NCBI GenBank assembly: GCA_026984935.1
Contig: JALSRD010000028.1
Span: forward strand, 7,097 to 71,096
Reading direction: 5' to 3'
Source of the DNA: Desulfobacterales bacterium
Lineage (GTDB): Bacteria > Desulfobacterota > Desulfobacteria > Desulfobacterales > JALSRD01
DNA: 64,000 nucleotides
Shown here: piece after piece, positions 1-64,000 of the stretch
How positions within the stretch are numbered: position 1 is the stretch's first letter
Layout of the letters: each line of letters starts with the position of its first letter
The notes under the pieces: model-generated
What the model was told of the DNA's origin: nothing
Databases searched by the model: none
The model's input: the letters and a program-made list of their open reading frames with translations, nothing else
Program-made: the position numbers and the translations under genes

Positions 1-406
1 TGATGGACACCGGTGTTCCCCGATAGCAGGGGCGCCCGTTTTTCAGCTCCAGCTCATGGGGCGCCATGAGCGCGCCGGACAGGCCGTCAATGGCGTTCAA
101 CCGCCGGGCCAGGTTGCGGTTTTCTACCACATCGTCCAGGGTCTCGGCTTCGGCCACCACCGCAATCAGCCCCGCAGCACGTCCACGGCGCCGGCGGTGT
201 GCATCGACCAGCAGGTCGACGAACGCATCCACGGGCGACAGCAGCGGCGCGTCGAAATCGATTTCGATGTCCGGCAGGGTGCCGGCAGCTCGGAGGGACT
301 GCCAGACCCTTTTGCCGATCTGCTGGGCCATGCGCTGGTAGTCCCACCCGCCGGGACTGCCCAGGTTCCACTCCGAGTGATACCCGACAATCTGACTTCT
401 TTCCAA
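1..406 (-). CDS. hypothetical protein, N-terminal part only (gene runs off the left edge)
   Basis: Absent from the ORF track because it has a TTG start and no stop inside the window. AGGAG lies 7 nt upstream of the TTG at 404-406. The frame is stop-free with mostly G/C-ending codons: (M)ERSQIVGYHSEWNLGSPGGWDYQRMAQQIGKRVW...ELELKNGRPCYRGTPVSI. Track ORFs covering 56-822 look like R/P/A-rich off-frame products. Confidence 0.45.
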   Translation of the reverse strand, partial: MERSQIVGYHSEWNLGSPGGWDYQRMAQQIGKRVWQSLRAAGTLPDIEIDFDAPLLSPVDAFVDLLVDAHRRRRGRAAGLIAVVAEAETLDDVVENRNLARRLNAIDGLSGALMAPHELELKNGRPCYRGTPVSI

Positions 407-612
407 TGGCTTGCTCCTGTAGTTTTTCATTCCCCGGTCCGCAGGCACTTGGAGGCCCGCAAAACAGGCCGGGGCTTGCGCGCGCATGCTTGGGCCAGGC
501 TTGCAGGCGGCCGGCGGTCGAGCGCGGCAAACGCATATCCGCCGGCGGCCTGTCTCGGGCGCGGCACCGGGCCTGTCCGGCGGGTTCGATCCGCAAGGCT
601 CCGGCTTTCCGC

Positions 613-2241
613 TCAAGGCAACGATTTCAAAATGGTTTCCAGATCCCTGAAACCGATCTCTCCGGCACTCATGACAGTGCCGACAAATCCGGCGGTATCA
701 GGGCCGCCGAAACGCTTGAAAAGCCGCTCGAAGTTTCTCAACCCCACCGTGTAGCACAACTGGTAACCGGGGTTCAACGGGTATTTGCGCACGGCCGCAA
801 GGGCCCGCTGTATGGGCACTGAGCCGGTCGCCAACAGGGCAGCCGCATTTTCAGGGCTCATTTTACCGGTCTGAAGCCCCAGATCGATCCGGCCCCGCAG
901 TGCACGCCAGAGCCTGCGTCGCGCCATGAGCAGCCGGTCGGCAGCGGACGCCAGATAGCCGCTTTGGGCCATCAGCTCTTCCGCAAAGCAGGCCCACCCC
1001 TCGTAAAACAGAGGCCTTTCGATCAGGCGCCTGGCCGGGCGCTGCAGGCGCCAGCGGTTGATGTCCAGCAGGTGATGCCCGGGGTAGGTTTCATGGGCGC
1101 ACAGGATGCGGTACTCCCGCTGGTAGGGCTGACGCGCTTCCTGCGGTTGGCGGGCATTGAAAATGTAGAAAACCCCGCCGTCGGGTGGATGCCGCGGGGG
1201 TATGCTGTAGCTGGAGGCGGCCCGCGTCGCTGCCAGGTAGGATGGCACCGCCGCCACCTGCACCGGGCACCGGCGGAGCATTTCGTCCGACACCCAGCCC
1301 TGTTGCCGGCAGTGATGCGCCAAGCGCTCCACCTCCCCGCGGTAGAGCGCCAGCAGACCGCTGTCGCCCACCTGCGGCAAGGGTATGCGTGCCAGCGCTT
1401 CCTCCTGGCTGCAACCCCCGAAAGCGTCGTCCAGGACCTTGGCCATCTTCCGCCGGGCGGCCAGGATCTCCAGCTCGAGGACTTCCCGGATGTCTTCGAG
1501 GTCCATGCCGCAGCCAAGGTGATTGCGCACCACGCGCTTGAAAAGGTCCGGCGCCAGCCGGAAATCACGCCGGCCGGGAACCTCCCGCAAATGCGCCGTA
1601 AAGCGTTCCAGCGCCGCCAAGGCGCGTTTCAGGCCAGGCACCCGGGACCCGATGGACACCAGGTAGGCGCGCGTGTCGGCCGCCATCTGCAGGCCGAGGT
1701 CGCGAAACAGGTGCGGCACGCGCTCGAGATTGCACGTCGCCTGGTCCAGGAAAGCGCCCAGGCCCTGGCAGCGTTGTGGCACCGCACGCGGATCCTGGCT
1801 TTGGAAGGCTTCGGCCAGGCCGATGCAGGCCAGGCTGAGATAAAGGGTCGGCTGGCAGCGCCAGGCCCGGACTTCGTCCAGCTGTTCGGCCAGGGTCTGC
1901 GCCATCTTGCTCAACAGGGCGATGTCCATGCGCTCGTGCGGGTACGCGGGGTCATGCGGCTTGTTGCAGTGCAGCATCTTCTCAAATGCGCGCTCAAAAG
2001 CACGCAGGCGCCCGACCGTATCGGCAATCGTCTGCGGCTCGTAGTCATCCCAGGTTTGCCAGCAGCGCGGCGTGAGCGTTGCCTGGGGGAAAAAGTAGAA
2101 CTCGTCGCTGGCGCAGGACACTGGGAAGCGCTCGGCCAGCAGGCTGAAGAGCGCTGCGCCGGTTTTTTCGAGTGCTGTATCCATCGGCACCATCCATGGC
2201 CTCATGCGCCACCCATGCCTTTCTTGCGCCGGACGTTGCAC
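613..2241 (-). CDS. DUF885-family protein (metallopeptidase-like HExxPGHH motif)
   Basis: 542-aa ORF containing HETYPGHHLL; size and motif are typical of DUF885. The true start may be an internal Met (MVPMDTALEK). Confidence 0.75.
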   Translation of the reverse strand: MQRPAQERHGWRMRPWMVPMDTALEKTGAALFSLLAERFPVSCASDEFYFFPQATLTPRCWQTWDDYEPQTIADTVGRLRAFERAFEKMLHCNKPHDPAYPHERMDIALLSKMAQTLAEQLDEVRAWRCQPTLYLSLACIGLAEAFQSQDPRAVPQRCQGLGAFLDQATCNLERVPHLFRDLGLQMAADTRAYLVSIGSRVPGLKRALAALERFTAHLREVPGRRDFRLAPDLFKRVVRNHLGCGMDLEDIREVLELEILAARRKMAKVLDDAFGGCSQEEALARIPLPQVGDSGLLALYRGEVERLAHHCRQQGWVSDEMLRRCPVQVAAVPSYLAATRAASSYSIPPRHPPDGGVFYIFNARQPQEARQPYQREYRILCAHETYPGHHLLDINRWRLQRPARRLIERPLFYEGWACFAEELMAQSGYLASAADRLLMARRRLWRALRGRIDLGLQTGKMSPENAAALLATGSVPIQRALAAVRKYPLNPGYQLCYTVGLRNFERLFKRFGGPDTAGFVGTVMSAGEIGFRDLETILKSLP

Positions 2242-2313
2242 CAGCCATCTAATGCCTTTGGCGCAGTGCCCGGCTGGTGCGCCGTTTTCAGGTGTGCGCC
2301 GAGCCGTCGTTTG

Positions 2314-3507
2314 TCACGCCTGGTGTTTGGGCAGCATCAGCACGAAAGGGATACCCGCCAGCCCGGCAAAGGCGCTGATCAGATAGGTGTTTCGCAGCCC
2401 CACGCGGTCCGCGATGACACCCACGACCACCACGATGGCCGAGCGCGCCAGAAACGAGATCATCATAAACATCCCATTGGCAGCGGCCGGGCTGCTGCCG
2501 GCATGCTCCTGGATCAGCGCCAGCATCACCGGCGTGGTCGACAGCAGCGTAAAACCGGCGAAAAGCAGGCCGGCAACGCGCAGCCAGCCGTTGCCGGCTG
2601 CAAAGACAAATACACAAAGCGGCGCGCCCAAAAGCGAAATGAGCAGCATCTGCCTTCGGCCGAGGCGATCACTCAGCGGCCCGGCCGTCAGCACACCGGC
2701 CACGCCGGCCATTTCGAAAAAGGTCAGCGCCGCCCCGGCCAGCCAGAGGTTGCCGCTCTGGATTTTGATGAAGGTTGGCAGAAAAGCGGTCATCGCCGCG
2801 TGCATGCTGCCGCGGGCCAGCAAAATGGCGGCCAGCGGCAGCAGGATGCGGCGCATTGCGCGCCAGGTAGCCACCAGCGGGATTTTCTTCTGGGCGTTGT
2901 GAAAAGCCAGATCGACGTGCCGGAACCGCAAAAAGAGCAACACGGATGCGCCCATGCCGCCCACCATGACGGGATAAAAGCCCTCAAGCCCCATGGCCGA
3001 GACCGCGCTCACCGCCGCCAGTGGCCCTATGGCGCGCGCCAGTTCGCCGCCGGTCATGAAAAAACTCATGCCGCGGCCCTTTTTGGGTCCGGCCAGGCGC
3101 GCGATCATAACCGGCGCCGGCACGTGAAAAGCCGCTACGCTGACACCGGCCGCAAACAACAGCAGCAGCAGCGCGCCGTAGCCGGGCGCCACTCCGATGA
3201 GGCTCATGGGAACAGCGGTCAGCATGGGTGCCAGGATCACGAAATAGCGCAGGCTGATGCGGTCGGCCAGCATGCCGATATAAGGGTTCATCAGGGCCGG
3301 GATCTGCATGGCCGTGGTGAGAAACCCCGCCTGGGTAAGGGACATGGAGAGCTTGTCGATCAAAAGCGGCAGCAGCGGCGCCAGGAAGCTCGAATAGATG
3401 TCGTGCACGAAATGGCTGACGGACAGCGCAAAGATCGCCGGTGTCTGAAAGCCGGCCGGTTGGCCGCCCGAATGGTTGTCGACGGGATGTTTTGCAGTGA
3501 TGGACAT
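2314..3507 (-). CDS. MFS transporter
   Basis: 397 aa with many hydrophobic segments and an MFS-like loop motif, GMLADRISLR. Confidence 0.85.
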   Translation of the reverse strand: MSITAKHPVDNHSGGQPAGFQTPAIFALSVSHFVHDIYSSFLAPLLPLLIDKLSMSLTQAGFLTTAMQIPALMNPYIGMLADRISLRYFVILAPMLTAVPMSLIGVAPGYGALLLLLFAAGVSVAAFHVPAPVMIARLAGPKKGRGMSFFMTGGELARAIGPLAAVSAVSAMGLEGFYPVMVGGMGASVLLFLRFRHVDLAFHNAQKKIPLVATWRAMRRILLPLAAILLARGSMHAAMTAFLPTFIKIQSGNLWLAGAALTFFEMAGVAGVLTAGPLSDRLGRRQMLLISLLGAPLCVFVFAAGNGWLRVAGLLFAGFTLLSTTPVMLALIQEHAGSSPAAANGMFMMISFLARSAIVVVVGVIADRVGLRNTYLISAFAGLAGIPFVLMLPKHQA

Positions 3508-3537
3508 CGGATCAGCGGAAAGCCCCCGGAGATTGGA

Positions 3538-4560
3538 TCAGCAGAAATCGCGGTTGAAGATGGTCTTGAGGCGCTGCACTTCCGCTTCGGCATCCCCGAT
3601 CATTTCCCCGATAATGGCCTTCAACGGCATGATGCGGTCGGCCAGCCCCACCGATTGTCCGGCCATCAGCGAACCGCCGCTGACATCTCCGCCGATCACC
3701 GCTTCGCGCAGGGCGCCGACCCAGAAGCGCTCCACCTCGAACTGGGCCTCCTGGCGGTCGATCTCACCGGCGTCCAGACGCCGCAGCAGCTCGAGCTGCA
3801 GCCGTCCGAAATTGCGGGTGCCTTCGTTTTTCAGCGCCCGCACCGGAATCACCGGCAGGCGGCTGTCGAACTGCGGCGTGGCCACGGCATCGCGGGCCCT
3901 GGCGCGGCGGAAAGTCTCCTTGAAGGCAGGGTGCGCCGCGCATTCCTCGGACATGACGAAACGGGTGCCCATCTGGACGCCCGCCGCCCCCATCATTAAC
4001 AGATGCGCCATCATGCGGCCGGTGGCGATGCCGCCGGCGATAAAAATCGGCACACTGTCCACCGTGAAGAGGATCTGCTGCAAAAGCACCGAAAGCGCCA
4101 CCGGCCCGATGTGCCCGCCGGCTTCGGAGCCCTCCAGCATCAGGGCGTCGGCACCGCGGTCGATGAGCTTGTGGGCCAGCGGCGCGGTGGGTGCAAAGCA
4201 GATCACGCGGGCACCGCAGTCGCGCACCTTGGCAATTTCGCCTTTTTTGGGGATTCCGCCGGCGAAAACCACCACGTCGCAGCCCTTGGTGCACACCATG
4301 TCCAGCTGCTCGCGGTAGGCCGGGGCCAGCGTAATCAGGTTGACGCCGAACGGTTGGTCCGTCAGCTCACGGGTTTCATCGATCTGCCGCGCGAACACTT
4401 CCACCGGGGTGTTGCCCCCGGCCAGCAGTCCGAAGGCGCCGGCGTTGCCCACGGCACTGACCAGCCTGGGGTCACTGACCCAGGTCATGGCGCCGCACAT
4501 GATGGGAAAGCGGCACCCCAGAAACGTCCTGCCTTTTTCGAAAAACGCGTCGATCAGCAT
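3538..4560 (-). CDS. flavin-dependent oxidoreductase, nitronate monooxygenase / FabK-like family
   Basis: 340 aa with the motifs PIMCGAMTWVS, GAFGLLAGG, EGSEAGGHIG and AGGIATG, typical of NMO/enoyl-ACP-reductase-II TIM barrels. Confidence 0.85.
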   Translation of the reverse strand: MLIDAFFEKGRTFLGCRFPIMCGAMTWVSDPRLVSAVGNAGAFGLLAGGNTPVEVFARQIDETRELTDQPFGVNLITLAPAYREQLDMVCTKGCDVVVFAGGIPKKGEIAKVRDCGARVICFAPTAPLAHKLIDRGADALMLEGSEAGGHIGPVALSVLLQQILFTVDSVPIFIAGGIATGRMMAHLLMMGAAGVQMGTRFVMSEECAAHPAFKETFRRARARDAVATPQFDSRLPVIPVRALKNEGTRNFGRLQLELLRRLDAGEIDRQEAQFEVERFWVGALREAVIGGDVSGGSLMAGQSVGLADRIMPLKAIIGEMIGDAEAEVQRLKTIFNRDFC

Positions 4561-4606
4561 CTTCGAGTCCCCTCGTCACGCCGGCATCGCCGCCAACTCG
4601 GCCGTA

Positions 4607-5980
4607 CTAGTTGGTCAGGCTCTGCACCGGCGCCGGAATCAACCCGCCGTGGCGCACGAAACAGTTTTCGCCGCAGGTGTTATTCACCGCCAGGATGGTC
4701 GATTCCCCCAGCAGCCCCCCGAAAAAGGCCTTGTCGCCGGCGGCTTTGCCGGGTACCGGGATCAGCCGCGCCGCAGTGGTCTTCTTGTTGATCACACCGA
4801 TGGCCAACTCGTCGGCGATGATGGCGGACAGCGTCTCTTCGGAGACATCACCGGGGATGGCCACCATGTCGAGCCCCACCGAGCAGACGCTGGTCAAAGC
4901 TTCCAACTTGTCCAGGCAGAGAAAACCGTCTGCGGCCGCCTGCCCGATATTCAGGTCTTCACTGACCGGAATGAAGGCGCCGCTCAGCCCGCCCACGTTG
5001 GAGCTGGCGAAGGCACCGCCCTTCTTGACGGCATCGTTTAACATGGCCAGCGCCGCCGTGCTGCCCGGAACGCCGATGGCGCGCAGGCCCAGGCTTTGAA
5101 AAATCTCGCCGACGCTGTCGCCCACGTTGGGCGTCGGCGCCAGTGAGAGGTCCACGACGCCAAAGGCGATATTCAGCCTTTCCGCCACCTCGCGTCCGAT
5201 CAGCTCGCCCACGCGGGTAACCTTGTAGGCCGTGCGCTTGATAATCTCGGAAAGCCGCCCCAGATCGATGCGCGGGTCCATCCGCAGAGCGCGGTCAAGG
5301 GCCTTTTTCACCACGCCGGGCCCGCTGACACCCACGTTGATAACGGCATCGGGCTCGCCGACCCCCAGGTAGGCGCCGGCCATGAAAGGGATGTCCTGCG
5401 GAATGTTGGCAAAGATACACAGCTTGGCGCAGGCGATGCCGTCACGGTCGGCGGTCAGGTGGGCGGCGCGCTTGATAATGCGCCCCAGCAGCAACACCGC
5501 ATCCATATTGATGCCGGCCCGCGTGGAAGCGGCATTCACCGAGGCACACACGCGTTCGGTCGCGGACAACGCTTCCGGGATGGCCCGGATCAGCGAGCGG
5601 TCCCCTTTGGCCATGCCCTTTTGCACCAGCGCCGAGAACCCGCCGATGAAATCGATACCGACTTCACGCGCGATGCTGTCCAGGGTGCAGGCGATTTCCA
5701 CCATCTGTTCCGGGTAGAAATTGGCGCCGGCCACGGCGATGGGGCTGACCGAAATGCGCTTGTTGACCACGGGAACCCCGTACTTGTCGCCGACCTGATT
5801 GCAGACGTTCACCAGACTGCCGGCCAGGTGGCCGATGCGTGTGCGCAGATTCTGCTGGAAACGCGCCAGGTCGTCGCAGGCGCAGTCCAGCAGGTTGATC
5901 CCCAGGGTAACGGCACGCACGTCCAGATTTTCATGCTGGATCATTTCAAGCGTCGCCAGAATTTCTTCCTTGTTTAGCAC
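4607..5980 (-). CDS. UPF0210 / DUF711 (PFL-like) family protein
   Basis: 457 aa. The N-terminus MLNKEEILATLEMIQHENLDVRAVTLGINLLDC is characteristic of UPF0210, and an ACT-domain partner gene lies immediately upstream on the same strand. Confidence 0.8.
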   Translation of the reverse strand: MLNKEEILATLEMIQHENLDVRAVTLGINLLDCACDDLARFQQNLRTRIGHLAGSLVNVCNQVGDKYGVPVVNKRISVSPIAVAGANFYPEQMVEIACTLDSIAREVGIDFIGGFSALVQKGMAKGDRSLIRAIPEALSATERVCASVNAASTRAGINMDAVLLLGRIIKRAAHLTADRDGIACAKLCIFANIPQDIPFMAGAYLGVGEPDAVINVGVSGPGVVKKALDRALRMDPRIDLGRLSEIIKRTAYKVTRVGELIGREVAERLNIAFGVVDLSLAPTPNVGDSVGEIFQSLGLRAIGVPGSTAALAMLNDAVKKGGAFASSNVGGLSGAFIPVSEDLNIGQAAADGFLCLDKLEALTSVCSVGLDMVAIPGDVSEETLSAIIADELAIGVINKKTTAARLIPVPGKAAGDKAFFGGLLGESTILAVNNTCGENCFVRHGGLIPAPVQSLTN

Positions 5981-6033
5981 AAACGCCTCCGCTTCGCTTT
6001 TGGTTGGAATCGGCTGCCGCCGGAAGAGGCGGA

Positions 6034-6588
6034 CTACACGCGGTTGATGGCTTCAAAAATGCGGCGGTGCTGGATGCTGATGGTCAGACCGAGATCGGCC
6101 GCCCGTTGGCGCAGATCGCTGTACAGTGCACTCTGGTCGGCATCCGGCGGCACGTCGACCTCGTAAATCATGACGTTGTCCACGGGTTTGTCGCCGCCTT
6201 TGAAAATGGCCTGCAGGTTGGTCACGTTCACGCCGTGGCGCGAAATCACCTCGGTGATCCGGGCCACCAGGCCCTTCTGGTCGGGTCCGCGGGTGGCGAT
6301 CACGAAACGTTCACAGTCGGCGGTGTTGAAGCTCGTTGTCCCGGGCAGCAGCGGTTTTACATACACATGCTGGTCAAGCGGACCCAACGCGCTTTCCAGG
6401 TGCCGGTTCAAGGCTTCGATCGTCAGTTCTTCCGGAATGCTGACGATGAAGATTCCGGAAAACTCCGTCTGCAGAGTCGTCTGTGAAACGTTTTCGATGT
6501 TGCAGCCGTCGTCGAACAGAATGCGTGTGGCGGCGGCGATGATACCGGGGCGGTCCGGCCCCAGAATGGAGATAACGGCCTTTTCCAT
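6034..6588 (-). CDS. ACT-domain protein (two tandem ACT domains)
   Basis: Two ACT-type starts are present: VISILGPDRPGIIAAATRIL and FVIATRGPDQKGLVARITEVI. The start is placed at MEKAV (ATG at 6586-6588); the track ORF extends to 6630. Confidence 0.75.
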   Translation of the reverse strand: MEKAVISILGPDRPGIIAAATRILFDDGCNIENVSQTTLQTEFSGIFIVSIPEELTIEALNRHLESALGPLDQHVYVKPLLPGTTSFNTADCERFVIATRGPDQKGLVARITEVISRHGVNVTNLQAIFKGGDKPVDNVMIYEVDVPPDADQSALYSDLRQRAADLGLTISIQHRRIFEAINRV

Positions 6589-6778
6589 CGCAAAAGAAGC
6601 CCCCATGGGGTTTACCAAAACAGCCCGCAAGCACGTTTACGGCTTGAACCACAGGCTGTTTGTATGTTAAACAGTCAGGAAAATGGCGGCCGTCAGGCGG
6701 TGCAGCATGTTGCCAGTGGCGCACGGCATGCCGTCTGCCGGCCGTGTGGGATGTTACATTGAACATAAGGAAGGCTAA

Positions 6779-7615
6779 ATGTCAAAGGATAAAGCGGTCA
6801 GCGCCTTTATCAGGGATCACAAAACCCTGTTTATCGTCATCGGCGTGGTCATTTTTCTGATCGAGATCGAAATTTTCGCCGTGGCGGTCACCAAATCCGG
6901 TCGCAAGTCATGGCTGCAGGTGCGCAACGCCAAGGGCAACGTGATCTATGAAACCCCCGGCGAGCATCTGAGCCACTTCAACAAGTACTACTTCGAAAAA
7001 ACGTTCGGCCCCTTTGACCAGTACGACGTCAAGCTGGTTTCCAAGGTGACCCCCTTCCCTTTCCGTGCCTGGTTCACTGCCGCCGTCGGCATTCCGGTGG
7101 GCGCCGTTCTTCTGATCGCCTTTATTTTCCGGGCCACGGTCAGCCTGCTGCACGGCGACAGCCGCAGTGCCGGCGATATGCACATGCCGGACGACGGCCA
7201 CACCCGTTTTGAAAAGACCTTGGCGCGCATCGCGCGCTTCAACATCTTCACCATCGGGTTTCTGGTTTTCGCGGCCATCTTTCTCTACTGGGTGATCCCC
7301 AACGTGATTGCCTACGCAGGCAAAATCGGCATCGAAACCATCACGCGCTACAAGTGGATTTTCCTGTCGCTGGGGATTCTCTTTGTGGCCCTGGTGGTGT
7401 GGATCATCTACCTGCGTTACCTGCTGGCCAAAAAATCCATCGAAAGCCAGACCGAGATCAAAAAGTATCAGCTCCAGATAGAGGCCGGCACCGCCCCGGC
7501 CGCTCCCCTGCAGCTCGACTATGATGAAAGGCCGGAACCGGTGCGGCCGGCGGCTGCTGACCCGCACATAGACAGCGCACCGCCTGCGGCGCAACGCGAC
7601 GAACGGGCGGCCTGA
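6779..7615 (+). CDS. hypothetical membrane protein
   Basis: 278 aa with AAGGAAGG upstream of the ATG, several hydrophobic helices (LFIVIGVVIFLIEIEIFAVAV, FTIGFLVFAAIFLYWVI, IFLSLGILFVALVVWIIY) and a Pro/Ala-rich tail. Confidence 0.6.
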   Translation: MSKDKAVSAFIRDHKTLFIVIGVVIFLIEIEIFAVAVTKSGRKSWLQVRNAKGNVIYETPGEHLSHFNKYYFEKTFGPFDQYDVKLVSKVTPFPFRAWFTAAVGIPVGAVLLIAFIFRATVSLLHGDSRSAGDMHMPDDGHTRFEKTLARIARFNIFTIGFLVFAAIFLYWVIPNVIAYAGKIGIETITRYKWIFLSLGILFVALVVWIIYLRYLLAKKSIESQTEIKKYQLQIEAGTAPAAPLQLDYDERPEPVRPAAADPHIDSAPPAAQRDERAA

Positions 7616-7767
7616 CCTTCGCCGGCGCGCGAATCGTTTCTCTTTTACGAGCGCACGCTGATACCGGTCCCCATGCGATGCTGCGGCCTGGTGGCAGAAG
7701 CACCAAAGCCCGGTGCCCGGCAGCTGCAACCGAACCGGCGATTGCGCCTTTCCTCCACCCCCTTGCT

Positions 7768-8790
7768 TCAGGCCGCCGGGCTGTCCTTTTCCCGCAGCCA
7801 GGCTGCCAGGCGCTGCAGCCCCTCTTCTGTGGACACCCGCGGCACATAGCCCAGGTCGCGGCGCGCCGCGCTGATATCGAACCAGTGCGACGTCGCCAGT
7901 TCATGGGCCACGAAGCGCGTCATGGGCGGTTCGGCGGATAAATGCAGCGCCCGGTAGACCGCTTCCAGCAAAAACCCCAGCAGCCAGGCGCTGCGCGCGG
8001 ACATGCGGCGCCCGACGGGCGCCAATCCGGCAGCCGCCAGGATGCGGTTGATCATCTCCCAGAGGCGCACGGGCGCGCCCTGGCTGATAAAGTAGACCCG
8101 GCCGGAAACGGCGGGATCCGCGGCCAGCCGGTCCGCCGCCAGCACATGCGCGGCGGCGGCGTTTTCGATGTAGGTCGTATCCACGAGATTGCGGCCGTCA
8201 CCCACCTGCACCAGTCGCCGCGCGCGCGCAATGATGCGCGGCACCAGATGGTTGTCGCCCGGCCCCCATATCAGGTGGGGCCTTAAAACCGCGACCGCAA
8301 GTCCCCGTCCGGCGGCTGCAAACACTGCCCTTTCCGCCGCGATTTTGCTGGCCTGGTAGGCGGAAAGCCGGCGGCGGGCATACCCGATGGATTCGTCGGC
8401 GCCGCAGATATCCCGTCCGTCAAAAACCACGCTGGGCGAACTGGTGTACACCAGTTGCGCCACGCCGCTGCGGCGGCAGGCCGCCAGCACGTTGCGCGTG
8501 CCGTCCACATTGATCCGCCGGTAGTCTTCGGCATCGCCCCACACACCCGCTTTGGCGGCGGTGTGATAGACGACACCCACACCGCGAAACGCATTTTCCA
8601 GCGCCGGCAGGTCGCACACATCGGCGCTGATCTGGGCGACTCCCAGTTCGTCCAGGCCTGCATGCCGCCGGCGCGAAAGGCTGATGACGCGCCGGCCGCG
8701 CGCGACCAGCTGGGCAGCGATGGCACTGCCCAGAAAGCCCCCGCCGCCGGTGATCAGGGCAACAGGGCCGGCCGGCGCATTTTTTGGCAT
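7768..8790 (-). CDS. NAD-dependent epimerase/dehydratase, 3-beta-hydroxysteroid dehydrogenase-like family
   Basis: 340 aa with the Rossmann motif ITGGGGFLGSAI and the catalytic YxxxK motif (YQASK). Confidence 0.85.
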   Translation of the reverse strand: MPKNAPAGPVALITGGGGFLGSAIAAQLVARGRRVISLSRRRHAGLDELGVAQISADVCDLPALENAFRGVGVVYHTAAKAGVWGDAEDYRRINVDGTRNVLAACRRSGVAQLVYTSSPSVVFDGRDICGADESIGYARRRLSAYQASKIAAERAVFAAAGRGLAVAVLRPHLIWGPGDNHLVPRIIARARRLVQVGDGRNLVDTTYIENAAAAHVLAADRLAADPAVSGRVYFISQGAPVRLWEMINRILAAAGLAPVGRRMSARSAWLLGFLLEAVYRALHLSAEPPMTRFVAHELATSHWFDISAARRDLGYVPRVSTEEGLQRLAAWLREKDSPAA

Positions 8791-9009
8791 GGTTCACCTG
8801 TGATGATGCCGTAAAAAGTCCGGGCTTCCCGCTTCTGAGAAGCCTTTTGGAAAGCTGCGTTTAGCCAAATCCCGCCAACGTGTCGCTTTGCTCCCCGAAT
8901 AGCCCGGGATTTTCAATGCTTAAACCCCTGCACCGCGCTTTTTGCCGCAAAGGCTTGAAATCCGCCTGAAACCGATCCCTTTTGGTCGGGTTGGGGTTTT
9001 GGCTGCACC

Positions 9010-9759
9010 TCAGGAAGCTTCCGGAATCTCGCTTTTCTCGTCCAGGCCGCGGTGGATCTCGCCGGCCGCCGTGAGGAAGGCTTCCCGTGCACGGCGCGCA
9101 AACGGGTTGTAACGGTGCATGTCCTCGAAGAGCTGCCAGGTGTCGTGCTCTACGGTTTCCAGTGTGTACAGCAGCCGCTGGTAGCCCTCGGTGTCGATGG
9201 GCATGGGTGCCGCTCCGCAGCGTGAAAGGGAGCGTCCCAGAAAGTGCGTCAGGGCCAGGCTGAAGGCGATCTGGCGGTCGTGCTCCGCAGGGGAAGTCTC
9301 GATGACCGCCAGGCCCTTGGTGGCCAGGTAAACCTTGATGCGGTGGAAAAGACGCATGCCGATGCGCTGGGGGCAGACGACGATTTTCTTCCCGGCCAGC
9401 GAATCGGCGGCCGAATCCGGCCCGAACATGGGGTGGCTGGCCAGAATCGAAACCGATTCCGGCAAAAGGCGTGCCATGAGCCGGCTGGGATAGATCTTGA
9501 CCGAACAGACATCCATAACCAGCGCACGGGGGAGCAGGAGCGGGGCGATCTGCCCAAGCACCCGTTCCAGTGCGGAGATAGGCACCGCTGGAATCACGAT
9601 GCGCCGGCGGCAGACATCCGCCAGCGATTCGAACACAACGCCCGCCCGCTCCAGTTCGGCGGTCGGCGGACGGCGGCTGCAGACCCCCACCGCGAAATCA
9701 GCCGCCAGATAGCCGGCCATCAGCCGCCCGAAACGCCCCGCACCGATGATCCCGATCAT
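9010..9759 (-). CDS. tyrA: prephenate dehydrogenase
   Basis: 249 aa with [11 protein letters not shown] (Rossmann fold), DVCSVK and SHPMFGP motifs. It is the last gene of the aromatic operon and its start overlaps the aroC stop. Confidence 0.85.
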
Positions 9760-10841
9760 AAGATTTCCATCCGCTGCTGGCGCAGGGCCAGGTCGGCCAG
9801 CACCAGGGCGGCCATGCCCTCGACGATGGGAACCGCCCGCGGCACCACGCAGGGGTCGTGCCGGCCCTTGGCCTCCAGGGTCACCGGACGCCCGCTGAAA
9901 TCCACCGTCTGCTGGGGCCGGCCGATGGTGGCCGGCGGCTTGAAGGCCACCCGGAAAAAAACCGCCTCGCCGCTGGAGATGCCCCCCAGCACACCGCCGC
10001 TGCGGTTGGTGCGTGCTCCCAGACCCCGGGCCCGTTTTTCAAAGGTATCGTTGTGCTGCGAACCATACAGCCGCGTGCCGCCGAAGCCCGAGCCGATCTC
10101 GAACCCCTTGGTGGCCGGGATGGACAGCATGGCCTGGGCCATTTTGGCCTCCAGTTTGTCAAAGACGGGCTCCCCCCATCCGACCGGCACGTGCCGACAG
10201 ACGCAGCTTACCACTCCGCCCACCGAATCGCGGGCCTCGCGCACGGCGAGGATGGTCTCCATCATACGTGCACCGGCCGCGGGATCCGGGCAGCGCACCG
10301 CACTTTTATCCACCTCCCCGCGTGTCAGGCCGGCACGGTCGACATCGTCGGCATCGATTTCGCCCACTGCACTGACCCAGGCGACGATTTCCACGCCGTA
10401 GGCCTGTTGCAGAAACTTTTCGGCAATCGCCCCGGCCGCCACGCGCCCGATGGTCTCGCGGGCGCTGGAACGCCCGCCGCCGCTGGCGGCGCGCACCCCG
10501 TACTTCATCTGGTAGCTGTAGTCCGCGTGCGACGGCCGCGGGATCCGGCTCAGGTGTCCGTAGTCCCCCGGCCGCTGGTCGCGGTTGGCCACGTACAGGG
10601 CAATGGGGCTTCCCAGGGTGCGGCCGTTTTCAACGCCGGAAAGAATCACGACGCGGTCGGTTTCCCGGCGGTCGGTGGTCAGCCGGCTCTGCCCCGGCCG
10701 GCGCCGGTCGAGCTGCGGCTGGATGTCGTCCTCGGCCAGTTCCAGTCTGGCGGGACAGCCGTCCACCACGGCACCCACCGCGCGGCAGTGCGATTCACCA
10801 AAGGTGGTCACCCGAAACAACGTTCCGAAAGTACTGGACAT
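9756..10841 (-). CDS. aroC: chorismate synthase
   Basis: [30 protein letters not shown]... is a canonical AroC N-terminus. The start is placed at the ATG at 10839-10841 with AGGAG upstream; the track ORF extends to 10934. Confidence 0.95.
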
Positions 10842-10855
10842 CAGAGATGCTCCTG

Positions 10856-11401
10856 TCAGTTTCTGCCGAACTGCGCCAGACAGCCGGCCCTTGCCAGCTG
10901 CACGGTCACCGCCACACGCACCGCCTCGGCGCAAAGGTCGTCGGTGTGCACCCAGAGGTCGGCAGCCGCCCGGTAAAGCGGCCGGCGGGCCTCTAAGGTC
11001 CGGCGGATTTCCTGCAGGGCGTCTTTTCCGCCAAGCGCCGGACGCGACAGCGCGCTGGCGGCATCTTTGCGCATGCGCTTTTCAATGCTCGCCTCACCGG
11101 CGCGCAACCAGACGAGCACGCCGTTTTGTTTCATCCGCTGCACGTTGGCCGCATCGCAAGGCACCCCGCCGCCGGTGGCCACCACCTGGCGGCGGCGGGC
11201 GCACACCGCAGCCAGCACATGCCGCTCGGCCAAACGGAAGGCTTCCCAGCCGCGCCGCCGCACGACATCGGCGATACTTGCTCCCAGGTCCGCTGCAACC
11301 AGGGCATCGGTATCCACGAAAGGCCATCCGAGCGACTGCGCCAGGTGCCGGCCGACGGTGGTCTTGCCGCTGCAGCGGTATCCGATCAAAAAAACGTTCA
11401 C
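10856..11401 (-). CDS. aroK: shikimate kinase
   Basis: P-loop [11 protein letters not shown] followed by DTD. A GTG start at 11399-11401 overlaps the aroA stop as GTGA; the track ORF extends to 11458. Confidence 0.9.
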
Positions 11402-12660
11402 GGCCTGCACAATTCCGCGAGCACCTGCCAGAAGCCGGGAAAGGACTTGGCCACGCACGATTCGTTTTCAATCCCCACGCCGGGGACTTTCAGTCCGGCC
11501 AGCGCAAAGCTCATGGCGATGCGGTGGTCGTCATGGGGATCGATCGGCGCCCCGCGCGGGTTCCCGCCCCAGACGGTCAGCGTATCGGCATCGGCCTCGG
11601 CCCGGATGCCCAGGTTGCCGAGTCCGGCGACCACGGCCGCCAGGCGGTCGCTCTCCTTGCGCCGCAGGTGGGCCACGCTGCGCATGCAGGTGGTGCCGCG
11701 GGCAAAGGCCGCCGCCACGGCCAGGGTCGGCACCATGTCCGGCATGTCCGCCATGTCGACGTCCACCGCCCGCAACCGGCCGCCGGTCAGGCGCACGCCA
11801 TCGGCCTCTTCGGAGACGCTGCAGCCCATATCGGCCAGCACCCGCACCAGCCGGAAATCGCCCTGCAGGGTGTCAGCGCGGGTTCCGAGCACCTTGACCG
11901 ACCCGCCGGTGATGGCGGCCGCCGTCCAGAAGTAGCCGGCCTGGGAGCAGTCCGGTTCCACCGTGTAGCGCGCACAGCGGTAAAGCTTTCCGCCCGGTAC
12001 CTGGAAGTGGCGGTAGCCCTGGCGCTGCACATCAACACCGAAACGTGACATGACCTCCACCGTCAGATCGATGTAGGGCCGCGACACCGGCCCGCCGATT
12101 ACTTGGATATCCAGCCCCTTTGCGGTATAGGGCCCGATCAGCAGCAGTGCGGAGAGGAACTGGCTGCTGAGGCCGCAGTTAACCGTGACCGCTCCGCCGT
12201 CGATCGCCCCGCCGGTAACCCGCACCGGCGGACATCCGCCGGGACTCAGACAGCTGATCTGTACACCCAGGCGCCCCAGGGCATCGGTCAGATCCTGAAT
12301 GGGGCGCGCCTGCATGCGCGCGCTGCCGCTGAGCGTGTAGGTGCCGCTGCCTATCGCCGCCACGGCCGTCAGCAACCGCATGGAAGTCCCGGAGTTGTGC
12401 AGGTCGATATCTGCCGTAAACGGTTCCAGGCGCCCGGCGGTACCGGTGACCTCCACGGCATCTCCGCGGCCCGCAATCCCGGCGCCCAGTTTCTTCAGCG
12501 CCGCCAGCGTCAGCCCGGTGTCCTCGCTGCGCAGGGCATTTTCGATACGGCAGACACCGTCGGAAAGCGCCGCCGCAATCAGGGCGCGGTGGGTCAGGCT
12601 TTTGGACCCGGGTACGCAAACCGTTCCTTTCAGGTCCGTCTTGAGCGGCACACGCATCAT
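11398..12660 (-). CDS. aroA: 3-phosphoshikimate 1-carboxyvinyltransferase (EPSP synthase)
   Basis: 420 aa with the motifs VPGSKSLTHRAL, LHNSGTSMRLL and DHRIAMSF. Confidence 0.95.
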   Translation of the reverse strand: MMRVPLKTDLKGTVCVPGSKSLTHRALIAAALSDGVCRIENALRSEDTGLTLAALKKLGAGIAGRGDAVEVTGTAGRLEPFTADIDLHNSGTSMRLLTAVAAIGSGTYTLSGSARMQARPIQDLTDALGRLGVQISCLSPGGCPPVRVTGGAIDGGAVTVNCGLSSQFLSALLLIGPYTAKGLDIQVIGGPVSRPYIDLTVEVMSRFGVDVQRQGYRHFQVPGGKLYRCARYTVEPDCSQAGYFWTAAAITGGSVKVLGTRADTLQGDFRLVRVLADMGCSVSEEADGVRLTGGRLRAVDVDMADMPDMVPTLAVAAAFARGTTCMRSVAHLRRKESDRLAAVVAGLGNLGIRAEADADTLTVWGGNPRGAPIDPHDDHRIAMSFALAGLKVPGVGIENESCVAKSFPGFWQVLAELCRP

Positions 12661-13802
12661 ATCCGCTCCTCCGACTCCGGTGCCGGCAGCGCCTCCACAA
12701 CGGCCTGGCGCATGATCTCCTCAGGCGCCGGCTGTCGGGTCCAAAGCTCGAACTGCGCCGCACCCTGGGCGACGAACATTTCCAAACCGCTGACAGTCCG
12801 GCAACCGCGGCTTTCGGCAGCCCGGATCAGTGCTGTTTTCAACGGATTGTAGATGATGTCCATAACGACTGTTTCCGGTGCCAGTTGGCGGATGTCCACC
12901 GGCATGGCATCTTCGTGCGGATGCATGCCCACCGGCGTGGTATTGATCAGGATCTGGCAGCCGCTTCCATCGAAGCGCTCCCGCGGGCAGAATTGCGCGC
13001 CCAGTTCACGGGCCAGTCCGCGGCCGCGTGAAACGCTGCGGTTGACAATCGTCACGGCCGCACCGGCGTCGGTCAGGGCGTAACCGATGGCGCGTGCCGC
13101 GCCTCCGGCGCCGATCAGCGCTGCACGGCGGCCTTCGACGGCCACAGCGGCCTGCAGTGCCCGCATGGCGCCGGTGCCGTCGGTATTGTAACCCACCAGT
13201 TGGCCCGCACGCAAAACCACGGTGTTCAGCGCCCCCACGCGTGCCGCGCTTTCATCTATGCGATCCATGCAGGAAAGCGCCGCCGTCTTGTGGGGCAGCG
13301 TCACGCTCAACCCCTTGATGCCCAGCGATCTGGCCGCATCTAGGGCCTTGTCGATACGTGTCACGCAAAAGGCCATATACACGGCGTTGATGCCGCAGTG
13401 GGCGAAAGCCCGATTGTGCATCTGGGGGCTGAGGCTGTGGCGCACCGGATTGCCCAGCACGGCATACAGGCAGCTGCCGGCGTCCGGTTCGCGACGGCCA
13501 TCCGCCGCGCTTCCCTGAACGCCGCGGCAAAGCTGCATAATCTCCGTAAACAGGCGCTGCAGCTCCCGGCGGCTCAGGGGCCCGCGGTTGCGTTTTTCCA
13601 GGCGGCGCAGGACGTTGGCCTCCCGCGAGGTGTCCAGCACCCGGCTGCCGGCTTTCCTCTTCAAGGCGCCGATTTCGGCGGCCAGCACCATGCGCCGGTT
13701 GATCAGCGCCAGGAGCTCATCGTCTAGGCCGTCGATCTGGCGGCGCAGGCTGCTGATCGGCGCGGCGGCAAAATCGCTGCAGGCATCTTTCTGGTCTTGC
13801 AT
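12657..13802 (-). CDS. fusion protein: AroQ-class chorismate mutase (N-terminal) + shikimate 5-dehydrogenase (C-terminal)
   Basis: Residues ~15-95 (LRRQIDGLDDELLALINRRMVLAAEIGALKRKAG...VLDTSREANVLRRL) are chorismate-mutase-like. From CLYAVLGNPVRHSLSPQMHNRAF...SVTLPHK...NTDG...GAGGAARA the sequence is AroE-like. Confidence 0.85.
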   Translation of the reverse strand: MQDQKDACSDFAAAPISSLRRQIDGLDDELLALINRRMVLAAEIGALKRKAGSRVLDTSREANVLRRLEKRNRGPLSRRELQRLFTEIMQLCRGVQGSAADGRREPDAGSCLYAVLGNPVRHSLSPQMHNRAFAHCGINAVYMAFCVTRIDKALDAARSLGIKGLSVTLPHKTAALSCMDRIDESAARVGALNTVVLRAGQLVGYNTDGTGAMRALQAAVAVEGRRAALIGAGGAARAIGYALTDAGAAVTIVNRSVSRGRGLARELGAQFCPRERFDGSGCQILINTTPVGMHPHEDAMPVDIRQLAPETVVMDIIYNPLKTALIRAAESRGCRTVSGLEMFVAQGAAQFELWTRQPAPEEIMRQAVVEALPAPESEERI

Positions 13803-13817
13803 GGCGGTGTGTCCCGG

Positions 13818-14810
13818 TCACTTTTCGGTGATCGTTTCGTCGATCTGCATGCCGAAATGCCGCGCGTGCGCTTCGACGGCGGCCAGCACGCGGTCGCCGG
13901 CCGACAACCCGACCACGGACAGCGCCTGCCCATCGGGCCCGGTCAGGCGCACGGTTTCGGCATTCTGCACGATGGTGCTGATCATCTTGTCGCCCACTGC
14001 GGCGGATACCAGCAGCAGCGGCCGCTTCTCGATCTTGAGCCGCCCGACCACCCCCACCTGGGTGCTGCCCGTGTAGTCGACGAGCAACACCGGGTCGCCG
14101 GCGCACAGCTCACACAGGTAGCGCGTTCTGCCCCCCGGCACGCGGGTATACGCATGCACCGGCCCGGCATTGACGCGGAAAGGGCGCGGCGCAACATAGG
14201 GATTGTCGATGCTCTCGGCGTGCACCAGAAAGAGCCCGCCGCTGCTGTTGCCCACCAGCGCCCCCTGCCCCGGCAGCATGCTGGTGCAGGTGTCGATGCA
14301 CACCCGGTCGCCCATTCCCAGCGGCCGCACCGCAACGATCTCGGCGGTCTCCAGCGCCGTCTGCGTTGCGGCGCTGCGCAACTCCAGCAGAGCGGATTTG
14401 AGGGTCACGGGGTCCTGCAGGTCGAGCAGTATGTGCCCCACGCCCTTTTCCAGGATGCCGAAGGCGGTGCGCGCCTCTTCCAGGCTGCTCACCGCAGCAA
14501 TCACATCGGCTCCCTTGGCGATCAGGTTTTCCAGCGGAATGATCGTCCAGTCGCTGCAGGTCAGGACCACCTTCTTCTCACGGCTGAGCTGGACGATGCG
14601 GTCTTCATCGGCGCCACTGGCGATGGTGAAAAAAACCACGTCCCGCCCCGGCCTCAAATCCCCGTCTTCAGCCACGGTGTCGATTTTGCCCAGGGCCTTG
14701 ACCTTGTCGGCAAAGCCCGGTGCAAGCACCACGCCGTCGGCACCGCCCTCGATGGCCGCCGTGGCCATGTCCTTCCGCCAGGGATCGACTTTCACCCATA
14801 TTTTACGCAT
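13818..14810 (-). CDS. 3-dehydroquinate synthase II (archaeal type)
   Basis: 330 aa showing long collinear similarity to archaeal DHQS-II: DWTIIPLENLIA, GDRVCIDTC, LFLVHAE..NPYVA.RPFRVNAGPVHAY, HFGM...ETI.EK. Confidence 0.9.
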   Translation of the reverse strand: MRKIWVKVDPWRKDMATAAIEGGADGVVLAPGFADKVKALGKIDTVAEDGDLRPGRDVVFFTIASGADEDRIVQLSREKKVVLTCSDWTIIPLENLIAKGADVIAAVSSLEEARTAFGILEKGVGHILLDLQDPVTLKSALLELRSAATQTALETAEIVAVRPLGMGDRVCIDTCTSMLPGQGALVGNSSGGLFLVHAESIDNPYVAPRPFRVNAGPVHAYTRVPGGRTRYLCELCAGDPVLLVDYTGSTQVGVVGRLKIEKRPLLLVSAAVGDKMISTIVQNAETVRLTGPDGQALSVVGLSAGDRVLAAVEAHARHFGMQIDETITEK

Positions 14811-14872
14811 ATCACCCTCCCGGCAGGCCCCGGGCTTTGCGCAGGTGTTCCCGGGCCCTCGCCGACATGGAA

Positions 14873-15670
14873 TCAGTCCAGCTGTTCCAGCGCCCCCGCG
14901 ACCGTGGCGCCGTGATGCACGATGGCCGTAATGGCCCGCACCATTTTCCTGGGGTGTGCATGCTGGAAAACATTGCGGCCAATGGAGACACCGGCACCGC
15001 CGGCGTCGATGGCACCCTTGACCATCTCCAGGATTTCACGGTCCGAATTCATTTTGGCACCGCCGGCAATGACCACCGGCACACTGCAGCCCTGGACCAC
15101 TTCCCGGAAACTCTCCACCGAACCGGTGTAGGAAACCTTGACGATATCCGCGCCCATCTCGTCGCCGACCCGGGCGGCATGCTTCACCACGCCGACATCG
15201 TATTCGTCGTCGATCTTCTCACCGCGCGGATAGATCATGGCCAGAAGCGGCAGGCCCCAGGTGCGGGCTTGGTAGCTGACCCGGCCGAAATCGCTGAGCA
15301 TCTCCTTTTCCTGGCCGTTGCCCAGGTTGACATGAATGGACACGGCATCGGCACCCAGCTTGATGGCCTCTTCCACGCTGCACACCAGGGTCTTGGCATT
15401 GGGGTAGACGGACAGGTTCGTCGAGGCCGACAGGTGGATGATCAGCCCGATGTCGCGCCCTTCACCGCGGTGCCCCGCCTCCACCAGCCCCTTGTGCTCC
15501 ACGATGGCGTTGGCGCCGCCTTCGGCCACCTGACGGATGGTCTGTTTCATGTCGGTCAGCCCGGAAATGGGCCCCACCGAAATCCCGTGGTCCATGGGCA
15601 CAATCACGGTCCGCCGCGTGTTGCGGTCAAGGATACGTTCCATTCGAATTTTTTTGCCTAAAATAGTCAT
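14873..15670 (-). CDS. 2-amino-3,7-dideoxy-D-threo-hept-6-ulosonate (ADH) synthase, class I aldolase family
   Basis: 265 aa with the motifs [45 protein letters not shown] and GRNVFQH, close to archaeal AroA-prime. Confidence 0.85.
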
Positions 15671-15807
15671 ACCCGCCCCCTGTGGATTTTCGCCGGTTCG
15701 ACGCCCGCCCGGCAGAACTGGTTGCGTTGCTGCCGTATAGTGGAAGCCGGCGCTTCATGTTGAGCGCCCAAAACCGACGCGGTATCCGCTGCCCACAGCC
15801 GGAAAAC

Positions 15808-15840
15808 AAAAAAGCCGCGGGTTTTCGATCTCCCCGCGGC
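15808..15840 (-). terminator. rho-independent terminator downstream of manA
   Basis: The minus strand reads GCCGCGGG-GAGATCGAAAA-CCCGCGGC followed by TTTTTT. Confidence 0.75.
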
Positions 15841-16006
15841 TTCCGGCACCTGCAAAAAAGCGTGTCTCAGTACCCCCCGGGCAGACCGGTACCAAAAAAA
15901 TACCGAAAAAAATAAGCTCTGCCGGTTTGTATTGAAACCATTGCCCTACCTCTGATCTTTTCAGTTCGTCATTCGACGTACATCACAGCGGCCGGGCTGT
16001 CAAGCA

Positions 16007-17239
16007 TTATTTGTGCCCGGGCGTACCCCTTTCGGTCTGGGCGGGAAGGCCCGCTTTGTAGAGCTTGGCTTCACCCTCCAGGCGGTAGCGCTGCACGGCG
16101 GCCGGCACCAACACCGCGTCACCGCGCTTCAGGATGATCTCACGACGGTCACCGCCGGCCCGGATAGCAGCCCGACCCTGCATGCAAAGGAGGATTGCCA
16201 CACTTCCCCCCCTGCATTCACAGGGCCTGCCGCCGGCAAGCGAAATCACCGCCAGCATGAATTCCCGCGCCGGCTGCGGGTAGAAGGCTTCACAGAAACT
16301 TTGCGTTTCCCGCCGGATGATGCGCGGCGTCTTCGGCTCGAACCGAGCCACCTGCAGCAGTTCGCGCACGTCGACATGCTTGACGGTCAGCCCGCCACGC
16401 AGTACGTTGTCGGAGTTGGCCATCAGCTCGATGCCGCATCCCCTAAGGTAGGCGTGCAGCTCACCGGCCTCCAGGAACAGGGCTTCACCCGGATTCAGCT
16501 GCACCAGATTCAGCAGCAGCGGTCCCAGAACGCCGATATCGCCCGGGTACCAACGCTGCAGCTCCACCATCCAGCGGGCGGCGGGATCGTCAGCCGCCGA
16601 TTCCGCCGCCCGCTGCACGGCTTGCTCCACGATCCTTTGCCTGCGCGCATCCGGCAGGGTCATCAGGCCGTGGAAAAAACGCCGCAGGCCCCCGACATCC
16701 GCCTGCTGACTGAAAGCGTCCAGTTCGGGGCGCAATTCCGGTGAACATGCGCGGGCCAGGGCTGCAAGCATATCGGTGATGGGCCGGAAGCCGTTCAGCG
16801 CCCAGAATTCGGTGAGGGCACACAGGCATTCGGGTTTGTGGTTGTCGTCCCGGTAGTTCCGCTGGGGGGCATCGAGGGGGATGCCGGCCTGGTTTTCACG
16901 CAAAAATCCGGCGACGGCCTGGTCCCGGTTGGGGTGGGCCTGTATGGAAAGCGGTTGATCCGCGGCCAGCACCTTGAACAGAAAAGGCAGTTGGCGACCG
17001 AACCGTTTCAGGGCCGTTTTCCCCAGAATCTGTTCCGGAAATTTTTCGATAAGCTCCGGCAGCGAAACCCAGCGGCCGTCATATTCTACTTGCGAGGGGG
17101 CCTTGGGATGCGCCCCCATCCACAGCTCGGCCCAGGGTTCATCGGCAGGTGTCGCATTTCCCAGCAGGTCCGGAATAAAATCGAAAGAGCCCCAGGCATA
17201 ATGCTGAACCGGATTTTTCATTTTAGCGATGGTGTGCAT
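16007..17239 (-). CDS. manA: mannose-6-phosphate isomerase, class I
   Basis: MHTIAKMKNPVQHYAWGS...AELWMGAHP...QAHPN are class I PMI motifs. GGAGGAGG lies 5 nt upstream of the ATG at 17237-17239. Confidence 0.85.
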   Translation of the reverse strand: MHTIAKMKNPVQHYAWGSFDFIPDLLGNATPADEPWAELWMGAHPKAPSQVEYDGRWVSLPELIEKFPEQILGKTALKRFGRQLPFLFKVLAADQPLSIQAHPNRDQAVAGFLRENQAGIPLDAPQRNYRDDNHKPECLCALTEFWALNGFRPITDMLAALARACSPELRPELDAFSQQADVGGLRRFFHGLMTLPDARRQRIVEQAVQRAAESAADDPAARWMVELQRWYPGDIGVLGPLLLNLVQLNPGEALFLEAGELHAYLRGCGIELMANSDNVLRGGLTVKHVDVRELLQVARFEPKTPRIIRRETQSFCEAFYPQPAREFMLAVISLAGGRPCECRGGSVAILLCMQGRAAIRAGGDRREIILKRGDAVLVPAAVQRYRLEGEAKLYKAGLPAQTERGTPGHK

Positions 17240-17442
17240 GACAACCTCCTCCGGACGGACACGTCCCACCGACTGCAACGGGCTTGTCTATGGCGGCATT
17301 GTCGTGTAAAGGTAGCGCGGTGGCGGTGTCGTTTTCTATACACCACAGCCGCACGTGATTACAAGACCGTGTCCACGGAAGCCGGCCGATTCCCGGCTTG
17401 CACGCAAGCGCCGGTTTGAAGAAAAGCGTATAATATGTTAAC

Positions 17443-18435
17443 TTGCAGGACAGGCTGCCGCCGATGACGGGACGTTTTGCCAAAACCGGGAGCCTGGTGT
17501 TGGCATTTCTGGCCGTCACGGCCCTCAGCGCTTACCTGACTCTGACGTATATCGGCAAGGGCCAGGGAACGGTCAGCGTTCCTGACCTGAAGGGCAAAGA
17601 CGTCGTGACCGTGCTGGAGCTGCTGGGCCGGGCCGGGTTGAACACCCGCATCCGCGGTGTGCGTTTCAGCGCCGACATTGCGGCCAACCATGTGATCGAT
17701 CAGCTGCCCAGGGCCGGCACGCAGATTAAAAGGGGGCGCGATGTCGGCATCGTGCTTTCCAAGGGCCCGGCCACGGTGGCCGTTCCGAACCTGATCGACG
17801 TACCGCTGCAGCAGGCGCGCGTCAGCCTGGAGGCCAATGACCTGTGCCGCGGCAGGGTCTCGCATATTCACGACGTCCAGGCCTTGCCGCACGCTGTCCT
17901 GGCACAGTTCCCGCCGCCCGGCCGAACTGTGCCGCACGGCAGCTGCGTGGATCTGCTGGTTTGCGAAGGGCCGCCGCCACGGGCGGTCATGATGCCTGAT
18001 CTGACCGGGCTCCGGCTGCGTGAGGCCGTCATGCTGCTCGACAGCCGCCGGCTTGCGGCCGGGCGCATTTCGTCCGTGTTCCGCAAAGGCATTGCGGACA
18101 ATACGGTGGTCGACCAGGTGCCACCGGCCGGTTACCGCGTCGCGTTGAATGCCAGCGTCAACATCCGCGTGAACCGGCGGCACGGCCCGACGGAAACCGC
18201 CGCCAGCGGCCACCGGTGGGTGGACCGCATTTTCGTGTTCCGGCTTCCGGCCGGATTTTTGAAAAGGCACATCCGTGTGGAATGGAAAACCCCGGCGCTT
18301 TCCGTCGACCTTTACGATGGCTACATGCAGCCGGGGAACGATTTGTGGCTGCTGGTGCCGTCTTATCGCGACGCCACCGTGCTTTTGTATCAGGATGACG
18401 AACTGTTGCTGACCCGCTACTATCCGGCCGGTTGA
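17443..18435 (+). CDS. PASTA-domain membrane protein (no kinase or PBP domain)
   Basis: An N-terminal TM helix (LVLAFLAVTALSAYL) is followed by three PASTA-like units starting VSVPDLKGK, VAVPNLIDV and VMMPDLTGL, plus an unassigned C-terminal ~100 aa. Confidence 0.8.
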   Translation: MQDRLPPMTGRFAKTGSLVLAFLAVTALSAYLTLTYIGKGQGTVSVPDLKGKDVVTVLELLGRAGLNTRIRGVRFSADIAANHVIDQLPRAGTQIKRGRDVGIVLSKGPATVAVPNLIDVPLQQARVSLEANDLCRGRVSHIHDVQALPHAVLAQFPPPGRTVPHGSCVDLLVCEGPPPRAVMMPDLTGLRLREAVMLLDSRRLAAGRISSVFRKGIADNTVVDQVPPAGYRVALNASVNIRVNRRHGPTETAASGHRWVDRIFVFRLPAGFLKRHIRVEWKTPALSVDLYDGYMQPGNDLWLLVPSYRDATVLLYQDDELLLTRYYPAG

Positions 18436-18470
18436 GTGGCCAGCCCGCCGGCAGGCACCAGGAGAAAGAC

Positions 18471-19139
18471 ATGCCCATTATCGCACCATCGATCCTGTCC
18501 GCTGATTTTTCAAAGCTCGGAGAAGAAGTCCGGGCCGTCGAAAACGCCGGCGCCGACTGGATCCACGCCGATGTTATGGACGGACATTTCGTGCCCAACA
18601 TCACCTTCGGCCCGCTGGGCGTGCGCGCCGTGCGCAGCGTCACGGACCTGCCCATCGATGTCCATTTGATGATCGAAAACCCGGACCGCTATATCGACGA
18701 CTTCGCGGCCGCCGGCGCCAGTTCGATCTCGGTACAGGTCGAGGCCTGCGTACACCTGCAGCGCACGCTGGCCCACATCAGATCCTCAGGTGCGCGTGCC
18801 GGTGCCGCCCTGAACCCGGCCACGCCGCCTGCGGCCCTTGAATGGGTGCTCGACAACCTGGACTACGTGCTGATCATGAGCGTCAACCCGGGATTCGGCG
18901 GCCAGGCTTTTATCCCCTCATCCCTGGCAAAGATACGCGCCCTGTGCGACATGCTGCGCGTACACCGGCTGACGCTGCCGATCCAAGTCGACGGCGGCGT
19001 AAATGCAGACACTGTCGGGGATATCGCCGCTTGTGGCGTGGATGTTTTCGTGGCCGGCTCGGCAATTTTCGGCCGCGACGACTATGCCGCCGCCATCCAG
19101 CGCCTGCGCCAAGGTGCGGCAGCCCACCGGGCGGCCTGA
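18471..19139 (+). CDS. rpe: ribulose-phosphate 3-epimerase
   Basis: MPIIAPSILSADFSKLGEEV...HADVMDGHFVPN...MSVNPGFGGQ. AGGAGA lies upstream of the ATG at 18471. Confidence 0.95.
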   Translation: MPIIAPSILSADFSKLGEEVRAVENAGADWIHADVMDGHFVPNITFGPLGVRAVRSVTDLPIDVHLMIENPDRYIDDFAAAGASSISVQVEACVHLQRTLAHIRSSGARAGAALNPATPPAALEWVLDNLDYVLIMSVNPGFGGQAFIPSSLAKIRALCDMLRVHRLTLPIQVDGGVNADTVGDIAACGVDVFVAGSAIFGRDDYAAAIQRLRQGAAAHRAA

Positions 19140-19201
19140 AGAGCTGTCGGGATCCGGGCCTCGTGTATTAAAGTAAAACATTATATAGATGCTTTAACCA
19201 T

Positions 19202-19714
19202 GTGAGAAAACATATGCAGAAGGAATCTTTTTCAGACGATACCCGAACATCCGTCCTGGTGATCCACGGTCCCAATCTCAATTTTCTGGGCCGGCGCGAA
19301 CCGGAAATTTACGGCCGTACCACACTGGCCCGGATCGACGCACAGCTGGCCGCCGCCGCCGATAAACTGGGCCTGGCCATTGAAAGCTTTCAGTCCAACC
19401 ACGAAGGCGGGATCGTCGAAAAAATCCAGCAGGCCGTGGGCCGTCACCAGGCGCTGATCATCAACCCGGCGGCTTACACACATACCAGCATCGCCATCCG
19501 CGATGCGCTGCTGCTGATCGATATGCCGGTGGTCGAAGTGCATCTTTCCAACATCGCAGCACGCGAATCCTTCCGGCGCAGGTCGGTGATCGCCGATGTG
19601 GTAAGCGGCCGTATCGCCGGCTTCGGTGCACATGGCTATCTCATGGCACTGGAGGCGCTGGCCGCAAGGCTCAAGGCTGCGCAGACACCGGCCGCCGGCG
19701 GGCCGCGCCGGTGA
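19202..19714 (+). CDS. aroQ: type II 3-dehydroquinate dehydratase
   Basis: VLVIHGPNLNFLGRREPEIYG...SNHEG...NPAAYTHTSIA...EVHLSNI. The start is either GTG 19202 or ATG 19214. Confidence 0.95.
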   Translation: MRKHMQKESFSDDTRTSVLVIHGPNLNFLGRREPEIYGRTTLARIDAQLAAAADKLGLAIESFQSNHEGGIVEKIQQAVGRHQALIINPAAYTHTSIAIRDALLLIDMPVVEVHLSNIAARESFRRRSVIADVVSGRIAGFGAHGYLMALEALAARLKAAQTPAAGGPRR

Positions 19715-19820
19715 GGGCCATTTTGGTGTTGAAAAAAATAAAATTCCGGTTATAAAATGATTTTTCCGTGCAGAAACCAGCAAACCAGCAGCGGTACGAA
19801 CGCAGTGCAGGCGGTCTGTA

Positions 19821-20129
19821 ATGCTAAAATACTTTTCGGAACATCCCTTTGTGGTCGCCAACGGCGCCTTCGCCCTCGTTGCCCTTTTCGGGCGCAGGCT
19901 TCTGGAGTGGGGCGCGCCGGACTATGCCTTTCTGCTCATGCTCTATCTGGTTGTGGTCATCGGCATCCGCCTGGATGATATCCATCAACAGATGGCGGCC
20001 GCCAAAGCGGTTCGTGCAGAGCCGCAAATTCTCGAAAAGCTCGCCAGGACCCAAGCATCGCTCGAGGCGCTCAGCCTGAAGATTGAGGTCCTCGACGAAC
20101 GCCTGAAAAGTCTGAAAAAGCAGGAGTGA
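19821..20129 (+). CDS. hypothetical small membrane / coiled-coil protein
   Basis: 102 aa with two hydrophobic segments followed by a coiled-coil tail. The next ORF starts 6 nt downstream. Confidence 0.5.
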   Translation: MLKYFSEHPFVVANGAFALVALFGRRLLEWGAPDYAFLLMLYLVVVIGIRLDDIHQQMAAAKAVRAEPQILEKLARTQASLEALSLKIEVLDERLKSLKKQE

Positions 20130-20135
20130 CGCATC

Positions 20136-20534
20136 ATGGTTTACATCGCAAATTTTCTGCATCGCACGCATCAGGAAAGCGACACCGAGGCCGAGCGCCG
20201 GTACGGCGAATTCAGCATGGTGGTGGAATCCGACACCAAAGAGCGGGCCATCCAGCTGTTCCGCGATAAAATCAGCGAACTGCGCCGCAACAGCGATTTT
20301 TTTGAGGGGCACTGCACGATTTATTTCAATCAGCTGCTGGAGTTTGAAAACTTCCCTTCCGCGGAAGCCGCCCTGCTGGGCTTTAAATCCGTGGCCGGGG
20401 ATCCGGTCATGCCCTTTATCGGCTGCTCCGTACCAACGGCGGAATCGGACAACTGCAAGATCTACAATTGGGGTCAAGACGGCCCCGCCGCGGACGGAAC
20501 CGGCAACCGGCTGTTTATCGAGTTCAAAAAATGA
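20136..20534 (+). CDS. hypothetical protein
   Basis: 132 aa with no recognisable motif. Its stop overlaps the nnr start as ATGA, which suggests co-translation. Confidence 0.5.
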   Translation: MVYIANFLHRTHQESDTEAERRYGEFSMVVESDTKERAIQLFRDKISELRRNSDFFEGHCTIYFNQLLEFENFPSAEAALLGFKSVAGDPVMPFIGCSVPTAESDNCKIYNWGQDGPAADGTGNRLFIEFKK

Positions 20535-22105
20535 AAATCGCCAGTGTTGCACAGATGCGCGGCATGGACCGCCGCGCCATCGAGACCTTCGGCATTGCAG
20601 ATGAGCTGCTCATGGAAAACGCCGGCCTGGCAGCCTATGCCGCCCTCTGCCGCGAGACCGGCGTGGCGCAAAAAACATTTGCCGTTCTCTGTGGAACGGG
20701 CAACAACGGCGGCGACGGGCTGGTCATCGCCCGTAAGATCCTCTCGGGCGGCGGACAGGTCCGCCTGTTCGTCTTGGGCGATGCCGGCCGCTTCCAGGGT
20801 GCCGCGGCGCTCAACTGGGAAATCGTGCGCCGGCTTCCCATCACCGCCTGCCAGCAGGCTGAACCGCATGCGGTTTCGGCGGCGCTCGCACAATGCGACG
20901 GCGTCGTCGACGCCCTGCTGGGCACCGGCCTGGCCCGTGATGTAAGGGGTGCCTACCGCCAAGTCATCCAGGCCGTCAATGCCAGCGGCAAACCGGTTCT
21001 GAGCGTCGACATCCCGTCGGGCATCAACGGCGACACGGGCCAGGTCATGGGTGCGGCCATACGCGCGCAGGCCACGGTGACCTTCGGCCTGCCCAAGCTC
21101 GGCAACATGCTCTATCCCGGATATGCCCACTGCGGCAGGCTTTACGCCACGCATATCTCCTTTCCGCCGTCGCTGTATGCCGGCGATGACCTGAAAATCG
21201 AAACCAGCCCGGCGATCGACCTGCCGCCGCGTGTGCCAAACGGCCACAAGGGCAGCTTCGGCAAGGTGCTATTCATCGCCGGCGCGGCAGCTTACCTGGG
21301 GGCGCCCTACTTTGCGGCGCGCGCCTTTGTCAAGGCCGGCGGCGGATACGCGCGCCTGGCGGCTCCGGCTTCCATCGTCCCGTCGATTGCGTCCCGGGCC
21401 CACGAGCTTGTCATGGTGCCACAGGCCGAAACCGCCGCCGGCAGCATTGCCGCCGCCAACCGGGAAAGTCTGCTGGCCCTGGCCGGCGAAATGGACATGG
21501 TCGTCATGGGCCCCGGCCTGTCGCTGGATCCCGAAACCGCCCGCCTGGTGCGCGCGCTGGCCGCCGACATTGACAAGCCCCTGCTCATCGACGGCGACGG
21601 CATCAGCGCGGTGTGCACAGCACCCGAGATTATCCGCCGGCGGCGCGCAGCAACCATTTTTACGCCCCACACGGGTGAAATGGCGAAAATGGCCGGCACC
21701 GCCATCGCCGAAATCGAGGCCGACAGGATCGGTGCGCTGCAGTCGCAGGCCCGACGATGGCAGGCCACCATCGTTTTAAAAGGCGCCCACTCGCAGATCG
21801 CCTTTGCCGATGACCGCATACATGTCAACCTGAGCGGAAATTCCGGCATGGCCACGGCCGGATCAGGCGATGTGCTCTGCGGCACCATTGCCGCCATGGC
21901 CGGTCTCGGCCTGCCGGTCGATGCGGCCGCAATCAAGGGGGTCTTCATCCACGGCCTGGCCGGAGACCTGGCGGCAGCCGACCTCGGCACTGACGGCATG
22001 ACGGCGGCGGATATCCTGCAGTATCTGCCGGCAGCCCTCAAAGCCGACCGCCAGGGGCTGCCCGCCCACTTGCGCAACCGCTACCGCATCGAGCGCCTGT
22101 TGTAA
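20531..22105 (+). CDS. nnr: bifunctional NAD(P)H-hydrate repair enzyme (epimerase + ADP-dependent dehydratase)
   Basis: MKIASVAQMRGMDRRAIE...CGTGNNGGDG is the YjeF-N part and HKGSFGKVL...GPGL...GSGDVL is the YjeF-C kinase-fold part. The track ORF starts earlier, at 20468. Confidence 0.9.
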   Translation: MKIASVAQMRGMDRRAIETFGIADELLMENAGLAAYAALCRETGVAQKTFAVLCGTGNNGGDGLVIARKILSGGGQVRLFVLGDAGRFQGAAALNWEIVRRLPITACQQAEPHAVSAALAQCDGVVDALLGTGLARDVRGAYRQVIQAVNASGKPVLSVDIPSGINGDTGQVMGAAIRAQATVTFGLPKLGNMLYPGYAHCGRLYATHISFPPSLYAGDDLKIETSPAIDLPPRVPNGHKGSFGKVLFIAGAAAYLGAPYFAARAFVKAGGGYARLAAPASIVPSIASRAHELVMVPQAETAAGSIAAANRESLLALAGEMDMVVMGPGLSLDPETARLVRALAADIDKPLLIDGDGISAVCTAPEIIRRRRAATIFTPHTGEMAKMAGTAIAEIEADRIGALQSQARRWQATIVLKGAHSQIAFADDRIHVNLSGNSGMATAGSGDVLCGTIAAMAGLGLPVDAAAIKGVFIHGLAGDLAAADLGTDGMTAADILQYLPAALKADRQGLPAHLRNRYRIERLL

Positions 22106-22148
22106 AATCCGCAAAAGGTTTAAGCGCCGAACCATGCGAGGGATAGAC

Positions 22149-25100
22149 ATGCCTGATAAGATTCGCGCCCTCGGCATCTGCCTGGGGGCTTCCACCGTTT
22201 CCGTAGTCCAGGTCGAGGCACCGCGGCCGTCGGCTGCCTGCATGACCGACCTTGCCGAAACCATTAAAAGCGCGCGCATCCGCGCCCATCACCTGTATCC
22301 CCATGAAGGGGCGCCCCGGCAAACCCTGCTGGCGGCCCTCAAAGAAATCGACATCGGCCGCTTCGAGCGCATCGCCGTCACGGGCCGCACCTTCCGCCAC
22401 TTTGTCAACCTGAGCGCCATCCCGGAACCCGAAGCCGTGGAGTACGCCTATGGCTATGCCAGACCGGCAGGTGTTTCCTGCCCCGCCGTCGTCTCGGCCG
22501 GCGGCGAAACTTTCATGGTCTACACCCTGAATGCGGCCGGCGAGATTTCCAATGTCATCACCGGCAACAAGTGCGCTTCCGGAACCGGCGAATTTTTCCT
22601 GCAGCAACTGCGGCGCATGAACGTATCCCTGGAAGCGGCCGCCAAGTGGGCGGCCGCTGAAGAACCCTACCGCGTTTCCGGCCGCTGCAGCGTTTTCTGC
22701 AAGTCGGACTGCACGCACGCCACCAACAAGGGCGTCCCCAAAGCCAGGGTCACGGCGGGGCTCTGCCGCATGATGGCCAACAAGGTGCTGGAGCTGCTAA
22801 AAAAGGTTCCGCGCCGGCACATCATGCTGACCGGCGGTACGGCCCGCAACCACATGATGGTGGCCTACCTGCAAAAAGAGATCGAGGACCTGATCGTACC
22901 GCCCCAGGCCGCCTATTTCGAAGCCCTGGGAGCGGGCCTGTGGGCGCTTGCCCATGAAACAGACCCTTTCCCGGGTCGCGAAAACCTGTTTAAATCCGAC
23001 TTTTCTTCTTTTGCACGCCTGGCCGCACTGAAAAATTTCAGCGACCAGGTGGACTTTAAAACGGTCAAACGGGAAGAGATCCACATCGGCGACACCTGCC
23101 TGCTGGGGCTCGACGTGGGGTCGACCACCACCAAGGCCGTACTGCTGCGCAAATCGGACAACGCCATCCTGGCGTCGGTCTACCTGCGCACCAGCGGTGA
23201 CCCGGTGGGCGCATCCCGCCGCTGCTACCGCCAGATCCTCGAAGACATCCGACAGCATGTCAACCCCGCCGATATTCGCATCATCGGCCTGGGGGTCTGC
23301 GGCTCCGGCCGGCAGATCGCCGGCCTGCACGCCCTGACGGACGGCATCATCAACGAAATCATCGCCCACGCGGCGGCGGCCGTGTTTTTCGACGCCGGTG
23401 TGGACACCATCTTTGAGATCGGGGGCCAGGATGCCAAATACACGTACATCACCAATGGTGTCCCCTCCGACTATGCCATGAACGAAGCCTGCTCGGCGGG
23501 TACCGGGTCTTTTCTCGAAGAAGCGGCGCTGGAAACCCTGGGCGTCGCCATGGAAGCCATCGGCGACATCGCCATCCGCGGCACCCGCCCGCCCAACTTC
23601 AACGACCAGTGTGCGGCGTTCATCGCATCCGACATCAAGAACGCCATCCATGAAGGCGTGGCACACGAGGACATCGTGGCCGGGCTGGTGTATTCCATCT
23701 GCATGAATTACGCCAACCGCGTCAAGGGCAACCGCCCGGTGGGCGAGAAGGTCTTTATGCAGGGCGGCGTGTGCTACAACCGGGCCGTGCCGCTGGCCAT
23801 GGCGGCGCTGATCGGCAAGCCCATCGTCGTACCGCCCGAACCGGGCCTCATGGGGGCCTTCGGCGCGGCCTTGGAAGTCAAGAAGCGCATCGCCGACGGC
23901 CTGCTGGACGAGGACCGCTTCGACCTGCAGGCCCTGGCGCAGCGGGAAGTCAGATACGGCAAGTCTTTTACCTGCGGCGGCGGCAGGGGGAAATGCGACC
24001 GGCGCTGCCGGATCGCCACCATCGAGCTGGACGGGAAGAAATTCCCCTTTGGCGGGGCCTGCAACCGCTATTACAACCTGCGGCACAACCTCCGCTACGA
24101 CGTCCAGTCCCTGGATCAGGTGCGGCGGCGCCAGAAGCTGGTATTTGAAAAATACGCACCGCCGTCTGTCCGTACGGGCGTGCGCCGCGGCAGCGTGGGC
24201 ATCACACGCAGTTTTCTGGTCAACACCTATTATCCCTTTTACGCCACTTTTTTCAACGAACTGGGATTCGACCTGATCGTACCGGATGCGCCGTCTGCCG
24301 AGGGCATCGACCGCCGCGAAGCGGCCTTCTGCTATCCGGCAGAGCTGGCCCACGGCTTCTTTCACCGCCTGCTTACCAGCACGCCGGCGCCCGATTTTAT
24401 TTTTCTGCCGCACTTCAAGGCGGTCCCCACGACCAACGGCACGGCCAGTTCACAGGTCTGCCCCATCGTGCAGGGCGAAACCTACTTTCTGCAAACGACC
24501 TTTGCCCGGGAACTGGACGCGCTGCGGCACACCGGCACCCGCCTGCTGGCACCGCTGCTGGACCTGACGCACGGCCTGGAAACCGCCCGCCGGCCGATGA
24601 CCACCATGGCGATGCGCATGGGCGTCGGCCGCCGCAGTGCGCGGCAGGCTTTTGAGCGCGCCGTCGACCAGCAGCGCCGCTGCCGGGCGGAAATGAAGGC
24701 CATCGGCAGCGCCGCGCTGGCGGATCTCAGAAAACGCCCCGACGGCATCGGCGTGGTAATCTTCGCACGCCCCTACAACGGTTTTGCCCCGGAAGCGCAC
24801 ATGGGCATCCCGCACAAACTGGCCTCACGCGGCGTACTGGTGATCCCGCTCGACTTTCTGCCCATCGAAGGCGAAAAAGCCAAACGCCACATGTACTGGG
24901 GCATGGGGCAGCTGATCCTGCAGGCCGCCCGCCTGGTCAAAAGAGACCCCCAGCTGTTCGCCACCTACATTACCAATTTTTCATGCGGGCCGGATTCATT
25001 CCTGATCGGATATTTCCGCAGCATCATGGGCCGCAAGCCCTCACTGACCCTGGAACTGGACAGCCACACCGCCGATGCCGGACTGGAAACCCGCATCGAA

Positions 25101-26522
25101 GCCTTCCTGGACATCGTCACCGCCTACCGGCACCTGAATGCGGACCGGCCGCCGGCAACGCAATCCACGCACTACGTGCCGGCCAAAACACTTTTAACAG
25201 ACGGACAACTGCGGGTGCAGACATCCTCCGGCGCGGTGCTGCCCATGCACGATCCGCGGGTGACTTTCATCTTCCCCTCCATGGGCCGTTACTCTTCCGA
25301 GGCCATGTCGGCGGTTTTCAGGGGAGCCGGCTTCAATGCCGTGGCCCAGTCGCCGGCCGATGAAAACGTCCTGAAACTGGGCCGTGCCAACACCTCCTGC
25401 AAAGAATGCCTGCCACTGATCCTGACCACCGGCGCCCTGCTGAAATCGTCCCACGAGAAACGCGCGGATGAAATCCTGGTGTACTTCATGCCCACCGGCC
25501 TGGGGCCCTGCCGTTTCGGCCAGTACTATATCTTCATGGAAGACCTGATCAAACGGCTGCAAATACCCGACGTGGCGATATTTGCGCTGTCAGGGGAGGA
25601 TGCCTATGCCGGGCTGGACAGCGGCTTCAACCGCCGCGGCTGGTGGGCCATCCTGGTGTCCGATTTCATCGAGGACATCCGTTCCATGCTGCTGGCCAAT
25701 GCCCGTGACACGCGCTCCGCCCTGGAGGTTTTCGAAAAAGAATGGTCGGACATCCTGGCGGCCCTCGAACAGGGCACCTTCGCCGCCCTGAAAACGCAGC
25801 TCGCACGAAGCGCCGTCCGCCTGAAAAACATAGCGCTGCAAAAGGCGCCCGCAGAGGTGCCCACGGTCACGCTCACCGGGGAGATATTTGTGCGGCGGGA
25901 CGCGCTTTCACGCCAGCACCTGACGGAGCAGCTGGCGCGCAAGGGGTTCGCCGCGCTGTGCTCACCCATTGCCGAGTGGGTGCGCTACACCGATTACCTG
26001 GTGCTGAAGGACAAGGTGCCCGACCCTGTTTCCAAAAAGGAAAAATTCGGCCTGCTGGTGAAACAGCACTACATGTCGCGCGATGAGAGGGCAATCAAGA
26101 AAATTCTGGCGCAAAGCGGCCTGATCTCAGACGCCGTAACGCAACTCAAGTCGGTCATCAAGACCGCCAGCCCCTACATGTCAATGGACCTGTGCGGTGA
26201 AGCCGTCCTGACCATCGGCGCCTCTCTGGCCGAGGTCGCCGAGCATACCTGCGGGGTCATCGCCATCGGTCCTTTCGGCTGCATGCCCAATCGGTTGTCG
26301 GAGGCCATTCTCAGTGAAACCATGACGCGCCGTGCCAAACTGAACGCATCACCTGACAGCCAGGAGTTGAAAGCCGTGCTGGCCGACATCGAGGACCTGC
26401 CCTTTCTGGCCATTGAAAGCGATGGGTCTCCCTTTCCGCAGACCATCAATGCCAAGCTGGAGAGTTTCTGCCTGCGTGCCAGGCGGCTGCACGGCCGCAT
26501 GCGCGCCGCGCATGCAAAGTAG
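22149..26522 (+). CDS. acyl-CoA dehydratase activase-related giant protein (2x BcrA/BadF/HgdC ATPase + C-terminal DUF2229-like regions)
   Basis: There are two ASKHA ATPase units (LGICLGASTVSVV...NKCASGTGEFF and LGLDVGSTTTKAVLL...NEACSAGTGSFLEE...NDQCAAF). They are followed by ~850 aa resembling the uncharacterised CoA-enzyme-activase C-terminal domains. The start is placed at ATG 22149 (GAGGGA upstream). Confidence 0.85.
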   Translation: MPDKIRALGICLGASTVSVVQVEAPRPSAACMTDLAETIKSARIRAHHLYPHEGAPRQTLLAALKEIDIGRFERIAVTGRTFRHFVNLSAIPEPEAVEYAYGYARPAGVSCPAVVSAGGETFMVYTLNAAGEISNVITGNKCASGTGEFFLQQLRRMNVSLEAAAKWAAAEEPYRVSGRCSVFCKSDCTHATNKGVPKARVTAGLCRMMANKVLELLKKVPRRHIMLTGGTARNHMMVAYLQKEIEDLIVPPQAAYFEALGAGLWALAHETDPFPGRENLFKSDFSSFARLAALKNFSDQVDFKTVKREEIHIGDTCLLGLDVGSTTTKAVLLRKSDNAILASVYLRTSGDPVGASRRCYRQILEDIRQHVNPADIRIIGLGVCGSGRQIAGLHALTDGIINEIIAHAAAAVFFDAGVDTIFEIGGQDAKYTYITNGVPSDYAMNEACSAGTGSFLEEAALETLGVAMEAIGDIAIRGTRPPNFNDQCAAFIASDIKNAIHEGVAHEDIVAGLVYSICMNYANRVKGNRPVGEKVFMQGGVCYNRAVPLAMAALIGKPIVVPPEPGLMGAFGAALEVKKRIADGLLDEDRFDLQALAQREVRYGKSFTCGGGRGKCDRRCRIATIELDGKKFPFGGACNRYYNLRHNLRYDVQSLDQVRRRQKLVFEKYAPPSVRTGVRRGSVGITRSFLVNTYYPFYATFFNELGFDLIVPDAPSAEGIDRREAAFCYPAELAHGFFHRLLTSTPAPDFIFLPHFKAVPTTNGTASSQVCPIVQGETYFLQTTFARELDALRHTGTRLLAPLLDLTHGLETARRPMTTMAMRMGVGRRSARQAFERAVDQQRRCRAEMKAIGSAALADLRKRPDGIGVVIFARPYNGFAPEAHMGIPHKLASRGVLVIPLDFLPIEGEKAKRHMYWGMGQLILQAARLVKRDPQLFATYITNFSCGPDSFLIGYFRSIMGRKPSLTLELDSHTADAGLETRIEAFLDIVTAYRHLNADRPPATQSTHYVPAKTLLTDGQLRVQTSSGAVLPMHDPRVTFIFPSMGRYSSEAMSAVFRGAGFNAVAQSPADENVLKLGRANTSCKECLPLILTTGALLKSSHEKRADEILVYFMPTGLGPCRFGQYYIFMEDLIKRLQIPDVAIFALSGEDAYAGLDSGFNRRGWWAILVSDFIEDIRSMLLANARDTRSALEVFEKEWSDILAALEQGTFAALKTQLARSAVRLKNIALQKAPAEVPTVTLTGEIFVRRDALSRQHLTEQLARKGFAALCSPIAEWVRYTDYLVLKDKVPDPVSKKEKFGLLVKQHYMSRDERAIKKILAQSGLISDAVTQLKSVIKTASPYMSMDLCGEAVLTIGASLAEVAEHTCGVIAIGPFGCMPNRLSEAILSETMTRRAKLNASPDSQELKAVLADIEDLPFLAIESDGSPFPQTINAKLESFCLRARRLHGRMRAAHAK

Positions 26523-26640
26523 CCCGAAATAAGGCCTTGATTTTTTGGTCTGAACATCCGATAGTCATAAGAGCAGCCTCAGATTAAAATGCCACACGGC
26601 ATTTCCGGCGGCAAATCCCCCCGGAACAAGGAGGGTATAA

Positions 26641-27066
26641 ATGAAAACTGACAGACGCGGTACCTGGACGGTTTTGGCGGTTGTGCTGCTCGGCGGCCTG
26701 CTGGTGAGCGGTCTGCTGGCTTTTTTCAGCGGCTGCGATATCGGCGGCTGCGACTGTGACAACGAAATCGACGACTTGCTGGCCAGCCAGGGCCAGCCGG
26801 ATACTTTCAACTTTCTGGACTCCACCGACGAGAGCATCTACACCTTTGTCTATATCGACAAGCTGAGCGATGCGGAAATTGCCAGCGGCGTTGAACCCAT
26901 GCAGACCGAGTACACCTTCCGCTGGGGGGACACCCTGACGGAGTGCTGCATCAAAAGCGTCAATCGGACGGCATTGGGCGGCAGCGGCACATCCACGGAC
27001 ACGGGCACCTCGACGGGCACGGACACTTCGACGGGCACGGACACATCCCCGGCCGGCGGCACTTAA
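26641..27066 (+). CDS. putative lipoprotein with Cys-rich N-terminus and Thr/Ser/Gly/Asp repeat tail
   Basis: AAGGAGGG SD. A signal peptide ends in FFSGC (lipobox-like). The mature N-terminus is CDIGGCDCDNE and the C-terminus is GTSTDTGTSTGTDTSTGTDTS. Confidence 0.6.
   Translation: MKTDRRGTWTVLAVVLLGGLLVSGLLAFFSGCDIGGCDCDNEIDDLLASQGQPDTFNFLDSTDESIYTFVYIDKLSDAEIASGVEPMQTEYTFRWGDTLTECCIKSVNRTALGGSGTSTDTGTSTGTDTSTGTDTSPAGGT
27011..27044 (+). repeat. 18-bp tandem coding repeat (cgacgggcacggacac + 2 nt, two copies)
   Basis: The direct repeat occurs at 27011-27026 and 27029-27044 and encodes the STGTDT units. Confidence 0.8.
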
Positions 27067-27127
27067 CCTCCATTCTGAACCGTCGAACCGACTTCCGGCC
27101 CGCAGACCGGCACCCAAGGCGGTCCCC

Positions 27128-28102
27128 ATGACGTCTTCCGCTTATCAACTTTTCCGGGAGCTGATGCAAAAGGGCCGCTACGCCGAGGCCGTCAGCCTGG
27201 CCCAGGCCGAGCAGCAGGCGGCCGCCCCGGACGACGCCTTCTGGTTGACACGCCAGGCAGCCGCGCTGCTGCGCCTCCGCGATTACACCGGTGCCCTGGC
27301 GGCCAGCCGACAGGCATTGGCGCGTCAGCCGGCCAACCCATACGCCAGCCTGACAACCGCCCAGGCCCTGTACGGCCTGAAACGCACCGCCGAAGCACTG
27401 CTGCACTACGAGGCCGCGGCCACGGAAAAAAAACTCGCCGCAACCGCCTGTAAAGGCGCCCTGGCCTGCCTGGCGCAGGGTAAACAGTGGCGCCGGATAC
27501 TCGATCGTCTGGCACTGTGGAAGCTTCCCGAAACCCAAACCCTTTACTGGAAGGCCAAGGCGCTGCAAGGCCTGGGCCGCACACAGGAGGCCGCCGATGT
27601 CTGCCGCAAATGGCTGCAGATATCACCGGACGCCCCCCGGGCACTGTGGATGCTGACGGAGCTCGAGATCCGCATCGAAGGCCTCGAAGCGGTGCGCACG
27701 CGCATGGGGCGCCTGGCCCGCATTTCATCACGTCCGCCGATCTACAAGGAAATCTTCGCTTCGCTCAGCCGCCGGTCCGGCCGGATTGCGGAAGCCCTCG
27801 CCCAGTATGAAACACTTGCCGACAGTACGGCCGACCCCCGCCTGCTCCGGCAGCGCGCCTTTACGCTGGCCAAGTCCGGCCGCGAAACAGAGGCCCTGCC
27901 CCTGCTGGAAGAACTGCTGAAAATCGATCCGGCCGATTTTTACCTGCATGCATCCTATACCGGCGCCTGCCGACGTATCAAACAGCTTGACAGGGCCTTG
28001 AAATTTTACGAAGATCTGCTGGACATGCACCCCGCCCAGAAAGGCCTTTACACCCGTATGCGCAATATCCGAAAACTGCTGGACCCCGATGAAACCCTTT
28101 GA
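27128..28102 (+). CDS. TPR-repeat protein
   Basis: 324 aa that is helical throughout, with repeated A/L/Y-spaced 34-aa-like units (e.g. YAEAVSLAQAEQ, ALAASRQALARQPANPYA, EALPLLEELLKIDPADFY). Its stop overlaps the next start by 14 nt. Confidence 0.8.
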   Translation: MTSSAYQLFRELMQKGRYAEAVSLAQAEQQAAAPDDAFWLTRQAAALLRLRDYTGALAASRQALARQPANPYASLTTAQALYGLKRTAEALLHYEAAATEKKLAATACKGALACLAQGKQWRRILDRLALWKLPETQTLYWKAKALQGLGRTQEAADVCRKWLQISPDAPRALWMLTELEIRIEGLEAVRTRMGRLARISSRPPIYKEIFASLSRRSGRIAEALAQYETLADSTADPRLLRQRAFTLAKSGRETEALPLLEELLKIDPADFYLHASYTGACRRIKQLDRALKFYEDLLDMHPAQKGLYTRMRNIRKLLDPDETL

Positions 28103-31100
28103 CACCATCGGTGACCTGATCGACGTGCCACCCGTCCGCACCGTGGTGCAGCTCGAAGACGGCCGCCGGCGCACACGCGCCATCCTGCACAGCTTTGTTT
28201 TCACCGCTGAAACCGCCGCCCACCTGACGGTGCTCACCGACGCCCTGCAGAAGGAACACGGCCGCGGGTTCTTCCTGATGGGCGACTTCGGCGCGGGCAA
28301 ATCACATTTCCTGGCCTTCCTGAGCGCCTGGCTGTCCGATCCGCCGCCGGCCGATGTGCTGACCTCCCACCATGCCGGCCTGGCACAACTGCAGGCATCC
28401 GGCCGTCGTTTCCTGACCCTGCCGATCTCGCTGATCCGCTACCGCGCCGGCACGCCCCTGGAGCGTATCGTCATCGAAGGCCTGGAAAACGCGCTGGCAT
28501 CGGTCGGCACCCGCGTGCAGCTCAGTCCGATAAGGCGCTTCCTGAAAACTTTCAGGGCCCTTCTGAAGGACGGGGCAGCCGCTGACAACTACGCCCGGCA
28601 ACTGGCCGTCACGACAGCCGACATCGACACCTATATCGATGCGCATCCGCGCCAGGCCTACGTCCAGGCACTGCGTTTTTTAAAGTCTTCCGGTATGCAG
28701 ACGCCGGAATCCCTGCTGGAGGAACGTCATGAGACCTTTGCACGGGCGCTGACCGCCGTGGCCGCGGCCGGCTTCGATGGAACCTTGCTGCTCATCGACG
28801 AGCTGTCCGAGTTTTTCCGCGCCAAGGCGGACGCCCGCTCCCTGAACGAAGACGCGCGCACGCTGCAGTTTCTCGGTGAGCTCTGCGAAAGCCACCCCCT
28901 GTGGATCATCGCCGCCGTCCAGGAGAGCATCGAACGTACCGGCGACATCGCCCAGGTCACCTTCAAGAAGATCAAGGACCGCTTTCCGCTGAAAATGGTT
29001 CTGTCCACGCTGCACATCAAGTCCCTCATCGCCGAGCGTCTGGTGCGGCCCAAACCGGGAAGCGCGTCCCGGATACGGGAGGTGTTTGACTACCTGAAGC
29101 AGCAGTTTCCGGAGATGCACTGGAATTTCGAGGATTTCCGGCACACCTATCCGGTGCACCCGCTGACCATCGACCTGCTTGACGGCCTGGGCGACCTTTT
29201 TTCGGAACACCGCGGCATTGTTGATTTCGTGCACTGCCAACTGGCCGGCGACCATAACCGCAATATCGCGGGCATTCTCGACCGCCCGGCTTACGAACTG
29301 CTGGCGCCGGACAGCATCTACACGCATTTTTGCGACCGCATGGCCGAATTTTCGGCTTTCAACGTCTATCCGCGCCACATTGTACCGCACCTGGACACGG
29401 TTATTGCACAGGCTTTCGACAGCCCGTCGGACCGCCGCCTGGCGCGGCGCATCGTGCGCATGCTGGTTTTGTACGCCATTCATCCCACGGCCGACCCGCC
29501 TCCGGTCAAAGTGCTCGCCGGCCTGTGTACGGCTGCGATCTCGGACACCGACCCGGCGTTGAACGTCGAATTCGTGGCTGAGGCCATTCTCGACCCCCTG
29601 GTCACGGCCAGCAAGTTCCTGGTCAGGGCATCCCCGCCGGCAACCGACGCCATGGATGCCGTCTACCGCGTCACCACAAAAGAAGACCCTGCCAAGCGGC
29701 TGGGGCAACGCATCGCGCAGCGGGCTGCGGAAATTCCGCCCGAAGACCGCCGCCTTTTGTTGGCACCGCTGGCGCTGCTGGAGGAATCGCCGTCCTGGCC
29801 GGGACCCGAACTGCTCGCCGAGGGGCTGTACCGCCCGGTTCGCTGGCGCCAGAGCATCCGCCGCGCGTGGGCCTGTTTCAGCACGGCCCGTGACCCCGAA
29901 ACCCTGCGCCGCGACATTGTCCGCCGCCTGGACAGCGGCGAAGCCGACTTTGCCGTGGTTTTTGCCTTTGCAGAAACCGCCCCCGATCTGCAACACACCG
30001 CCGCCTGGCAGTTTCCGGTGCCGCCGCAACCCGGCCAGCTGGATGCACTGCGCGAGTATGCTGCGGCCGTCCAGGTGGCGGCCGAACTGCGCCCCGGCAA
30101 CCCGGCCGACGCGGCCCTGATCGAGCCGGCGGAACACGCCCTGGCACAACTGGCCCCGGCTGCCTGCCATACCGCGCTGGAAGTCTTCTATGCCGGCAGG
30201 TTCAGCGATACCGGCATGCCGGTGGAAAACGTGATCCGGCAGCTGAAGCGCTTCGACCGCCTGCTGGAGATTGCCGGGCAGTACCTGCTTGAAAAACGCT
30301 ATCCCGCCTTCCGGCAGGTCGCGCCGCGCCGTGTCGTACCGTCGGCTGCACTCTACCAGCGCCTGATCGATGCCTTCGTGGCCCCGGGCAGAATCAGCCT
30401 GCAACAGGCCCACCGGCAGAAACTTGCCGACGCCATCGACGGCCTGGCCCGCCCGTTGGGACTGGTCGAGCTCAAATCCGGGGCCTACGTGCTCTCACCG
30501 GACCCGGAAAACCACGCCCTGATTTCAGAGGTCTTCTCCCGCATCCGGGCGTCCGGCCAGACCGATCTCAAAACGCTCATGCAGCAGCTTCGCACGGGCG
30601 CCTTCGGTCTGCCGGCCGACACCGCCGCCTTTTTCATCAGCGCCCTGGCATACGGCGGCCTGATTACGCTGCTCAAGGGCGGACGCACCTTCCCGGTGGA
30701 GATGCTGGGAATGCTCTCTGTGGAGAAACTGGATGCCGTCGCACCCGGCGAGCTGATCAGCCGCAGTGACCGCAGCACGCTGACAGCCGAATGCCCCTTT
30801 CTGGCACCGCCGGACGGCTGGGGCGCCTTCGGGCTGAAACAGCAGCGCACAGCCTGGCAGATGCTGACAAGATTCCGCGAGCGCGCACGCCGGATTGTGG
30901 AAGACATCCGAACCCACATGGACTCCATGTCGGATTTCTCATCATTCCAGCATTTTGATATGCAGGAACTCAATCGGCGCCTGAATGCGCTGGACCAGGT
31001 GGCCAGCGAAATCAAGGTCTCTTACCACGCCCGCGAAGGCCTGGAACGCTTTCTGAGTGCCTGGCGCGGCGCGCAGCTCACCGCTGCACACCTTCAATGG

Positions 31101-33059
31101 CTGCAGAACCTGCGCCGCTTTCTGGCCACAGACGCCCAGAATTTCGTATTCATCTGCCATTACCTGCGCCATCAGGCAGTGGAACAGGCGAGCGCTGCCG
31201 ATCCGGCCCTGGCGGCACGCAGGTCCGCGGTGCAGGAACTGGTCGACCAGCCGGAGTCCCTGCTCACCGCAGACGGTCCCGCCCGCCTGAAGACGGCCTT
31301 TGAAGACTTCCGCAAAAACTACCTGGCCGCATACCAGCGGCAGCACCACGACTATTACCGCCGTTTTGCCCAAAAACCCCTTTCACGTTTCGCAAAACGC
31401 GCCTTGGCGCTGCTCAAGCGCCTGAGCGCCATCGAAACTCTGGACCGGCCGCCGGGAACCCGGCAGCTGATCCACACCCTCGAGCACCCGCGGGTAACCC
31501 CCTGCCGGCGACAAGTCGCCGAAGAGCTGCTGCGCTACCCGGTGTGCGGCTGCGGCTTTTTGCCCGGTGGCTCTGCGCCGCCCAACGGCATCGGGAATAC
31601 CGCCGCAGCGCTGGAAAAAACGTTGGCCGCCTACGTTGAGATTCTGAGGCAGCCGCGCATCCGCGAGGCCATCGCCGCCCGGCTGTTCGCACTTTCCGAA
31701 GCCCTCCCCGAAGCCGCCGCACGGCTGCGACGCTTGGCCGGCGTGCTGGAGACCCAGGCCCGGTCCACGGCAGCGCTGCTGGAAGTTTTGGACACTGAAA
31801 CGCTGAATCAGCTGGCCCGTTCGCTGGCCGGCCAGGTGCGCATCGCGCATCGCGACATTTCCGCCCTCACCGCCGGCCTGGAGGGCCGGCGCCTGACTCC
31901 CGATCAGATCATGCAAGCCTTTAAAGCATGGCTGGCCGAAGCCGAAGCCGACTGCATACTGGCCATTGAGGATTCCGGCCGCCGTCCGGATACAAACGGG
32001 CCTTCCGGTTGCAGCTGGTGGCCGGCGCTGCACCCCGCGCTCTTTCCCGCCACCGGTCTCTCAAAACCACCCATAGACGCGCTGCAGCATACTTTGGAAA
32101 AGGCCTACCCGTCTCCGGAACTGCGGCACAGGTTGTCCCGCCTGGACGAAAAACAGCTTGCCGATTTCATCTGCAACGAACCGCTGCACACCGGCGCCAT
32201 CTGTCAGGCCTGGCGCCTGCTGGCCGAGAGACAGCTGGAGCAGTCTCCCGAACCGCTTGCAGGGGCACACAAGAGCCGGCATGCCGACCGCCGGGTGGCA
32301 CAGCAGATCGAGAAACGCCTGGCCGTGTTGGGCAGCGTCGTGCGTTTCGGGCGCGCCTCCCTGCCCCGGGCCCTGCGCGGCCGCATCGCGCTGTCGGAAA
32401 TGCTGAGCGACCCCTGGGCCACCAGCGAGCTGCGCCGGCTGATCCGCGAAAGAATCGAAAGCCTGTCCGCCAGGGCCAACGAATGGGTCGCCACCCTGCC
32501 GCCCACGGAACCGATCCCGCTGCAGGGTGCGCCCCTGGTGTTGATCATCGATGGCGTATCACCGGATGTCTGGCTGGAAGTCCATGACAACCTGCCGCCG
32601 GATATCCGCACGCCGGCCTTCAGCTGGCAGCGCCTGACCGCCGTGCCGTTCACGGCACCGGCGGTTTCAGCCATGTTCGGTTTTGACGAAGACGCCGTGG
32701 ATGAACTGGCCGCCCGCGGTGTTCCCTATCACCGTCTCAGGGGTGACGAAGCGGCGGATTTCGATGCCCTCCTGCCGGCCTTTCCCGCCGACACCGCCAT
32801 TGTTATTCACGTCTCGCTGCTGGATGCCGGCGCCCACGGGGCCTACCTCCAGCTGCACGACATGCCGGCGGTGCTGTTGAACTTTCTGCGGCACAAAATG
32901 CCCTTTTTGCTGGAAAGCGCCGGCGCCCGGCAACAGGGCCTGATCGTCACCACGGATCACGGCCTGTCGCTCACGGCCAGGGGGCTGGCGCACGGACGCG
33001 GCGGCCCATTTGAATGCGCCATATTTCGCTGGCACGTTCCGCCGGTGTCCCAAATTTAA
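28089..33059 (+). CDS. BrxC/PglY-like P-loop ATPase fused to a C-terminal PglZ-like (alkaline-phosphatase superfamily) domain
   Basis: 1,656 aa. Walker A is GDFGAGKSHFLAFL (nt ~28281-28322) and Walker B-like is LLLIDELSEFF. The C-terminal 175 aa (nt 32532-33056) read LVLIIDGVSPDVW...TAVPFTAPAVSAMFG...LIVTTDHGLS...AHGRGGPFECAIF. The CDS call is firm; the domain calls rest on motifs only. Confidence 0.7.
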   Translation: MKPFDTIGDLIDVPPVRTVVQLEDGRRRTRAILHSFVFTAETAAHLTVLTDALQKEHGRGFFLMGDFGAGKSHFLAFLSAWLSDPPPADVLTSHHAGLAQLQASGRRFLTLPISLIRYRAGTPLERIVIEGLENALASVGTRVQLSPIRRFLKTFRALLKDGAAADNYARQLAVTTADIDTYIDAHPRQAYVQALRFLKSSGMQTPESLLEERHETFARALTAVAAAGFDGTLLLIDELSEFFRAKADARSLNEDARTLQFLGELCESHPLWIIAAVQESIERTGDIAQVTFKKIKDRFPLKMVLSTLHIKSLIAERLVRPKPGSASRIREVFDYLKQQFPEMHWNFEDFRHTYPVHPLTIDLLDGLGDLFSEHRGIVDFVHCQLAGDHNRNIAGILDRPAYELLAPDSIYTHFCDRMAEFSAFNVYPRHIVPHLDTVIAQAFDSPSDRRLARRIVRMLVLYAIHPTADPPPVKVLAGLCTAAISDTDPALNVEFVAEAILDPLVTASKFLVRASPPATDAMDAVYRVTTKEDPAKRLGQRIAQRAAEIPPEDRRLLLAPLALLEESPSWPGPELLAEGLYRPVRWRQSIRRAWACFSTARDPETLRRDIVRRLDSGEADFAVVFAFAETAPDLQHTAAWQFPVPPQPGQLDALREYAAAVQVAAELRPGNPADAALIEPAEHALAQLAPAACHTALEVFYAGRFSDTGMPVENVIRQLKRFDRLLEIAGQYLLEKRYPAFRQVAPRRVVPSAALYQRLIDAFVAPGRISLQQAHRQKLADAIDGLARPLGLVELKSGAYVLSPDPENHALISEVFSRIRASGQTDLKTLMQQLRTGAFGLPADTAAFFISALAYGGLITLLKGGRTFPVEMLGMLSVEKLDAVAPGELISRSDRSTLTAECPFLAPPDGWGAFGLKQQRTAWQMLTRFRERARRIVEDIRTHMDSMSDFSSFQHFDMQELNRRLNALDQVASEIKVSYHAREGLERFLSAWRGAQLTAAHLQWLQNLRRFLATDAQNFVFICHYLRHQAVEQASAADPALAARRSAVQELVDQPESLLTADGPARLKTAFEDFRKNYLAAYQRQHHDYYRRFAQKPLSRFAKRALALLKRLSAIETLDRPPGTRQLIHTLEHPRVTPCRRQVAEELLRYPVCGCGFLPGGSAPPNGIGNTAAALEKTLAAYVEILRQPRIREAIAARLFALSEALPEAAARLRRLAGVLETQARSTAALLEVLDTETLNQLARSLAGQVRIAHRDISALTAGLEGRRLTPDQIMQAFKAWLAEAEADCILAIEDSGRRPDTNGPSGCSWWPALHPALFPATGLSKPPIDALQHTLEKAYPSPELRHRLSRLDEKQLADFICNEPLHTGAICQAWRLLAERQLEQSPEPLAGAHKSRHADRRVAQQIEKRLAVLGSVVRFGRASLPRALRGRIALSEMLSDPWATSELRRLIRERIESLSARANEWVATLPPTEPIPLQGAPLVLIIDGVSPDVWLEVHDNLPPDIRTPAFSWQRLTAVPFTAPAVSAMFGFDEDAVDELAARGVPYHRLRGDEAADFDALLPAFPADTAIVIHVSLLDAGAHGAYLQLHDMPAVLLNFLRHKMPFLLESAGARQQGLIVTTDHGLSLTARGLAHGRGGPFECAIFRWHVPPVSQI

Positions 33060-33073
33060 GGAGATGACCATCC

Positions 33074-33583
33074 ATGTCTGAAATAAAACCAGAACCAAGA
33101 ACGGTGTTCCCCCTGCTGGCACTCTGCATGCTGCTGATCGCCGGGTGCGGCATGACGGCCGACCATCGGCCGGCAGCGCCTGAAGACCTGACCGTGCGCC
33201 GCGTCTGGCCCGTGCCCGGTTACTCCAAGGACAAGCTCTTTGACGCCGCCCGCACATGGGTGGCCAAGAGCTTTTCCACGGACCTGGACGTGATCCAGTA
33301 CGCCAACCGGCGGGAAGGCATCGTGGTGGGCGAAACCTTCATCCCCTACCAGCGCAGGGAATCCATGGGCCTTGCCGGCAACTACGACCTGCGCTTCACC
33401 ATTACGGTGGAAGTCAAGAAAGACAGGGTGCGCACGACCTTCACCAATTTGCGCCTGGTGGAAATCAGCAAGCCTGAAGCCCTCTGGGCATCGGACGTCA
33501 AACCCGCCCACAAGCGCCTTTTGGCAAGCGTGGAATCCTGGATTAAATCCCTTAAAGCCGACAAAAGAGAGAAAAACTGGTAG
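33074..33583 (+). CDS. lipoprotein (DUF4468-like?)
   Basis: 169 aa with a signal peptide and a canonical lipobox, LLIAGC. It starts 14 nt after the giant ORF stop. Confidence 0.7.
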   Translation: MSEIKPEPRTVFPLLALCMLLIAGCGMTADHRPAAPEDLTVRRVWPVPGYSKDKLFDAARTWVAKSFSTDLDVIQYANRREGIVVGETFIPYQRRESMGLAGNYDLRFTITVEVKKDRVRTTFTNLRLVEISKPEALWASDVKPAHKRLLASVESWIKSLKADKREKNW

Positions 33584-33584
33584 A

Positions 33585-33603
33585 CGGGAAACTGGTTTTC
33601 CCG
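33585..33603 (+). terminator. candidate operon terminator (weak T-tract)
   Basis: The hairpin CGGGAAA-CTGGT-TTTCCCG lies immediately after the stop. The downstream sequence GGGCGATTTTG is only partly U-rich. Confidence 0.3.
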
Positions 33604-33798
33604 GGGCGATTTTGCGGCGCTGCCGCCAAGCGACGCGGCCACAGGATTTTGCTTGACGACCGCATGTCGATAATGTAGCTGTAATGTAGCTTCAATTTCG
33701 ACGCCGGTCCCAAAGCCGGCGAGATTTTTCCTATGTGGATTGCGGGTCTTGCGACGGCCCGGAATCTGCCAAACACCATGATCAACCAGGAGGAAACG

Positions 33799-34965
33799 AT
33801 GGATTTTGCCCTGTCCAAGGAACTCGAAATGCTGCGCAAGGCGGTGCGCGAATTCGCCCGCAAGAAGATTGCCCCCCATGCCGACGAGTGGGACCGTGAC
33901 CACTACTTCCCCTACAAGGAGGCCGTGCGGCCCATGGGTGAGCTGGGATTTTTCGGAACGGTGATTCCGGAGGAATACGAAGGCGAGGAAATGGGCTGGC
34001 TGGCGGCCATGATCGTCACCGAAGAAATCGCGCGCGCTTCGAGTTCGCTGCGCGTTCAGATCAACATGCAGACACTGGGCTGTGCGTATACCATCTACCG
34101 CTACGGCAGCGAGGAGCTGAAGCAAAAGTACATTCCCAAACTGGTGTCGGCCGAGTACATCGGCGGCTTCGGCATCACCGAACCCGACGCCGGTTCCGAC
34201 GTCATGGCCATGCTGTCCACGGCCGAAGACCGCGGCGACCACTGGCTGCTGAACGGCTCCAAAACCTGGATTTCCAACGCCAGCGTCGCCGACGTGATCA
34301 TCTACTATGCCTACACCGACCGCAGCAAGGGGTCCAAGGGCCTTTCTGCCTTTGTGCTGGAGCCCAAGAACTTCAACGGTGTCAAGACCTCGGCCCTGGA
34401 CAAAATGGGCTCGCATTCGGCGCCCACCGGAGAAATTTTCCTGTCAGACACCCGCGTTCCCAAGGAAAACATCCTGGGGAAACCCGGCGACGGCACCCGG
34501 ATCGTCTTCAGTTCGCTGAACCAGACCCGCCTGTCGGCCGCCGCCGGCGCCGTGGGTGTGGCCCAGGCCTGCCTGGACACGGTGCTGAAATACTGCAACG
34601 AACGCAAGCAGTTCGGTCAGCCCATCGGCCACTTCCAGATGAATCAGGACATGATCGCCCAGATGTCCACCGAAATCGAGGCCGCCCGGCTGCTGGTTTA
34701 CAAGGCCGCCTGGGCCAAAGACCGGGGGCACCTGAACAACGGCCTGGACGTGGCCCAGGCCAAGTACTTCGCCGGCGAGGTGGCCGACAAGTGCGCCAAC
34801 TACGCCATGCGCATCCTGGGCGCCTACGGCTATTCCACCGAGTACCCCGTGGCGCGCTACTACCGGGATACGCCCACCTACTATATGGTCGAGGGATCGG
34901 CCAATATCTGCAAATGGATCATCGCCCAGGACCAGCTGGGCATGCGCCGCGCCAACCGGGACTAG
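33799..34965 (+). CDS. acyl-CoA dehydrogenase (possibly glutaryl-CoA dehydrogenase-like)
   Basis: MDFALSKELEMLRKAVREFARKKIAPHADEWDRD...GITEPDAGSD...YRDTPTYYMVEGSANI are ACAD motifs. AGGAGG lies upstream of ATG 33799. The substrate is inferred only from the neighbouring gcdA-like gene. Confidence 0.9.
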   Translation: MDFALSKELEMLRKAVREFARKKIAPHADEWDRDHYFPYKEAVRPMGELGFFGTVIPEEYEGEEMGWLAAMIVTEEIARASSSLRVQINMQTLGCAYTIYRYGSEELKQKYIPKLVSAEYIGGFGITEPDAGSDVMAMLSTAEDRGDHWLLNGSKTWISNASVADVIIYYAYTDRSKGSKGLSAFVLEPKNFNGVKTSALDKMGSHSAPTGEIFLSDTRVPKENILGKPGDGTRIVFSSLNQTRLSAAAGAVGVAQACLDTVLKYCNERKQFGQPIGHFQMNQDMIAQMSTEIEAARLLVYKAAWAKDRGHLNNGLDVAQAKYFAGEVADKCANYAMRILGAYGYSTEYPVARYYRDTPTYYMVEGSANICKWIIAQDQLGMRRANRD

Positions 34966-35009
34966 CACCCGCCCGCGCGCCGGCCACAGATACTATCGGG
35001 AGGTGACAC

Positions 35010-35402
35010 GTGGACCGGGATGTTGTCGAAAAAACGAAACGCACGGCCGGACTTTACTTCAAAAACGTCAGCGGCGAAAAGCCTTACGAACTCTGGAGGG
35101 CTTTCGATAAAGACCTGGCGCGCGATCTGTCGCTTTTCATCACCGGACGCATGTATGCCCGCGAGAAGATACCGCATGCGACCCGCCAGCTGGTGGCCAT
35201 CGCCGCGCTGACGGTGCTCTCGCACCCGGAGGAGCTGAAGCTGCACATCCAGGCCGGCCTGAATGTGGGCTGCACGGCGTCGCAAATCGCCGAGGTGATC
35301 TTCCAGACCATGGTTTACGGCGGCGTGCCGGCCGCCAATGCTGGCCTGGCGGTCCTGCGCGAAGTGCTGGAAACACGCGGTCTGTGGCCCATCGCAGAGT
35401 GA
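35010..35402 (+). CDS. carboxymuconolactone decarboxylase (AhpD-like) family protein
   Basis: 130 aa with a GTG start and GGGAGGTG upstream. The CMD-type helical pattern is ...TRQLVAIAALTVLSHPEELKLHIQAGLNVGCTASQIAEVI. Confidence 0.75.
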   Translation: MDRDVVEKTKRTAGLYFKNVSGEKPYELWRAFDKDLARDLSLFITGRMYAREKIPHATRQLVAIAALTVLSHPEELKLHIQAGLNVGCTASQIAEVIFQTMVYGGVPAANAGLAVLREVLETRGLWPIAE

Positions 35403-35538
35403 CACCCCTTGCACGGCAGACCGCCGGGTACAACGACCTTTCGGCCCTCTTGCAGAGCCGGTTTTTATTTGACGCCGGCAAACGGAAATTGTACAAACCC
35501 ATTCAAACTTCTGAATCTGTCAAACGGAGCAAGCCATC

Positions 35539-37272
35539 ATGAGACCGTATTTCGAGAAAATGCCGCAGTTCGGCCGTGAGCTCAACCCCGGCCAGATCAA
35601 GAGCACCGAAGCCAACATCGCAAAGATTCGGGAAGTCGAGGCCGAAGTCAAGGCGGCCGTCGACAAGGTCAAGAAGGCCGGTTTCCCGGAGGAAAAAATC
35701 AACGCCCGCGGACAGATGACGATCTGGCAGCGCCTGAACTACCTGGTCGATCCCGGCACCTGGTGCCCGCTGCATACCCTTTTCAACCCCACGGACAACG
35801 AAATCGGCCACACCAACGTTTTCGACGGCCTCGGCAAAATTTCGGGCAAATGGGCCGTCATCATCGGTTTCGACAACAAATACCTGGCCGGCGCCTGGAT
35901 CCCCGGCCAGGCTGAAAATGTCTTTCGGGTCACCAACCTGGCCAAGCGCCTGAATATCCCGCTGGTGTGGCTCGTCAACTGCAGCGGCGTCAGCCTCACC
36001 GAGCAGGAGAAATTTTACGGCGGCCGGCGCGGCTCCGGCACCACTTTTTTCCGGCATGCCGAACTGGAGCAGATGGGTATTCCCATTCTGGCGGGCATTT
36101 ACGGCACCAACCCTGCCGGCGGCGGCTATCAGGGCATCAGCCCGACCATCCTCTTCGCCCACAAGAACTGCAACATCGCCGTGGGCGGCGGCGGCATCCT
36201 TAGCGGCATGTCGCCCAAGGGCTACTTCGACAAGGAGGGCGCCGAGCAATTGATAGCCGCCGCCAAGCAGTTCAAGGCCAAGCCGCCGGGGTCGGCGGAC
36301 ATTCATTACAAGGAAACCGGATTTTTCCGCTACGTCTACGAGGAAGAGACCGGCGTCCTGGACGGACTCAAAGACTACATGCGCGACATGCCGGCCTACC
36401 ACCCCAAGTTTTTCCGCGTGGCCAAGCCCCAAGAACCGCGTCTGCCGGCCGAAGATCTCTACCGCCTGATTCCCTTCAACCAGAAGCAGATGTACAGTTT
36501 CGACGAGGTCCTGGCGCGCCTGGTGGACGGCAGCGAGCACCTGGAATTCCGCCCCGGCTACGGCCCCGAGGTTTACACCGGCCTGGTAAAGGTGAACGGC
36601 TTTCTGGTGGGCGTCATCGGCAACCGGCAGGGCTTTCTGGGGGAAGACTACCCGGAATACGCCGATTATCCGGGCATCGGCGGCAAACTCTACCGCCAGG
36701 GGTTGATCAAGATGAACGAGTTTGTGACCCACTGCGGCCGGGACCGGGTGCCGGTCATCTGGTTCCAGGACACCACCGGCATCGATGTCGGCGATCTCGC
36801 CGAAAAAGCCGAACTGCTCGGACTGGGCCAGAGCCTGATCTACTCCATCCAGCAGACCGACGTGCCCATGCTGCTGGTGCTGCTGCGCAAGGGAACAGCG
36901 GCCGCACACTACATCATGGGGGGCCCCACCGCCAACCGCCACAACGCCTTTTCCATCGGCATCGCCACCTCCGAGATCTACGTCATGCACGGCGAAACCG
37001 CGGCCGCAGCCAGCTTTTCGCGCCGCCTGGTCAAAGAAAAAGACGCCGGCCGGCCGCTGGACCCCATCATCGACGCCATGAACAAGATGGCCCAGGACTA
37101 CCACAACAATTCGCGGCCCATCTACTGCGCCCGCAAGGGGCTGCTGGACGAGATCGTCAACATGACCGAGATCCGCAAGTACATGGCGGCCTTTGCCGGC
37201 GCCGCCTACCAGAATCCGCGCTCGATCTGCCCCCAGCACCAGATGCTGCTGCCGCGCGTTATCCGGGGCTGA
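35539..37272 (+). CDS. gcdA: glutaconyl-CoA decarboxylase alpha subunit / acyl-CoA carboxyltransferase
   Basis: 577 aa. The N-terminus MRPYFEKMPQFGREL, RGQMTIWQRLNYLVDPGTW, the carboxyltransferase glycine-rich loops (NPAGGGY, VGGGGI) and the overall length resemble GcdA. Confidence 0.8.
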   Translation: MRPYFEKMPQFGRELNPGQIKSTEANIAKIREVEAEVKAAVDKVKKAGFPEEKINARGQMTIWQRLNYLVDPGTWCPLHTLFNPTDNEIGHTNVFDGLGKISGKWAVIIGFDNKYLAGAWIPGQAENVFRVTNLAKRLNIPLVWLVNCSGVSLTEQEKFYGGRRGSGTTFFRHAELEQMGIPILAGIYGTNPAGGGYQGISPTILFAHKNCNIAVGGGGILSGMSPKGYFDKEGAEQLIAAAKQFKAKPPGSADIHYKETGFFRYVYEEETGVLDGLKDYMRDMPAYHPKFFRVAKPQEPRLPAEDLYRLIPFNQKQMYSFDEVLARLVDGSEHLEFRPGYGPEVYTGLVKVNGFLVGVIGNRQGFLGEDYPEYADYPGIGGKLYRQGLIKMNEFVTHCGRDRVPVIWFQDTTGIDVGDLAEKAELLGLGQSLIYSIQQTDVPMLLVLLRKGTAAAHYIMGGPTANRHNAFSIGIATSEIYVMHGETAAAASFSRRLVKEKDAGRPLDPIIDAMNKMAQDYHNNSRPIYCARKGLLDEIVNMTEIRKYMAAFAGAAYQNPRSICPQHQMLLPRVIRG

Positions 37273-37332
37273 CGGCAACACTTTCGGACCTAGCGCCGGC
37301 GCACCGAGCCGCCGGCGCTTTTTTTAAAGCGC

Positions 37333-38256
37333 ATGCTGCAGATCCTGAACACCATTATCCCGGTTTTTGCCGTCATCCTGCTCGGGCTGGCCAGCCGCCT
37401 TACCGGCCATCTGACCCGGAACCTGACGGCTCCCTTAAACCGGCTGGTGTACTACCTGGCCATCCCCGCCATGATCTTCAAGGCGCTGGCCAAAGCCTCC
37501 TTCACATCCCACTTCAACCCCGTGCTGCTGGCCGCGACACTCGTACCGGTGCTGTTCACCGCCGGCGCCGCCCTGGGAATCGGCCGCCTGCTGAAGCTTC
37601 CGCACCGCCAGATGGGTACCTTCCTGCAAAGCGCCTTTCACGGCAACCTGGGCTACATCGGCTTTGCCGTGGCCTACTACCTGCTGGGCGAAACCGGCTT
37701 TACCTCGGCCAGCATCCTGGCCGGTTTTCTGATGCTTTTGCAGAATTTCCTGGCGGTGATCAGCCTGCAGCTCTTTTCCCCGCACGCCAGGACGCTGCAC
37801 CAGCTGTCCTTTGTGCTGAAAAAAGTGGCCTTAAACCCCGTTATTCTCTCGGCTCTGGCCGGGATCCTCTTCTCCCTGTCCGGACTTGCCATGCCGGTGG
37901 TCGCCGAACGCACCCTGGCCATTATCGCCGGCATGGCGCTGCCGCTGGCGCTGCTGGTAATCGGCGCTTCGCTGTCGCCCATGCTGATCCGCGCCGAGCT
38001 GAAGCACACGCTGGCCACCTCGGCCCTGAAGCTGATCCTGCTGCCGGCCGCCGGGGTCTTTTTTTACCTCCGTACCGGCCTCGCAACCCGGACTTTTCTG
38101 CCGGGACTGATTCTGCTGGCCTCCCCCACGGCGACGATCACCTACGTGATGGCCGCCGAAATGGGCGGATCCGTGGAACTGGCTTCGGCCGCCGTTTCCT
38201 TCAACACGCTGCTTTCCGCCGCGACCTTTACCTTCTGGCTGGGCCTTTTCCGTTAG
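37333..38256 (+). CDS. AEC (auxin efflux carrier) family transporter
   Basis: 307 aa. The N-terminus MLQILNTIIPVFAVILLGL and roughly 10 hydrophobic segments are typical of the AEC family. Confidence 0.85.
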   Translation: MLQILNTIIPVFAVILLGLASRLTGHLTRNLTAPLNRLVYYLAIPAMIFKALAKASFTSHFNPVLLAATLVPVLFTAGAALGIGRLLKLPHRQMGTFLQSAFHGNLGYIGFAVAYYLLGETGFTSASILAGFLMLLQNFLAVISLQLFSPHARTLHQLSFVLKKVALNPVILSALAGILFSLSGLAMPVVAERTLAIIAGMALPLALLVIGASLSPMLIRAELKHTLATSALKLILLPAAGVFFYLRTGLATRTFLPGLILLASPTATITYVMAAEMGGSVELASAAVSFNTLLSAATFTFWLGLFR

Positions 38257-38454
38257 GCCGGCAGCGGCTGCGCAGCTACCGCACACCGCCGGCGGTATGG
38301 CACCATCGCAGCAGCGCGACGCAATCGGCCTTTACAGCGCCTCCTGAAATTGATACATGAGCTGGCAACCCGACACCGGCACCACTTGGCCGGCGGCGGC
38401 ACTTGTGCAATTTGCGGTTTTCTATCCGGCTCGCAGGCGAAAGGATCATCCACC

Positions 38455-39807
38455 ATGCCCGATTTCGTTGAAATCCTGAAAAACAGGGACCCCCATGAAC
38501 GTGAATTTCACCAGGCGGTGCACGGGGTGCTGGCCAGCGTCAAACCGCTTTTGGACCAGCGTCCCGAATATGGCCGGGCGGCCATCCTGCAACGCATGAC
38601 GGAACCGGAAAGGATCTACACTTTTCGCATTCCCTGGGCGGATGCCCGCAACCAGACGCATGTCAACCGGGGGTTCATGGTGGAGATGAACAACGCGGTG
38701 GGCCCTTTCAAGGGCGGCCTGCGCTTTCACCCTTCGGTCAACCAGAGCATTTTAAAATTTCTGGCCTTTGAACAGGTTTTCAAAAACGCCCTCACGACCA
38801 TGCCCATGGGCGGCGGTGCCGGCGGTGCCGACTTCGAGCCCAAAGGCAAGAGCGATATGGAGGTCATGTCCTTCTGCCAGAGCTTCATGACCGAGCTGTT
38901 CCACCATATCGGCCCCAATACCGACATCCCCGGCAGCGATATCGGCGTGGGGGCGCGGGAGATCGGCTACCTGTTCGGCATGTACCGCAAGCTGCGCAAC
39001 GAATTCACCGGGGTGCTGACCGGGAAAAGCATCGGCTGGGGAGGCAGCCTCTTCCGCCGCGAGGCACCGGGGTACGGCTGCGTCTACTTCGCCGCTGAAA
39101 TGCTTGCCGAGCGCTGGAACCTGACCCTGGAGGGCAAGACCTGCCTGGTTTCCGGGGCCGGCAAGGTGGCCCTGGCCACGGCCGAGAAACTGATCGAGCT
39201 AGGCGCCAGGGTCGTCACGCTCTCCGATTCCAGCGGCTATATCTACGATGAAGAGGGAATCGACGCGCAAAAACTGGCCTTCGTCAAAAGGCTCAAATAT
39301 GTCCACCGTGAAAGAATCCGGGAGTATGCCGAAAAATATCCGCACGCCGTTTACACCCCACTTTCCGAAAACATGGACCATCACCCCCTCTGGAGCCACC
39401 GTGCGGACTGCGCCTTTCCCTGCGCCACCCAGAATGAAATCCGCCTGAAGGACGCCTACCACCTGATCAACAACAACGTGCGCCTCGTCTGCGAGGGCGC
39501 CAACATGCCGTGCACGTCGGATGCCGTCGAGATTTTTCTCGACAAGAAGATCCTCTACGCCCCCGGCAAGGCGGCCAATGCCGGCGGCGTGGCGGTCTCC
39601 GGCCTGGAGATGACCCAGAACAGCATACACCTGCCCTGGAGCCGCCAGGAACTGGACAAACGGCTCAAAATGATCATGAAAAACATCCACGCCACCTGCC
39701 TGGCCGCGGCTGAACAATACGGCGACCCGGGCAACTACCTGCTGGGCGCCAATGCCGCCGGCTTTTTGAAAGTGGCCGATGCCATGCTGGACCAGGGTCT
39801 TTTATAA
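38455..39807 (+). CDS. gdhA: NADP-specific glutamate dehydrogenase
   Basis: RIPWADARNQTHVNRGFMVEMNNAVGPFKGGLRFHPSVN...FEQVFKNALT..PMGGG.GG.DF.PKGKSD. The start is placed at ATG 38455; the track ORF starts at 38350. Confidence 0.95.
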   Translation: MPDFVEILKNRDPHEREFHQAVHGVLASVKPLLDQRPEYGRAAILQRMTEPERIYTFRIPWADARNQTHVNRGFMVEMNNAVGPFKGGLRFHPSVNQSILKFLAFEQVFKNALTTMPMGGGAGGADFEPKGKSDMEVMSFCQSFMTELFHHIGPNTDIPGSDIGVGAREIGYLFGMYRKLRNEFTGVLTGKSIGWGGSLFRREAPGYGCVYFAAEMLAERWNLTLEGKTCLVSGAGKVALATAEKLIELGARVVTLSDSSGYIYDEEGIDAQKLAFVKRLKYVHRERIREYAEKYPHAVYTPLSENMDHHPLWSHRADCAFPCATQNEIRLKDAYHLINNNVRLVCEGANMPCTSDAVEIFLDKKILYAPGKAANAGGVAVSGLEMTQNSIHLPWSRQELDKRLKMIMKNIHATCLAAAEQYGDPGNYLLGANAAGFLKVADAMLDQGLL

Positions 39808-39865
39808 GATCCGCCGGACCGGTCTGTTGCAGCCGCCACGACACCCAAACCCAAAGGAGTTCGCC

Positions 39866-40060
39866 ATGAAGGTAAAAATCGACTACGATCTGTGCATGGG
39901 AGACAAGAACTGCAACAAGGTTTGCCCCGAAGTCTTCGCCTATGACGAAGATCAGCTGGTGTCCCATGTACTGGTGGACGAAGTGCCGCCGAACCTCGAA
40001 GAACTGGTCAGGAAAGCGGCCCGTGAATGTGCGCCCGGAGCCATCATTGTCGAAGAGTAG
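39866..40060 (+). CDS. small ferredoxin
   Basis: 64 aa: MKVKIDYDLCMGDKNCNKVCPEVF...CAPGAIIVEE (CxxxxxC...CP pattern). AAGGAG lies upstream of the ATG. Confidence 0.75.
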   Translation: MKVKIDYDLCMGDKNCNKVCPEVFAYDEDQLVSHVLVDEVPPNLEELVRKAARECAPGAIIVEE

Positions 40061-40209
40061 CGCCCGAAAGGCGCAAGCCCCGCGCCCGTAAGGAACGTGC
40101 CGGGGGTATATGGAGTTTTTGAAAAACCCGGCTGTTTTGCCGGCTGGGTTTCCGGGCGTGACGGCGCCTTTTCCCAAGCCCGTTTCCCACCCATGGAGGA
40201 GAATGCCCT

Positions 40210-40779
40210 GTGAATCCCAGGCAGAACCTGCGCCAAGACCACGGGCACATCATGCAGATGCTCGTGGTATTGCATAAGGCAGTGAAGAATCCGGCCCGCC
40301 GGGCGGAATGGATCGAAAAATTCGAAGGCCTGATGGACTTCGCGCTGGTGTACATCGACAGGTGCCACCACGCCAAGGAGGAGGACATCCTGTTTCCGGC
40401 GCTGGAAAAGCAGCAAAACGCCGGCGGCGACCTGGTCTCCCGCCTGTGCCGGGAGCACCGGGACGGGCATGCATTGATCGAGGCCATACTGCAGCAGTTC
40501 AACGCGCTGAAAAGCCGTCCGGAGCTGTCTTTCGCCGAACTGACCCGCCTGTCAGAGCGCTACATAGCGCTTTACCGCAAGCATATCCGCCGGGAAAACG
40601 CCCAGCTGCTGCCGTTGATGGAAGCGTGCCTTCCCGCCGCGCGCCAGGCCCGTATCATGCAGCAGTTCCAGCGCCTCGAATCCGAGAGTATGCCTCCCAG
40701 GCAACTCAAGGCCTTTTTGGCGCTGCTGAAGCCCGCACGCGACCAGGGGCCGGCGAAGGGCACAACAGCTAAAAAATAG
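40210..40779 (+). CDS. hemerythrin-domain protein
   Basis: 189 aa with a GTG start and GGAGGAG upstream. It has H..(H/E) metal-ligand spacing (DHGHIMQM, HHAKEEDILFP, EHRDGHALIE). Confidence 0.7.
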   Translation: MNPRQNLRQDHGHIMQMLVVLHKAVKNPARRAEWIEKFEGLMDFALVYIDRCHHAKEEDILFPALEKQQNAGGDLVSRLCREHRDGHALIEAILQQFNALKSRPELSFAELTRLSERYIALYRKHIRRENAQLLPLMEACLPAARQARIMQQFQRLESESMPPRQLKAFLALLKPARDQGPAKGTTAKK

Positions 40780-40994
40780 CTAAATTCCCTTGACACCTTC
40801 ACCCGAATACTCCTATTTTGGCGCACGGAGGGCTTAAACCGCAAGCCCATCCGAGGTCCGCACGGACGCTGATGACCCGTCACGGCGCAATGCACGCATA
40901 CCGGGAGCCGGCGCATTTCCAGAACATGCGCCGGCTGCATGATGCTGTACCGCTGCAAATGGTCCTTTTGCCAACCGGAGAGAGGTGGTAACAC

Positions 40995-41177
40995 GTGCCT
41001 GAAAAAGGAAAAACCAATTCCGGGATACCGCTGAACGGTCCGCCCAGAAAGGTCAAGTTTGAAATCTACGGCGAGGAGATGATCGAAAAAAAAGTGAAAT
41101 CCAGCGGCAACAGCGGCCGGGTTTACCTTCCACCCAACTGGGTCGGCCATCATGTCAAAATCGTTCGCGTGGATTGA
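40995..41177 (+). CDS. small AbrB/DUF2080-like protein
   Basis: 60 aa. GNSGRVYLPPNWVGHHVKIVRV resembles the SpoVT/AbrB-like swapped-hairpin motif of DUF2080 proteins. GTG start. Confidence 0.5.
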   Translation: MPEKGKTNSGIPLNGPPRKVKFEIYGEEMIEKKVKSSGNSGRVYLPPNWVGHHVKIVRVD

Positions 41178-41203
41178 CCGCCGGCAACAAGGAGGATCAA
41201 GAG

Positions 41204-41638
41204 TTGAAAAATGTGTCGATCAGAAGATTAAAACCCGCGGACGGCCATGATATCGGCGAGATATATGCCGCCATCACGCAGGGTCCGATCGAGGCGGATT
41301 TCAAGCGCATCGTAGAAGACCAGGCCGGAAAACCCGAAGACGCCAGTTTCGTGGCCGAATACGAAGGCCGGGTGGTGGGATACATGATCAGTTCGATCCT
41401 GACGGGTATTTTCGGCATCAAGAAAAGCGCCTGGATCGCCATGATGGGTGTCCATCCGAAGTTCATGGGCCAGGGCATCGGGGAAAAGCTGGCCCAGGAG
41501 CTGTTCCGCTTCGCCCGCGGGCAGGGTCTCGGGGACGTCTACACATCGGTGCGCTGGGATTCCACCGACCTGCTCTCTTTCTGCAAGACCATCGGGTTCG
41601 ACCGCAGCAACTTCATCAACCTCATCCGGCGCCTGTAA
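41204..41638 (+). CDS. GNAT family N-acetyltransferase
   Basis: The acetyl-CoA-binding motif is VHPKFMGQGIGEKLAQEL. A TTG start at 41204 is preceded by AAGGAGG; the track ORF begins at 41174. Confidence 0.8.
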   Translation: MKNVSIRRLKPADGHDIGEIYAAITQGPIEADFKRIVEDQAGKPEDASFVAEYEGRVVGYMISSILTGIFGIKKSAWIAMMGVHPKFMGQGIGEKLAQELFRFARGQGLGDVYTSVRWDSTDLLSFCKTIGFDRSNFINLIRRL

Positions 41639-41666
41639 GGCTGGAATCTGTTAACCGCCGGATGCT

Positions 41667-42449
41667 TCAGCGCACAGCATCCCACAGCTGCTGTACCACC
41701 TGCTTCATCATGGCAGCGTCTTTAAGGGGTTGCGGGGATTCGCTGATGAGCGTGATGTCCGGATTTTTGGCAACCAGCGCCTCCGCCAGGGGACGGAAAA
41801 AAGTCTCGGTGGTACGGATATGGCGTTTTTCACCTTTGGGGCCGTATTCGATGCCCGAAAAATGCGCGTGGAACATTCCGGGAAGCTGCAGCAACAGATG
41901 GTTCCAGTCCAGTTTGCCCTGATGTCGGGCGAAAAGATGCGCAAAATCCACGGTCATGCCGCAACCGGTGTCCGCGGTGAGTTGGAAGAGTTCCTCCAGG
42001 GAACCGAACTGGGAGGGTTTACCGGTGGTTTCCGGACACAGCACGACATTCCAACGGTTGGCTGCGATCCGGTCCTGGAGTGCGTTTACGGCATCCCGGA
42101 TGCGCGCATAGGTTTCATGCGCCGTGCGGCCCTGGTAAAATCCGGCATGGAAGACCACGTTGCGGGCGCCCATGGCATGGGCCCGCTGGCAGGAATCGAG
42201 AATGCGCGTCCGGCTGGCCGAAAGCTTGGCCGGCTCTTCGGATGCCAGGTTGATATAGTACGGCGCATGTACGGAAAGCACGATATGGTGCCGGCGGGCC
42301 ATTTCACCCACCGCCGGCGCATCTTCGGGTTTCATGCGCACGCCGTATGTAAACTCGACCTCCATACAGTCCAGCCCCATGCGCGCAACGGCTTCGATGC
42401 CGGCCAAGTTCCCCAGGCCGCCGGACCCCGCAGGACCAATTCGAATCAT
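41667..42449 (-). CDS. sugar-phosphate isomerase/epimerase-type TIM-barrel protein (endonuclease IV-like fold)
   Basis: MIRIGPAGSGG...MEVEF...LSVHAPYYINL...NVVFHAGFY...AHFSGIEY are AP-endonuclease-2 / xylose-isomerase-like TIM motifs. The start is placed at ATG 42447-42449. Confidence 0.8.
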   Translation of the reverse strand: MIRIGPAGSGGLGNLAGIEAVARMGLDCMEVEFTYGVRMKPEDAPAVGEMARRHHIVLSVHAPYYINLASEEPAKLSASRTRILDSCQRAHAMGARNVVFHAGFYQGRTAHETYARIRDAVNALQDRIAANRWNVVLCPETTGKPSQFGSLEELFQLTADTGCGMTVDFAHLFARHQGKLDWNHLLLQLPGMFHAHFSGIEYGPKGEKRHIRTTETFFRPLAEALVAKNPDITLISESPQPLKDAAMMKQVVQQLWDAVR

Positions 42450-42783
42450 GGACACCCCCCTGGCGCTGGACTTAAACGTCCCGAAAAGACACAGTCTTGC
42501 ATGGCTTGCCCAGCCGCCGGCTTCCGGCACAGCGCCGCAACCGTCACATCAGGCCCCTCTGCTCATGCCGCATCGGCAGCTTAACAACATATTGCGGCCA
42601 GACGGTACTATTATGGCGTATCTTTGGCTGCGCATCAAGTGCCATGCCGGCACGAATCTTAATAAACACCGGCTGGCGCATTTTTAGTGAAATGAAAATC
42701 TCCCTGCAACGACACAGGAGTGGCTGCCGGGTGAAAGGCTTTGCGTCTGCAACCACCGTTGAACATTTGGAAAGGATATTTGC

Positions 42784-43794
42784 ATGAGCTGGAGGGTGGC
42801 ACCGGATATTGCTGAAATTTTAAAAAAAGGTGGGGACTTTGCCGGCGTCAGCCGCGCGGAGGCCATGGCGCTGATGCATCTGGACACGCACAGCCGGGAG
42901 GCCTACGCCCTGATGCAGACCGCCGATGCCATGTCCCGGCGGCAATTCGGCCAAAAGGGTGAAAACCACCTGCACATCGGTCTCAACGTGGCCCCCTGCC
43001 CCATGAACTGTTCGTTCTGTTCACTGTCTTCACTGGCCGGTGTTTTTACCGAACAAATCGATTTCGATCCCGACCAGGTGGTGTCCTGGGCCAAAGCCGC
43101 CCAAAAAAAATCGGCGGACGCACTGAACATCATGACCACCGGCACCTATTCTTTCGAGCGCCTTCTGGGAATCGGCCGCCTGTTAAAAAAAACGGTTGAG
43201 CTACCGCTGGTGGCCAACACGCGAGACCTCAGCCACAAAGAGGCCGAAGCCCTGCTGGATGCGGGATTCGTGGGCGCCTATCATGCCGTGCGGCTCGGGG
43301 AAGGCCGCGACACGCCGCTGAAACGCGAAAAGCGCATTCAGACCATCCAGGTGCTGAAGGACGTCGGACTTTTATGGATGAACTGCGTCGAACCGGTGGG
43401 TCCGGAACACCGCCACGAGGAGATCGTCGAGCTGATGTTTTTGGCCCGTGAACACGGCGCCGCATACAGCGGTGTGATGCGGCGCATCAACTTCGCCGGA
43501 TCGCCCATGGGCGCGCTGGGCATGATCAGTGAACTGGAGATGGCCAAGATGGTGGCGGTGTCGCGCCTGGTGATGGGCGATGTGCCCAGGGCCCACTGCA
43601 CCCACGAACCGCACAGCGCATCCCTTCTGGCCGGGGCCAATCTCTTCTTTCCGGAAGTCGGCTCCAGCCCGCGCGATGCGGCTGCAGACACCGGCAAGGG
43701 GCGCGGCCGCAGCATCGAAGCCTGCCGGCAGCTGCAGCAGGAGATGGGATGGGACCCGGACTTGCCGTCCAACTGCTTCAAACCCGCGGCATGA
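42784..43794 (+). CDS. radical SAM protein (BioB/HydE-like)
   Basis: 336 aa with the CxxxCxxC cluster motif APCPMNCSFCSL. Confidence 0.85.
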   Translation: MSWRVAPDIAEILKKGGDFAGVSRAEAMALMHLDTHSREAYALMQTADAMSRRQFGQKGENHLHIGLNVAPCPMNCSFCSLSSLAGVFTEQIDFDPDQVVSWAKAAQKKSADALNIMTTGTYSFERLLGIGRLLKKTVELPLVANTRDLSHKEAEALLDAGFVGAYHAVRLGEGRDTPLKREKRIQTIQVLKDVGLLWMNCVEPVGPEHRHEEIVELMFLAREHGAAYSGVMRRINFAGSPMGALGMISELEMAKMVAVSRLVMGDVPRAHCTHEPHSASLLAGANLFFPEVGSSPRDAAADTGKGRGRSIEACRQLQQEMGWDPDLPSNCFKPAA

Positions 43795-43976
43795 CGGCCC
43801 GGCGACCCGCCCCGGCGTGCCGCAAAAGCCGCCCGCCAGGTAAATATCCCGCCTTTGCCGTGTGTCGCGGGCACGCCTTTCCGCGCCGGCGTCGAGCGTC
43901 TCTGCGCAATCCGGCCAGATGCCCGCTGCAGACGGCGATGCCCCGATGCCCCATTGCCCTTTCGAGCGTGTCTTTC

Positions 43977-44024
43977 TTGACAGGCTAAAATTCGCGTTTA
44001 TATTATGCTCAAATGAGCATAATA
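43977..44024 (+). promoter_or_regulatory. sigma70-like promoter (TTGACA-18 nt-TATTAT) overlapped by an 11-bp perfect inverted repeat
   Basis: TTGACA lies at 43977-43982 and TATTAT at 44001-44006. The palindrome TATTATGCTCA-AA-TGAGCATAATA spans 44001-44024, followed by AGGAG and the DUF134 ATG at 44039. Confidence 0.55.
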
Positions 44025-44038
44025 GGAGTACCTGCGCC

Positions 44039-44374
44039 ATGCCGCGACCGAAAATACCCCGGTGCGTCTCGGCCTACCCGGCCGTCGAGGCTTTTGTCCC
44101 CCACGGGCAAAGCGCCGCCGGAGAGGTTGTGCTGTCGGTGGAAGAACTGGAGGCCATCCGGCTCAGCGATTTCGAACAGCTGGACCAGGAAACGGCCGCC
44201 CGCATGATGCGTGTATCGCGCCACACCTACGGCCGGATCCTTGGCAATGCGCGCCGCCAGGTGGCAGAAGCCCTGGTAACCGGCAAGGCACTGAAGATCG
44301 CGGGCGGAAATTACGAACTGCGCGGCATGGGCCGGCGACGCCGCAGAAGAGGCAGAGGAAGATGCGATGTGTAA
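44039..44374 (+). CDS. DUF134 (UPF0251) family putative DNA-binding protein
   Basis: MPRPKIPRCVSAYPAVEAFVP...LSVEELEAIRLSDFEQLDQETAARMMRVSRHTYGRIL is the typical DUF134 sequence. The tail is Arg-rich. Confidence 0.8.
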   Translation: MPRPKIPRCVSAYPAVEAFVPHGQSAAGEVVLSVEELEAIRLSDFEQLDQETAARMMRVSRHTYGRILGNARRQVAEALVTGKALKIAGGNYELRGMGRRRRRRGRGRCDV

Positions 44375-44458
44375 GATCATTTTGATCCGGCGAAATTTAC
44401 CGGCCTACAGAGAAGATAAAAGATTTGGCATGCCGAATACCAAAAGGAGGTGAGCAAC

Positions 44459-44671
44459 ATGCCCAGAGGAGATGGAACAGGGCCCCAGGGACAGGGACCC
44501 AAAACCGGAAGAGGCCTTGGTCGATGCAGACCGGGCAGCGGATCCGCCGCGCCCCGTGGTCGGGATGGTACGGGAGCCGGCAGAGGCCTGGGCCGGGGTC
44601 CGGGAGCCGGCCGCGGAGCTGGAAAAGGCCAGGGCCGAGGCGGCGGGCAGGGCCGCGGCAGGAGATCCTGA
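44459..44671 (+). CDS. DUF5320-like Gly/Arg-rich protein (short form)
   Basis: The MPRGDGTGPQGQGPKTGRGLGRC signature N-terminus is followed by RG/GR repeats. AAGGAGGTG SD. Confidence 0.65.
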   Translation: MPRGDGTGPQGQGPKTGRGLGRCRPGSGSAAPRGRDGTGAGRGLGRGPGAGRGAGKGQGRGGGQGRGRRS

Positions 44672-44725
44672 CCAATCGACCGGTCAGCGTTGAAAAAGTA
44701 TAAAAAAGTTGAAGGAGGTGGTCTC

Positions 44726-45070
44726 ATGCCCGGATTTAACAAAACAGGGCCCATGGGTGCCGGCCCCATGACCGGCGGTGCACGCGGCCGCTGCAACCCG
44801 GCAGCTGCAGGAACCCTTCCGCCCTTTGCCGGCGGTCGCGGGTACGGTCGCGGGCCGGGATGCAGACGCGGCTTCCGGGGCGGCTATGGGCGCGGGATGG
44901 GCGATGCCCGCAGATACGGCTGGTATCCTCCGGCGGCCGGGGTTGCGATGGATGCTTCCGCTGAAATCGACGTGCTCAGGGCCCAGGCGGATTACCTGAA
45001 AAGCACTCTGGATGCCGTCACCCGGCGCATCCAAGCGCTGGGCAAAAAAACTGCGGATGAAGAGCCCTGA
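44726..45070 (+). CDS. DUF5320 family protein
   Basis: MPGFNKTGPMGAGPMTGGARGRC..., followed by a Gly/Arg-rich stretch and a C-terminal coiled coil (EIDVLRAQADYLKSTLDAVTRRIQAL). GAAGGAGG SD. Confidence 0.75.
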   Translation: MPGFNKTGPMGAGPMTGGARGRCNPAAAGTLPPFAGGRGYGRGPGCRRGFRGGYGRGMGDARRYGWYPPAAGVAMDASAEIDVLRAQADYLKSTLDAVTRRIQALGKKTADEEP

Positions 45071-45112
45071 TCCGGCCGCCGCAGTCACGGGCTGCAGTTG
45101 ACGCCGGATGTG

Positions 45113-45148
45113 AAGGGGCGGCCCCGATGGCTGCCCCTTTTGCGTTTT
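45113..45148 (+). terminator. rho-independent terminator after the DUF134/DUF5320 genes
   Basis: A 9-bp stem (GGGGCGGCC-CCGAT-GGCTGCCCC) is followed by TTTTGCGTTTT. Confidence 0.7.
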
Positions 45149-45174
45149 AGGTGGGAGTTCTGATTGCTTTCATT

Positions 45175-45702
45175 TCATCTCTTAAGCGCCTTTCCCCAGA
45201 TCTCCAACAGCGGCCCGTCCTTCCCGCAAACCGGGTCCGTTTTGGGGAACGGTACGGAGCTGATATTTTTATCAGTTTGTGGCCTTTCACCGGATTTGCC
45301 GTATTGCATATCCGGTGATTGCCCTCCGGGATAGGCACCCACACAACGAAAATCCGACGATTGTTCGATGTTTTTGTGAGATACGCCTGCAGGGATGATG
45401 ATTACGTCTCCAGCCCCGGCGGATACCATTCGTCCGTCAGGTCCGCCGAACTGGGCCTTTACTCTTCCGGCATAGAGGCCCAGAACTTCATGTGCGGTAC
45501 TGTGATAGTGATGGAAGTTGTAGATGCCATTGCGCCAGGACCTTCCCCAGGCATTTGCATGAAATGTTTTTTCAATGGCGCGCACCAAATTCTTTGCTGT
45601 CGGATCAAAGACTTGCTGCATAAGGATCAGCGGCAGCGTATTGTTGTTCGGAAATATGCCGTCGTCTGGTATTATGAGGGTTCGTATACCCGGTTTGCCC
45701 AT
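45175..45702 (-). CDS. cupin-domain protein
   Basis: 175 aa with the cupin motifs HHYHSTAHEVLG and GDVIIIPAGVSH. Confidence 0.8.
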   Translation of the reverse strand: MGKPGIRTLIIPDDGIFPNNNTLPLILMQQVFDPTAKNLVRAIEKTFHANAWGRSWRNGIYNFHHYHSTAHEVLGLYAGRVKAQFGGPDGRMVSAGAGDVIIIPAGVSHKNIEQSSDFRCVGAYPGGQSPDMQYGKSGERPQTDKNISSVPFPKTDPVCGKDGPLLEIWGKALKR

Positions 45703-45706
45703 GTTA

Positions 45707-46078
45707 TCAGCCCCCGGCTATTTTGGCCGTGTAACCTTTCTCTTTGATTTTATCCAGAATGGTTTTCCGGTGATCGCCTTGTATGATGATAGCGCCGTCT
45801 TTTACGGATCCGCCGCTGCCGCATTGTTGTTTTAGATCTTTTGCGAATTGCTTCAGACCGTTATCATCGAAGGGAAGTCCGGTAATGACGGTGGCGGTTT
45901 TCCCTTTCCGCCCCTTAACCTCCCGCCTGATTCTGACTGTGCCATCATCCGGGCAACCTGACTTTATTTTCCTGGTTGTCATCGGCTTTATCTTTTTGCA
46001 TGTGCATTCGGCAGTCGGCTTTCCGCAGTTGCGGCAGATTCTGCCTGTTTCAGTTGAATATACGAGACGGCTGTGCAT
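45707..46078 (-). CDS. yciH: SUI1/eIF1-family translation initiation factor
   Basis: 123 aa: LVYSTETGRIC..C...RIRREVKGRKGKTATVITGL...LKQFAKDLKQQCGSGGSVKDG.IIIQGDHR is a canonical YciH sequence. Confidence 0.9.
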   Translation of the reverse strand: MHSRLVYSTETGRICRNCGKPTAECTCKKIKPMTTRKIKSGCPDDGTVRIRREVKGRKGKTATVITGLPFDDNGLKQFAKDLKQQCGSGGSVKDGAIIIQGDHRKTILDKIKEKGYTAKIAGG

Positions 46079-46101
46079 TTAAATGCCTCCCAAGGGCATC
46101 T

Positions 46102-46419
46102 TTACGGGCTCCGGTGGGCCAGCTTGAGGGCCAGCGGCAGTATGCCCTGCGATTTTGCTGCGGCAAACCATTTGGCCTCTTCACCCGGTGTCGATTCGAT
46201 CAGATCCTCCAGGATCTGCAATTTGTCCTTCATCGGGTATTTTTTGGCGATGTTTCGGTACCGGCCGATGACGCAGATCGTACCGTCGAAGAACCAGACC
46301 ATGTAGCGATCGAACTTGCGAAAGGTCTGGAGCGGGTGTTCAGCGGCAGCCAGGCCGTATTGACTGGCCTCGATCTGCCGGAGTACGCGTCACTGTCGGG
46401 ATAACTGATCGCTCCGCAT
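46102..46419 (-). pseudogene. SD-led 105-codon ORF interrupted by an in-frame TGA at codon 10 (nonsense pseudogene, or less likely a Sec codon)
   Basis: AAAGGAGGG lies 5 nt upstream of the ATG at 46417-46419. The translation is MRSDQLSRQ-TGA(46390-46392)-RVLRQIEASQYGLAAAEHPLQTFRKFDRYMVWFFDG...LKLAHRSP. The track lists only the Met-40 remainder (46102-46302). Confidence 0.4.
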
Positions 46420-46535
46420 GAGATCCCTCCTTTGGGCCGGGAAACGACACCAGTTCTGTTTATCCGTTATTTTGCCTCGTTTGGCAAGCCAAAACAGACG
46501 CTTAGTCCTGAATCCGCCCCTGCCGGAAAACGCAT

Positions 46536-46753
46536 CTATTGACTCCGGCGCGCCTGTGCGGTGACTGATGCCGGTATTTGACATTTAGTGATCCGTTGCC
46601 GGTCTCTTTTTGAAAGTCGCCAGATGCAGCCTACGTCTATTTGCACCAACACTGTCCCTGAGAACGCTCGTGATTCCAGCGTGGCGCTTTCACCCCGACC
46701 GCTCTGTTTGCGTGCCGGTTTGGTTCGTCCCAGATAAAGTTTGATGCTTCCAT
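46536..46753 (-). pseudogene. possible decayed BrnT/DUF497-like toxin gene (frameshifted)
   Basis: An RBS-like AAAGGTGG precedes MEASNFIWDEPNRHAN..., which resembles the F.WDE.K...N..KHG start of DUF497. A stop follows after 38 codons, and weak similarity continues in another frame (...SRAFSGTVLV...RITKCQIPAS). Confidence 0.3.
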
Positions 46754-46919
46754 GGTGCCCACCTTTCGACTGTTACATAGCGGATACCACGGGCATTGTC
46801 AGATAAGGACAAAACAAGCTTGAAAATTTTCAGGCCGGCGCAACACCATTTTGAAAATTCCGCATGCTGCAAAATTAAAAAAGGGGCACAGCAAAATTGC
46901 TATAGCCCCTTGATCTCTA

Positions 46920-46997
46920 TGGTGCGCCCGGCAGGATTTGAACCTGCGGCCTACGGATTCGTAGTCCGGCGCTCTATCCGGACTGAGCTACGGGCGC
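46920..46997 (-). tRNA. tRNA-Arg (anticodon ACG)
   Basis: The minus strand reads GCGCCCGTAGCTCAGTCCGGATAGAGCGCCGGACTACGAATCCGTAGGCCGCAGGTTCAAATCCTGCCGGGCGCACCA. It folds as a full cloverleaf with anticodon loop CTACGAA and an encoded CCA. Confidence 0.95.
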
Positions 46998-47104
46998 ATG
47001 CACGGTTTGATGGAACGGTTCATAGGCCAAATGGCCGAGGTTGTCAATGACAAGTTAACGCCCGAGTAAATTTTAATGTTGAACAAAAATCCGAATTGAC
47101 TTAA

Positions 47105-48888
<1,784 letters not shown>

Positions 48889-48923
48889 AACGGCCGGCGC
48901 GGCACATCGCAGTCAATTTTTAA

Positions 48924-48952
48924 TTGACAAAAATTTTGCGTCATCATAGATT
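48924..48952 (+). promoter_or_regulatory. candidate sigma70 promoter upstream of the tRNA-Pro remnant
   Basis: TTGACA (48924-48929), a 17-nt spacer, then TAGATT (48947-48952), about 65 nt upstream of the tRNA 5' end. Confidence 0.35.
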
Positions 48953-49018
48953 CAGGCCGTCTATGCTTTTGCCGGCCGGCAGGCGCCGGCATAAAAGCAG
49001 CAGCATTTCACCATACCT

Positions 49019-49060
49019 CGGGAAGTGGCTCAGTCTGGTAGAGCACAGCGTTCGGGACGC
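49019..49060 (+). pseudogene. truncated tRNA-Pro(CGG): 5' 42 nt only (acceptor 5' strand, D-arm, anticodon arm up to the first 3 nt of the 3' strand)
   Basis: CGGGAAG-TG-GCTC-AGTCTGGTA-GAGC-A-CAGCG-TTCGGGA-CGC, then unrelated sequence. There is no T-arm and no acceptor 3' strand (CTTCCCG) downstream. Confidence 0.75.
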
Positions 49061-49068
49061 ACACCGTC

Positions 49069-49091
49069 AAGCGGCATAAGCCGCTTTTTTT
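49069..49091 (+). terminator. rho-independent terminator directly after the tRNA fragment
   Basis: AAGCGGC-ATAA-GCCGCTT followed by TTTTT. Confidence 0.7.
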
Positions 49092-49112
49092 ATTTAATTT
49101 CGGTGCGATTTT

Positions 49113-49143
49113 TTAAAAATTTTGTCTAATGTCTCATTAGACA
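49113..49143 (-). terminator. AT-rich 9-bp inverted repeat + T-run, candidate terminator of the phage late operon (or a protein-binding site)
   Basis: The minus strand reads TGTCTAATG-AGA-CATTAGACA followed by AAATTTTTAAAAAA. It lies 20 nt past the last phage ORF stop. Confidence 0.4.
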
Positions 49144-49162
49144 CAGCGGCGTGCAAATCCGG

Positions 49163-49555
49163 CTAGGCCGCAGCCTTTTGCCCGTACCCCCACGAAAAGT
49201 TTTTGCGCCAGGCGCCGGCGCCGCCGATACGCACCCCGGCCAGGGTGATCTCGGCAAAATCCACGCTGCGGGTCATGCGCACGAGCCCCAGCGCCAGTTC
49301 GAGGTCGGCCTCCAGCCGCATGGCTTCGTCGCCGCCGATCAGGTAGGCGACGTCATGCCAGAAACAAACCTGGTATACCGGATGCCCTCGCCAGGTCTGA
49401 TACCAGCAGGAACACCCATCAAAAATCCATTCTGCCGGCAGCCGGTCCAGGTTGTCCTGCAGGCGCCTGGCCAGATCCGTTTTGCCGTGGGCATTGCAAA
49501 TCGCGATCGCATCTTTGGTTGATACCGTTGTGCCGGGTTTGGGTATCTCCATCAT
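49163..49555 (-). CDS. phage protein with phospholipase-A2-like / DUF1353-like motif pair
   Basis: 130 aa. FDGCSCW ... CFWHDVAY matches the DGxS ... CxxHDxxY pattern. Confidence 0.55.
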   Translation of the reverse strand: MMEIPKPGTTVSTKDAIAICNAHGKTDLARRLQDNLDRLPAEWIFDGCSCWYQTWRGHPVYQVCFWHDVAYLIGGDEAMRLEADLELALGLVRMTRSVDFAEITLAGVRIGGAGAWRKNFSWGYGQKAAA

Positions 49556-49556
49556 C

Positions 49557-49784
49557 TCAACTCTCCCGTCCGTTGGATGCCCGCGCCATGAAATACAGCG
49601 CCACCACCGTGGACACCGGTCCGCCCACCACTTTCAGCACCTCGATCACCTCTTTGACACTGTGCGCCCGGTCGGCGCCAATAATGGCCACGGCACAAAA
49701 AGTGCCCACCAGCAGGATCGCCAGGGTGCGCCGGGCAAAGGTCTTGGGCGCCGTGGCGCGGATAAATTCAGCCAGCCTGTTCAT
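49557..49784 (-). CDS. small two-TM membrane protein (holin-like candidate)
   Basis: 75 aa with G/C-ending codon bias. The hydrophobic segments are TLAILLVGTFCAVAIIGA and VVGGPVSTVVALYFMA. Confidence 0.5.
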   Translation of the reverse strand: MNRLAEFIRATAPKTFARRTLAILLVGTFCAVAIIGADRAHSVKEVIEVLKVVGGPVSTVVALYFMARASNGRES

Positions 49785-50007
49785 TTTCTGCCTCCATTTT
49801 ACGGATGCCGCGCAGCACGATGTCGCGTTCGGCGCGCAGGTCCTCCAGGTGTCGCTCGTTTTCGCGCACGCAGGCGCGGTATTTTTCGATGCGCACCAGG
49901 GTCAAGCGGATATTTTCGTCCAGCTGTCGCCGCCGGCGCCACAGGTCACATAATTTGGTCGGGGTTACCCTCCTGACTATCGGGCTCATCGCAATCCCTC
50001 CGCTCAA
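49768..50007 (-). CDS. hypothetical phage protein (coiled coil)
   Basis: 79 aa that is Arg/Glu-rich and helical. It overlaps the next gene's start by 17 nt. The start could instead be the internal Met at 49989. Confidence 0.45.
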   Translation of the reverse strand: MSGGIAMSPIVRRVTPTKLCDLWRRRRQLDENIRLTLVRIEKYRACVRENERHLEDLRAERDIVLRGIRKMEAENEQAG

Positions 50008-50185
50008 GGCCGAATTTGCGCCGTATCGCCTTACAGATCCGCAGGATCTCGCGCTTGCGCTGGCCGCTCAACTGGTTATCGACCTCCGGCCGGCAACGGT
50101 CCTCCCAGCTCGACAAGTACAAGTCCAGCGCTTCATTGCCGCCCAGGCGCCATAGCCCCCACAAAATCAGGCGCAGCTTCAGCAT
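49946..50185 (-). CDS. hypothetical phage protein
   Basis: 79 aa. It begins immediately after the lipoprotein stop and has an acceptable third-position G/C bias. Confidence 0.45.
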   Translation of the reverse strand: MLKLRLILWGLWRLGGNEALDLYLSSWEDRCRPEVDNQLSGQRKREILRICKAIRRKFGLERRDCDEPDSQEGNPDQIM

Positions 50186-50716
50186 TTACGGACCTCCGAC
50201 CACCACGGGCGGTGCCGTGGCGGAATTGTCGGTGGCCGGGTTTTTGCTGTCGATATTCCACTCCACGCTGCCGGATCCGGCATTGGCGTTGGCATTGCCG
50301 TTAAAGGTGTATTGTGTGGTGTTGACCGGACCGGGCGGCCGCTGCCGCGCGGCATAGTCAATCCCGCGTGCGGCCACGCTGTCCAATACATGCAGGCCAA
50401 AGGCCCCCGTGGCATATGGCACGGCCTTGCCAAGGGTGCCCATAAACACCGCGAAATTACCCGGCGGCGGATGATACCCGGGGGGCGGCGACAGGTTGAG
50501 CGGGCCATAATAAACCATCTTGCCGACGATCTTGACCGGCTCTTTTTCTGTGCCGACAAACTCTATGATTTTGTGGCTGGCCATTTTTTCCGCATACTGC
50601 TGCCACATTTCCAGCTGCTTGGCGTACTCCGGGTTGATCTTAGGGTTGTCCACCATGGATGCGCACCCGGCGCAAATCAAAAGTGCGGCTAGAACTGCGT
50701 AAAAAGGTGTTCGCAT
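50186..50716 (-). CDS. phage lipoprotein (spanin-like candidate)
   Basis: 176 aa with a signal peptide and lipobox (LLICAGC). Its start lies 77 nt inside the 3' end of the M23 peptidase gene, in another frame. Confidence 0.7.
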   Translation of the reverse strand: MRTPFYAVLAALLICAGCASMVDNPKINPEYAKQLEMWQQYAEKMASHKIIEFVGTEKEPVKIVGKMVYYGPLNLSPPPGYHPPPGNFAVFMGTLGKAVPYATGAFGLHVLDSVAARGIDYAARQRPPGPVNTTQYTFNGNANANAGSGSVEWNIDSKNPATDNSATAPPVVVGGP

Positions 50717-51122
50717 GGCTGTCGTCTCCGATGGGTGATTGCACCCGGTTGTTGATCAATAACAAAGGATCCATATCCCGCACCTGCAGATGCAGATGCG
50801 CCGTCATGCCCTGGCCGGGATAGTGCTTGGTGACGTCCTGGCAAAGACCGATCACCTGGCCCTGGCGCACGTACTCTCCGACCAGGCCGGGCGTCGGCTC
50901 GAAGTAAAACAGCAAAAGCGCAAGCTCCTTGTTGCGCATCAGCACGCCGGACAGATCGCGGCCGGTGTAGGGCCGGGCCACGCGCACGATCTTGCCGGCG
51001 ATGGGCGCCAGCACCGGGTCCCCGGGGACGCAGCAAATATCGACCCCCTTGTGATACCGGTGCGGCCCGCGCGGCGCACCGTAATAGCCGAACCCGGCCG
51101 GGTCGTTGCGGATTTTCATCAT
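50640..51122 (-). CDS. M23 family metallopeptidase (endolysin candidate)
   Basis: The HxxxD motif (HKGVDI) and HxH motif (AHLHLQV) are present. The start is placed at ATG 51120-51122, overlapping the upstream stop; the track ORF extends to 51308. Confidence 0.8.
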   Translation of the reverse strand: MMKIRNDPAGFGYYGAPRGPHRYHKGVDICCVPGDPVLAPIAGKIVRVARPYTGRDLSGVLMRNKELALLLFYFEPTPGLVGEYVRQGQVIGLCQDVTKHYPGQGMTAHLHLQVRDMDPLLLINNRVQSPIGDDSHANTFLRSSSRTFDLRRVRIHGGQP

Positions 51123-51400
51123 CGCTTCCACCCCAGGTGCCTTTCGATGGCCCGCATCTCGGTGCTGTGGATGGCCACCTGCGTGCGGATCTGGGCGATA
51201 TCGGCGACGATTTTCCACTGCGCGCCGCCGATAACAATTACGGTAAAAAACGCCAGCGCGCCGATAAGCCAAAGAAACAGCCGCATGGGCACCTTCTGAA
51301 GTAAGCATTTGTCATGGGCGCTGATCGCTTTTTCACATCTTTCAATGCGATGCCCATGATCTAAACAGCTGTCGCAATAGTTTTTATGTAGCTCAGCCAT
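51119..51400 (-). CDS. single-TM phage membrane protein (holin or i-spanin-like candidate)
   Basis: 93 aa with a Cys/His-rich N-terminus (CDSCLDHGHRIERC), a TM helix (LFLWLIGALAFFTVIVIGG) and a helical C-terminus. Confidence 0.5.
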   Translation of the reverse strand: MAELHKNYCDSCLDHGHRIERCEKAISAHDKCLLQKVPMRLFLWLIGALAFFTVIVIGGAQWKIVADIAQIRTQVAIHSTEMRAIERHLGWKR

Positions 51401-51415
51401 CTGATGCGCTCCAAA

Positions 51416-52696
51416 TTATTGACTTGTTGCCGGTTGTCCTCCAACGGTAAATACGGACGATCCATTAAACATAGGATAACGCGTGCTACTTCCACCACCG
51501 CCTCCGCCGCCAACCGTGTATCCGCTCGCGCCGACCCCGCTGCAACTGCCGGTCCCGGCCAGCGGGTGCGGGCAAGTGTACTCGGCGTAACCGGACTTGG
51601 TTGCCAGGTAGTAATCCCTGTCCGCCTGTAGCACATCTGATATTGTCAGCGTGCCGCAGGCAGGGTCGTTGCCGTCAAGCTCAATCGTGCCGGTATTGGT
51701 ATTGCCCCAGATGTAAACCGGATCGGTGATCTGGCTCGTACCGTTGTGCCCCTGACCGATCTGCCGCGTACAGGGATAGCTTGTGCAGCACCCGCTCTGT
51801 CCGCAGTTCTCGCCGCTTCCGACCTCCCACACAGCCAAAGAGATCGAAGGCTTGCTGCCCCAGGTCCCGGACAATACATCAAAGTTATTGCCGGTGATAA
51901 CCCCCGTGCCGCCGCGCATCTTGATCCAGCCATTGGCAACATTACCCCTATTGGTGGAATACTCGGTATACACAAAATCGTTGTTGATAAACTCCCACGT
52001 CCGGGCGCCGATAGCGGACGAACAGTAACCATGCCCGGCGGCCGCTGAGTTGTTGAACGTGCAGTATCGAACCACGAGGCGGCTGGCGTCATCGGCGTCT
52101 ATGGCGGCGTTTGTCAGGTAATTAAAAGTACACCCCTCGATATAGATATTGCGCTCACCGTCGGTGTCCGCGCCGCCCAGGGTTGAGGCCGTCTGCCAGT
52201 CACTTAAGCCGCCCGTGTTCTTGGCCTGTAGCCCGTATACCCCCTGCACATCCGGGGTTGAGTTTTCAAAGGTGCAGTTGTAAACCAGCGCACCGTTGAC
52301 ATAGAAAGTGATAATTCCCGTAGCTGTATCGTTAGATGCAGATAAGTCGTGTATGATCACCGACTTGCCCGTGCCGCTGATGTCAATGGCCGGGCCGCTG
52401 GTCGTGAGATTACTGATTTCAACGTGGTCTGTTGCGTCCTTGCTGATCGAAATAAGCGGGGACGCGCTGCCGCTGATCGAGATTGCTCCACTCGACCCTT
52501 TAAAATGAATCCCTTTGCCGCTTATTATGAGCGATGTATTCCAGGCGCTGTCGCTTGCCGTCAGCGTGATCGTGTCGCCGTCCACGGCGTTGTTGACAGC
52601 CGTCTGGCATGACGCCTGATCGGTGCAAGAGGCGTCAGCAAAAACAATGGCCGGTGCCAGCAGACAAAAACAGATTAAGCATAAAAGTTTTTTCAT
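51416..52696 (-). CDS. secreted right-handed beta-helix (pectate-lyase-fold-like) protein, tailspike/depolymerase candidate
   Basis: An N-terminal signal peptide (MKKLLCLICFCLLAPAIVFA) is followed by repeated short beta-rung-like segments (ISISGS, IDISGTG, IIHDLSAS, YIEGCTFN, VVRYCTFNN, ITGNNF) and a poly-Gly tail. The start is placed at ATG 52694-52696. Confidence 0.7.
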   Translation of the reverse strand: MKKLLCLICFCLLAPAIVFADASCTDQASCQTAVNNAVDGDTITLTASDSAWNTSLIISGKGIHFKGSSGAISISGSASPLISISKDATDHVEISNLTTSGPAIDISGTGKSVIIHDLSASNDTATGIITFYVNGALVYNCTFENSTPDVQGVYGLQAKNTGGLSDWQTASTLGGADTDGERNIYIEGCTFNYLTNAAIDADDASRLVVRYCTFNNSAAAGHGYCSSAIGARTWEFINNDFVYTEYSTNRGNVANGWIKMRGGTGVITGNNFDVLSGTWGSKPSISLAVWEVGSGENCGQSGCCTSYPCTRQIGQGHNGTSQITDPVYIWGNTNTGTIELDGNDPACGTLTISDVLQADRDYYLATKSGYAEYTCPHPLAGTGSCSGVGASGYTVGGGGGGGSSTRYPMFNGSSVFTVGGQPATSQ

Positions 52697-53244
52697 TGTA
52701 TCCACATCCTCGCCGCATACCCGTTGGCTTCGCTCCCGACACTTGCGGGAGGATCGCACATCGCCGAAGAATAAGCACAAGTGCCGTAGTACCCGGTCTG
52801 CCCGGTCGTGTAGCGATGAGCAAAGTTATTTGTTTCAGTGCTGGCAAATACTCTGTAGTATGTTCCACTGGTCACGGACTGGCTGATCGTACACTCGGCC
52901 CAAGCAGTACTGCTTGGCGCAGTTGTCGAACACTGCGCCAGCAGGTTGTTGCTGTCGTCATACAGACCGATCTTAACGCCGGTTGCTGTAGCTTCACTTG
53001 TCGATAGCTTGACCGCTATCTTGGTTGCCGTACCAGTCGCCCCGGCCTGTATCCGGCCTCCGTAAACATACGCGCTCTCCTGCCAGCCACTGGTCGTTTC
53101 AGCGTTATCACTGGTGTCGGTAATCCCGGCCGGGTAATACCAGGCCGCCGACCCGCCGGATGGGCTGCCCACAATCATCTGCCCGATCGAGGGTGTAGCA
53201 ATTGCTACAACCAGACAGGCTAAAATCAACAGTATGCGTTTCAT
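52693..53244 (-). CDS. secreted hypothetical protein
   Basis: 183 aa with the signal peptide [20 protein letters not shown] and TAATG overlaps link it to both neighbours. Confidence 0.6.
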   Translation of the reverse strand: MKRILLILACLVVAIATPSIGQMIVGSPSGGSAAWYYPAGITDTSDNAETTSGWQESAYVYGGRIQAGATGTATKIAVKLSTSEATATGVKIGLYDDSNNLLAQCSTTAPSSTAWAECTISQSVTSGTYYRVFASTETNNFAHRYTTGQTGYYGTCAYSSAMCDPPASVGSEANGYAARMWIQ

Positions 53245-54461
53245 TAGTACGTCCCCTTAAGGGTCGCCGCCACCTGGCTGACAGTCCCGGAAGGCGTGCC
53301 GTAAACGATCTGCACCCAGGCCCCGGCCGCGATGCTGGTGTCGCTGATGGTCGCCGATGTCCCTGTAGCCGAAGCGGTCACCGCTGCTGAAAGTATGGAT
53401 ACGCAGCTCGTCCCCGTGGACGAGCACTCCTGCACATCAACCGTAATGCTGCCGGTATCGCCCGCGGCTTCGATGACATCGAGACCCGTAACCGTCAGCG
53501 TCTTGTCGGCCTTGAACCAGCGATAAGTAGCAGCAGTCGGGCTGTCTTTGGTGATCGGATGCATCCACGGCGCCGGGTTGCTCGGCACAAACTCGATCCC
53601 GTCTGCCGTGCTGTTGACACGCGGGTACTCCAGCGCGTGGCCGGTGTAGGCCGACGGCGTGTCCGTCAGGCCCAAAAAGGTTGTCGCGCCGCTGCCGCCG
53701 GGGGCCTGCCAGGTGGGGCCGGCGGCCGGCCCGTTGGATGTCAGCACATAGCCGGCGGTGCCCAGGGGCAGCGCTTGCATGACCTGGCTGCCGTCGCGGT
53801 AAAAGGTCACCCAGGCATTGCCTCCGGCCAGGGTGTTGAGGTCGACGTCCTGCGGCTGGGCGCCGATCTCGTTGGGGGTGATCGGCGCGAAAACGGGCGC
53901 CGAGCCACTGCCCTGTGACTTAAGCACATACCCGTATCCCCCCAGCGCCAGCATTTGGGCTGCGCCGAACTGGTCGTAATACACAACCGCATCCGCCGCA
54001 CCCGCGGCCAGGGTGGTCAAGTCGGCATCCTGCGCCTGCGCACCGATGGTCGTCCGCACGCCCAGGGCGTCCACGTCGTCGAGTATGCTGCGCGCAAAAG
54101 CGGTAAAGGCGGTTGTTGCCGCCGTGCCGCTGCCGGTGAAATACGGCAACTTGTCGGCGGCGGATGTCAGACCGGCCAAAGCGGCCAGCTCCGGGTCCGC
54201 CGTCTGGTAGGTCGCCGACAGGTCCGGGATGTCGGCGGCCACCAGGTCGCCCTCCACCTTGTCGGCGATCACCTGCAGGCTGATGCGCCGGTCCTGGGGC
54301 GTCGTGGACGGGTTGATGATCCCGTAAAAGATCGTGTCCATGCCCGGGTTGGTCTCGATGGTCATGTTGATCAGGGGCTGGACCGAGGGTGTGGCGGCCG
54401 CCGGCAGGGCCGGCAGGCTGGCAAGTAAAAAAATCAATGCAACTTTAATCAAGTTTTTCAT
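53244..54461 (-). CDS. tail-fibre-repeat protein with N-terminal signal-peptide-like segment
   Basis: 405 aa. [39 protein letters not shown] is a motif common in phage tail fibres. The N-terminus is [23 protein letters not shown]. Confidence 0.7.
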
Positions 54462-54464
54462 GCC

Positions 54465-57400
54465 TTACCTCTTCTGCAGTCTGCTTCTTAGCTCACGGAC
54501 ACCGGCGGCCTGCCGCGCCAGGCCCTGTAACTGGTCCACATACCCGGCGATCCGGCGGTCGTAGAGCTCCGTCGATCCGCCGCGCGCCGCAACGGCGGCC
54601 TTTTGGCGCCGCGCGGTCTTGATGCGGCCCATGATCTGCCGTGCCGCGTCGCTTTGCGTTGGATTCAATTTTGCCAGCCGCCGATCCAGTTGCTCGATAT
54701 AGTCCACCGGGTACATTTTCAGCCCCGCCAGCACGTCCGCCAGCACGATCCCGAGGCCGCGCTCGCGGCCGCGGTAGTCGGGCTTGCCGCGCAGGGCGTC
54801 ATACACCTTGCCGATATCCATCACCGGCGTGGGCAACATGGTTTGCGCCAAATGCGCGCCGCGTTTCTTAAACTCTGTCCAGGCGCGCTGGGCACCGCTC
54901 TGCCCAGCGACATCTTCCGGCTTTAGGATCGGTTGTTTCCAGAACCAGTCGTAATTGGTCCCCTGCTGGATGGCCTCTTTCAAAAAGGGATGCGAAAAGG
55001 GCTGCAGCCCGCCCGGGATCCCGCCCCAGCCGCCGGACTCGCCCAGGTCGCCCCAGGGCGTCATGTAGGACAGGTTCAGCCAGTGGTCGCGGCCGAAATT
55101 GTCCGTCACCGGCACGCGCGCGAAGTTCGGCAGCCACGGCAGCCCCAAAAAATGACCGCCCATCCAGTCCGGGCGCGCCTTTTTTTTGAGCTGCGCCGTC
55201 TCGCGCGTATCACCGGCATCCCGCCGCGCGGCCTCTTCCAGGCCCCAGATAATGGCCGCCGGCAGGATAAACCGCTGGGGCGTTTTAACGGCCGCCTCCA
55301 GCACGCGCGGGATCGCCTTGAAGGTAAAGGTGGCAAACGGTGCCCCCAGCAAACTGTTGCGGTAGCGCTCCTGAAAGCGCGTCACGCGGCCGTAGTCAAA
55401 CAGCCACTTGCTGGCATCGGCGGCGGCCTGCTCGGGCGTCATGCCGCGTTTTTGCATGTCGTGCATGAACTTGCTTAATTTGAACCATTCCTCCTCCGCC
55501 TGGTAGGCGTCCCCCAGCTTTTTGCCCATGCGCCGGATGGCGGTCACGGCCTTGCCGATGCCCGTCAGGGTGTCCTCCAGGGACCCGGCCTTGACGCCGG
55601 CCATCTGCCGCTCCACGCGGTCGTACAGGTCGCGCAGCTCGCCGGACACAAAGGTTGACGACAGCAACCCCTCGCGCTTGGCCAGGCGCCAATACTTGCC
55701 GCGGCTGCGCATTTCGCGCGCCGCGCGCGCCAAATACAGCGGCTGCGACCACAGCGGCTGGCCGCCCAGGTGCGCCAACAGGGCGTTGGCGTACATATTG
55801 CGCACGTGGGTTTTCAGGCTCCAGATCACCTTGCCGGACTTCCACTTGGTGGTCAGCTTACGGATGATCCGGTCGGCGGCCGCGGGCGCTTTCAGTGTCC
55901 AGTTGACGTCGCGCGCGATCTCCGGGTGCACCCAGGCGCCGGCAAGCGCGCCCAGTTTTTGGTTTTGCGGCAGCTTTACAAACCCTGCCGGGATCTCGCC
56001 GGCCTTTTCGATCACCGTTTGGGTGCGCCAGCCTTTACCGGTTTTTATTTTGCGCGCATAAATATTCAGGTCCGGGTGCGCGGCCGCCACCTGCTCCAGC
56101 ACATCGGACAGCGGCGCTTGTTTGTTCTTCGCGCGCGCGTCCGCGATCTCGCCCTTGACGGCCGCGATGACGTCCGCCGGCGGCCTGGGCGTATAGGCCC
56201 AGTCCGGGTTCTCGGCGATGCGCGCCAGCCAGCGCGCCGTCTGGATGCTGTGGGACAGCTGCACAATGCCCTTGGCCACCGGGTAGCCCGGCGTCAGGAT
56301 CTCGCCCATCTGTTGGCGGATCTCCGCCGGGATGTCCTTGCGCCGCCGGAAGCGCTCAAGGTCCAGGCGCTCGGGCGCCCTTTCGCCGTAGCGCGACAAT
56401 AAGCCTTGGTACTCCTTGCTGGTGTACAGCCGCGGCATGTAGCGCCCGGCGTTTTTAAAAAAGGTCTTTTCATCCAGCAGCCCGGCGTCCACGGCCTGCT
56501 TGCCCAGCTCCAAAAGCGCCCAGGAGGCCTCCGAGGCCAGTTTTTCTTCCGCCGGCGACAACGATACGTCCTGCCCGGTGATCGCCTGGCCGATGCGCAG
56601 CTGGCTGTCCTCGGGCACGGATTGCAGGCGGTTTCCCAAATCGATGCCGTACTCGGCGCCGATCTGCCGGCCGCGGCGCATTTTGTCCAGGCTGCGCACA
56701 TACCCGGGGCTGTCTTTTAAGTCGCCGCGGTAGTTATAATCCAGCGCCCGGCGCATGGCGGAAACCCCGCGCCCGGCCACCGGGATTTTCTCCAGGGCGT
56801 CCGGGATCTTGCCCATGATCCACTTGTCCCAGACCGGCGCGCCGATATACTTTTCCCAAAACCGGGCCCCTTCGGACAACGCCTGCAGCGGCAGGCCGCC
56901 GTACAAGCGTGTTCCCGAGTTCAAATCCCTTACGGCTCCGGATGTATGGTCTCTGGCCGGCACGCGCCGGGTGGACGAATGAGACGCCTGGCTGGCGTCC
57001 ATACCGGTGTCGGAAAGGACGATATCGGGGATCGTGATCTGGGTGGCATCGCGCACTTTCCAGATGGCGTTGCGTAAATTATCGCGCTCCGGTTTCATGA
57101 TGCTGGATTTAAAAAACGGCAGCACCATGCTGGCGTTGTGGCGCTCCACCGCGCCGATCAAGTCGGCGGCGAAATCGCGCATCGGTTGGCCCGGACGGTA
57201 GCGCCAAACGCCCATCGGGTGCAGCTTGGCATCCAACAAAATGGCGCCCTCTTGATCCATGAGGTTATTTTTTTTGAGATAATCGCGCACTTCGACATGA
57301 TCGTTGAGTTTTTCGGTGGCCGGTAATTTTTTCAGTGTGCGCTCGCGCACCGGTATGGTGGCGGTTCTCAGGATGGGCCGCAAGTCAGCAGCGGTGTCCG

Positions 57401-60400
57401 CGGGATGGGCGGCCCTGGGATCAAACCGTGCATACTGACGGCGGCCGATCACCAGGTTTTGCAGTTTGATGTTTTTTAGGCGCAGGAAGTCCCCCAGCTG
57501 GCCGGCGGCCTGCATGTCGTGCGGGCTGGGAAGCGGGTCTCCTGACGGATGGTTGTGGACAAAATAGACGTTGGCGGCTTCCGGCGTGTTGAAAGCCCGG
57601 CCGGCCATTTGGGGGATATCCAGCTGGCTGGCGGCTTTAAGGCCCTTGGTGTGGCGTTCTACTTCAAGGATGCGGCCGTGCTTGTCGGTGATGACCAGGT
57701 AGGCTTCTTCTTGCGCCTTTTTACGCAGGGGGGCTAGGAGGCTGGCGGCTTCGTCCGCGCTGCGAACGAAATAATCTTTACCTTTGATGTTTCCCGTGGT
57801 TTCGAGCCGTATGGCGCTGTCTCGTCCGGGTTGTCCGAAGGATATACCCATTCGGGCTGCAGCTTGTCGGTCGGCAGATACTCGACTTTTCCGCGGCGGA
57901 CCAAAAGCCAGTTGCGCCTGTTGGGGGTGTGGGATGTCATAAGGGGATGTCCGGCTTATTCTTCCGGCGGCGGCCAGATTTGTTTCTGTCCCTCGACCAG
58001 GGCGTCGAAAAACTTGTTGGCTCTCTCGTAATCCTCGGGCCTGTGCTTGCCGATGGGCTTGTACGATTTTCTCAGCTCGGGCAGCGATTTCTCCAGATAT
58101 TCGTCTAAGCCCCTCCGGATGTATGCTCTGTACCCTTTCATATTTGCCACCTCCAGTTTTATGATAATCAATTCCCATCAACTTGTCAAACAGGGCCTGG
58201 TCATGGATCCTTGGGGGTTCGTTTATCCTTTTGGTCATTACAACCCGCGGTTTTTTAAAATCGACGTTGTTGTCCACCAGGGAAAAAGCGACGCGCCGGT
58301 TGTCCTTGTACTCCTTGAAAAGCTGTATAAAGGTCGGCAGCGAGTAGTTGTGTCCCTTGATGCTTACATCTAAGGGGATGATGCGGTCGCTTTCATTTTT
58401 CATCACCCGCGCGATGGAGCGGGCGGTTGATGTCGGGGCGTCGATGTTTGTAAAACTGATGGATACTTCGCCGTTGTCTTTGGCCAGGCGTTTTTCGATC
58501 AATCTCTTGGCGGTGGGGTAACTGGACAAAAGGCTGTCGTAAACCACGTCGTAGCCGCGCTTGATGGCCTGGTCGACCAGCTCTTTGTTGATGTCACTGC
58601 TGGCCTCGTGCGCCTGGGCCGCCCTGTCGGCGTAGCCCAGTTGCTCCTTGATGGCGTCGGCATCGCCATGCACCATCTGCTTAAGGGCCGCCTTGTCGAT
58701 TCCCAGGCGCGCCAGGCCGGTGCTCTTGCCGGCGCCGGGCGGTCCGCCGGTCAGCACCAGTTTGGGGTGTTTTTGTTCTAATACCGGACGCGGTTTGCCG
58801 GCCAGGTTCCGCCGGATGACATCGGCGGCGGTGGCGTCGTCGATGACGATCTGCGGCACGTGCTGCGCCGGGATTGTGGCCTGTGCGAAAATGCCGTTAA
58901 AGTCCCTGGGAACTCCCGCGCGATATCCCGACGGCGTTTCCGCGACGCGCCCGGGCTGGCTCACCTGGTCGAAAAAGTCTGTCAGCGCGTCCAGGTTCCG
59001 TTGCTCTTCTTCGGTCAGTCCCTGTTCTTGGCGCTCTTTTGCCAGGCGCTCTTTTTCCAGCTGGGCGATCTCATCGTCGCTGTACTGCTGCTTGTCCGGC
59101 TGCTCCAGTTCGTCCCGCAGCCGTTTTTCTTCTTTTGACAACTGGTTGCGCGGCAGGTCGAAAATCTCCCCCGCCGTGACCGGGTGCCGCCGGTTCAGCG
59201 TGCCCTGCGGATCCGTGCGCAGTAATTCAGGCAGGCTTTCGTCCGGGCCGATCCAGCCTTCGTCGCGCAGGATCTGCTGCACGTCCTCCCAGGGCAGGCC
59301 GGTTCTGTTGTTGGATACGTAGGACACGGATCGCGGCATGTCGACCACCTCGCCGCGTGCGTTCTTCCATGATATTTTGCCCAGCTCCTCGAGGCGGCCG
59401 CGCAGCCGGGTGGCCGCCGGGCGTTCGCGGCCGAGGCCCAGGCTGCGGGGGATATTGCCGGCAACGGCAATCTCCGGTGCCGCCGCGATTTCCCGCGCGC
59501 GGACTTTTTCTTTCAGGCGGCCTTTCAACTGCCGGATCCCCTCGCTTTGCCGCAGATCCGTGCGCGGCGCCCCCACCAGCTCAAACCCCTGCCCGGGCGG
59601 CAGGGCGGCCCTGGCCTGCTCGGCAAGCCCTTTGATGCGCTGGGACAAAAGGGTGTTTACCGGCGCCGCCGTGCCCTGCCGGATGGCTTCCAGCCGGTCT
59701 TTCTCAAGGTCCCGTAGATGTAGGCCCGGCGCTGGCGGCCCTTCAGGCCCCGGCGGTCCGCTTCCCGCTTGAGCTTCTGTTCCAGTTTTTTCGGCATGCA
59801 TACCTCCTGTTTCCTGGCCGGTCAGGATGCGGCCGGCGGCTTCGGGTGTCAGGCCGTATTCATCGGCGAACTGTCGGCGCAGCTCATCGCTTTTGCGCGC
59901 CAGGGCGGCGATCTGTTCCGGTGGTGCGCCCTTTTCCACGTTGCCGTGGAATATTTTACCCATGGCCAGCATGCCGGCCAGGTCGCCGGCGATTTGCGAC
60001 CCGCCGCGCGCCTGGGCTTTCAGCCAGCCCGCCCAGTCGGTGTCTGCTGGTTTGTCTTTCAGCACGGACAACTCTGATACCGCCCGGCCGGCGCGGTGCA
60101 AGGCCTCGATGGGTGCAAAAGCGGTGCGCCCCACCAGCTCGCTTTCGGGGGTTGGCGGCTTGTAATACGGCAGTTGTTTTTCGGTGCGCGCCATGCCGCG
60201 GTTAAAGGCCTGGTAGATTTTCTCCAGATCACCGGTCATGATAGCGGCCTGCAGCGCGTCTGCGGCACCGCCCAGGGCGTACAAGGGGAACATCAGGGCC
60301 TGGTCGGCGGCCGACAATGCACCGGATATGATCCGCATGGGGTGTGTTGCCAGGCTGGCATATCCCCGCGTGGTGGGGTTGTCGATATAGGGCTTAACCA

Positions 60401-60602
60401 CCCGGCCCAGCCGCGAAAGCAGGCCCGGTTTGGCGGGCGGCTTGGGCTGCATGGCCGGATCGTAGCGGTCCAGAAAGCTGGCGCTTGGGTTGCCGGCCGG
60501 CATTTGGCCCTTTACCGCCGGATCGTAGCGGTCCAGAAAAGCTGCGGCAGGTGCCTCTTGGGACTTTTGGAAAGCCGGATCGTATGTGTCCAGAAAACTC
60601 AC
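54465..60602 (-). CDS. giant polyvalent phage protein: Zeta-toxin-like P-loop kinase domain + RadC-like JAB/MPN domain + ~980-aa unassigned C-terminal region
   Basis: An uninterrupted 2,045-codon frame starts at a GTG (GGAGG upstream, GTGA overlap with the upstream gene). The Zeta-like region is nt ~58233-58835 (LVLTGGPPGAGKST). The JAB region is nt ~57417-57785 (VYFVHNHPSGDPLPSPHD). The coding signal is out of frame between ~57790 and ~58140 (see findings). Confidence 0.65.
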   Translation of the reverse strand: MSFLDTYDPAFQKSQEAPAAAFLDRYDPAVKGQMPAGNPSASFLDRYDPAMQPKPPAKPGLLSRLGRVVKPYIDNPTTRGYASLATHPMRIISGALSAADQALMFPLYALGGAADALQAAIMTGDLEKIYQAFNRGMARTEKQLPYYKPPTPESELVGRTAFAPIEALHRAGRAVSELSVLKDKPADTDWAGWLKAQARGGSQIAGDLAGMLAMGKIFHGNVEKGAPPEQIAALARKSDELRRQFADEYGLTPEAAGRILTGQETGGMHAEKTGTEAQAGSGPPGPEGPPAPGLHLRDLEKDRLEAIRQGTAAPVNTLLSQRIKGLAEQARAALPPGQGFELVGAPRTDLRQSEGIRQLKGRLKEKVRAREIAAAPEIAVAGNIPRSLGLGRERPAATRLRGRLEELGKISWKNARGEVVDMPRSVSYVSNNRTGLPWEDVQQILRDEGWIGPDESLPELLRTDPQGTLNRRHPVTAGEIFDLPRNQLSKEEKRLRDELEQPDKQQYSDDEIAQLEKERLAKERQEQGLTEEEQRNLDALTDFFDQVSQPGRVAETPSGYRAGVPRDFNGIFAQATIPAQHVPQIVIDDATAADVIRRNLAGKPRPVLEQKHPKLVLTGGPPGAGKSTGLARLGIDKAALKQMVHGDADAIKEQLGYADRAAQAHEASSDINKELVDQAIKRGYDVVYDSLLSSYPTAKRLIEKRLAKDNGEVSISFTNIDAPTSTARSIARVMKNESDRIIPLDVSIKGHNYSLPTFIQLFKEYKDNRRVAFSLVDNNVDFKKPRVVMTKRINEPPRIHDQALFDKLMGIDYHKTGGGKYERVQSIHPEGLRRISGEIAARAEKIVQAHRQAQARGLRESQQVFRRPGRGTETNLAAAGRISRTSPYDIPHPQQAQLAFGPPRKSRVSADRQAAARMGISFGQPGRDSAIRLETTGNIKGKDYFVRSADEAASLLAPLRKKAQEEAYLVITDKHGRILEVERHTKGLKAASQLDIPQMAGRAFNTPEAANVYFVHNHPSGDPLPSPHDMQAAGQLGDFLRLKNIKLQNLVIGRRQYARFDPRAAHPADTAADLRPILRTATIPVRERTLKKLPATEKLNDHVEVRDYLKKNNLMDQEGAILLDAKLHPMGVWRYRPGQPMRDFAADLIGAVERHNASMVLPFFKSSIMKPERDNLRNAIWKVRDATQITIPDIVLSDTGMDASQASHSSTRRVPARDHTSGAVRDLNSGTRLYGGLPLQALSEGARFWEKYIGAPVWDKWIMGKIPDALEKIPVAGRGVSAMRRALDYNYRGDLKDSPGYVRSLDKMRRGRQIGAEYGIDLGNRLQSVPEDSQLRIGQAITGQDVSLSPAEEKLASEASWALLELGKQAVDAGLLDEKTFFKNAGRYMPRLYTSKEYQGLLSRYGERAPERLDLERFRRRKDIPAEIRQQMGEILTPGYPVAKGIVQLSHSIQTARWLARIAENPDWAYTPRPPADVIAAVKGEIADARAKNKQAPLSDVLEQVAAAHPDLNIYARKIKTGKGWRTQTVIEKAGEIPAGFVKLPQNQKLGALAGAWVHPEIARDVNWTLKAPAAADRIIRKLTTKWKSGKVIWSLKTHVRNMYANALLAHLGGQPLWSQPLYLARAAREMRSRGKYWRLAKREGLLSSTFVSGELRDLYDRVERQMAGVKAGSLEDTLTGIGKAVTAIRRMGKKLGDAYQAEEEWFKLSKFMHDMQKRGMTPEQAAADASKWLFDYGRVTRFQERYRNSLLGAPFATFTFKAIPRVLEAAVKTPQRFILPAAIIWGLEEAARRDAGDTRETAQLKKKARPDWMGGHFLGLPWLPNFARVPVTDNFGRDHWLNLSYMTPWGDLGESGGWGGIPGGLQPFSHPFLKEAIQQGTNYDWFWKQPILKPEDVAGQSGAQRAWTEFKKRGAHLAQTMLPTPVMDIGKVYDALRGKPDYRGRERGLGIVLADVLAGLKMYPVDYIEQLDRRLAKLNPTQSDAARQIMGRIKTARRQKAAVAARGGSTELYDRRIAGYVDQLQGLARQAAGVRELRSRLQKR
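57734..57940 (-). CDS. second alternate-frame ORF (68 aa) inside the giant ORF
   Basis: It is in the same frame as 57956-58141 and starts 13 nt after that ORF's stop. The first ~30 codons (MTSHTPNRRNWLLVRRGKVEYLPTDKLQPE) show strong G/C-ending bias, but there is no clear SD. Confidence 0.3.
   Translation of the reverse strand: MTSHTPNRRNWLLVRRGKVEYLPTDKLQPEWVYPSDNPDETAPYGSKPRETSKVKIISFAARTKPPAS
57956..58141 (-). CDS. nested/alternate-frame small ORF (61 aa) inside the giant ORF
   Basis: GGAGGTGG lies 5 nt upstream of the ATG at 58139-58141. The product is MKGYRAYIRRGLDEYLEKSLPELRKSYKPIGKHRPEDYERANKFFDALVEGQKQIWPPPEE. Third-position G/C is much higher in this frame than in the giant frame. 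Confidence 0.45.
   Translation of the reverse strand: MKGYRAYIRRGLDEYLEKSLPELRKSYKPIGKHRPEDYERANKFFDALVEGQKQIWPPPEE
60453..60596 (-). repeat. three coding repeats of the FLD(T/R)YDPA motif at the N-terminus of the giant protein
   Basis: The protein reads SFLDTYDPAF...AFLDRYDPAV...SFLDRYDPAM. At the DNA level ccggatcgta(g/t)(c/g)(g/t)gtccagaaa recurs three times. Confidence 0.85.
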
Positions 60603-61483
60603 CGCACCTCCGGGAAAAGATCGTGCAGCGCCTGCTCGGCCTCGTCGCGCGTCAGGGCGCCGGCGGCCAGCAGCTGCCCGATTGTCTCCGGGGACAGCCC
60701 CAACTCGGCCGGCGAATGACCGCCGGCTTTGTACTGCCGGGCCAGGGCCAGCGCCGCTGTCAGGTTCTGCCGGGCAATCGCTTGGGATTTAGGGCTGCTT
60801 GTCAAAATGTTCTGTTTGGCGGCAATGGCGCTGTAACGTCCGAAATAGGATGCAAAGCGGTTGCGCAGGTCTTTCAGGTCACCGGCGGCCTGCTTCTGCG
60901 CCGCCGTCAGGCTGCCCTGTTTCGGCGGCGCGGACGGTGCAGTGAAAATCGCTTTATTGGTTCTTGGATCATAAACCGTAGTGCTTGGCGCCAGTGGTAA
61001 TTTTCGCTCGGGCGCCGGCGGCGCGGTGTAGACCCCCGTCTGGGTTCTTGGGTCATAAACCGTAGCGTTTGGCGGCAACACTTTTTGCTGCGCCGGCGCC
61101 GGCGGCGCGGTGTAGATTACTCTCCCGCTGGCCTGGTCCACAATGCGCTGGCCCGGGGATACGTTGCTGGTCTGCGGCCGCAGGGCCGTTGTCAACCGCG
61201 ACAGGGCGTTGGTGTAGGCCGCCTGGGCGTCGGCGCGGTTGTTGGCGAAATCTTCGAATCCCTTGACCAGGGCGGTGAAGCGCGCCAGCGCGGGCATGTC
61301 CAGGTTGTGGTCGGCGGCAAAACGCTGCAGGCCTTCCGGGGACGGGTCGTAGTTTTCAAAAAAACGCTTGCCCAGCGCGCGGTCGCGCTCGGCCTGCAGG
61401 TAGTTTTTAATCTGGGTTGCGCCGCGCTGCGCGCCGATGGTGTTCAGGCGCTCCATTTCCGCCAGTGCGTTCAAAACTCCCAT
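60599..61483 (-). CDS. hypothetical phage protein with internal YTAPPAP / TVYDPRT repeats
   Basis: 294 aa with good codon bias. Its stop overlaps the giant ORF start. Confidence 0.65.
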   Translation of the reverse strand: MGVLNALAEMERLNTIGAQRGATQIKNYLQAERDRALGKRFFENYDPSPEGLQRFAADHNLDMPALARFTALVKGFEDFANNRADAQAAYTNALSRLTTALRPQTSNVSPGQRIVDQASGRVIYTAPPAPAQQKVLPPNATVYDPRTQTGVYTAPPAPERKLPLAPSTTVYDPRTNKAIFTAPSAPPKQGSLTAAQKQAAGDLKDLRNRFASYFGRYSAIAAKQNILTSSPKSQAIARQNLTAALALARQYKAGGHSPAELGLSPETIGQLLAAGALTRDEAEQALHDLFPEVR

Positions 61484-61496
61484 GGTTCACCTCTGT

Positions 61497-62099
61497 CTAC
61501 ATATGCGGCAGTTGCTGCGGCCCTTCCGCCGGCCAGAAACCGGCATCAAGCGCGCCGTTGGTGGTGGTGTCGCCGGCGGCCAACAGCGGGCTGACCCTGC
61601 CCCAGATATCCACCCCCTGGCCGAGGGTCTCCAGCAGCCCCGGCGTGCGGGACAACTCGCCGCTTTCGCCGACCTGCGGCAGACGGTAGCGCATGGCCTC
61701 CAGGGCCATGGCGGTGTCGTGCAAAAGGTTGTTTTCGTATTGCGACGCGCCGAAGCGGTCGGCGGCGTTGCCCGACAGCGCCGCCAGCAGCGATATGTTG
61801 CGTCTGGGCACCACCGGCACGGCCTGGCCGCCGATGGAAACGGAAAACGCCGGCCGCGAAAGCTGCCCCGCCAGGTTCGCCAGCTCGCTTTCGTACTGCC
61901 CGGCGCGGCCGCCGATGCCGCCGGCGGTCAGCCGGCCGATATACCTGTCCCAGACCTTCTTGGCGTCCGGCTCCCAGGGCGCCGGCGCGCGGCTGACGCT
62001 CCGGCTGGCATGGCCCTTGTGCCCGCCGAACACGTTGTCCAGCAGTTTGCCGCCGGCGGAAACGGCGATGCTGCCGATCAGGTCATCGATCCCGAACAT
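61497..62099 (-). CDS. hypothetical phage protein
   Basis: 200 aa with G/C-ending codon bias. It belongs to the tightly packed minus-strand block. Confidence 0.6.
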   Translation of the reverse strand: MFGIDDLIGSIAVSAGGKLLDNVFGGHKGHASRSVSRAPAPWEPDAKKVWDRYIGRLTAGGIGGRAGQYESELANLAGQLSRPAFSVSIGGQAVPVVPRRNISLLAALSGNAADRFGASQYENNLLHDTAMALEAMRYRLPQVGESGELSRTPGLLETLGQGVDIWGRVSPLLAAGDTTTNGALDAGFWPAEGPQQLPHM

Positions 62100-62119
62100 G
62101 GTTTTAACCCCTTTTTTGT

Positions 62120-62812
62120 CTAAAACGCCGTCACGAACTGCGACAGCATCTGGTACGGCGCCAGCGGGTTGCTGTACTCCGCCTGGCCCTTGCTGTACTT
62201 GGCCAAGGACGCGATCTGCGCCAGCGTCGACGGCAGGCCGGCGTGCATCTTGGCGGCCTCCATGGCCGCCTGAAACGACTTGTCGGCATATCCCGGCACC
62301 ACGGCGCGGCCCAGCTGCGCAATGGCATCCGCGCCCACCGAGGAGTTGAGCATGCGCCGCCGGCTCAAGGCTTCCAGCAGCCCCGGCAGCTGGGTGTCCA
62401 GGGCGTGGCGCGTCTGGCGCTCGTACAGGTGCGCGGCGTTTTGCGTGTATTGGTCGATGGCCGCCGGCAGGTCCTTGGCCCGTGCCACCAGGTCCGGGAT
62501 GATCCCCTCGATCAGGTCGCGCGATTTTTTGGACAGGCCGGCGAAGCTGCTGCTGCTGCTGTGCGGGAATAGATTCGGTTGGAACAGCTCCGGCAGGCTC
62601 CCGCCGGCCGATGCGCCGAAATCAAAGGACGGCGCGGACGGCGCCGGCGCCTTGGGCAAAAGGCCGTGGTCGCGCTGCCAGGCGTTGTCATCGGCCACCC
62701 GCGCCGCCTGCTGGGCCGGCGTCATCTGCTGCCAGCTCATGTTATGCCAGTCGCCCCACTGCGGCTGCCAGTGGCCGGCGTAGCTGTGATTGTCGAGTAA
62801 GGGCATGTCCAT
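62120..62812 (-). CDS. hypothetical phage protein
   Basis: 230 aa with a Trp/Gln-rich N-terminus and a helical C-terminus. Confidence 0.6.
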   Translation of the reverse strand: MDMPLLDNHSYAGHWQPQWGDWHNMSWQQMTPAQQAARVADDNAWQRDHGLLPKAPAPSAPSFDFGASAGGSLPELFQPNLFPHSSSSSFAGLSKKSRDLIEGIIPDLVARAKDLPAAIDQYTQNAAHLYERQTRHALDTQLPGLLEALSRRRMLNSSVGADAIAQLGRAVVPGYADKSFQAAMEAAKMHAGLPSTLAQIASLAKYSKGQAEYSNPLAPYQMLSQFVTAF

Positions 62813-62819
62813 GCCTCCG

Positions 62820-63776
62820 TTATCCGGTATAGATGCAGTACATCACATTGACGTTTTTCATGCGCGTCTCGTTGCCGCCGGAAGATCCGGTGCCAAATGG
62901 CCCGGTACCGGTATGCCAACCGTAATCCGATCCGGCCGCAAGCGTAACGTCGGGCGTGCCGACTCCGTGAGAATAATAAGTATGATTATGGCTCTTAAAT
63001 TCATCCGCCTGCTTGGTCCCCACGGCATCGCCCGTGGTGCCGTCGCCGCGGTCCGTGCGGCCGGCGGCATCCGGATCCACGCCCGCGCCGTGGTCCCAGC
63101 CGCGCAGCGTGTAGCCGCGCAGGTCGGGTTTGTTGAAGGTGGTGGAACCGTCGCCGTCGCCGTAGGCCGTGCCGATCACGGCGAACAGCTTGGCGAAAGT
63201 GGTGCGGGATATGGCCGCGCCGTCGGCTTCTTCGTAGTTGTCCGGCACGGTGCCCACCGGCATGGGCACGATGGCGCCCACCGGCAGCTGGCTGGCGCCC
63301 ACTTCCTTCCAGGCGCCGCCGGTGTACATCTTGACGATGCCGGCGATCACCGCGATGGTGCCGTCGGGAATCGTGTACACCGTGTCCGCCGGCGCGCTGG
63401 CGTAGATGTTGCACCCGATGATGCGCCATTTCAGGTTCGTCTGGTCCCAGTTGTAGCGGTTGCCCGAACCCGCGCAGGTGCGCACCTCGCCGTCCACTTT
63501 CCCGGTGCCCAGGGCGCTTTCATCGGTGACCACGGCGGCGGCTGTTGATATCTGCAGCGACTCGCTGCCGCCGGCAGCCTTTTTGGTGATCGTGATGCCG
63601 GTGCCGGCGACCAGCTTGTCGATCAGGTAGCCCACCACGTCCGAGGCCGACACCAGCACGCCGGAGCCGGCCGTGGCGGACTGCACCAGGTTCCACAGTT
63701 CATCCAGGTCGCCTTTCATGCGGTTCTGGATGGCCTCTTTGACGGTGATGTTGTCCGGGTAGTTTTCGATCGTCAT
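62820..63776 (-). CDS. phage tail-collar-domain fibre protein
   Basis: The collar-domain motifs are LPVGAIVPMPVGTVPDNYEEADGAAISRTTFAKLFAVIGTAYGDGDGSTTFNKPDLRGYTLRG. Confidence 0.85.
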   Translation of the reverse strand: MTIENYPDNITVKEAIQNRMKGDLDELWNLVQSATAGSGVLVSASDVVGYLIDKLVAGTGITITKKAAGGSESLQISTAAAVVTDESALGTGKVDGEVRTCAGSGNRYNWDQTNLKWRIIGCNIYASAPADTVYTIPDGTIAVIAGIVKMYTGGAWKEVGASQLPVGAIVPMPVGTVPDNYEEADGAAISRTTFAKLFAVIGTAYGDGDGSTTFNKPDLRGYTLRGWDHGAGVDPDAAGRTDRGDGTTGDAVGTKQADEFKSHNHTYYSHGVGTPDVTLAAGSDYGWHTGTGPFGTGSSGGNETRMKNVNVMYCIYTG

Positions 63777-63788
63777 TTTCTTTGCGTC

Positions 63789-64000
63789 CTACTGCTGCAG
63801 CGGCTTGTACCGCAGCACAAAGCCGTCGATGTACACCGCCGGCCCGGTGACCAGGATGTTTTCGGCGCCCAGCTGGAAGCTGCGCGCGTTGATGTTCAGC
63901 TTTTTCCAGGGCAGCGCGGCCGGCCCCGGGGCCACCGGGAAGGTGGCGTCCGCCAGGTTCATGGTGGCCTCGGCCAGCGTCAGGCCGTCGCTGATGGGCG
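63789..64000 (-). CDS. phage protein, C-terminal part only (gene enters from beyond the right edge)
   Basis: A stop-free frame with G/C-ending codons ends at the TAG at 63789-63791: ...PISDGLTLAEATMNLADATFPVAPGPAALPWKKLNINARSFQLGAENILVTGPAVYIDGFVLRYKPLQQ. It is absent from the ORF track. Confidence 0.45.
   Translation of the reverse strand, partial: PISDGLTLAEATMNLADATFPVAPGPAALPWKKLNINARSFQLGAENILVTGPAVYIDGFVLRYKPLQQ

What the first reader, a model, noticed from the sequence alone, without database searches (positions are those of the whole stretch)
28089..33059. One 1,656-aa polypeptide joins a BrxC/PglY-type P-loop ATPase to a PglZ-type phosphatase domain
The N-terminus carries Walker A GDFGAGKSHFLAFL (aa 65-78) after an ~60-aa lead-in, then Walker B-like LLLIDELSEFF. 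This is the layout I associate with BREX BrxC / Pgl PglY ATPases (DUF499/DUF6079 type, ..G.FGSGKSHF..). The last 175 aa read LVLIIDGVSPDVW / TAVPFTAPAVSAMFG / LIVTTDHGLS / AHGRGGPFECAIF. That order of motifs is an Asp-containing first strand, a Thr nucleophile loop, (S/T)DHG, and HGG..(F/S).E. It is the alkaline-phosphatase-superfamily pattern of PglZ, and the segment has about the right domain length. In described BREX/Pgl systems these are the two universally conserved core components, but they are separate genes that travel with a methyltransferase (PglX) and accessory genes. Here they form one chain and none of those partners is nearby. About 900 aa between the two modules is helical and unassigned, including an RYPVCGCGF Cys motif. 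I know of no described system with this architecture. It could be a minimal BREX-derived defence or DNA-surveillance protein, or a housekeeping co-option of the ATPase-PglZ pair.
Basis: partly seen in the sequence, partly recalled or inferred. Interest (0 to 1): 0.85.

Follow-up and report, generated by a model that had tools for sequence, protein, structure and literature searches.

The report
BrxC ATPase fused to PglZ-like phosphoesterase
One 1,656-residue protein joins the two core enzymes of the BREX phage-defence system (the BrxC ATPase and a stripped-down PglZ-like metal phosphoesterase); it always travels with a small TPR protein and never with the BREX methyltransferase, which gives a natural two-gene version of a machine whose mechanism is still unsolved.

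Summary
ORF 28089..33059 (+) is real, 1,656 aa, and conserved at full length in more than 100 relatives, so it is not a frameshift artefact.

- **BrxC part.** Residues 1 to about 1295 are a complete BrxC/PglY-type AAA+ ATPase. Pfam PF19557 scores E 1e-39, and the AlphaFold model best matches solved BrxC. Walker A and B are invariant.
- **PglZ-like part.** After a poorly conserved junction (1297-1330) come a helical linker and a 175-aa alkaline-phosphatase-superfamily core. Its bimetal site and Thr nucleophile are intact: D1488, T1522, D1579/H1583, D1623/H1624, H1635.
- **How firm the PglZ call is.** The model's best PDB matches are PglZ domains (PorX, BREX PglZ). Direct sequence models do not reach significance, so this is a divergent, minimal PglZ-like domain.
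- **Partner and context.** A roughly 320-aa TPR gene sits directly upstream in 73 of 76 informative loci and evolves in step with the enzyme. No PglX, BrxA, BrxB or BrxL occurs nearby anywhere. Helicase genes (RecD2, SWIM-SNF2, RecQ) are frequent neighbours.
- **Distribution.** The family is rare, chromosomal, and mostly vertically inherited within four phylum-level groups.

Most likely it is an ATP-gated, DNA-directed phosphodiesterase module derived from BREX. Whether it serves defence or DNA maintenance is open. I found no published description of it.

The parts
27128..28102 (+). TPR partner gene: 324 aa, all tetratricopeptide repeats, no signal peptide seen
   Evidence: Pfam TPR_2, TPR_14, TPR_16 and TPR_19 score E 1e-14 to 1e-16. 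A homologue (40-52% id) lies directly upstream on the same strand in 73 of the 76 genome-scan loci that reach upstream of the gene. Its stop overlaps the next ATG by 14 nt. Pairwise identities track those of the enzyme with r = 0.94.
28089..33059 (+). Whole fusion ORF, 1,656 aa plus stop codon
28089..29108 (+). ORC/Cdc6-type AAA+ ATPase core (aa 1-340). Walker A is GDFGAGKS (aa 65-72, 28281-28304). Walker B is LLLIDE (aa 233-238, 28785-28802).
   Evidence: G65, D66, F67, G68, G70, K71, H73, D237 and E238 are invariant. hhalign to pEFER BrxC gives prob 97%, E 3e-11. The PDB profile hits BrxC chains 9zn5_A, 9zll_A and 9zdx_C at E about 1e-11. Foldseek to 9zdx/9zll gives E 2e-10, TM 0.60-0.63.
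29109..30818 (+). BrxC-like lid, wHTH, alpha+beta domain and two further wHTH-like modules (aa 341-910)
   Evidence: The AF2 model of aa 1-1200 has pLDDT 85.8, and its secondary-structure order matches the BrxC architecture described in PMC12839542 section 16. DUF6079 profile stretches cover this region. Mean pairwise identity is 42-60%.
30819..31838 (+). Long helical / coiled-coil region (aa 911-1250). It contains the invariant Cys triad C1139, C1153, C1155 (31503-31553; ...TPCRRQVAEELLRYPVCGCGF...).
   Evidence: Models. DUF6079 profile positions 778-1126 map here. Cys invariance is shown. The motif is also kept in the distant subfamily L089. Zinc binding or dimer 'hook' function is inferred only.
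31839..31976 (+). Small beta-alpha-alpha-beta subdomain (aa 1251-1296) with invariant G1266-R-R-L1269. It corresponds to the apex/hinge subdomain at the C-terminal end of BrxC.
   Evidence: Model strands 53-57 and 91-95 with two helices between them. Invariance. BrxC description. C-terminal dimerisation hinge of BrxC in PMC13326643.
31977..32078 (+). Fusion junction (aa 1297-1330): least conserved and only gap-rich segment
   Evidence: Mean pairwise identity 26% and gap fraction 0.085, against 35-60% elsewhere. pLDDT is below 50 at model residues 99-106.
32079..32498 (+). Helical linker bundle (aa 1331-1470), like the linker that precedes the PglZ core in PorX and BREX PglZ
   Evidence: Model helices 130-269 with pLDDT above 90. 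Foldseek alignments to PorX and 9zn5_B span about 400-560 columns, more than the core alone. Linker description in PMC12839542 section 18.
32499..33056 (+). Minimal PglZ-like alkaline-phosphatase-superfamily core (aa 1471-1656). Predicted metal ligands are D1488, D1579, H1583, D1623, H1624 and H1635; the nucleophile is T1522. Also conserved: D1493, W1495, G1636, G1639, E1642.
   Evidence: Residues invariant or at least 90% conserved. pLDDT 93-98. Foldseek top hits are PorX and BREX PglZ, then MCR-1, EptC, NPP and alkaline phosphatase. Motifs are colinear with BREX-1 PglZ. Transitive Pfam PglZ hits. There is no cap insert: the core is about 175 aa against about 290 aa in BREX PglZ.

Best explanation
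**What it is (shown).** The locus is a conserved two-gene operon.
- The first gene encodes an all-TPR protein.
- The second encodes, in one chain, a complete BrxC/PglY-type ORC/Cdc6-like AAA+ ATPase. This part has wHTH and alpha+beta DNA-binding modules, a coiled coil with a Cys triad, and a hinge.
- That ATPase is covalently joined to a PglZ-style helical linker and a minimal PglZ-like binuclear-metal phosphoesterase core.
- Both active sites are intact and under purifying selection.

**How it works (inferred).** I infer this from what is published for BREX: BrxC dimerises through its C-terminal hinge, binds DNA under ATP control, and forms a core complex with BrxB and PglZ; PglZ is a metal-dependent DNA-nicking nuclease.
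- The fusion dimerises at the hinge, which places two PglZ-like domains next to it.
- ATP binding and hydrolysis control DNA binding or oligomerisation.
- That in turn licenses the tethered phosphoesterase to cut DNA (or DNA-linked phosphoesters).
- The TPR protein takes the regulatory or adaptor place that BrxB and BrxA hold in BREX.

**Biological role (inferred, least certain).** There is no methyltransferase, so targets cannot be told apart by BREX-type methylation. I think the most likely role is methylation-independent surveillance or restriction of foreign or aberrant DNA. In many lineages it would act together with an adjacent helicase (RecD2, SWIM-SNF2 or RecQ).
For: **Architecture.**
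- PF19557 scores E 1e-39, and its stretches cover profile positions up to 1126 of 1238.
- PADLOC BrxC scores 8e-35.
- The PDB profile hits BrxC.
- AF2 models have pLDDT 85.8 and 89.4.
- Foldseek: the N-terminal part matches BrxC at E 2e-10, TM 0.6, then ORC/Cdc6. The C-terminal part matches PorX PglZ at E 1e-7 and BREX PglZ at E 9e-6, then other AP-superfamily enzymes.

**Active sites.** K71, D237/E238, D1488, T1522, D1579/H1583, D1623/H1624 and H1635 are invariant or at least 90% conserved. Their order and spacing are those of NPP-type AP-superfamily sites (established knowledge).

**PglZ link.**
- Motifs are colinear with a 74-sequence BREX-1 PglZ profile.
- Distant members of the same fusion (P0201, P0212) pass the PF08665 gathering score.

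**Module.**
- The TPR gene is adjacent upstream in 73 of 76 informative loci, and also in the distant subfamilies L086 and L089.
- TPR and enzyme divergence correlate with r = 0.94.

**No other BREX genes.** tblastn with pEFER BrxA, BrxB, PglX, PglZ and BrxL finds nothing in the window or in 85 loci. No methyltransferase is among the 25 most frequent Pfam families of the 109 nearest neighbours.

**DNA link.**
- RecD2 lies directly downstream in 19 loci.
- SWIM-SNF2 lies directly upstream in 9 loci across three phyla.
- RecQ lies upstream in L089.
- An RNase D-like exonuclease lies upstream in 10 loci.

**Published basis.** PglZ nuclease activity: PMC12205998. BrxC hinge dimer, ATP-regulated DNA binding and the B:C:Z core complex: PMC13326643.
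Against: - **No direct PglZ hit.** The window's C-terminal domain gives no Pfam or PADLOC PglZ hit even at E <= 10.
- **Deep profile search.** A profile of the domain found no canonical PglZ among 1.84 billion representative proteins.
- **Weak profile-profile score.** hhalign against BREX-1 PglZ reaches only 51% probability.
- **Split weak hits.** Weak single-sequence hits favour PF01676 (19 of 43) over PF08665 (8 of 43).
- **Substrate untested.** DNA as the substrate is extrapolated from BREX PglZ. PorX, the closest fold, acts on oligonucleotides.
- **Against a defence role.** There is no defence-island context. No copies were found on 72,556 plasmids or in viral contigs. The tree is congruent with phyla. 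The evolutionary rate lies within the range of flanking housekeeping genes. The modules that evolve fast in BREX BrxC are well conserved here.
- **Untested.** No experiment exists, and no complex model with the TPR protein could be run.
Confidence: 0.5

Rival explanations
1. Housekeeping co-option. The TPR + BrxC::PglZ pair is a stably inherited chromosomal DNA-maintenance machine (repair, replication-fork or chromosome processing). It works with RecD2, SNF2 or RecQ helicases and is not an anti-phage system.
For: - The NJ tree shows Desulfobacterota, Spirochaetota and Fibrobacterota each as one clade.
- Local synteny is conserved with thrS-rnd in Desulfatibia-like genomes, and with recD2 across the whole spirochaete clade.
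- The protein evolves more slowly than RNase D and SNF2, and only somewhat faster than ThrRS and RecD2, in the same genomes.
- All domains, including the partner TPR, are conserved at 35-60% with almost no length variation.
- Flanks are ordinary metabolic genes.
- It is absent from plasmids and viral contigs.
Against: - The family is rare: 89 confirmed stretches among 185,579 species genomes, about 100 representatives among 1.84 billion proteins, and only MAGs among the 80 loci listed. That is unlike a core housekeeping function.
- Every characterised relative of both halves belongs to defence systems (BREX, Pgl, Ssp/Dnd) or to PorX signalling.
- Helicase neighbours are equally typical of defence systems: PADLOC models DpdE, ZorD, DrmD and RecD-like match them.
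Confidence: 0.3
2. The C-terminal domain is a nucleotide or phosphoprotein phosphoesterase, as in PorX, which hydrolyses pGpG and cyclic or linear oligonucleotides. It would not be a DNA nuclease. The protein would then be an ATP-driven sensor with a signalling or nucleotide-degrading output.
For: - The best structural matches are PorX chains at E 1e-7, ahead of BREX PglZ.
- The core is minimal (about 175 aa). It lacks the cap insert and the flanking domains of BREX PglZ.
- Weak sequence hits go to PF01676, the phosphomutase-type 'Metalloenzyme' family.
- BREX PglZ itself also cleaves cyclic and linear oligonucleotides.
Against: - It is fused to a protein with several wHTH DNA-binding modules whose homologue binds DNA.
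- Its neighbours are DNA helicases and exonucleases, not cyclases or signalling genes.
- The difference in Foldseek E-value between PorX and BREX PglZ is small.
Confidence: 0.15
3. The ORF is an assembly or sequencing artefact that merges two genes, or the C-terminal motif pattern is a chance resemblance.
For: - One distant relative (L089) has the reading frame split into two overlapping ORFs.
- There is no direct Pfam hit for the C-terminus.
Against: - More than 100 independent full-length relatives from different samples and phyla keep one frame of about 1,650 aa.
- The L089 split lies in the middle of the BrxC part (about aa 730), not at the junction.
- The C-terminal model has pLDDT 93-98 and Foldseek probability 1.00 for AP-superfamily folds.
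- Thirteen columns of the domain are invariant.
Confidence: 0.01

Closest known systems
BrxC / PglY, the AAA+ ATPase of BREX and Pgl systems (Pfam PF19557 DUF6079; solved structures 9zdx, 9zll, 9zn5)
   Same: - ORC/Cdc6-type AAA+ core with Walker A/B.
- The same order of downstream modules: wHTH, alpha+beta, wHTHs, long coiled coil, terminal hinge subdomain.
- Profile and fold matches.
   Different: - About 360 extra C-terminal residues carry a phosphoesterase.
- It scores far below NCBIfam's BrxC and PglY equivalog cut-offs: 66.9 against 400 bits, and 26.5 against 1700 bits.
- It has no BREX gene context.
- The DNA-binding modules are conserved here rather than fast-evolving.
- It has an invariant Cys triad in the coiled coil. 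I could not check whether canonical BrxC has one.
PglZ / BrxZ of BREX, a metal-dependent nuclease (PMC12205998); PglZ domain PF08665
   Same: - Alkaline-phosphatase-superfamily fold.
- Thr nucleophile and bimetal ligands.
- Motif order: I-I-D, P-x-T, D-x3-H/D, T-(T/A)-D-H-G, H-G-(x)-G-G-x-x-E.
- A preceding helical linker.
- Functional partnership with BrxC.
   Different: - The core is about 175 aa instead of about 290 aa, with no cap insert.
- It lacks the N-terminal inactive Swi2/Snf2 domain, the HTH units and the C-terminal beta-sandwich.
- There is no direct Pfam hit.
- It is covalently attached to BrxC instead of being bridged by BrxB.
PorX, the type IX secretion response regulator with a PglZ domain (PDB 7pv7, 8tfm, 8p6f)
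   Same: It is the best structural match to the linker plus core: E 1e-7, probability 1.00.
   Different: PorX has a receiver domain and acts in signalling. It has no AAA+ ATPase and no DNA-binding modules. Sequence identity is only 11-12%.
Type-3 'BREX-related' (BR) systems and the HerA/FtsK-centred BREX-related system (PMC12839542)
   Same: These are non-canonical systems that combine a BrxC-family ATPase with a PglZ. The type-3 BR PglZ is a minimal standalone domain, and a Swi2/Snf2 helicase is part of BR systems.
   Different: - Those systems keep the ATPase and PglZ as separate genes.
- They include a methyltransferase (BR) or five further components (HerA system), plus an iSTAND/BrxB homologue.
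- None has a TPR partner: the text contains no 'TPR'.
- The BR ATPase is DUF499, not DUF6079.
BREX type 3 BrxC (DUF6079) on plasmids, e.g. Roseomonas mucosa NZ_CP025192
   Same: These are the closest relatives in the annotated plasmid collection: 21-23% identity over the N-terminal 480 aa.
   Different: They sit in full BREX-3 loci with BrxF, a methyltransferase and a helicase. They have no PglZ fusion and no TPR gene.

Membership tests
BrxC/PglY family (DUF6079) | Significant match to the family profile above its curated threshold | tested here: met
   PF19557 scores 136 bits against a cut-off of 23, E 1.3e-39. Three stretches reach profile position 1126 of 1238. PADLOC BrxC PDLC02482 scores E 8e-35.
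BrxC/PglY family (DUF6079) | Equivalog-level identity to BREX BrxC or BREX-2 PglY (NCBIfam NF033441 / NF047891) | tested here: not met
   66.9 bits against a cut-off of 400, and 26.5 bits against 1700. It is a family member, not an orthologue of the characterised proteins.
BrxC/PglY family (DUF6079) | ORC/Cdc6-type AAA+ fold with intact Walker A/B, followed by wHTH, alpha+beta and coiled-coil modules | tested here: met
   Foldseek to BrxC 9zdx/9zll gives E 2e-10, TM 0.60-0.63, followed by ORC/Cdc6. K71, D237 and E238 are invariant. Module order agrees.
PglZ domain (PF08665) | Significant match to the Pfam or PADLOC PglZ model | tested here: inconclusive
   - The window's domain gives no hit at E <= 10.
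- 8 of 43 family members hit PF08665 weakly (best E 0.005), while 19 of 43 hit PF01676 (best E 8e-4).
- hhalign against a BREX-1 PglZ profile gives prob 51%, E 1.5e-4.
- Distant members of the same fusion family, P0201 and P0212, pass the gathering score: 27.1 and 28.6 bits against 25.
PglZ domain (PF08665) | Alkaline-phosphatase-superfamily alpha/beta/alpha fold, closest to solved PglZ domains | tested here: met
PglZ domain (PF08665) | Conserved Thr nucleophile and two-metal ligand set | tested here: met
   D1488, T1522, D1579, H1583, D1623, H1624 and H1635 are invariant or at least 90% conserved. They align colinearly to the IISD, PSYT, DAIGD, TADHG and HGG..QE motifs of BREX-1 PglZ. Metal binding itself is not testable here.
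PglZ domain (PF08665) | Three-stranded cap-like beta insert listed as a PglZ synapomorphy in PMC12839542 | tested here: not met
   Only a short hairpin (model residues 428-435) lies between the DHG strand and the HG motif. The core is about 175 aa.
BREX / Pgl system | Co-occurrence of BrxC and PglZ | tested here: met
   Both are present, in one chain.
BREX / Pgl system | Modification module (PglX/BrxX methyltransferase, or PAPS reductase in type 4) and BrxA/BrxB-like components in the locus | tested here: not met
   tblastn with pEFER BrxA, BrxB, PglX, PglZ and BrxL finds nothing in the 64-kb window or in 85 related loci. Neighbour annotations and Pfam scans show no methyltransferase partner. 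Divergent BrxA/BrxB-like folds cannot be excluded by sequence alone.
BREX / Pgl system | Anti-phage activity | not testable with these tools
   Needs experiment.

The most novel reading that the evidence does not exclude
The TPR + BrxC::PglZ pair is not a defence system. It is a vertically inherited cellular DNA-maintenance machine that works with RecD2, SNF2 or RecQ helicases. That would make it either the cellular ancestor from which the BREX core (BrxC + PglZ) was recruited, or a domesticated BREX core. It would be the first non-defence function for this enzyme pair.
Probability: 0.25. Interest if true: 0.85.

Novelty: new variant of a known kind. Interest (0 to 1): 0.66.

Why it matters
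How BREX stops phage is still unresolved. Current work points to a BrxB:BrxC:PglZ core in which BrxC's ATP state controls PglZ's nuclease (PMC13326643, PMC12205998).

A natural, conserved protein that hard-wires BrxC to a minimal PglZ-like catalytic core bears on this in two ways.
- **Independent support.** It dispenses with BrxB, BrxA, BrxL and the methyltransferase. That is independent evolutionary evidence that BrxC and PglZ form one functional unit.
- **A simpler test system.** It offers a two-gene system in which ATP-gated PglZ activity can be tested directly.

It also shows that the pair can operate without epigenetic self-marking. That raises the question of what it recognises, and whether the TPR partner is the sensor.

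If the housekeeping reading is right, it would change the view of where BREX came from.

Practically, the C-terminal domain is invisible to Pfam, PADLOC and NCBIfam. These proteins are annotated only as 'DUF6079 family protein', so defence-finding pipelines miss the family.

Tried and rejected
**Searches that found no PglZ or no relative**
- Direct Pfam and PADLOC scans of the last 206 and 256 aa found nothing, even at E <= 10.
- A PDB sequence-profile search hit only BrxC, not PglZ.
- A profile of the C-terminal domain against 1.84 billion representative proteins returned 103 hits. Nearly all are the same family or its fragments, and none is a canonical PglZ.
- hhalign against one PglZ gave prob 23%. 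Against a 74-sequence BREX-1 PglZ profile it gave prob 51%, with only the DHG motif aligned confidently. The low-threshold alignment is colinear over all motifs but not statistically strong.
- A viral-contig scan found no relatives.
- tblastn against 72,556 plasmids found only distant BREX-3 DUF6079 N-termini.

I repeated it with the full-length alignment.

**Ideas rejected**
- Frameshift or assembly artefact: rejected on conservation.
- Defence-island context: a PADLOC scan of 109 nearest neighbours gave only generic helicase and exonuclease matches.
- Other window neighbours belonging to the module (the 141-aa ORF and DUF4468): they are not conserved elsewhere.
- Short proteins carrying only the domain (such as P0139) as evidence for a split form: the one I checked sits on a 927-bp contig and is probably a fragment.

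Full report
**1. Observation**

The window carries an uninterrupted ORF at 28089..33059 (+) encoding 1,656 aa. Base composition across the gene (GC 0.62-0.65) does not differ from its flanks.

The upstream ORF 27128..28102 encodes a 324-aa protein made entirely of TPR repeats. Its stop codon overlaps the ATG of the large ORF by 14 nt, an arrangement typical of translational coupling.

The window is contig JBPMOP010000002.1 of assembly GCA_054024595.1.

**2. N-terminal 1,295 residues: a complete BrxC/PglY-type ATPase**

Sequence evidence:
- Pfam PF19557 (DUF6079, now named BrxC-PglY_N) matches at E 1.3e-39. Its stretches cover profile positions 171-397 and 778-1126 of 1238.
- PADLOC's BrxC-PglY model scores 8e-35, with weaker SspC hits.
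- NCBIfam's BrxC and PglY equivalogs match only far below their cut-offs. The protein belongs to the family but is not an orthologue of the characterised proteins.
- A family profile hits the solved BrxC chains 9zn5_A, 9zll_A and 9zdx_C at about 1e-11.
- hhalign to E. fergusonii pEFER BrxC gives 97% probability over the ATPase.

Structure evidence:
- An AlphaFold2 model of aa 1-1200 (pLDDT 85.8) best matches BrxC from Acinetobacter (E 2e-10, TM 0.60-0.63 on the target), then ORC/Cdc6 proteins.
- Its element order is AAA+ core, lid, wHTH, an alpha+beta domain with two long helices, two further wHTH-like units, then a long helical region. This is the BrxC architecture described in PMC12839542.

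Walker A (K71) and Walker B (D237, E238) are invariant in the family. An invariant Cys triad (C1139, C1153, C1155) lies in the coiled coil, and the distant subfamily L089 keeps it too. A zinc-binding or 'hook' role is only a guess.

Residues 1251-1296 form a small beta-alpha-alpha-beta unit with an invariant GRRL. It matches the apex/hinge subdomain at the end of BrxC.

**3. C-terminal 360 residues: a junction, a helical linker and a minimal PglZ-like core**

Direct scans of the last 206 or 256 aa against Pfam and PADLOC give nothing, even at E <= 10.

The family alignment shows an almost perfectly conserved set of residues: D1488, D1493, W1495, T1522, D1579, H1583, T1621, D1623, H1624, G1625, H1635, G1636, G1639 and E1642. 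The order is as follows:
- Asp on the first strand
- Thr after a Pro-containing loop
- D-x3-H
- D-H-G
- a late His

This is the two-metal site plus nucleophile of NPP-type alkaline-phosphatase-superfamily enzymes (established knowledge).

An AlphaFold2 model of aa 1200-1656 has pLDDT 89.4, with 93-98 in the core. Foldseek against the PDB ranks PglZ domains first: PorX (8tfm_A, E 1.2e-7, probability 1.00, and a dozen other PorX chains) and BREX PglZ (9zn5_B, E 9e-6). MCR-1, EptC, NPP and alkaline phosphatases follow. The alignments span 400-560 columns, so they include the helical bundle (aa 1331-1470). That bundle corresponds to the linker described for PorX and BREX PglZ.

Sequence links to PglZ are indirect:
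- A profile of the core searched against 1.84 billion representatives returned only 103 hits, essentially the family itself. Its most distant hits, P0201 and P0212, pass Pfam's PglZ gathering score. P0206, P0213, P0215 and P0217 have PglZ as their only C-terminal Pfam signal.
- P0217 (L086) and P0213 (L089) are divergent versions of the same TPR + fusion module.
- hhalign against a 74-sequence BREX-1 PglZ profile is weak (51%, E 1.5e-4). Its relaxed alignment places IIDG on IISDA, VPFT on PSYT, LLDAGAH on IDAIGD and TTDHG on TADHG. A second alignment places HGRGGPFE on HGGAMLQE.
- Scanned one by one, 19 of 43 family cores hit PF01676 'Metalloenzyme' weakly and 8 hit PF08665 weakly.

My conclusion is that this is certainly an alkaline-phosphatase-superfamily phosphoesterase with an intact site. 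It is best described as a divergent, minimal PglZ-like domain of about 175 aa, against about 290 aa in BREX PglZ. It lacks the cap insert.

The segment between hinge and linker (aa 1297-1330) is the least conserved part (26% mean identity, gaps) and has low model confidence. This is what one expects of a fusion junction.

**4. The module and its distribution**

- More than 100 full-length relatives (40-52% identity over 99% of the length) exist in public data.
- A scan of one genome per GTDB species returned 89 confirmed stretches, of which 80 loci were kept. All 80 are MAGs, from Desulfobacterota, Spirochaetota, Fibrobacterota, Planctomycetota, and Verrucomicrobiota, Kiritimatiellota and Lentisphaerota.
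- A TPR homologue lies directly upstream on the same strand in 73 of the 76 loci that reach upstream of the gene. In one further locus (L044) it lies downstream. Two loci (L018, L028) lack it within 6 kb.
- TPR and enzyme have the same median pairwise identity (44.5%). Their divergences correlate with r = 0.94 over 1,225 pairs.
- No homologue of pEFER BrxA, BrxB, PglX, PglZ or BrxL is detectable in the window or in any of the 85 loci.
- No methyltransferase is among the 25 most frequent Pfam families of the 109 nearest neighbours. The only other very large ORFs in the window are an activase fusion and a Zeta-toxin/RadC protein.

Recurrent neighbours are nucleic-acid enzymes:
- RecD2/YrrC lies directly downstream in 19 spirochaete loci.
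- A SWIM-SNF2 helicase lies directly upstream of the TPR gene in 9 loci from Spirochaetota, Desulfobacteraceae (L014) and Verrucomicrobiia (L022), and on the opposite strand in two more.
- RecQ lies upstream in L089.
- An RNase D-like exonuclease lies upstream in 10 Desulfatibia-like loci.

The window itself has none of these. Its other neighbours are not conserved elsewhere.

**5. Defence or housekeeping?**

Against a typical defence cassette:
- Flanks are ordinary metabolic genes.
- PADLOC finds only generic helicase and exonuclease matches among neighbours.
- No copies occur on 72,556 plasmids or in viral contigs.
- A neighbour-joining tree groups sequences by phylum (no bootstrap support was computed).
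- In shared genomes the protein diverges more slowly than RNase D and SNF2, and only somewhat faster than ThrRS and RecD2.
- The modules reported to evolve fast in BREX BrxC are conserved here.

For defence, or at least an accessory role:
- The family is rare and patchy within each phylum.
- Every characterised relative of both halves is a defence or signalling protein.
- Helicase partners are common in defence systems.
- The nearest annotated DUF6079 relatives sit in BREX type 3 loci.

I cannot decide between them. I put about 0.5 on a methylation-independent surveillance or restriction role and 0.3 on DNA maintenance.

**6. Mechanism**

Shown here:
- A complete BrxC-like ATPase and a PglZ-like phosphoesterase are in one chain.
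- Both catalytic sites are conserved.
- There is an obligate TPR partner.
- There is no modification enzyme.

Taken from the literature:
- BrxC dimerises through a C-terminal hinge.
- ATP regulates its N-terminal association and its DNA binding.
- BrxB bridges BrxC to PglZ in a B:C:Z core.

Inferred:
- In this protein the PglZ-like module is attached immediately after the hinge. A dimer would therefore carry two catalytic cores at the hinge.
- The covalent link replaces BrxB's bridging role.
- ATP-dependent DNA engagement by the AAA+ and wHTH part gates cleavage.
- The TPR protein acts as regulator, adaptor or sensor.

**7. Novelty**

Full-text searches found no description of a BrxC-PglZ fusion or of a TPR partner. 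The terms searched were DUF6079, then PglZ with TPR, and then PglZ or BrxC with 'fusion' and 'fused'.

The most comprehensive BREX survey (PMC12839542) describes separate-gene combinations only: type-3 BR systems and a HerA/FtsK-centred system.

Public annotation calls these proteins 'DUF6079 family protein' or hypothetical.

I rate it a new variant of a known kind: known parts in a new, conserved minimal architecture, with a new partner and without the modification module.

Noticed in passing
window 54465-60602 (-): A 2,044-aa ORF with a Zeta-toxin kinase domain (aa 606-753) and a RadC-like JAB domain (aa 947-1057). It lies in a stretch with strongly negative AT skew, 56-62 kb. It looks like a mobile-element 'polyvalent' protein. 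The neighbouring 404-aa and 453-aa ORFs have no Pfam hit or only a beta-helix hit.
   Followed up: partly
window 22134-26522 (+): A 1,462-aa protein fusing two BcrAD_BadFG-type activase modules with a DUF2229 domain, a dehydratase-activator-like giant fusion. It is unrelated to the finding.
   Followed up: no
window 26641-27066 (+): A 141-aa ORF between the activase and the TPR gene. It has an N-terminal hydrophobic segment and a Thr/Gly/Ser-rich tail. It has no Pfam hit and no counterpart next to the module in other genomes.
   Followed up: yes
L045, L047, L058, L060, L062, L081, L083 (Spirochaetota); L014 (Desulfobacteraceae); L022 (Verrucomicrobiia): In these loci a SWIM-zinc-finger SNF2 helicase of about 900 aa ends just before the TPR gene on the same strand. 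In five of the spirochaete loci (L045, L047, L058, L062, L083) RecD2 also follows the fusion gene, giving a tight four-gene row SNF2-TPR-BrxC::PglZ-RecD2. This may be an extended form of the system.
   Followed up: partly
L089 4498-12510: A distant subfamily (24-31% id). Its fusion gene is split into two overlapping ORFs (5572-7947 and 7944-10967) in the middle of the BrxC part. A RecQ helicase lies upstream of its TPR gene, and a SprT-like gene lies downstream. It is unclear whether the split is real or a frameshift.
   Followed up: partly
L059 and L064: Two contigs of the same MAG (Spirochaetales CSMAG_1186) each carry a copy of the module. Their coverage differs greatly, 44x against 225x. 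This is either two copies in one genome or bin contamination.
   Followed up: no
L018 (Desulfobacteraceae S24.Bin080) and L028 (Spirochaetales Zod_Metabat.749): These are the only two loci with 6 kb of upstream sequence and no TPR homologue. The upstream genes are an alpha/beta hydrolase and a family-4 glycosidase. The TPR gene may lie elsewhere in these genomes.
   Followed up: partly
window aa 1139-1155 (31503-31553): The invariant Cys triad C-x13-C-x-C in the coiled-coil region is also conserved in the 24%-identical subfamily L089. It may be an intermolecular zinc site analogous to the Rad50 hook. I did not test this.
   Followed up: no

Follow-up and report, generated by a model that had tools for sequence, protein, structure and literature searches.

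A stretch of about 400 nt in the DNA analysed here, a 64,000-nt window from a Desulfobacterales bacterium (contig JALSRD010000028.1), is probably dual-coding, serving both as a translated linker of a giant protein and as the site of one or more genuine overprinted small genes. As judged by sequence comparison, the arrangement is common to at least ten related phages.

The host frame is a polyvalent-protein ORF of 2045 aa on the minus strand (54465–60602), present as a single open frame. It encodes a Zeta-toxin-like P-loop kinase domain (aa 607–754; 58341–58784, minus strand; Pfam PF06414, E = 1.7e-17) and a RadC-like JAB domain (aa 948–1058; 57429–57761, minus strand; Pfam PF04002, E = 8e-15). 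Alignment with eight homologues (39–51% identity) showed that the conserved Zeta region reaches to about aa 850, and the JAB domain has a conserved N-terminal extension starting near 57930 (QAQLAF ... RLETTGNIKG); the giant-frame motifs of the JAB region are kept in P0007, L016, L019 and L020. With Zeta_toxin and RadC, unrelated effector domains, joined in one (pro)phage polypeptide, the protein falls within the polyvalent-protein family, of which Zeta-like kinases are known cargo (PMC5512222). The neighbourhoods of the homologues were those of phage structural modules, with tail collar, beta-helix and lysozyme genes. Pfam returned no matches for the other modules of the window's gene (Q) or of P0007, P0006 and P0003, and thus gave no name for the domains that precede the other cassettes described below. 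No closer relatives were found among 61 related genomes, 400 genomes of the phylum and a phage collection; pattern scans of viral contigs and a genome collection yielded further homologues at only 44–51% identity, and one metagenome protein, P0005, was without retrievable DNA.

A first-pass annotation of the sequence had noticed that coding signal leaves the giant frame between the two domains. This anomaly proved real in all its elements, namely the two short ORFs in the +1 frame, the Shine-Dalgarno (SD) sequence GGAGGTGG at a 5-nt spacing, the drop in giant-frame GC3 and the excess of CGA codons, and three-frame GC3 and codon plots, run as it had proposed, gave both the GC3 drop and a win for the +1 frame by codon likelihood. 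Maximum-scoring-segment analysis delimited the low-GC3 stretch to 57765–58175 on the minus strand (codons 810–946, GC3 about 0.40). In 50-codon windows GC3 fell to 0.32–0.48 at codons about 781–901, as compared with a gene mean of 0.76, and these were the only windows within the gene lying under the mean minus 2 sd. CGA made up 10 of the 18 Arg codons in aa 821–935, compared with 2 of 167 in the rest of the gene and 5.6% genome-wide, while at the third positions of the stretch A was enriched (0.40 vs 0.15) and G depleted. When scored by a codon-usage likelihood for which 1996 long ORFs of this genome served as training set, the +1 frame was preferred between about 58172 and 57900; LL(+1)−LL(0) was +26.7 for 61 codons and +29.4 for 115 codons, values reached by only 0.045% and 0.031%, respectively, of the genome's interior gene windows. 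The remark that 7–8 in 10 of the +1 codons end in G or C holds as a count (0.70), but this value is close to the ordinary first-position GC of 0.65; since GC1 is always high, a high +1 'GC3' is partly trivial, and the informative part is the giant-frame GC3 drop together with the likelihood test. The homologues behave alike: the gene-wide GC3 minimum lies at the homologous site in five of the seven Zeta-bearing genes (Q, P0004, P0008, P0009 and P0003), P0007, which is without a Zeta domain, has its own GC3 minimum just upstream of JAB, and in seven of eight genes the +1 frame exceeds the gene frame essentially only at the homologous site.

At the head of this stretch we found a predicted sigma-70-type promoter (TTGACA-17 nt-TATCAT; 58161–58189, minus strand), which has near-consensus −35 and −10 hexamers (11/12 consensus match) with a spacing within 16–18 nt and is spelled by the codons for the conserved F-D-K ... 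Y-H motif at the 3' end of the Zeta domain. The SD sequence (58147–58154, minus strand) begins about 7 nt past the −10 box. The promoter is the only match of at least 10/12 on the gene strand over 6.1 kb, where 0.057 such hits are expected; 7.8 Mb of strand sequence contained 72 hits, five of them then followed by an SD and an ATG. In P0004 and P0008, as in Q, the cassette promoter is likewise the only match of at least 10/12 in the whole gene.

The promoter-SD-ATG cassette was present at the same site in ten homologues ranging from 47 to 69% GC. All ten lineages keep TTGAC(A/G/T) or TTGAAA, a 17-nt spacer, TATnnT, an SD of at least 5 nt and TAT-G, while the residues encoded around the cassette vary (D/E; H/I/N/T/R/G; GGGK/KEV/EG/KGA). 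The −10 box is always TATnnT despite six different residues after the Tyr, its last T being kept through six codons (CAT, ATT, AAT, ACT, CGT and GGT). Taking each gene's own codon usage as the null, the critical synonymous choices gave a summed log10 P of −22.3; the critical bases are thus conserved across the ten homologues beyond what the protein requires. In addition, the homologous +1 ATG has an SD of at least 5 nt, 4–10 nt upstream, in seven of seven homologues, with the encoded residues differing, as compared with about 5% of the other +1 ATGs in the same genes that have a comparable SD. A nucleotide-level recombination junction was considered and rejected, as the spacers differ and only consensus-critical positions are conserved. 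The comparison shows that the predicted promoter, SD and ATG are kept by nucleotide-level selection through synonymous codon choice.

The ORF behind this SD, ORF1 (61 aa; 57956–58141, minus strand), is a predicted nested gene in the +1 frame that runs first across the giant protein's conserved 'YER' helix and then across its variable linker. It is the best of the six frames by codon likelihood, and its ATG, formed from TAT-G, is kept in 10/10 homologues. Both ORF1 (SD, ATG and 61 codons) and the ORF that follows it, ORF2 (ATG and 68 codons), are complete alternative-frame ORFs. AlphaFold2, run on the single sequence of ORF1, predicted a helical hairpin (pLDDT 82.8), for which a Foldseek search of the PDB returned nothing beyond non-specific helical hairpins (E ≥ 4). 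A word-based search with ORF1 gave no candidates, Pfam and PHROGs gave nothing significant for ten +1 peptides, BLASTP gave no match between ORF1 and the L026 +1 ORF, and these searches found no database family or homologue for ORF1 or ORF2; the +1 peptides of several homologues look disordered. Rfam gave no matches in 57300–58500, and no RNA sequencing run was found to contain the stretch. Of the explanations offered in the first-pass annotation, nested genes overprinted on an interdomain linker fares best, given the cassette in ten homologues, the +1 signal in seven of eight genes and the selection described below for L026 and L029. ORF1 is most likely a genuine nested gene, a reading that this comparative evidence supports well, and we infer that this prophage does express both ORF1 and ORF2 as functional products.

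Across the family, conservation is seen in the cassette and not in the peptide. The +1 peptides could not be aligned across the family (mean shuffle z of 0.67 vs 3.9 for the giant frame), many of them are disordered-looking and of no known family, the +1 ORFs show no excess of length over the expectation from the giant protein sequence (combined p 0.26–0.73), and avoidance of +1-frame stop codons was not significant. The cassette might then be functional and the peptides not, the site being a booster promoter, a leader-peptide-like ORF or an element with an RNA-level role and the ORF content incidental, a possibility that we consider unlikely in view of the substitutions that separate the closely related pair L026 and L029. 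Their cassettes differ by 2 substitutions in 82 nt, compared with 15% in the Zeta body (p = 5e-4), and in the distal half of the +1 ORF (+1 codons 42–81) all seven substitutions are synonymous in the +1 frame, while six of the same seven are non-synonymous in the giant frame (p = 1.7e-6 relative to the flanks). None of the other six-frame readings fits, and the pattern reverts right after the +1 stop; an antisense ORF was rejected, the best antisense frame having 5/2 synonymous/non-synonymous changes and containing stops. The substitutions thus show purifying selection on the predicted homologous +1 ORF in L026 and L029, that is, on the peptide as well as on the cassette. Also against incidental ORF content, the +1 codon-usage signal runs 45–110 codons past the start in seven of eight genes, and, since an internal transcript would be without a giant-frame start codon after the +1 stop, a booster promoter would give untranslated RNA.

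ORF2 (68 aa; 57734–57940, minus strand) is a predicted and possible second nested gene in the +1 frame. Its ATG lies 15 nt past the ORF1 stop, correcting the 13 nt given earlier, and it ends inside the JAB N-terminal extension. The closest relative has a +1 ORF at the corresponding site (L013:5549-5785), 61% identical to ORF2 and equipped with a TTGACG-17-TATGAT promoter and a GGAGGA SD of its own; in the genome studied here ORF2 is without an SD or promoter of its own. Smith-Waterman scores against the closest relative were 143 in the +1 frame, 127 in the giant frame and 62 in the +2 frame, and the pN/pS of the first half of ORF2 relative to P0007 was 0.56 in the +1 frame and 1.45 in the giant frame. 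Against a second gene, two natural variants alter the ORF2 peptide and leave the giant protein unchanged. The fold prediction for ORF2 was of low confidence, and a profile search of 1.84 billion proteins with the ORF2 peptides returned only spurious eukaryotic repeat proteins. These comparisons support ORF2 moderately as a possible second nested gene. Further cassettes were seen in relatives before their JAB domains.

The same gene contains a third nested +1-frame gene, encoding 46 aa (59657–59808, minus strand), whose ATG at 59797 has the SD AGGAGGT 4 nt upstream. This ORF has 94 stand-alone phage homologues of 40–70 aa (E down to 1e-12, 60–79% identity), which are separate genes in phage structural operons, and at its site the giant-frame GC3 is 0.36 and the +1 frame is favoured. 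By these homologues the 46-aa ORF is certified as a nested gene, and it serves as a positive control for the signature of ORF1 and ORF2.

The signal at ORF1 and ORF2 might instead be a composition artefact. An Arg/Ala/Gly/Gln/Pro-rich linker with relaxed or A-biased third positions could mimic +1 coding, and look-alikes of a promoter, SD and ATG could follow from the conserved G-G-K-Y-E and F-D...Y-H residues; the SD does overlap Gly-Gly codons and the ATG Tyr-Glu, the +1 G/C endings carry the trivial component noted above, and the ORFs themselves are expected by chance. We nevertheless regard such an artefact as improbable, since GC3 stays at a normal 0.70–0.85 in the gene's other linkers that are disordered or rich in GC1/GC2, and since the codon choices at the cassette fit the promoter, SD and ATG consensus whatever the residue and against each gene's bias. 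GC3 dips to A/T even in homologues of 39–47% GC, which also means that the dip is not rare-codon selection, and composition cannot yield the 7/0 vs 1/6 substitution pattern of L026 and L029. On the same grounds, local GC homeostasis or a general disordered-linker effect was rejected, linkers of equal GC1/GC2 in the same gene having normal GC3, and rare-codon pausing at the domain boundary was judged unlikely, the shift going to A/T even in AT-rich homologues.

The giant frame had been said to look non-coding between the domains; at the protein level this was wrong, as parts of the peptide are conserved in homologues. In tblastn with eight homologues, all significant matches were in the giant frame and crossed the anomalous stretch. 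A conserved giant-frame motif follows Zeta (GG.KYER..L...I..RA) and another precedes JAB (QL.F..P ... R.xTTGxI.G..VR.A...ASLL.PLRKKAQEE), and those on either side of the stretch are kept even in phages of 39% GC. The frame was continuous in all recovered full-length homologues (1941–2277 aa), including the closest relative, and was open across the site to the locus end in the partial loci L026, L028 and L029; the sole exception was L027, with a frameshift just upstream of the site. By this continuity and these motifs, the host frame is open and functional across the overlap, and the comparison indicates that it is translated throughout, including the linker between the Zeta kinase and JAB.

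These results bear on the reading in which separate Zeta, small and JAB genes merely look fused, the giant frame being untranslated across the small genes or the fusion very recent. The near-neutral evolution of the giant frame in the free linker, seen in the six of seven non-synonymous changes between L026 and L029, would agree with this, as would the occurrence of the nested 46-aa gene as a separate gene in other phages. We judge it very improbable given the continuous frame and the motifs conserved on both sides and inside; moreover, the unconstrained stretch contains no stops in any lineage with an intact giant frame, and the closest relative differs in length by 36 nt, a multiple of three. 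The recent fusion proposed earlier is not supported, since homologues at only 33–55% identity share both the continuous giant frame and the motifs on either side.

Assembly or sequencing indels, or programmed ribosomal frameshifting to the +1 frame and back, would give just such frame-shifted codon statistics and are scarcely credible, as an independent metagenome contig from another study (X2, 9.5 kb, depth 30) covers 55336–60700 with 13 substitutions and no gaps, a +1-frame stop lies between ORF1 and ORF2, the homologues share the giant frame across the stretch and no in-frame +1 peptide occurs among 1.84 billion proteins. The X2 contig thus also refutes the indel error suggested by the first-pass annotation. 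A programmed frameshift was further rejected for want of a conserved slippery site on inspection, and a 'frame fossil', in which the +1 peptide would be in frame elsewhere, was rejected since tblastn gave giant-frame matches only and no database protein contains the peptide. Nine of 12 natural variants in X2 fall at third codon positions of the giant frame, which also speaks for its translation. Between 57734 and 58200 X2 has no substitutions relative to the window.

In the dual-coding arrangement that we favour, the giant frame would be read through the stretch as the Zeta-kinase/JAB linker of a virion-associated polyvalent protein, and the last Zeta codons would at the same time form the sigma-70 promoter, strong SD and +1 ATG from which ORF1 is made, with ORF2 probably made by re-initiation across the short gap after the ORF1 stop. 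The two frames would share the DNA in alternating stretches, selection acting on the giant frame at conserved structure (the post-Zeta 'YER' helix and the JAB N-terminal extension) and on the +1 frame where the giant protein is free linker. Selection on the +1 frame in the free linker would in turn produce the shifted codon-position signal and the A at giant-frame third positions, because those are position 2 of hydrophilic +1 codons.

Nested genes of this kind have precedents. In Bacillus subtilis, comS is nested out of frame inside srfAB, and it too is a small shifted-frame gene with its own ribosome-binding site in a very long multi-module gene, with both frames maintained and the nested gene missed by annotation pipelines. 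The present case differs in that the nested ORF lies directly behind a toxin-type domain, whose conserved codons also supply the predicted promoter, the SD and the start, and in that the arrangement is kept at one homologous site in at least ten phage lineages while the peptide has diverged beyond recognition. In phage lambda, the spanin gene Rz1 is embedded in the +1 frame of Rz and both products are made, as two subunits of one machine from one late transcript; here, in contrast, the host gene encodes a polyvalent protein of 2045 aa, and a separate sigma-70-type promoter is predicted for the nested ORF.

As to function, the most likely role of the post-Zeta +1 ORF, which we propose only tentatively and by analogy, would be that of a constitutive immunity or antidote protein for the adjacent Zeta-type domain. 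ORF1 begins where the conserved Zeta region reaches its C-terminal edge; it is a small ORF directly after a toxin domain and without known domains, the configuration of polymorphic-toxin immunity genes (PMC5576092). Phage MuF toxin domains likewise belong to a protein of the structural module and are followed directly downstream by very short, unannotatable immunity ORFs without known domains, which are hypervariable (PMC5576092); the toxin domain there is C-terminal and the immunity ORF separate, whereas here the domain is internal and the ORF is overprinted on a continuing polypeptide. A second parallel is mqsRA, in which transcription of mqsA, the antitoxin gene, starts from constitutive sigma-70 promoters that lie within mqsR, so that promoters within a toxin coding sequence serve the following small gene and uncouple its expression from that of the toxin (PMC6918082). 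Unlike ORF1, which is out of frame and without a recognisable fold family, mqsA is non-overlapping and encodes a conserved DNA-binding antitoxin.

The more specific idea of the first-pass annotation, an epsilon-like antidote, found no support. The Zeta family domain (PF06414) is shared with Epsilon/Zeta and PezA/PezT, and a small helical neighbour is the expected type of inhibitor, but Pfam, PHROG, homologue and Foldseek PDB searches gave no sequence or fold similarity to epsilon or PezA or to any other family. Epsilon and PezA are encoded by separate genes preceding the toxin gene, whereas here the toxin domain comes first and ORF1 lies downstream of it, in another frame and with its own predicted promoter. 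Complex prediction for the Zeta domain (alignment A3) with ORF1, run without controls, gave scores of 0.31, 0.50 and 0.06 and weighs neither for nor against such a pairing.

Polyvalent proteins have been regarded as one long polypeptide each, with linkers that act as passive spacers, while the linker described here carries a conserved promoter, a ribosome-binding site and a shifted-frame gene, as predicted from sequence, that no gene caller reports. The locus offers a clear case of dual coding that is 'time-shared', with constraint acting on a single frame in any given stretch of DNA, and its signature (GC3 collapse, +1 codon likelihood, and promoter and SD in synonymous sites) may be used for mining other giant phage and plasmid genes for hidden small genes. 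If the immunity reading is true, the locus would hold a complete toxin-immunity module within one giant ORF by dual coding, with the promoter in the codons of the toxin, and would provide a directly testable toxin/antidote pair. Linkers of polyvalent proteins would then more broadly conceal a store of small genes, overprinted and each expressed on its own, of which this prophage gene would have three. An immunity factor would also explain how phages carry Zeta-type domains in late genes and lysogens, since it would protect lysogens and producing cells alike while delivery of the toxin domain is left to the virion.

The giant gene of the window (Q; 54465-60602, minus strand) is a single ORF of 6,138 nt encoding 2045 aa, with a Pfam Zeta_toxin domain at aa 607-754 and a RadC-like JAB domain at aa 948-1058. 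Position-specific GC analysis showed that giant-frame GC3 falls to 0.32-0.48 between about 58260 and 57900, as compared with a gene mean of 0.76. These are the sole windows in Q under the mean minus 2 sd, and the maximum-scoring segment covers codons 810-946 (GC3 0.39). Third positions in this stretch are rich in A (0.40 versus 0.15) and depleted in G, and CGA makes up 10 of its 18 Arg codons, as compared with 2 of 167 elsewhere in Q and 5.6% genome-wide. With a codon likelihood model trained on 1996 long ORFs from the same genome, the +1 frame outscored the giant frame in Q solely from aa 811 to about 900; LL(+1)-LL(0) reached +26.7 over 61 codons and +29.4 over 115 codons, values attained by 0.045 and 0.031% of interior gene windows, respectively. 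The GC3 drop, the CGA counts and the codon likelihoods bear out the first-pass annotation, according to which the coding signal departs from the giant frame here, and the observation was confirmed to exceed chance. A generic linker or GC-homeostasis effect is argued against, since GC3 is normal in those other linkers of Q that are disordered or rich in GC1/GC2.

Two small ORFs lie in the +1 frame between the Zeta and JAB domains, ORF1 (58141-57956, minus strand) and ORF2 (57940-57734, minus strand), and the SD GGAGGTGG (58154-58147, minus strand) precedes the ATG of ORF1 by 5 nt. Coordinates, SD and spacing are as first described, except that the gap between the ORF1 stop and the ORF2 start is 15 nt, not 13 nt. 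ORF length by itself is unremarkable, since synonymous re-encoding of the giant protein commonly yields +1 ORFs this long.

The anomaly recurs in the family. Of the seven Zeta-bearing genes for which DNA was available, five (Q, P0004, P0008, P0009 and P0003) have their gene-wide GC3 minimum where the Zeta domain ends, and the remaining two have secondary dips there. The closest relative, P0007, carries a different central module without Zeta, and its GC3 minimum lies just upstream of JAB. With per-gene codon models, seven of eight genes showed the +1 frame outscoring the gene frame at the homologous site and essentially nowhere else. Selection for rare codons is argued against, as the dip goes towards A/T even in genes of 39-47% GC.

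Codon alignment revealed that the codons of F-D-K ... Y-H ... G-G-(G)-K-Y-E spell TTGACA, 17 nt and TATCAT, followed after 6-25 nt by (A)GGAGG(T) and, 4-10 nt later, by a +1-frame ATG. In Q, this predicted sigma-70-type promoter (58189-58161, minus strand) matches at 11 of 12 positions and is the sole match of at least 10/12 on the gene strand; genome-wide, there are 72 such matches in 7.8 Mb of strand sequence, and an SD and an ATG follow in only five of them. At the homologous site, P0004, P0008 and P0006 each score 11/12 and P0003 10/12, L026 and L029 carry TTGACA-17-TATCAT, P0009 TTGACG-17-TATCGT and L028 TTGACT-17-TATAAT, and P0010 has a weaker version. The last base of a −10 box is an invariant T. 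The residue following the first Tyr may be H, I, N, T, R or G, and its codon invariably ends in T; both Tyr codons are TAT in every lineage, even where TAT accounts for 11-18% of Tyr codons. The SD is likewise maintained across differing peptides (GGGK, EGGK, KEV, EG and KGA), and an SD of at least 5 nt precedes the cassette +1 ATG in 7/7 cases, as compared with about 5% of other +1 ATGs in the same genes. Measured against each gene's own synonymous usage, the critical synonymous choices have a summed log10 P of −22.3. A recently exchanged DNA block was ruled out because the spacer sequences differ freely.

In a delta-proteobacterial MAG (L027:1650-1800) the homologous gene shifts frame just before the F-E...Y-T promoter motif, through either a frameshift or an assembly error, and the cassette is intact despite this change (TTGAAA-17-TATACT, GGAGG, ATG). 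P0003 has a second cassette just upstream of its JAB domain (L024:3600-3951, aa about 1041-1151), with TTGACG-17-TATGAT, GGGAGGT, a +1 ATG, a 93-codon ORF and a GC3 dip. P0006 has an additional promoter match (11/12) at aa 459, behind which lie a GC3 dip and a +1 ORF (codons 493-548). Module borders may often harbour nested cassettes of this kind. The Gly-Gly(-Gly)-Lys-Tyr-Glu-Arg stretch at the Zeta/linker border of Q (58142-58156, giant-frame aa 817-823) is conserved at the protein level too, and its diglycine, at a module border beside a JAB-type domain, could be a candidate processing site; RadC-type JAB domains are taken as nucleic-acid enzymes, not peptidases, in PMC5512222. A terminator-like hairpin with a T-run inside Q (57120-57132, minus strand), some 1 kb beyond the internal promoter, could mark the boundary of an internal transcript or be due to chance.

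Selection on the +1 frame was evident between two relatives that are 88% identical, L026 and L029 (positions numbered from the +1 ATG). Their Zeta bodies differ by 93 substitutions in 619 nt, 68 of them at giant third positions (67 synonymous and 26 non-synonymous in the giant frame), as compared with two substitutions in the 82 nt of the cassette (−71 to +10; p = 5e-4). Over the conserved YER helix (+1 codons 4-41), the substitutions track the giant frame, with synonymous/non-synonymous counts of 5/3 in that frame and 1/7 in the +1 frame. Over the free linker (+1 codons 42-81), all seven substitutions leave the +1 product unchanged, and six of them alter the giant protein (p = 1.7e-6 versus the flanks), and the giant third-position pattern resumes directly past the +1 stop. 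None of the other five frames fits, the best antisense frame giving 5/2 and containing stops. This pattern is direct evidence that the +1 ORF of L026/L029 is a gene, and it follows that the two frames share the DNA in alternating stretches, which explains why the +1 peptides are not alignable across the family (mean z 0.67 versus 3.9 for the giant frame). The conserved cassette, the +1 codon signal and the L026/L029 selection support the structural part of the first proposal made for this region, namely nested, overprinted genes.

ORF2 is possible as a gene, not established. Its counterpart in P0007 (L013:5549-5785) is a +1 ORF that is 61% identical, shares the stop and has its own promoter (TTGACG-17-TATGAT) and SD (GGAGGA); in the window's genome, ORF2 would rely on re-initiation after ORF1. 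Smith-Waterman scores for the linker of Q against P0007 are 127 in the giant frame, 143 in +1 and 62 in +2. Over the first half of ORF2, pN/pS versus P0007 is, on small numbers, 0.56 in +1 and 1.45 in the giant frame; with the start of the JAB extension, in the second half, the pattern is reversed. Our caution is due to these small numbers, to two variants in metagenome run X3 (57804 and 57870) that alter ORF2 but not the giant protein, and to a poor fold prediction (pLDDT 49.5). By eye, a short similar motif, K-x-I/N-W/L-P-P/N-P/A, ends several +1 peptides (KQIWPPP, KDNWPPA, KEILPNP and RRLLPSP; window 57959-57985, L026:2090-2143 and L022:2860-2904).

As a positive control within the same gene, codons 264-296 show a weaker GC3 dip at the site of a 46-aa +1-frame ORF (59797-59657, minus strand, ATG at 59797; region with its upstream SD AGGAGGT, 59657-59808), in a stretch that is an insertion relative to P0007. 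The 94 homologues of this ORF are 40-70 aa long (E as low as 1e-12, identity 60-79%) and of the type MPKKLE..LK..A..GL.G....AYIYGTLRKTGWKP; they are encoded by small genes of their own within phage structural operons, beside Dit or tape-measure genes; no Pfam or PHROG family was found for it. Judged by these stand-alone homologues, there is demonstrably at least one real small gene that Q reads through in a different frame.

A recent fusion had also been proposed, and was rejected: homologues match in the giant frame through the stretch, and motifs are conserved on both sides. With tblastn, eight homologues gave significant matches to 57400-58500 in the giant frame only, spanning the anomalous stretch. 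In this frame, ..Y(H)..GG.KYER...(L)......I..RA.. is conserved past the Zeta core, and QL.F..P and R.xTTGxI.G..VR.A...ASLL.PLRKKAQEE ahead of the JAB core, the latter motifs in P0007 and the distant low-GC phages L019 and L020 (39% GC). An indel error in the assembly was dismissed, since among Logan contigs from two studies aligned to Q, one 9.5-kb contig of the independent run X2 spans 55336-60700 with 13 substitutions (nine of the 12 classified at giant-frame third positions) and no gap. The gap-free contig, the tblastn matches and the flanking motifs together indicate that the giant frame is translated through the anomalous stretch and that the domain architecture is old. Towards the 3′ end of Q, X2 has alternative short contigs, clustered substitutions (54782-54956 and 55238-55365) and small insertions near 54789-54799, which reflect strain-level variation or assembly-graph branching.

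Full-length homologues of Q (1941-2277 aa) are found on phage-like metagenomic contigs beside tail-collar, beta-helix and lysozyme genes, and Q is a phage 'polyvalent protein' as that term is used in PMC5512222, where Zeta-like kinases appear in the list of cargo domains and no mention is made of internal promoters or overlapping genes. ORF1 is predicted to form a helical hairpin (single sequence, pLDDT 82.8), and neither structural nor sequence relatives of it were found. Phage MuF toxin domains have short, domain-less, hypervariable immunity ORFs downstream (PMC5576092), and ORF1 likewise lies directly behind a toxin-type (Zeta) domain; in mqsRA, constitutive antitoxin promoters lie within the toxin gene (PMC6918082), as the predicted promoter of ORF1 lies inside the codons of the toxin-type domain. 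Based on the match to these two designs, we rank an immunity or antidote protein first among the roles of ORF1, as a tentative assignment that could well prove wrong. A strictly Zeta-linked role is opposed by the nested cassettes that also precede JAB in genes lacking a Zeta domain (P0007) and by the fact that no peptide motif could be shown to be conserved. Nested genes of known kinds include comS/srfAB and Rz/Rz1, and together with toxin-immunity pairs these are the kinds of which the putative nested gene of Q would be a variant. What appears to be new here, as read from sequence, is that in phage polyvalent proteins the linker following a toxin domain is overprinted with a conserved small gene that has its own promoter.
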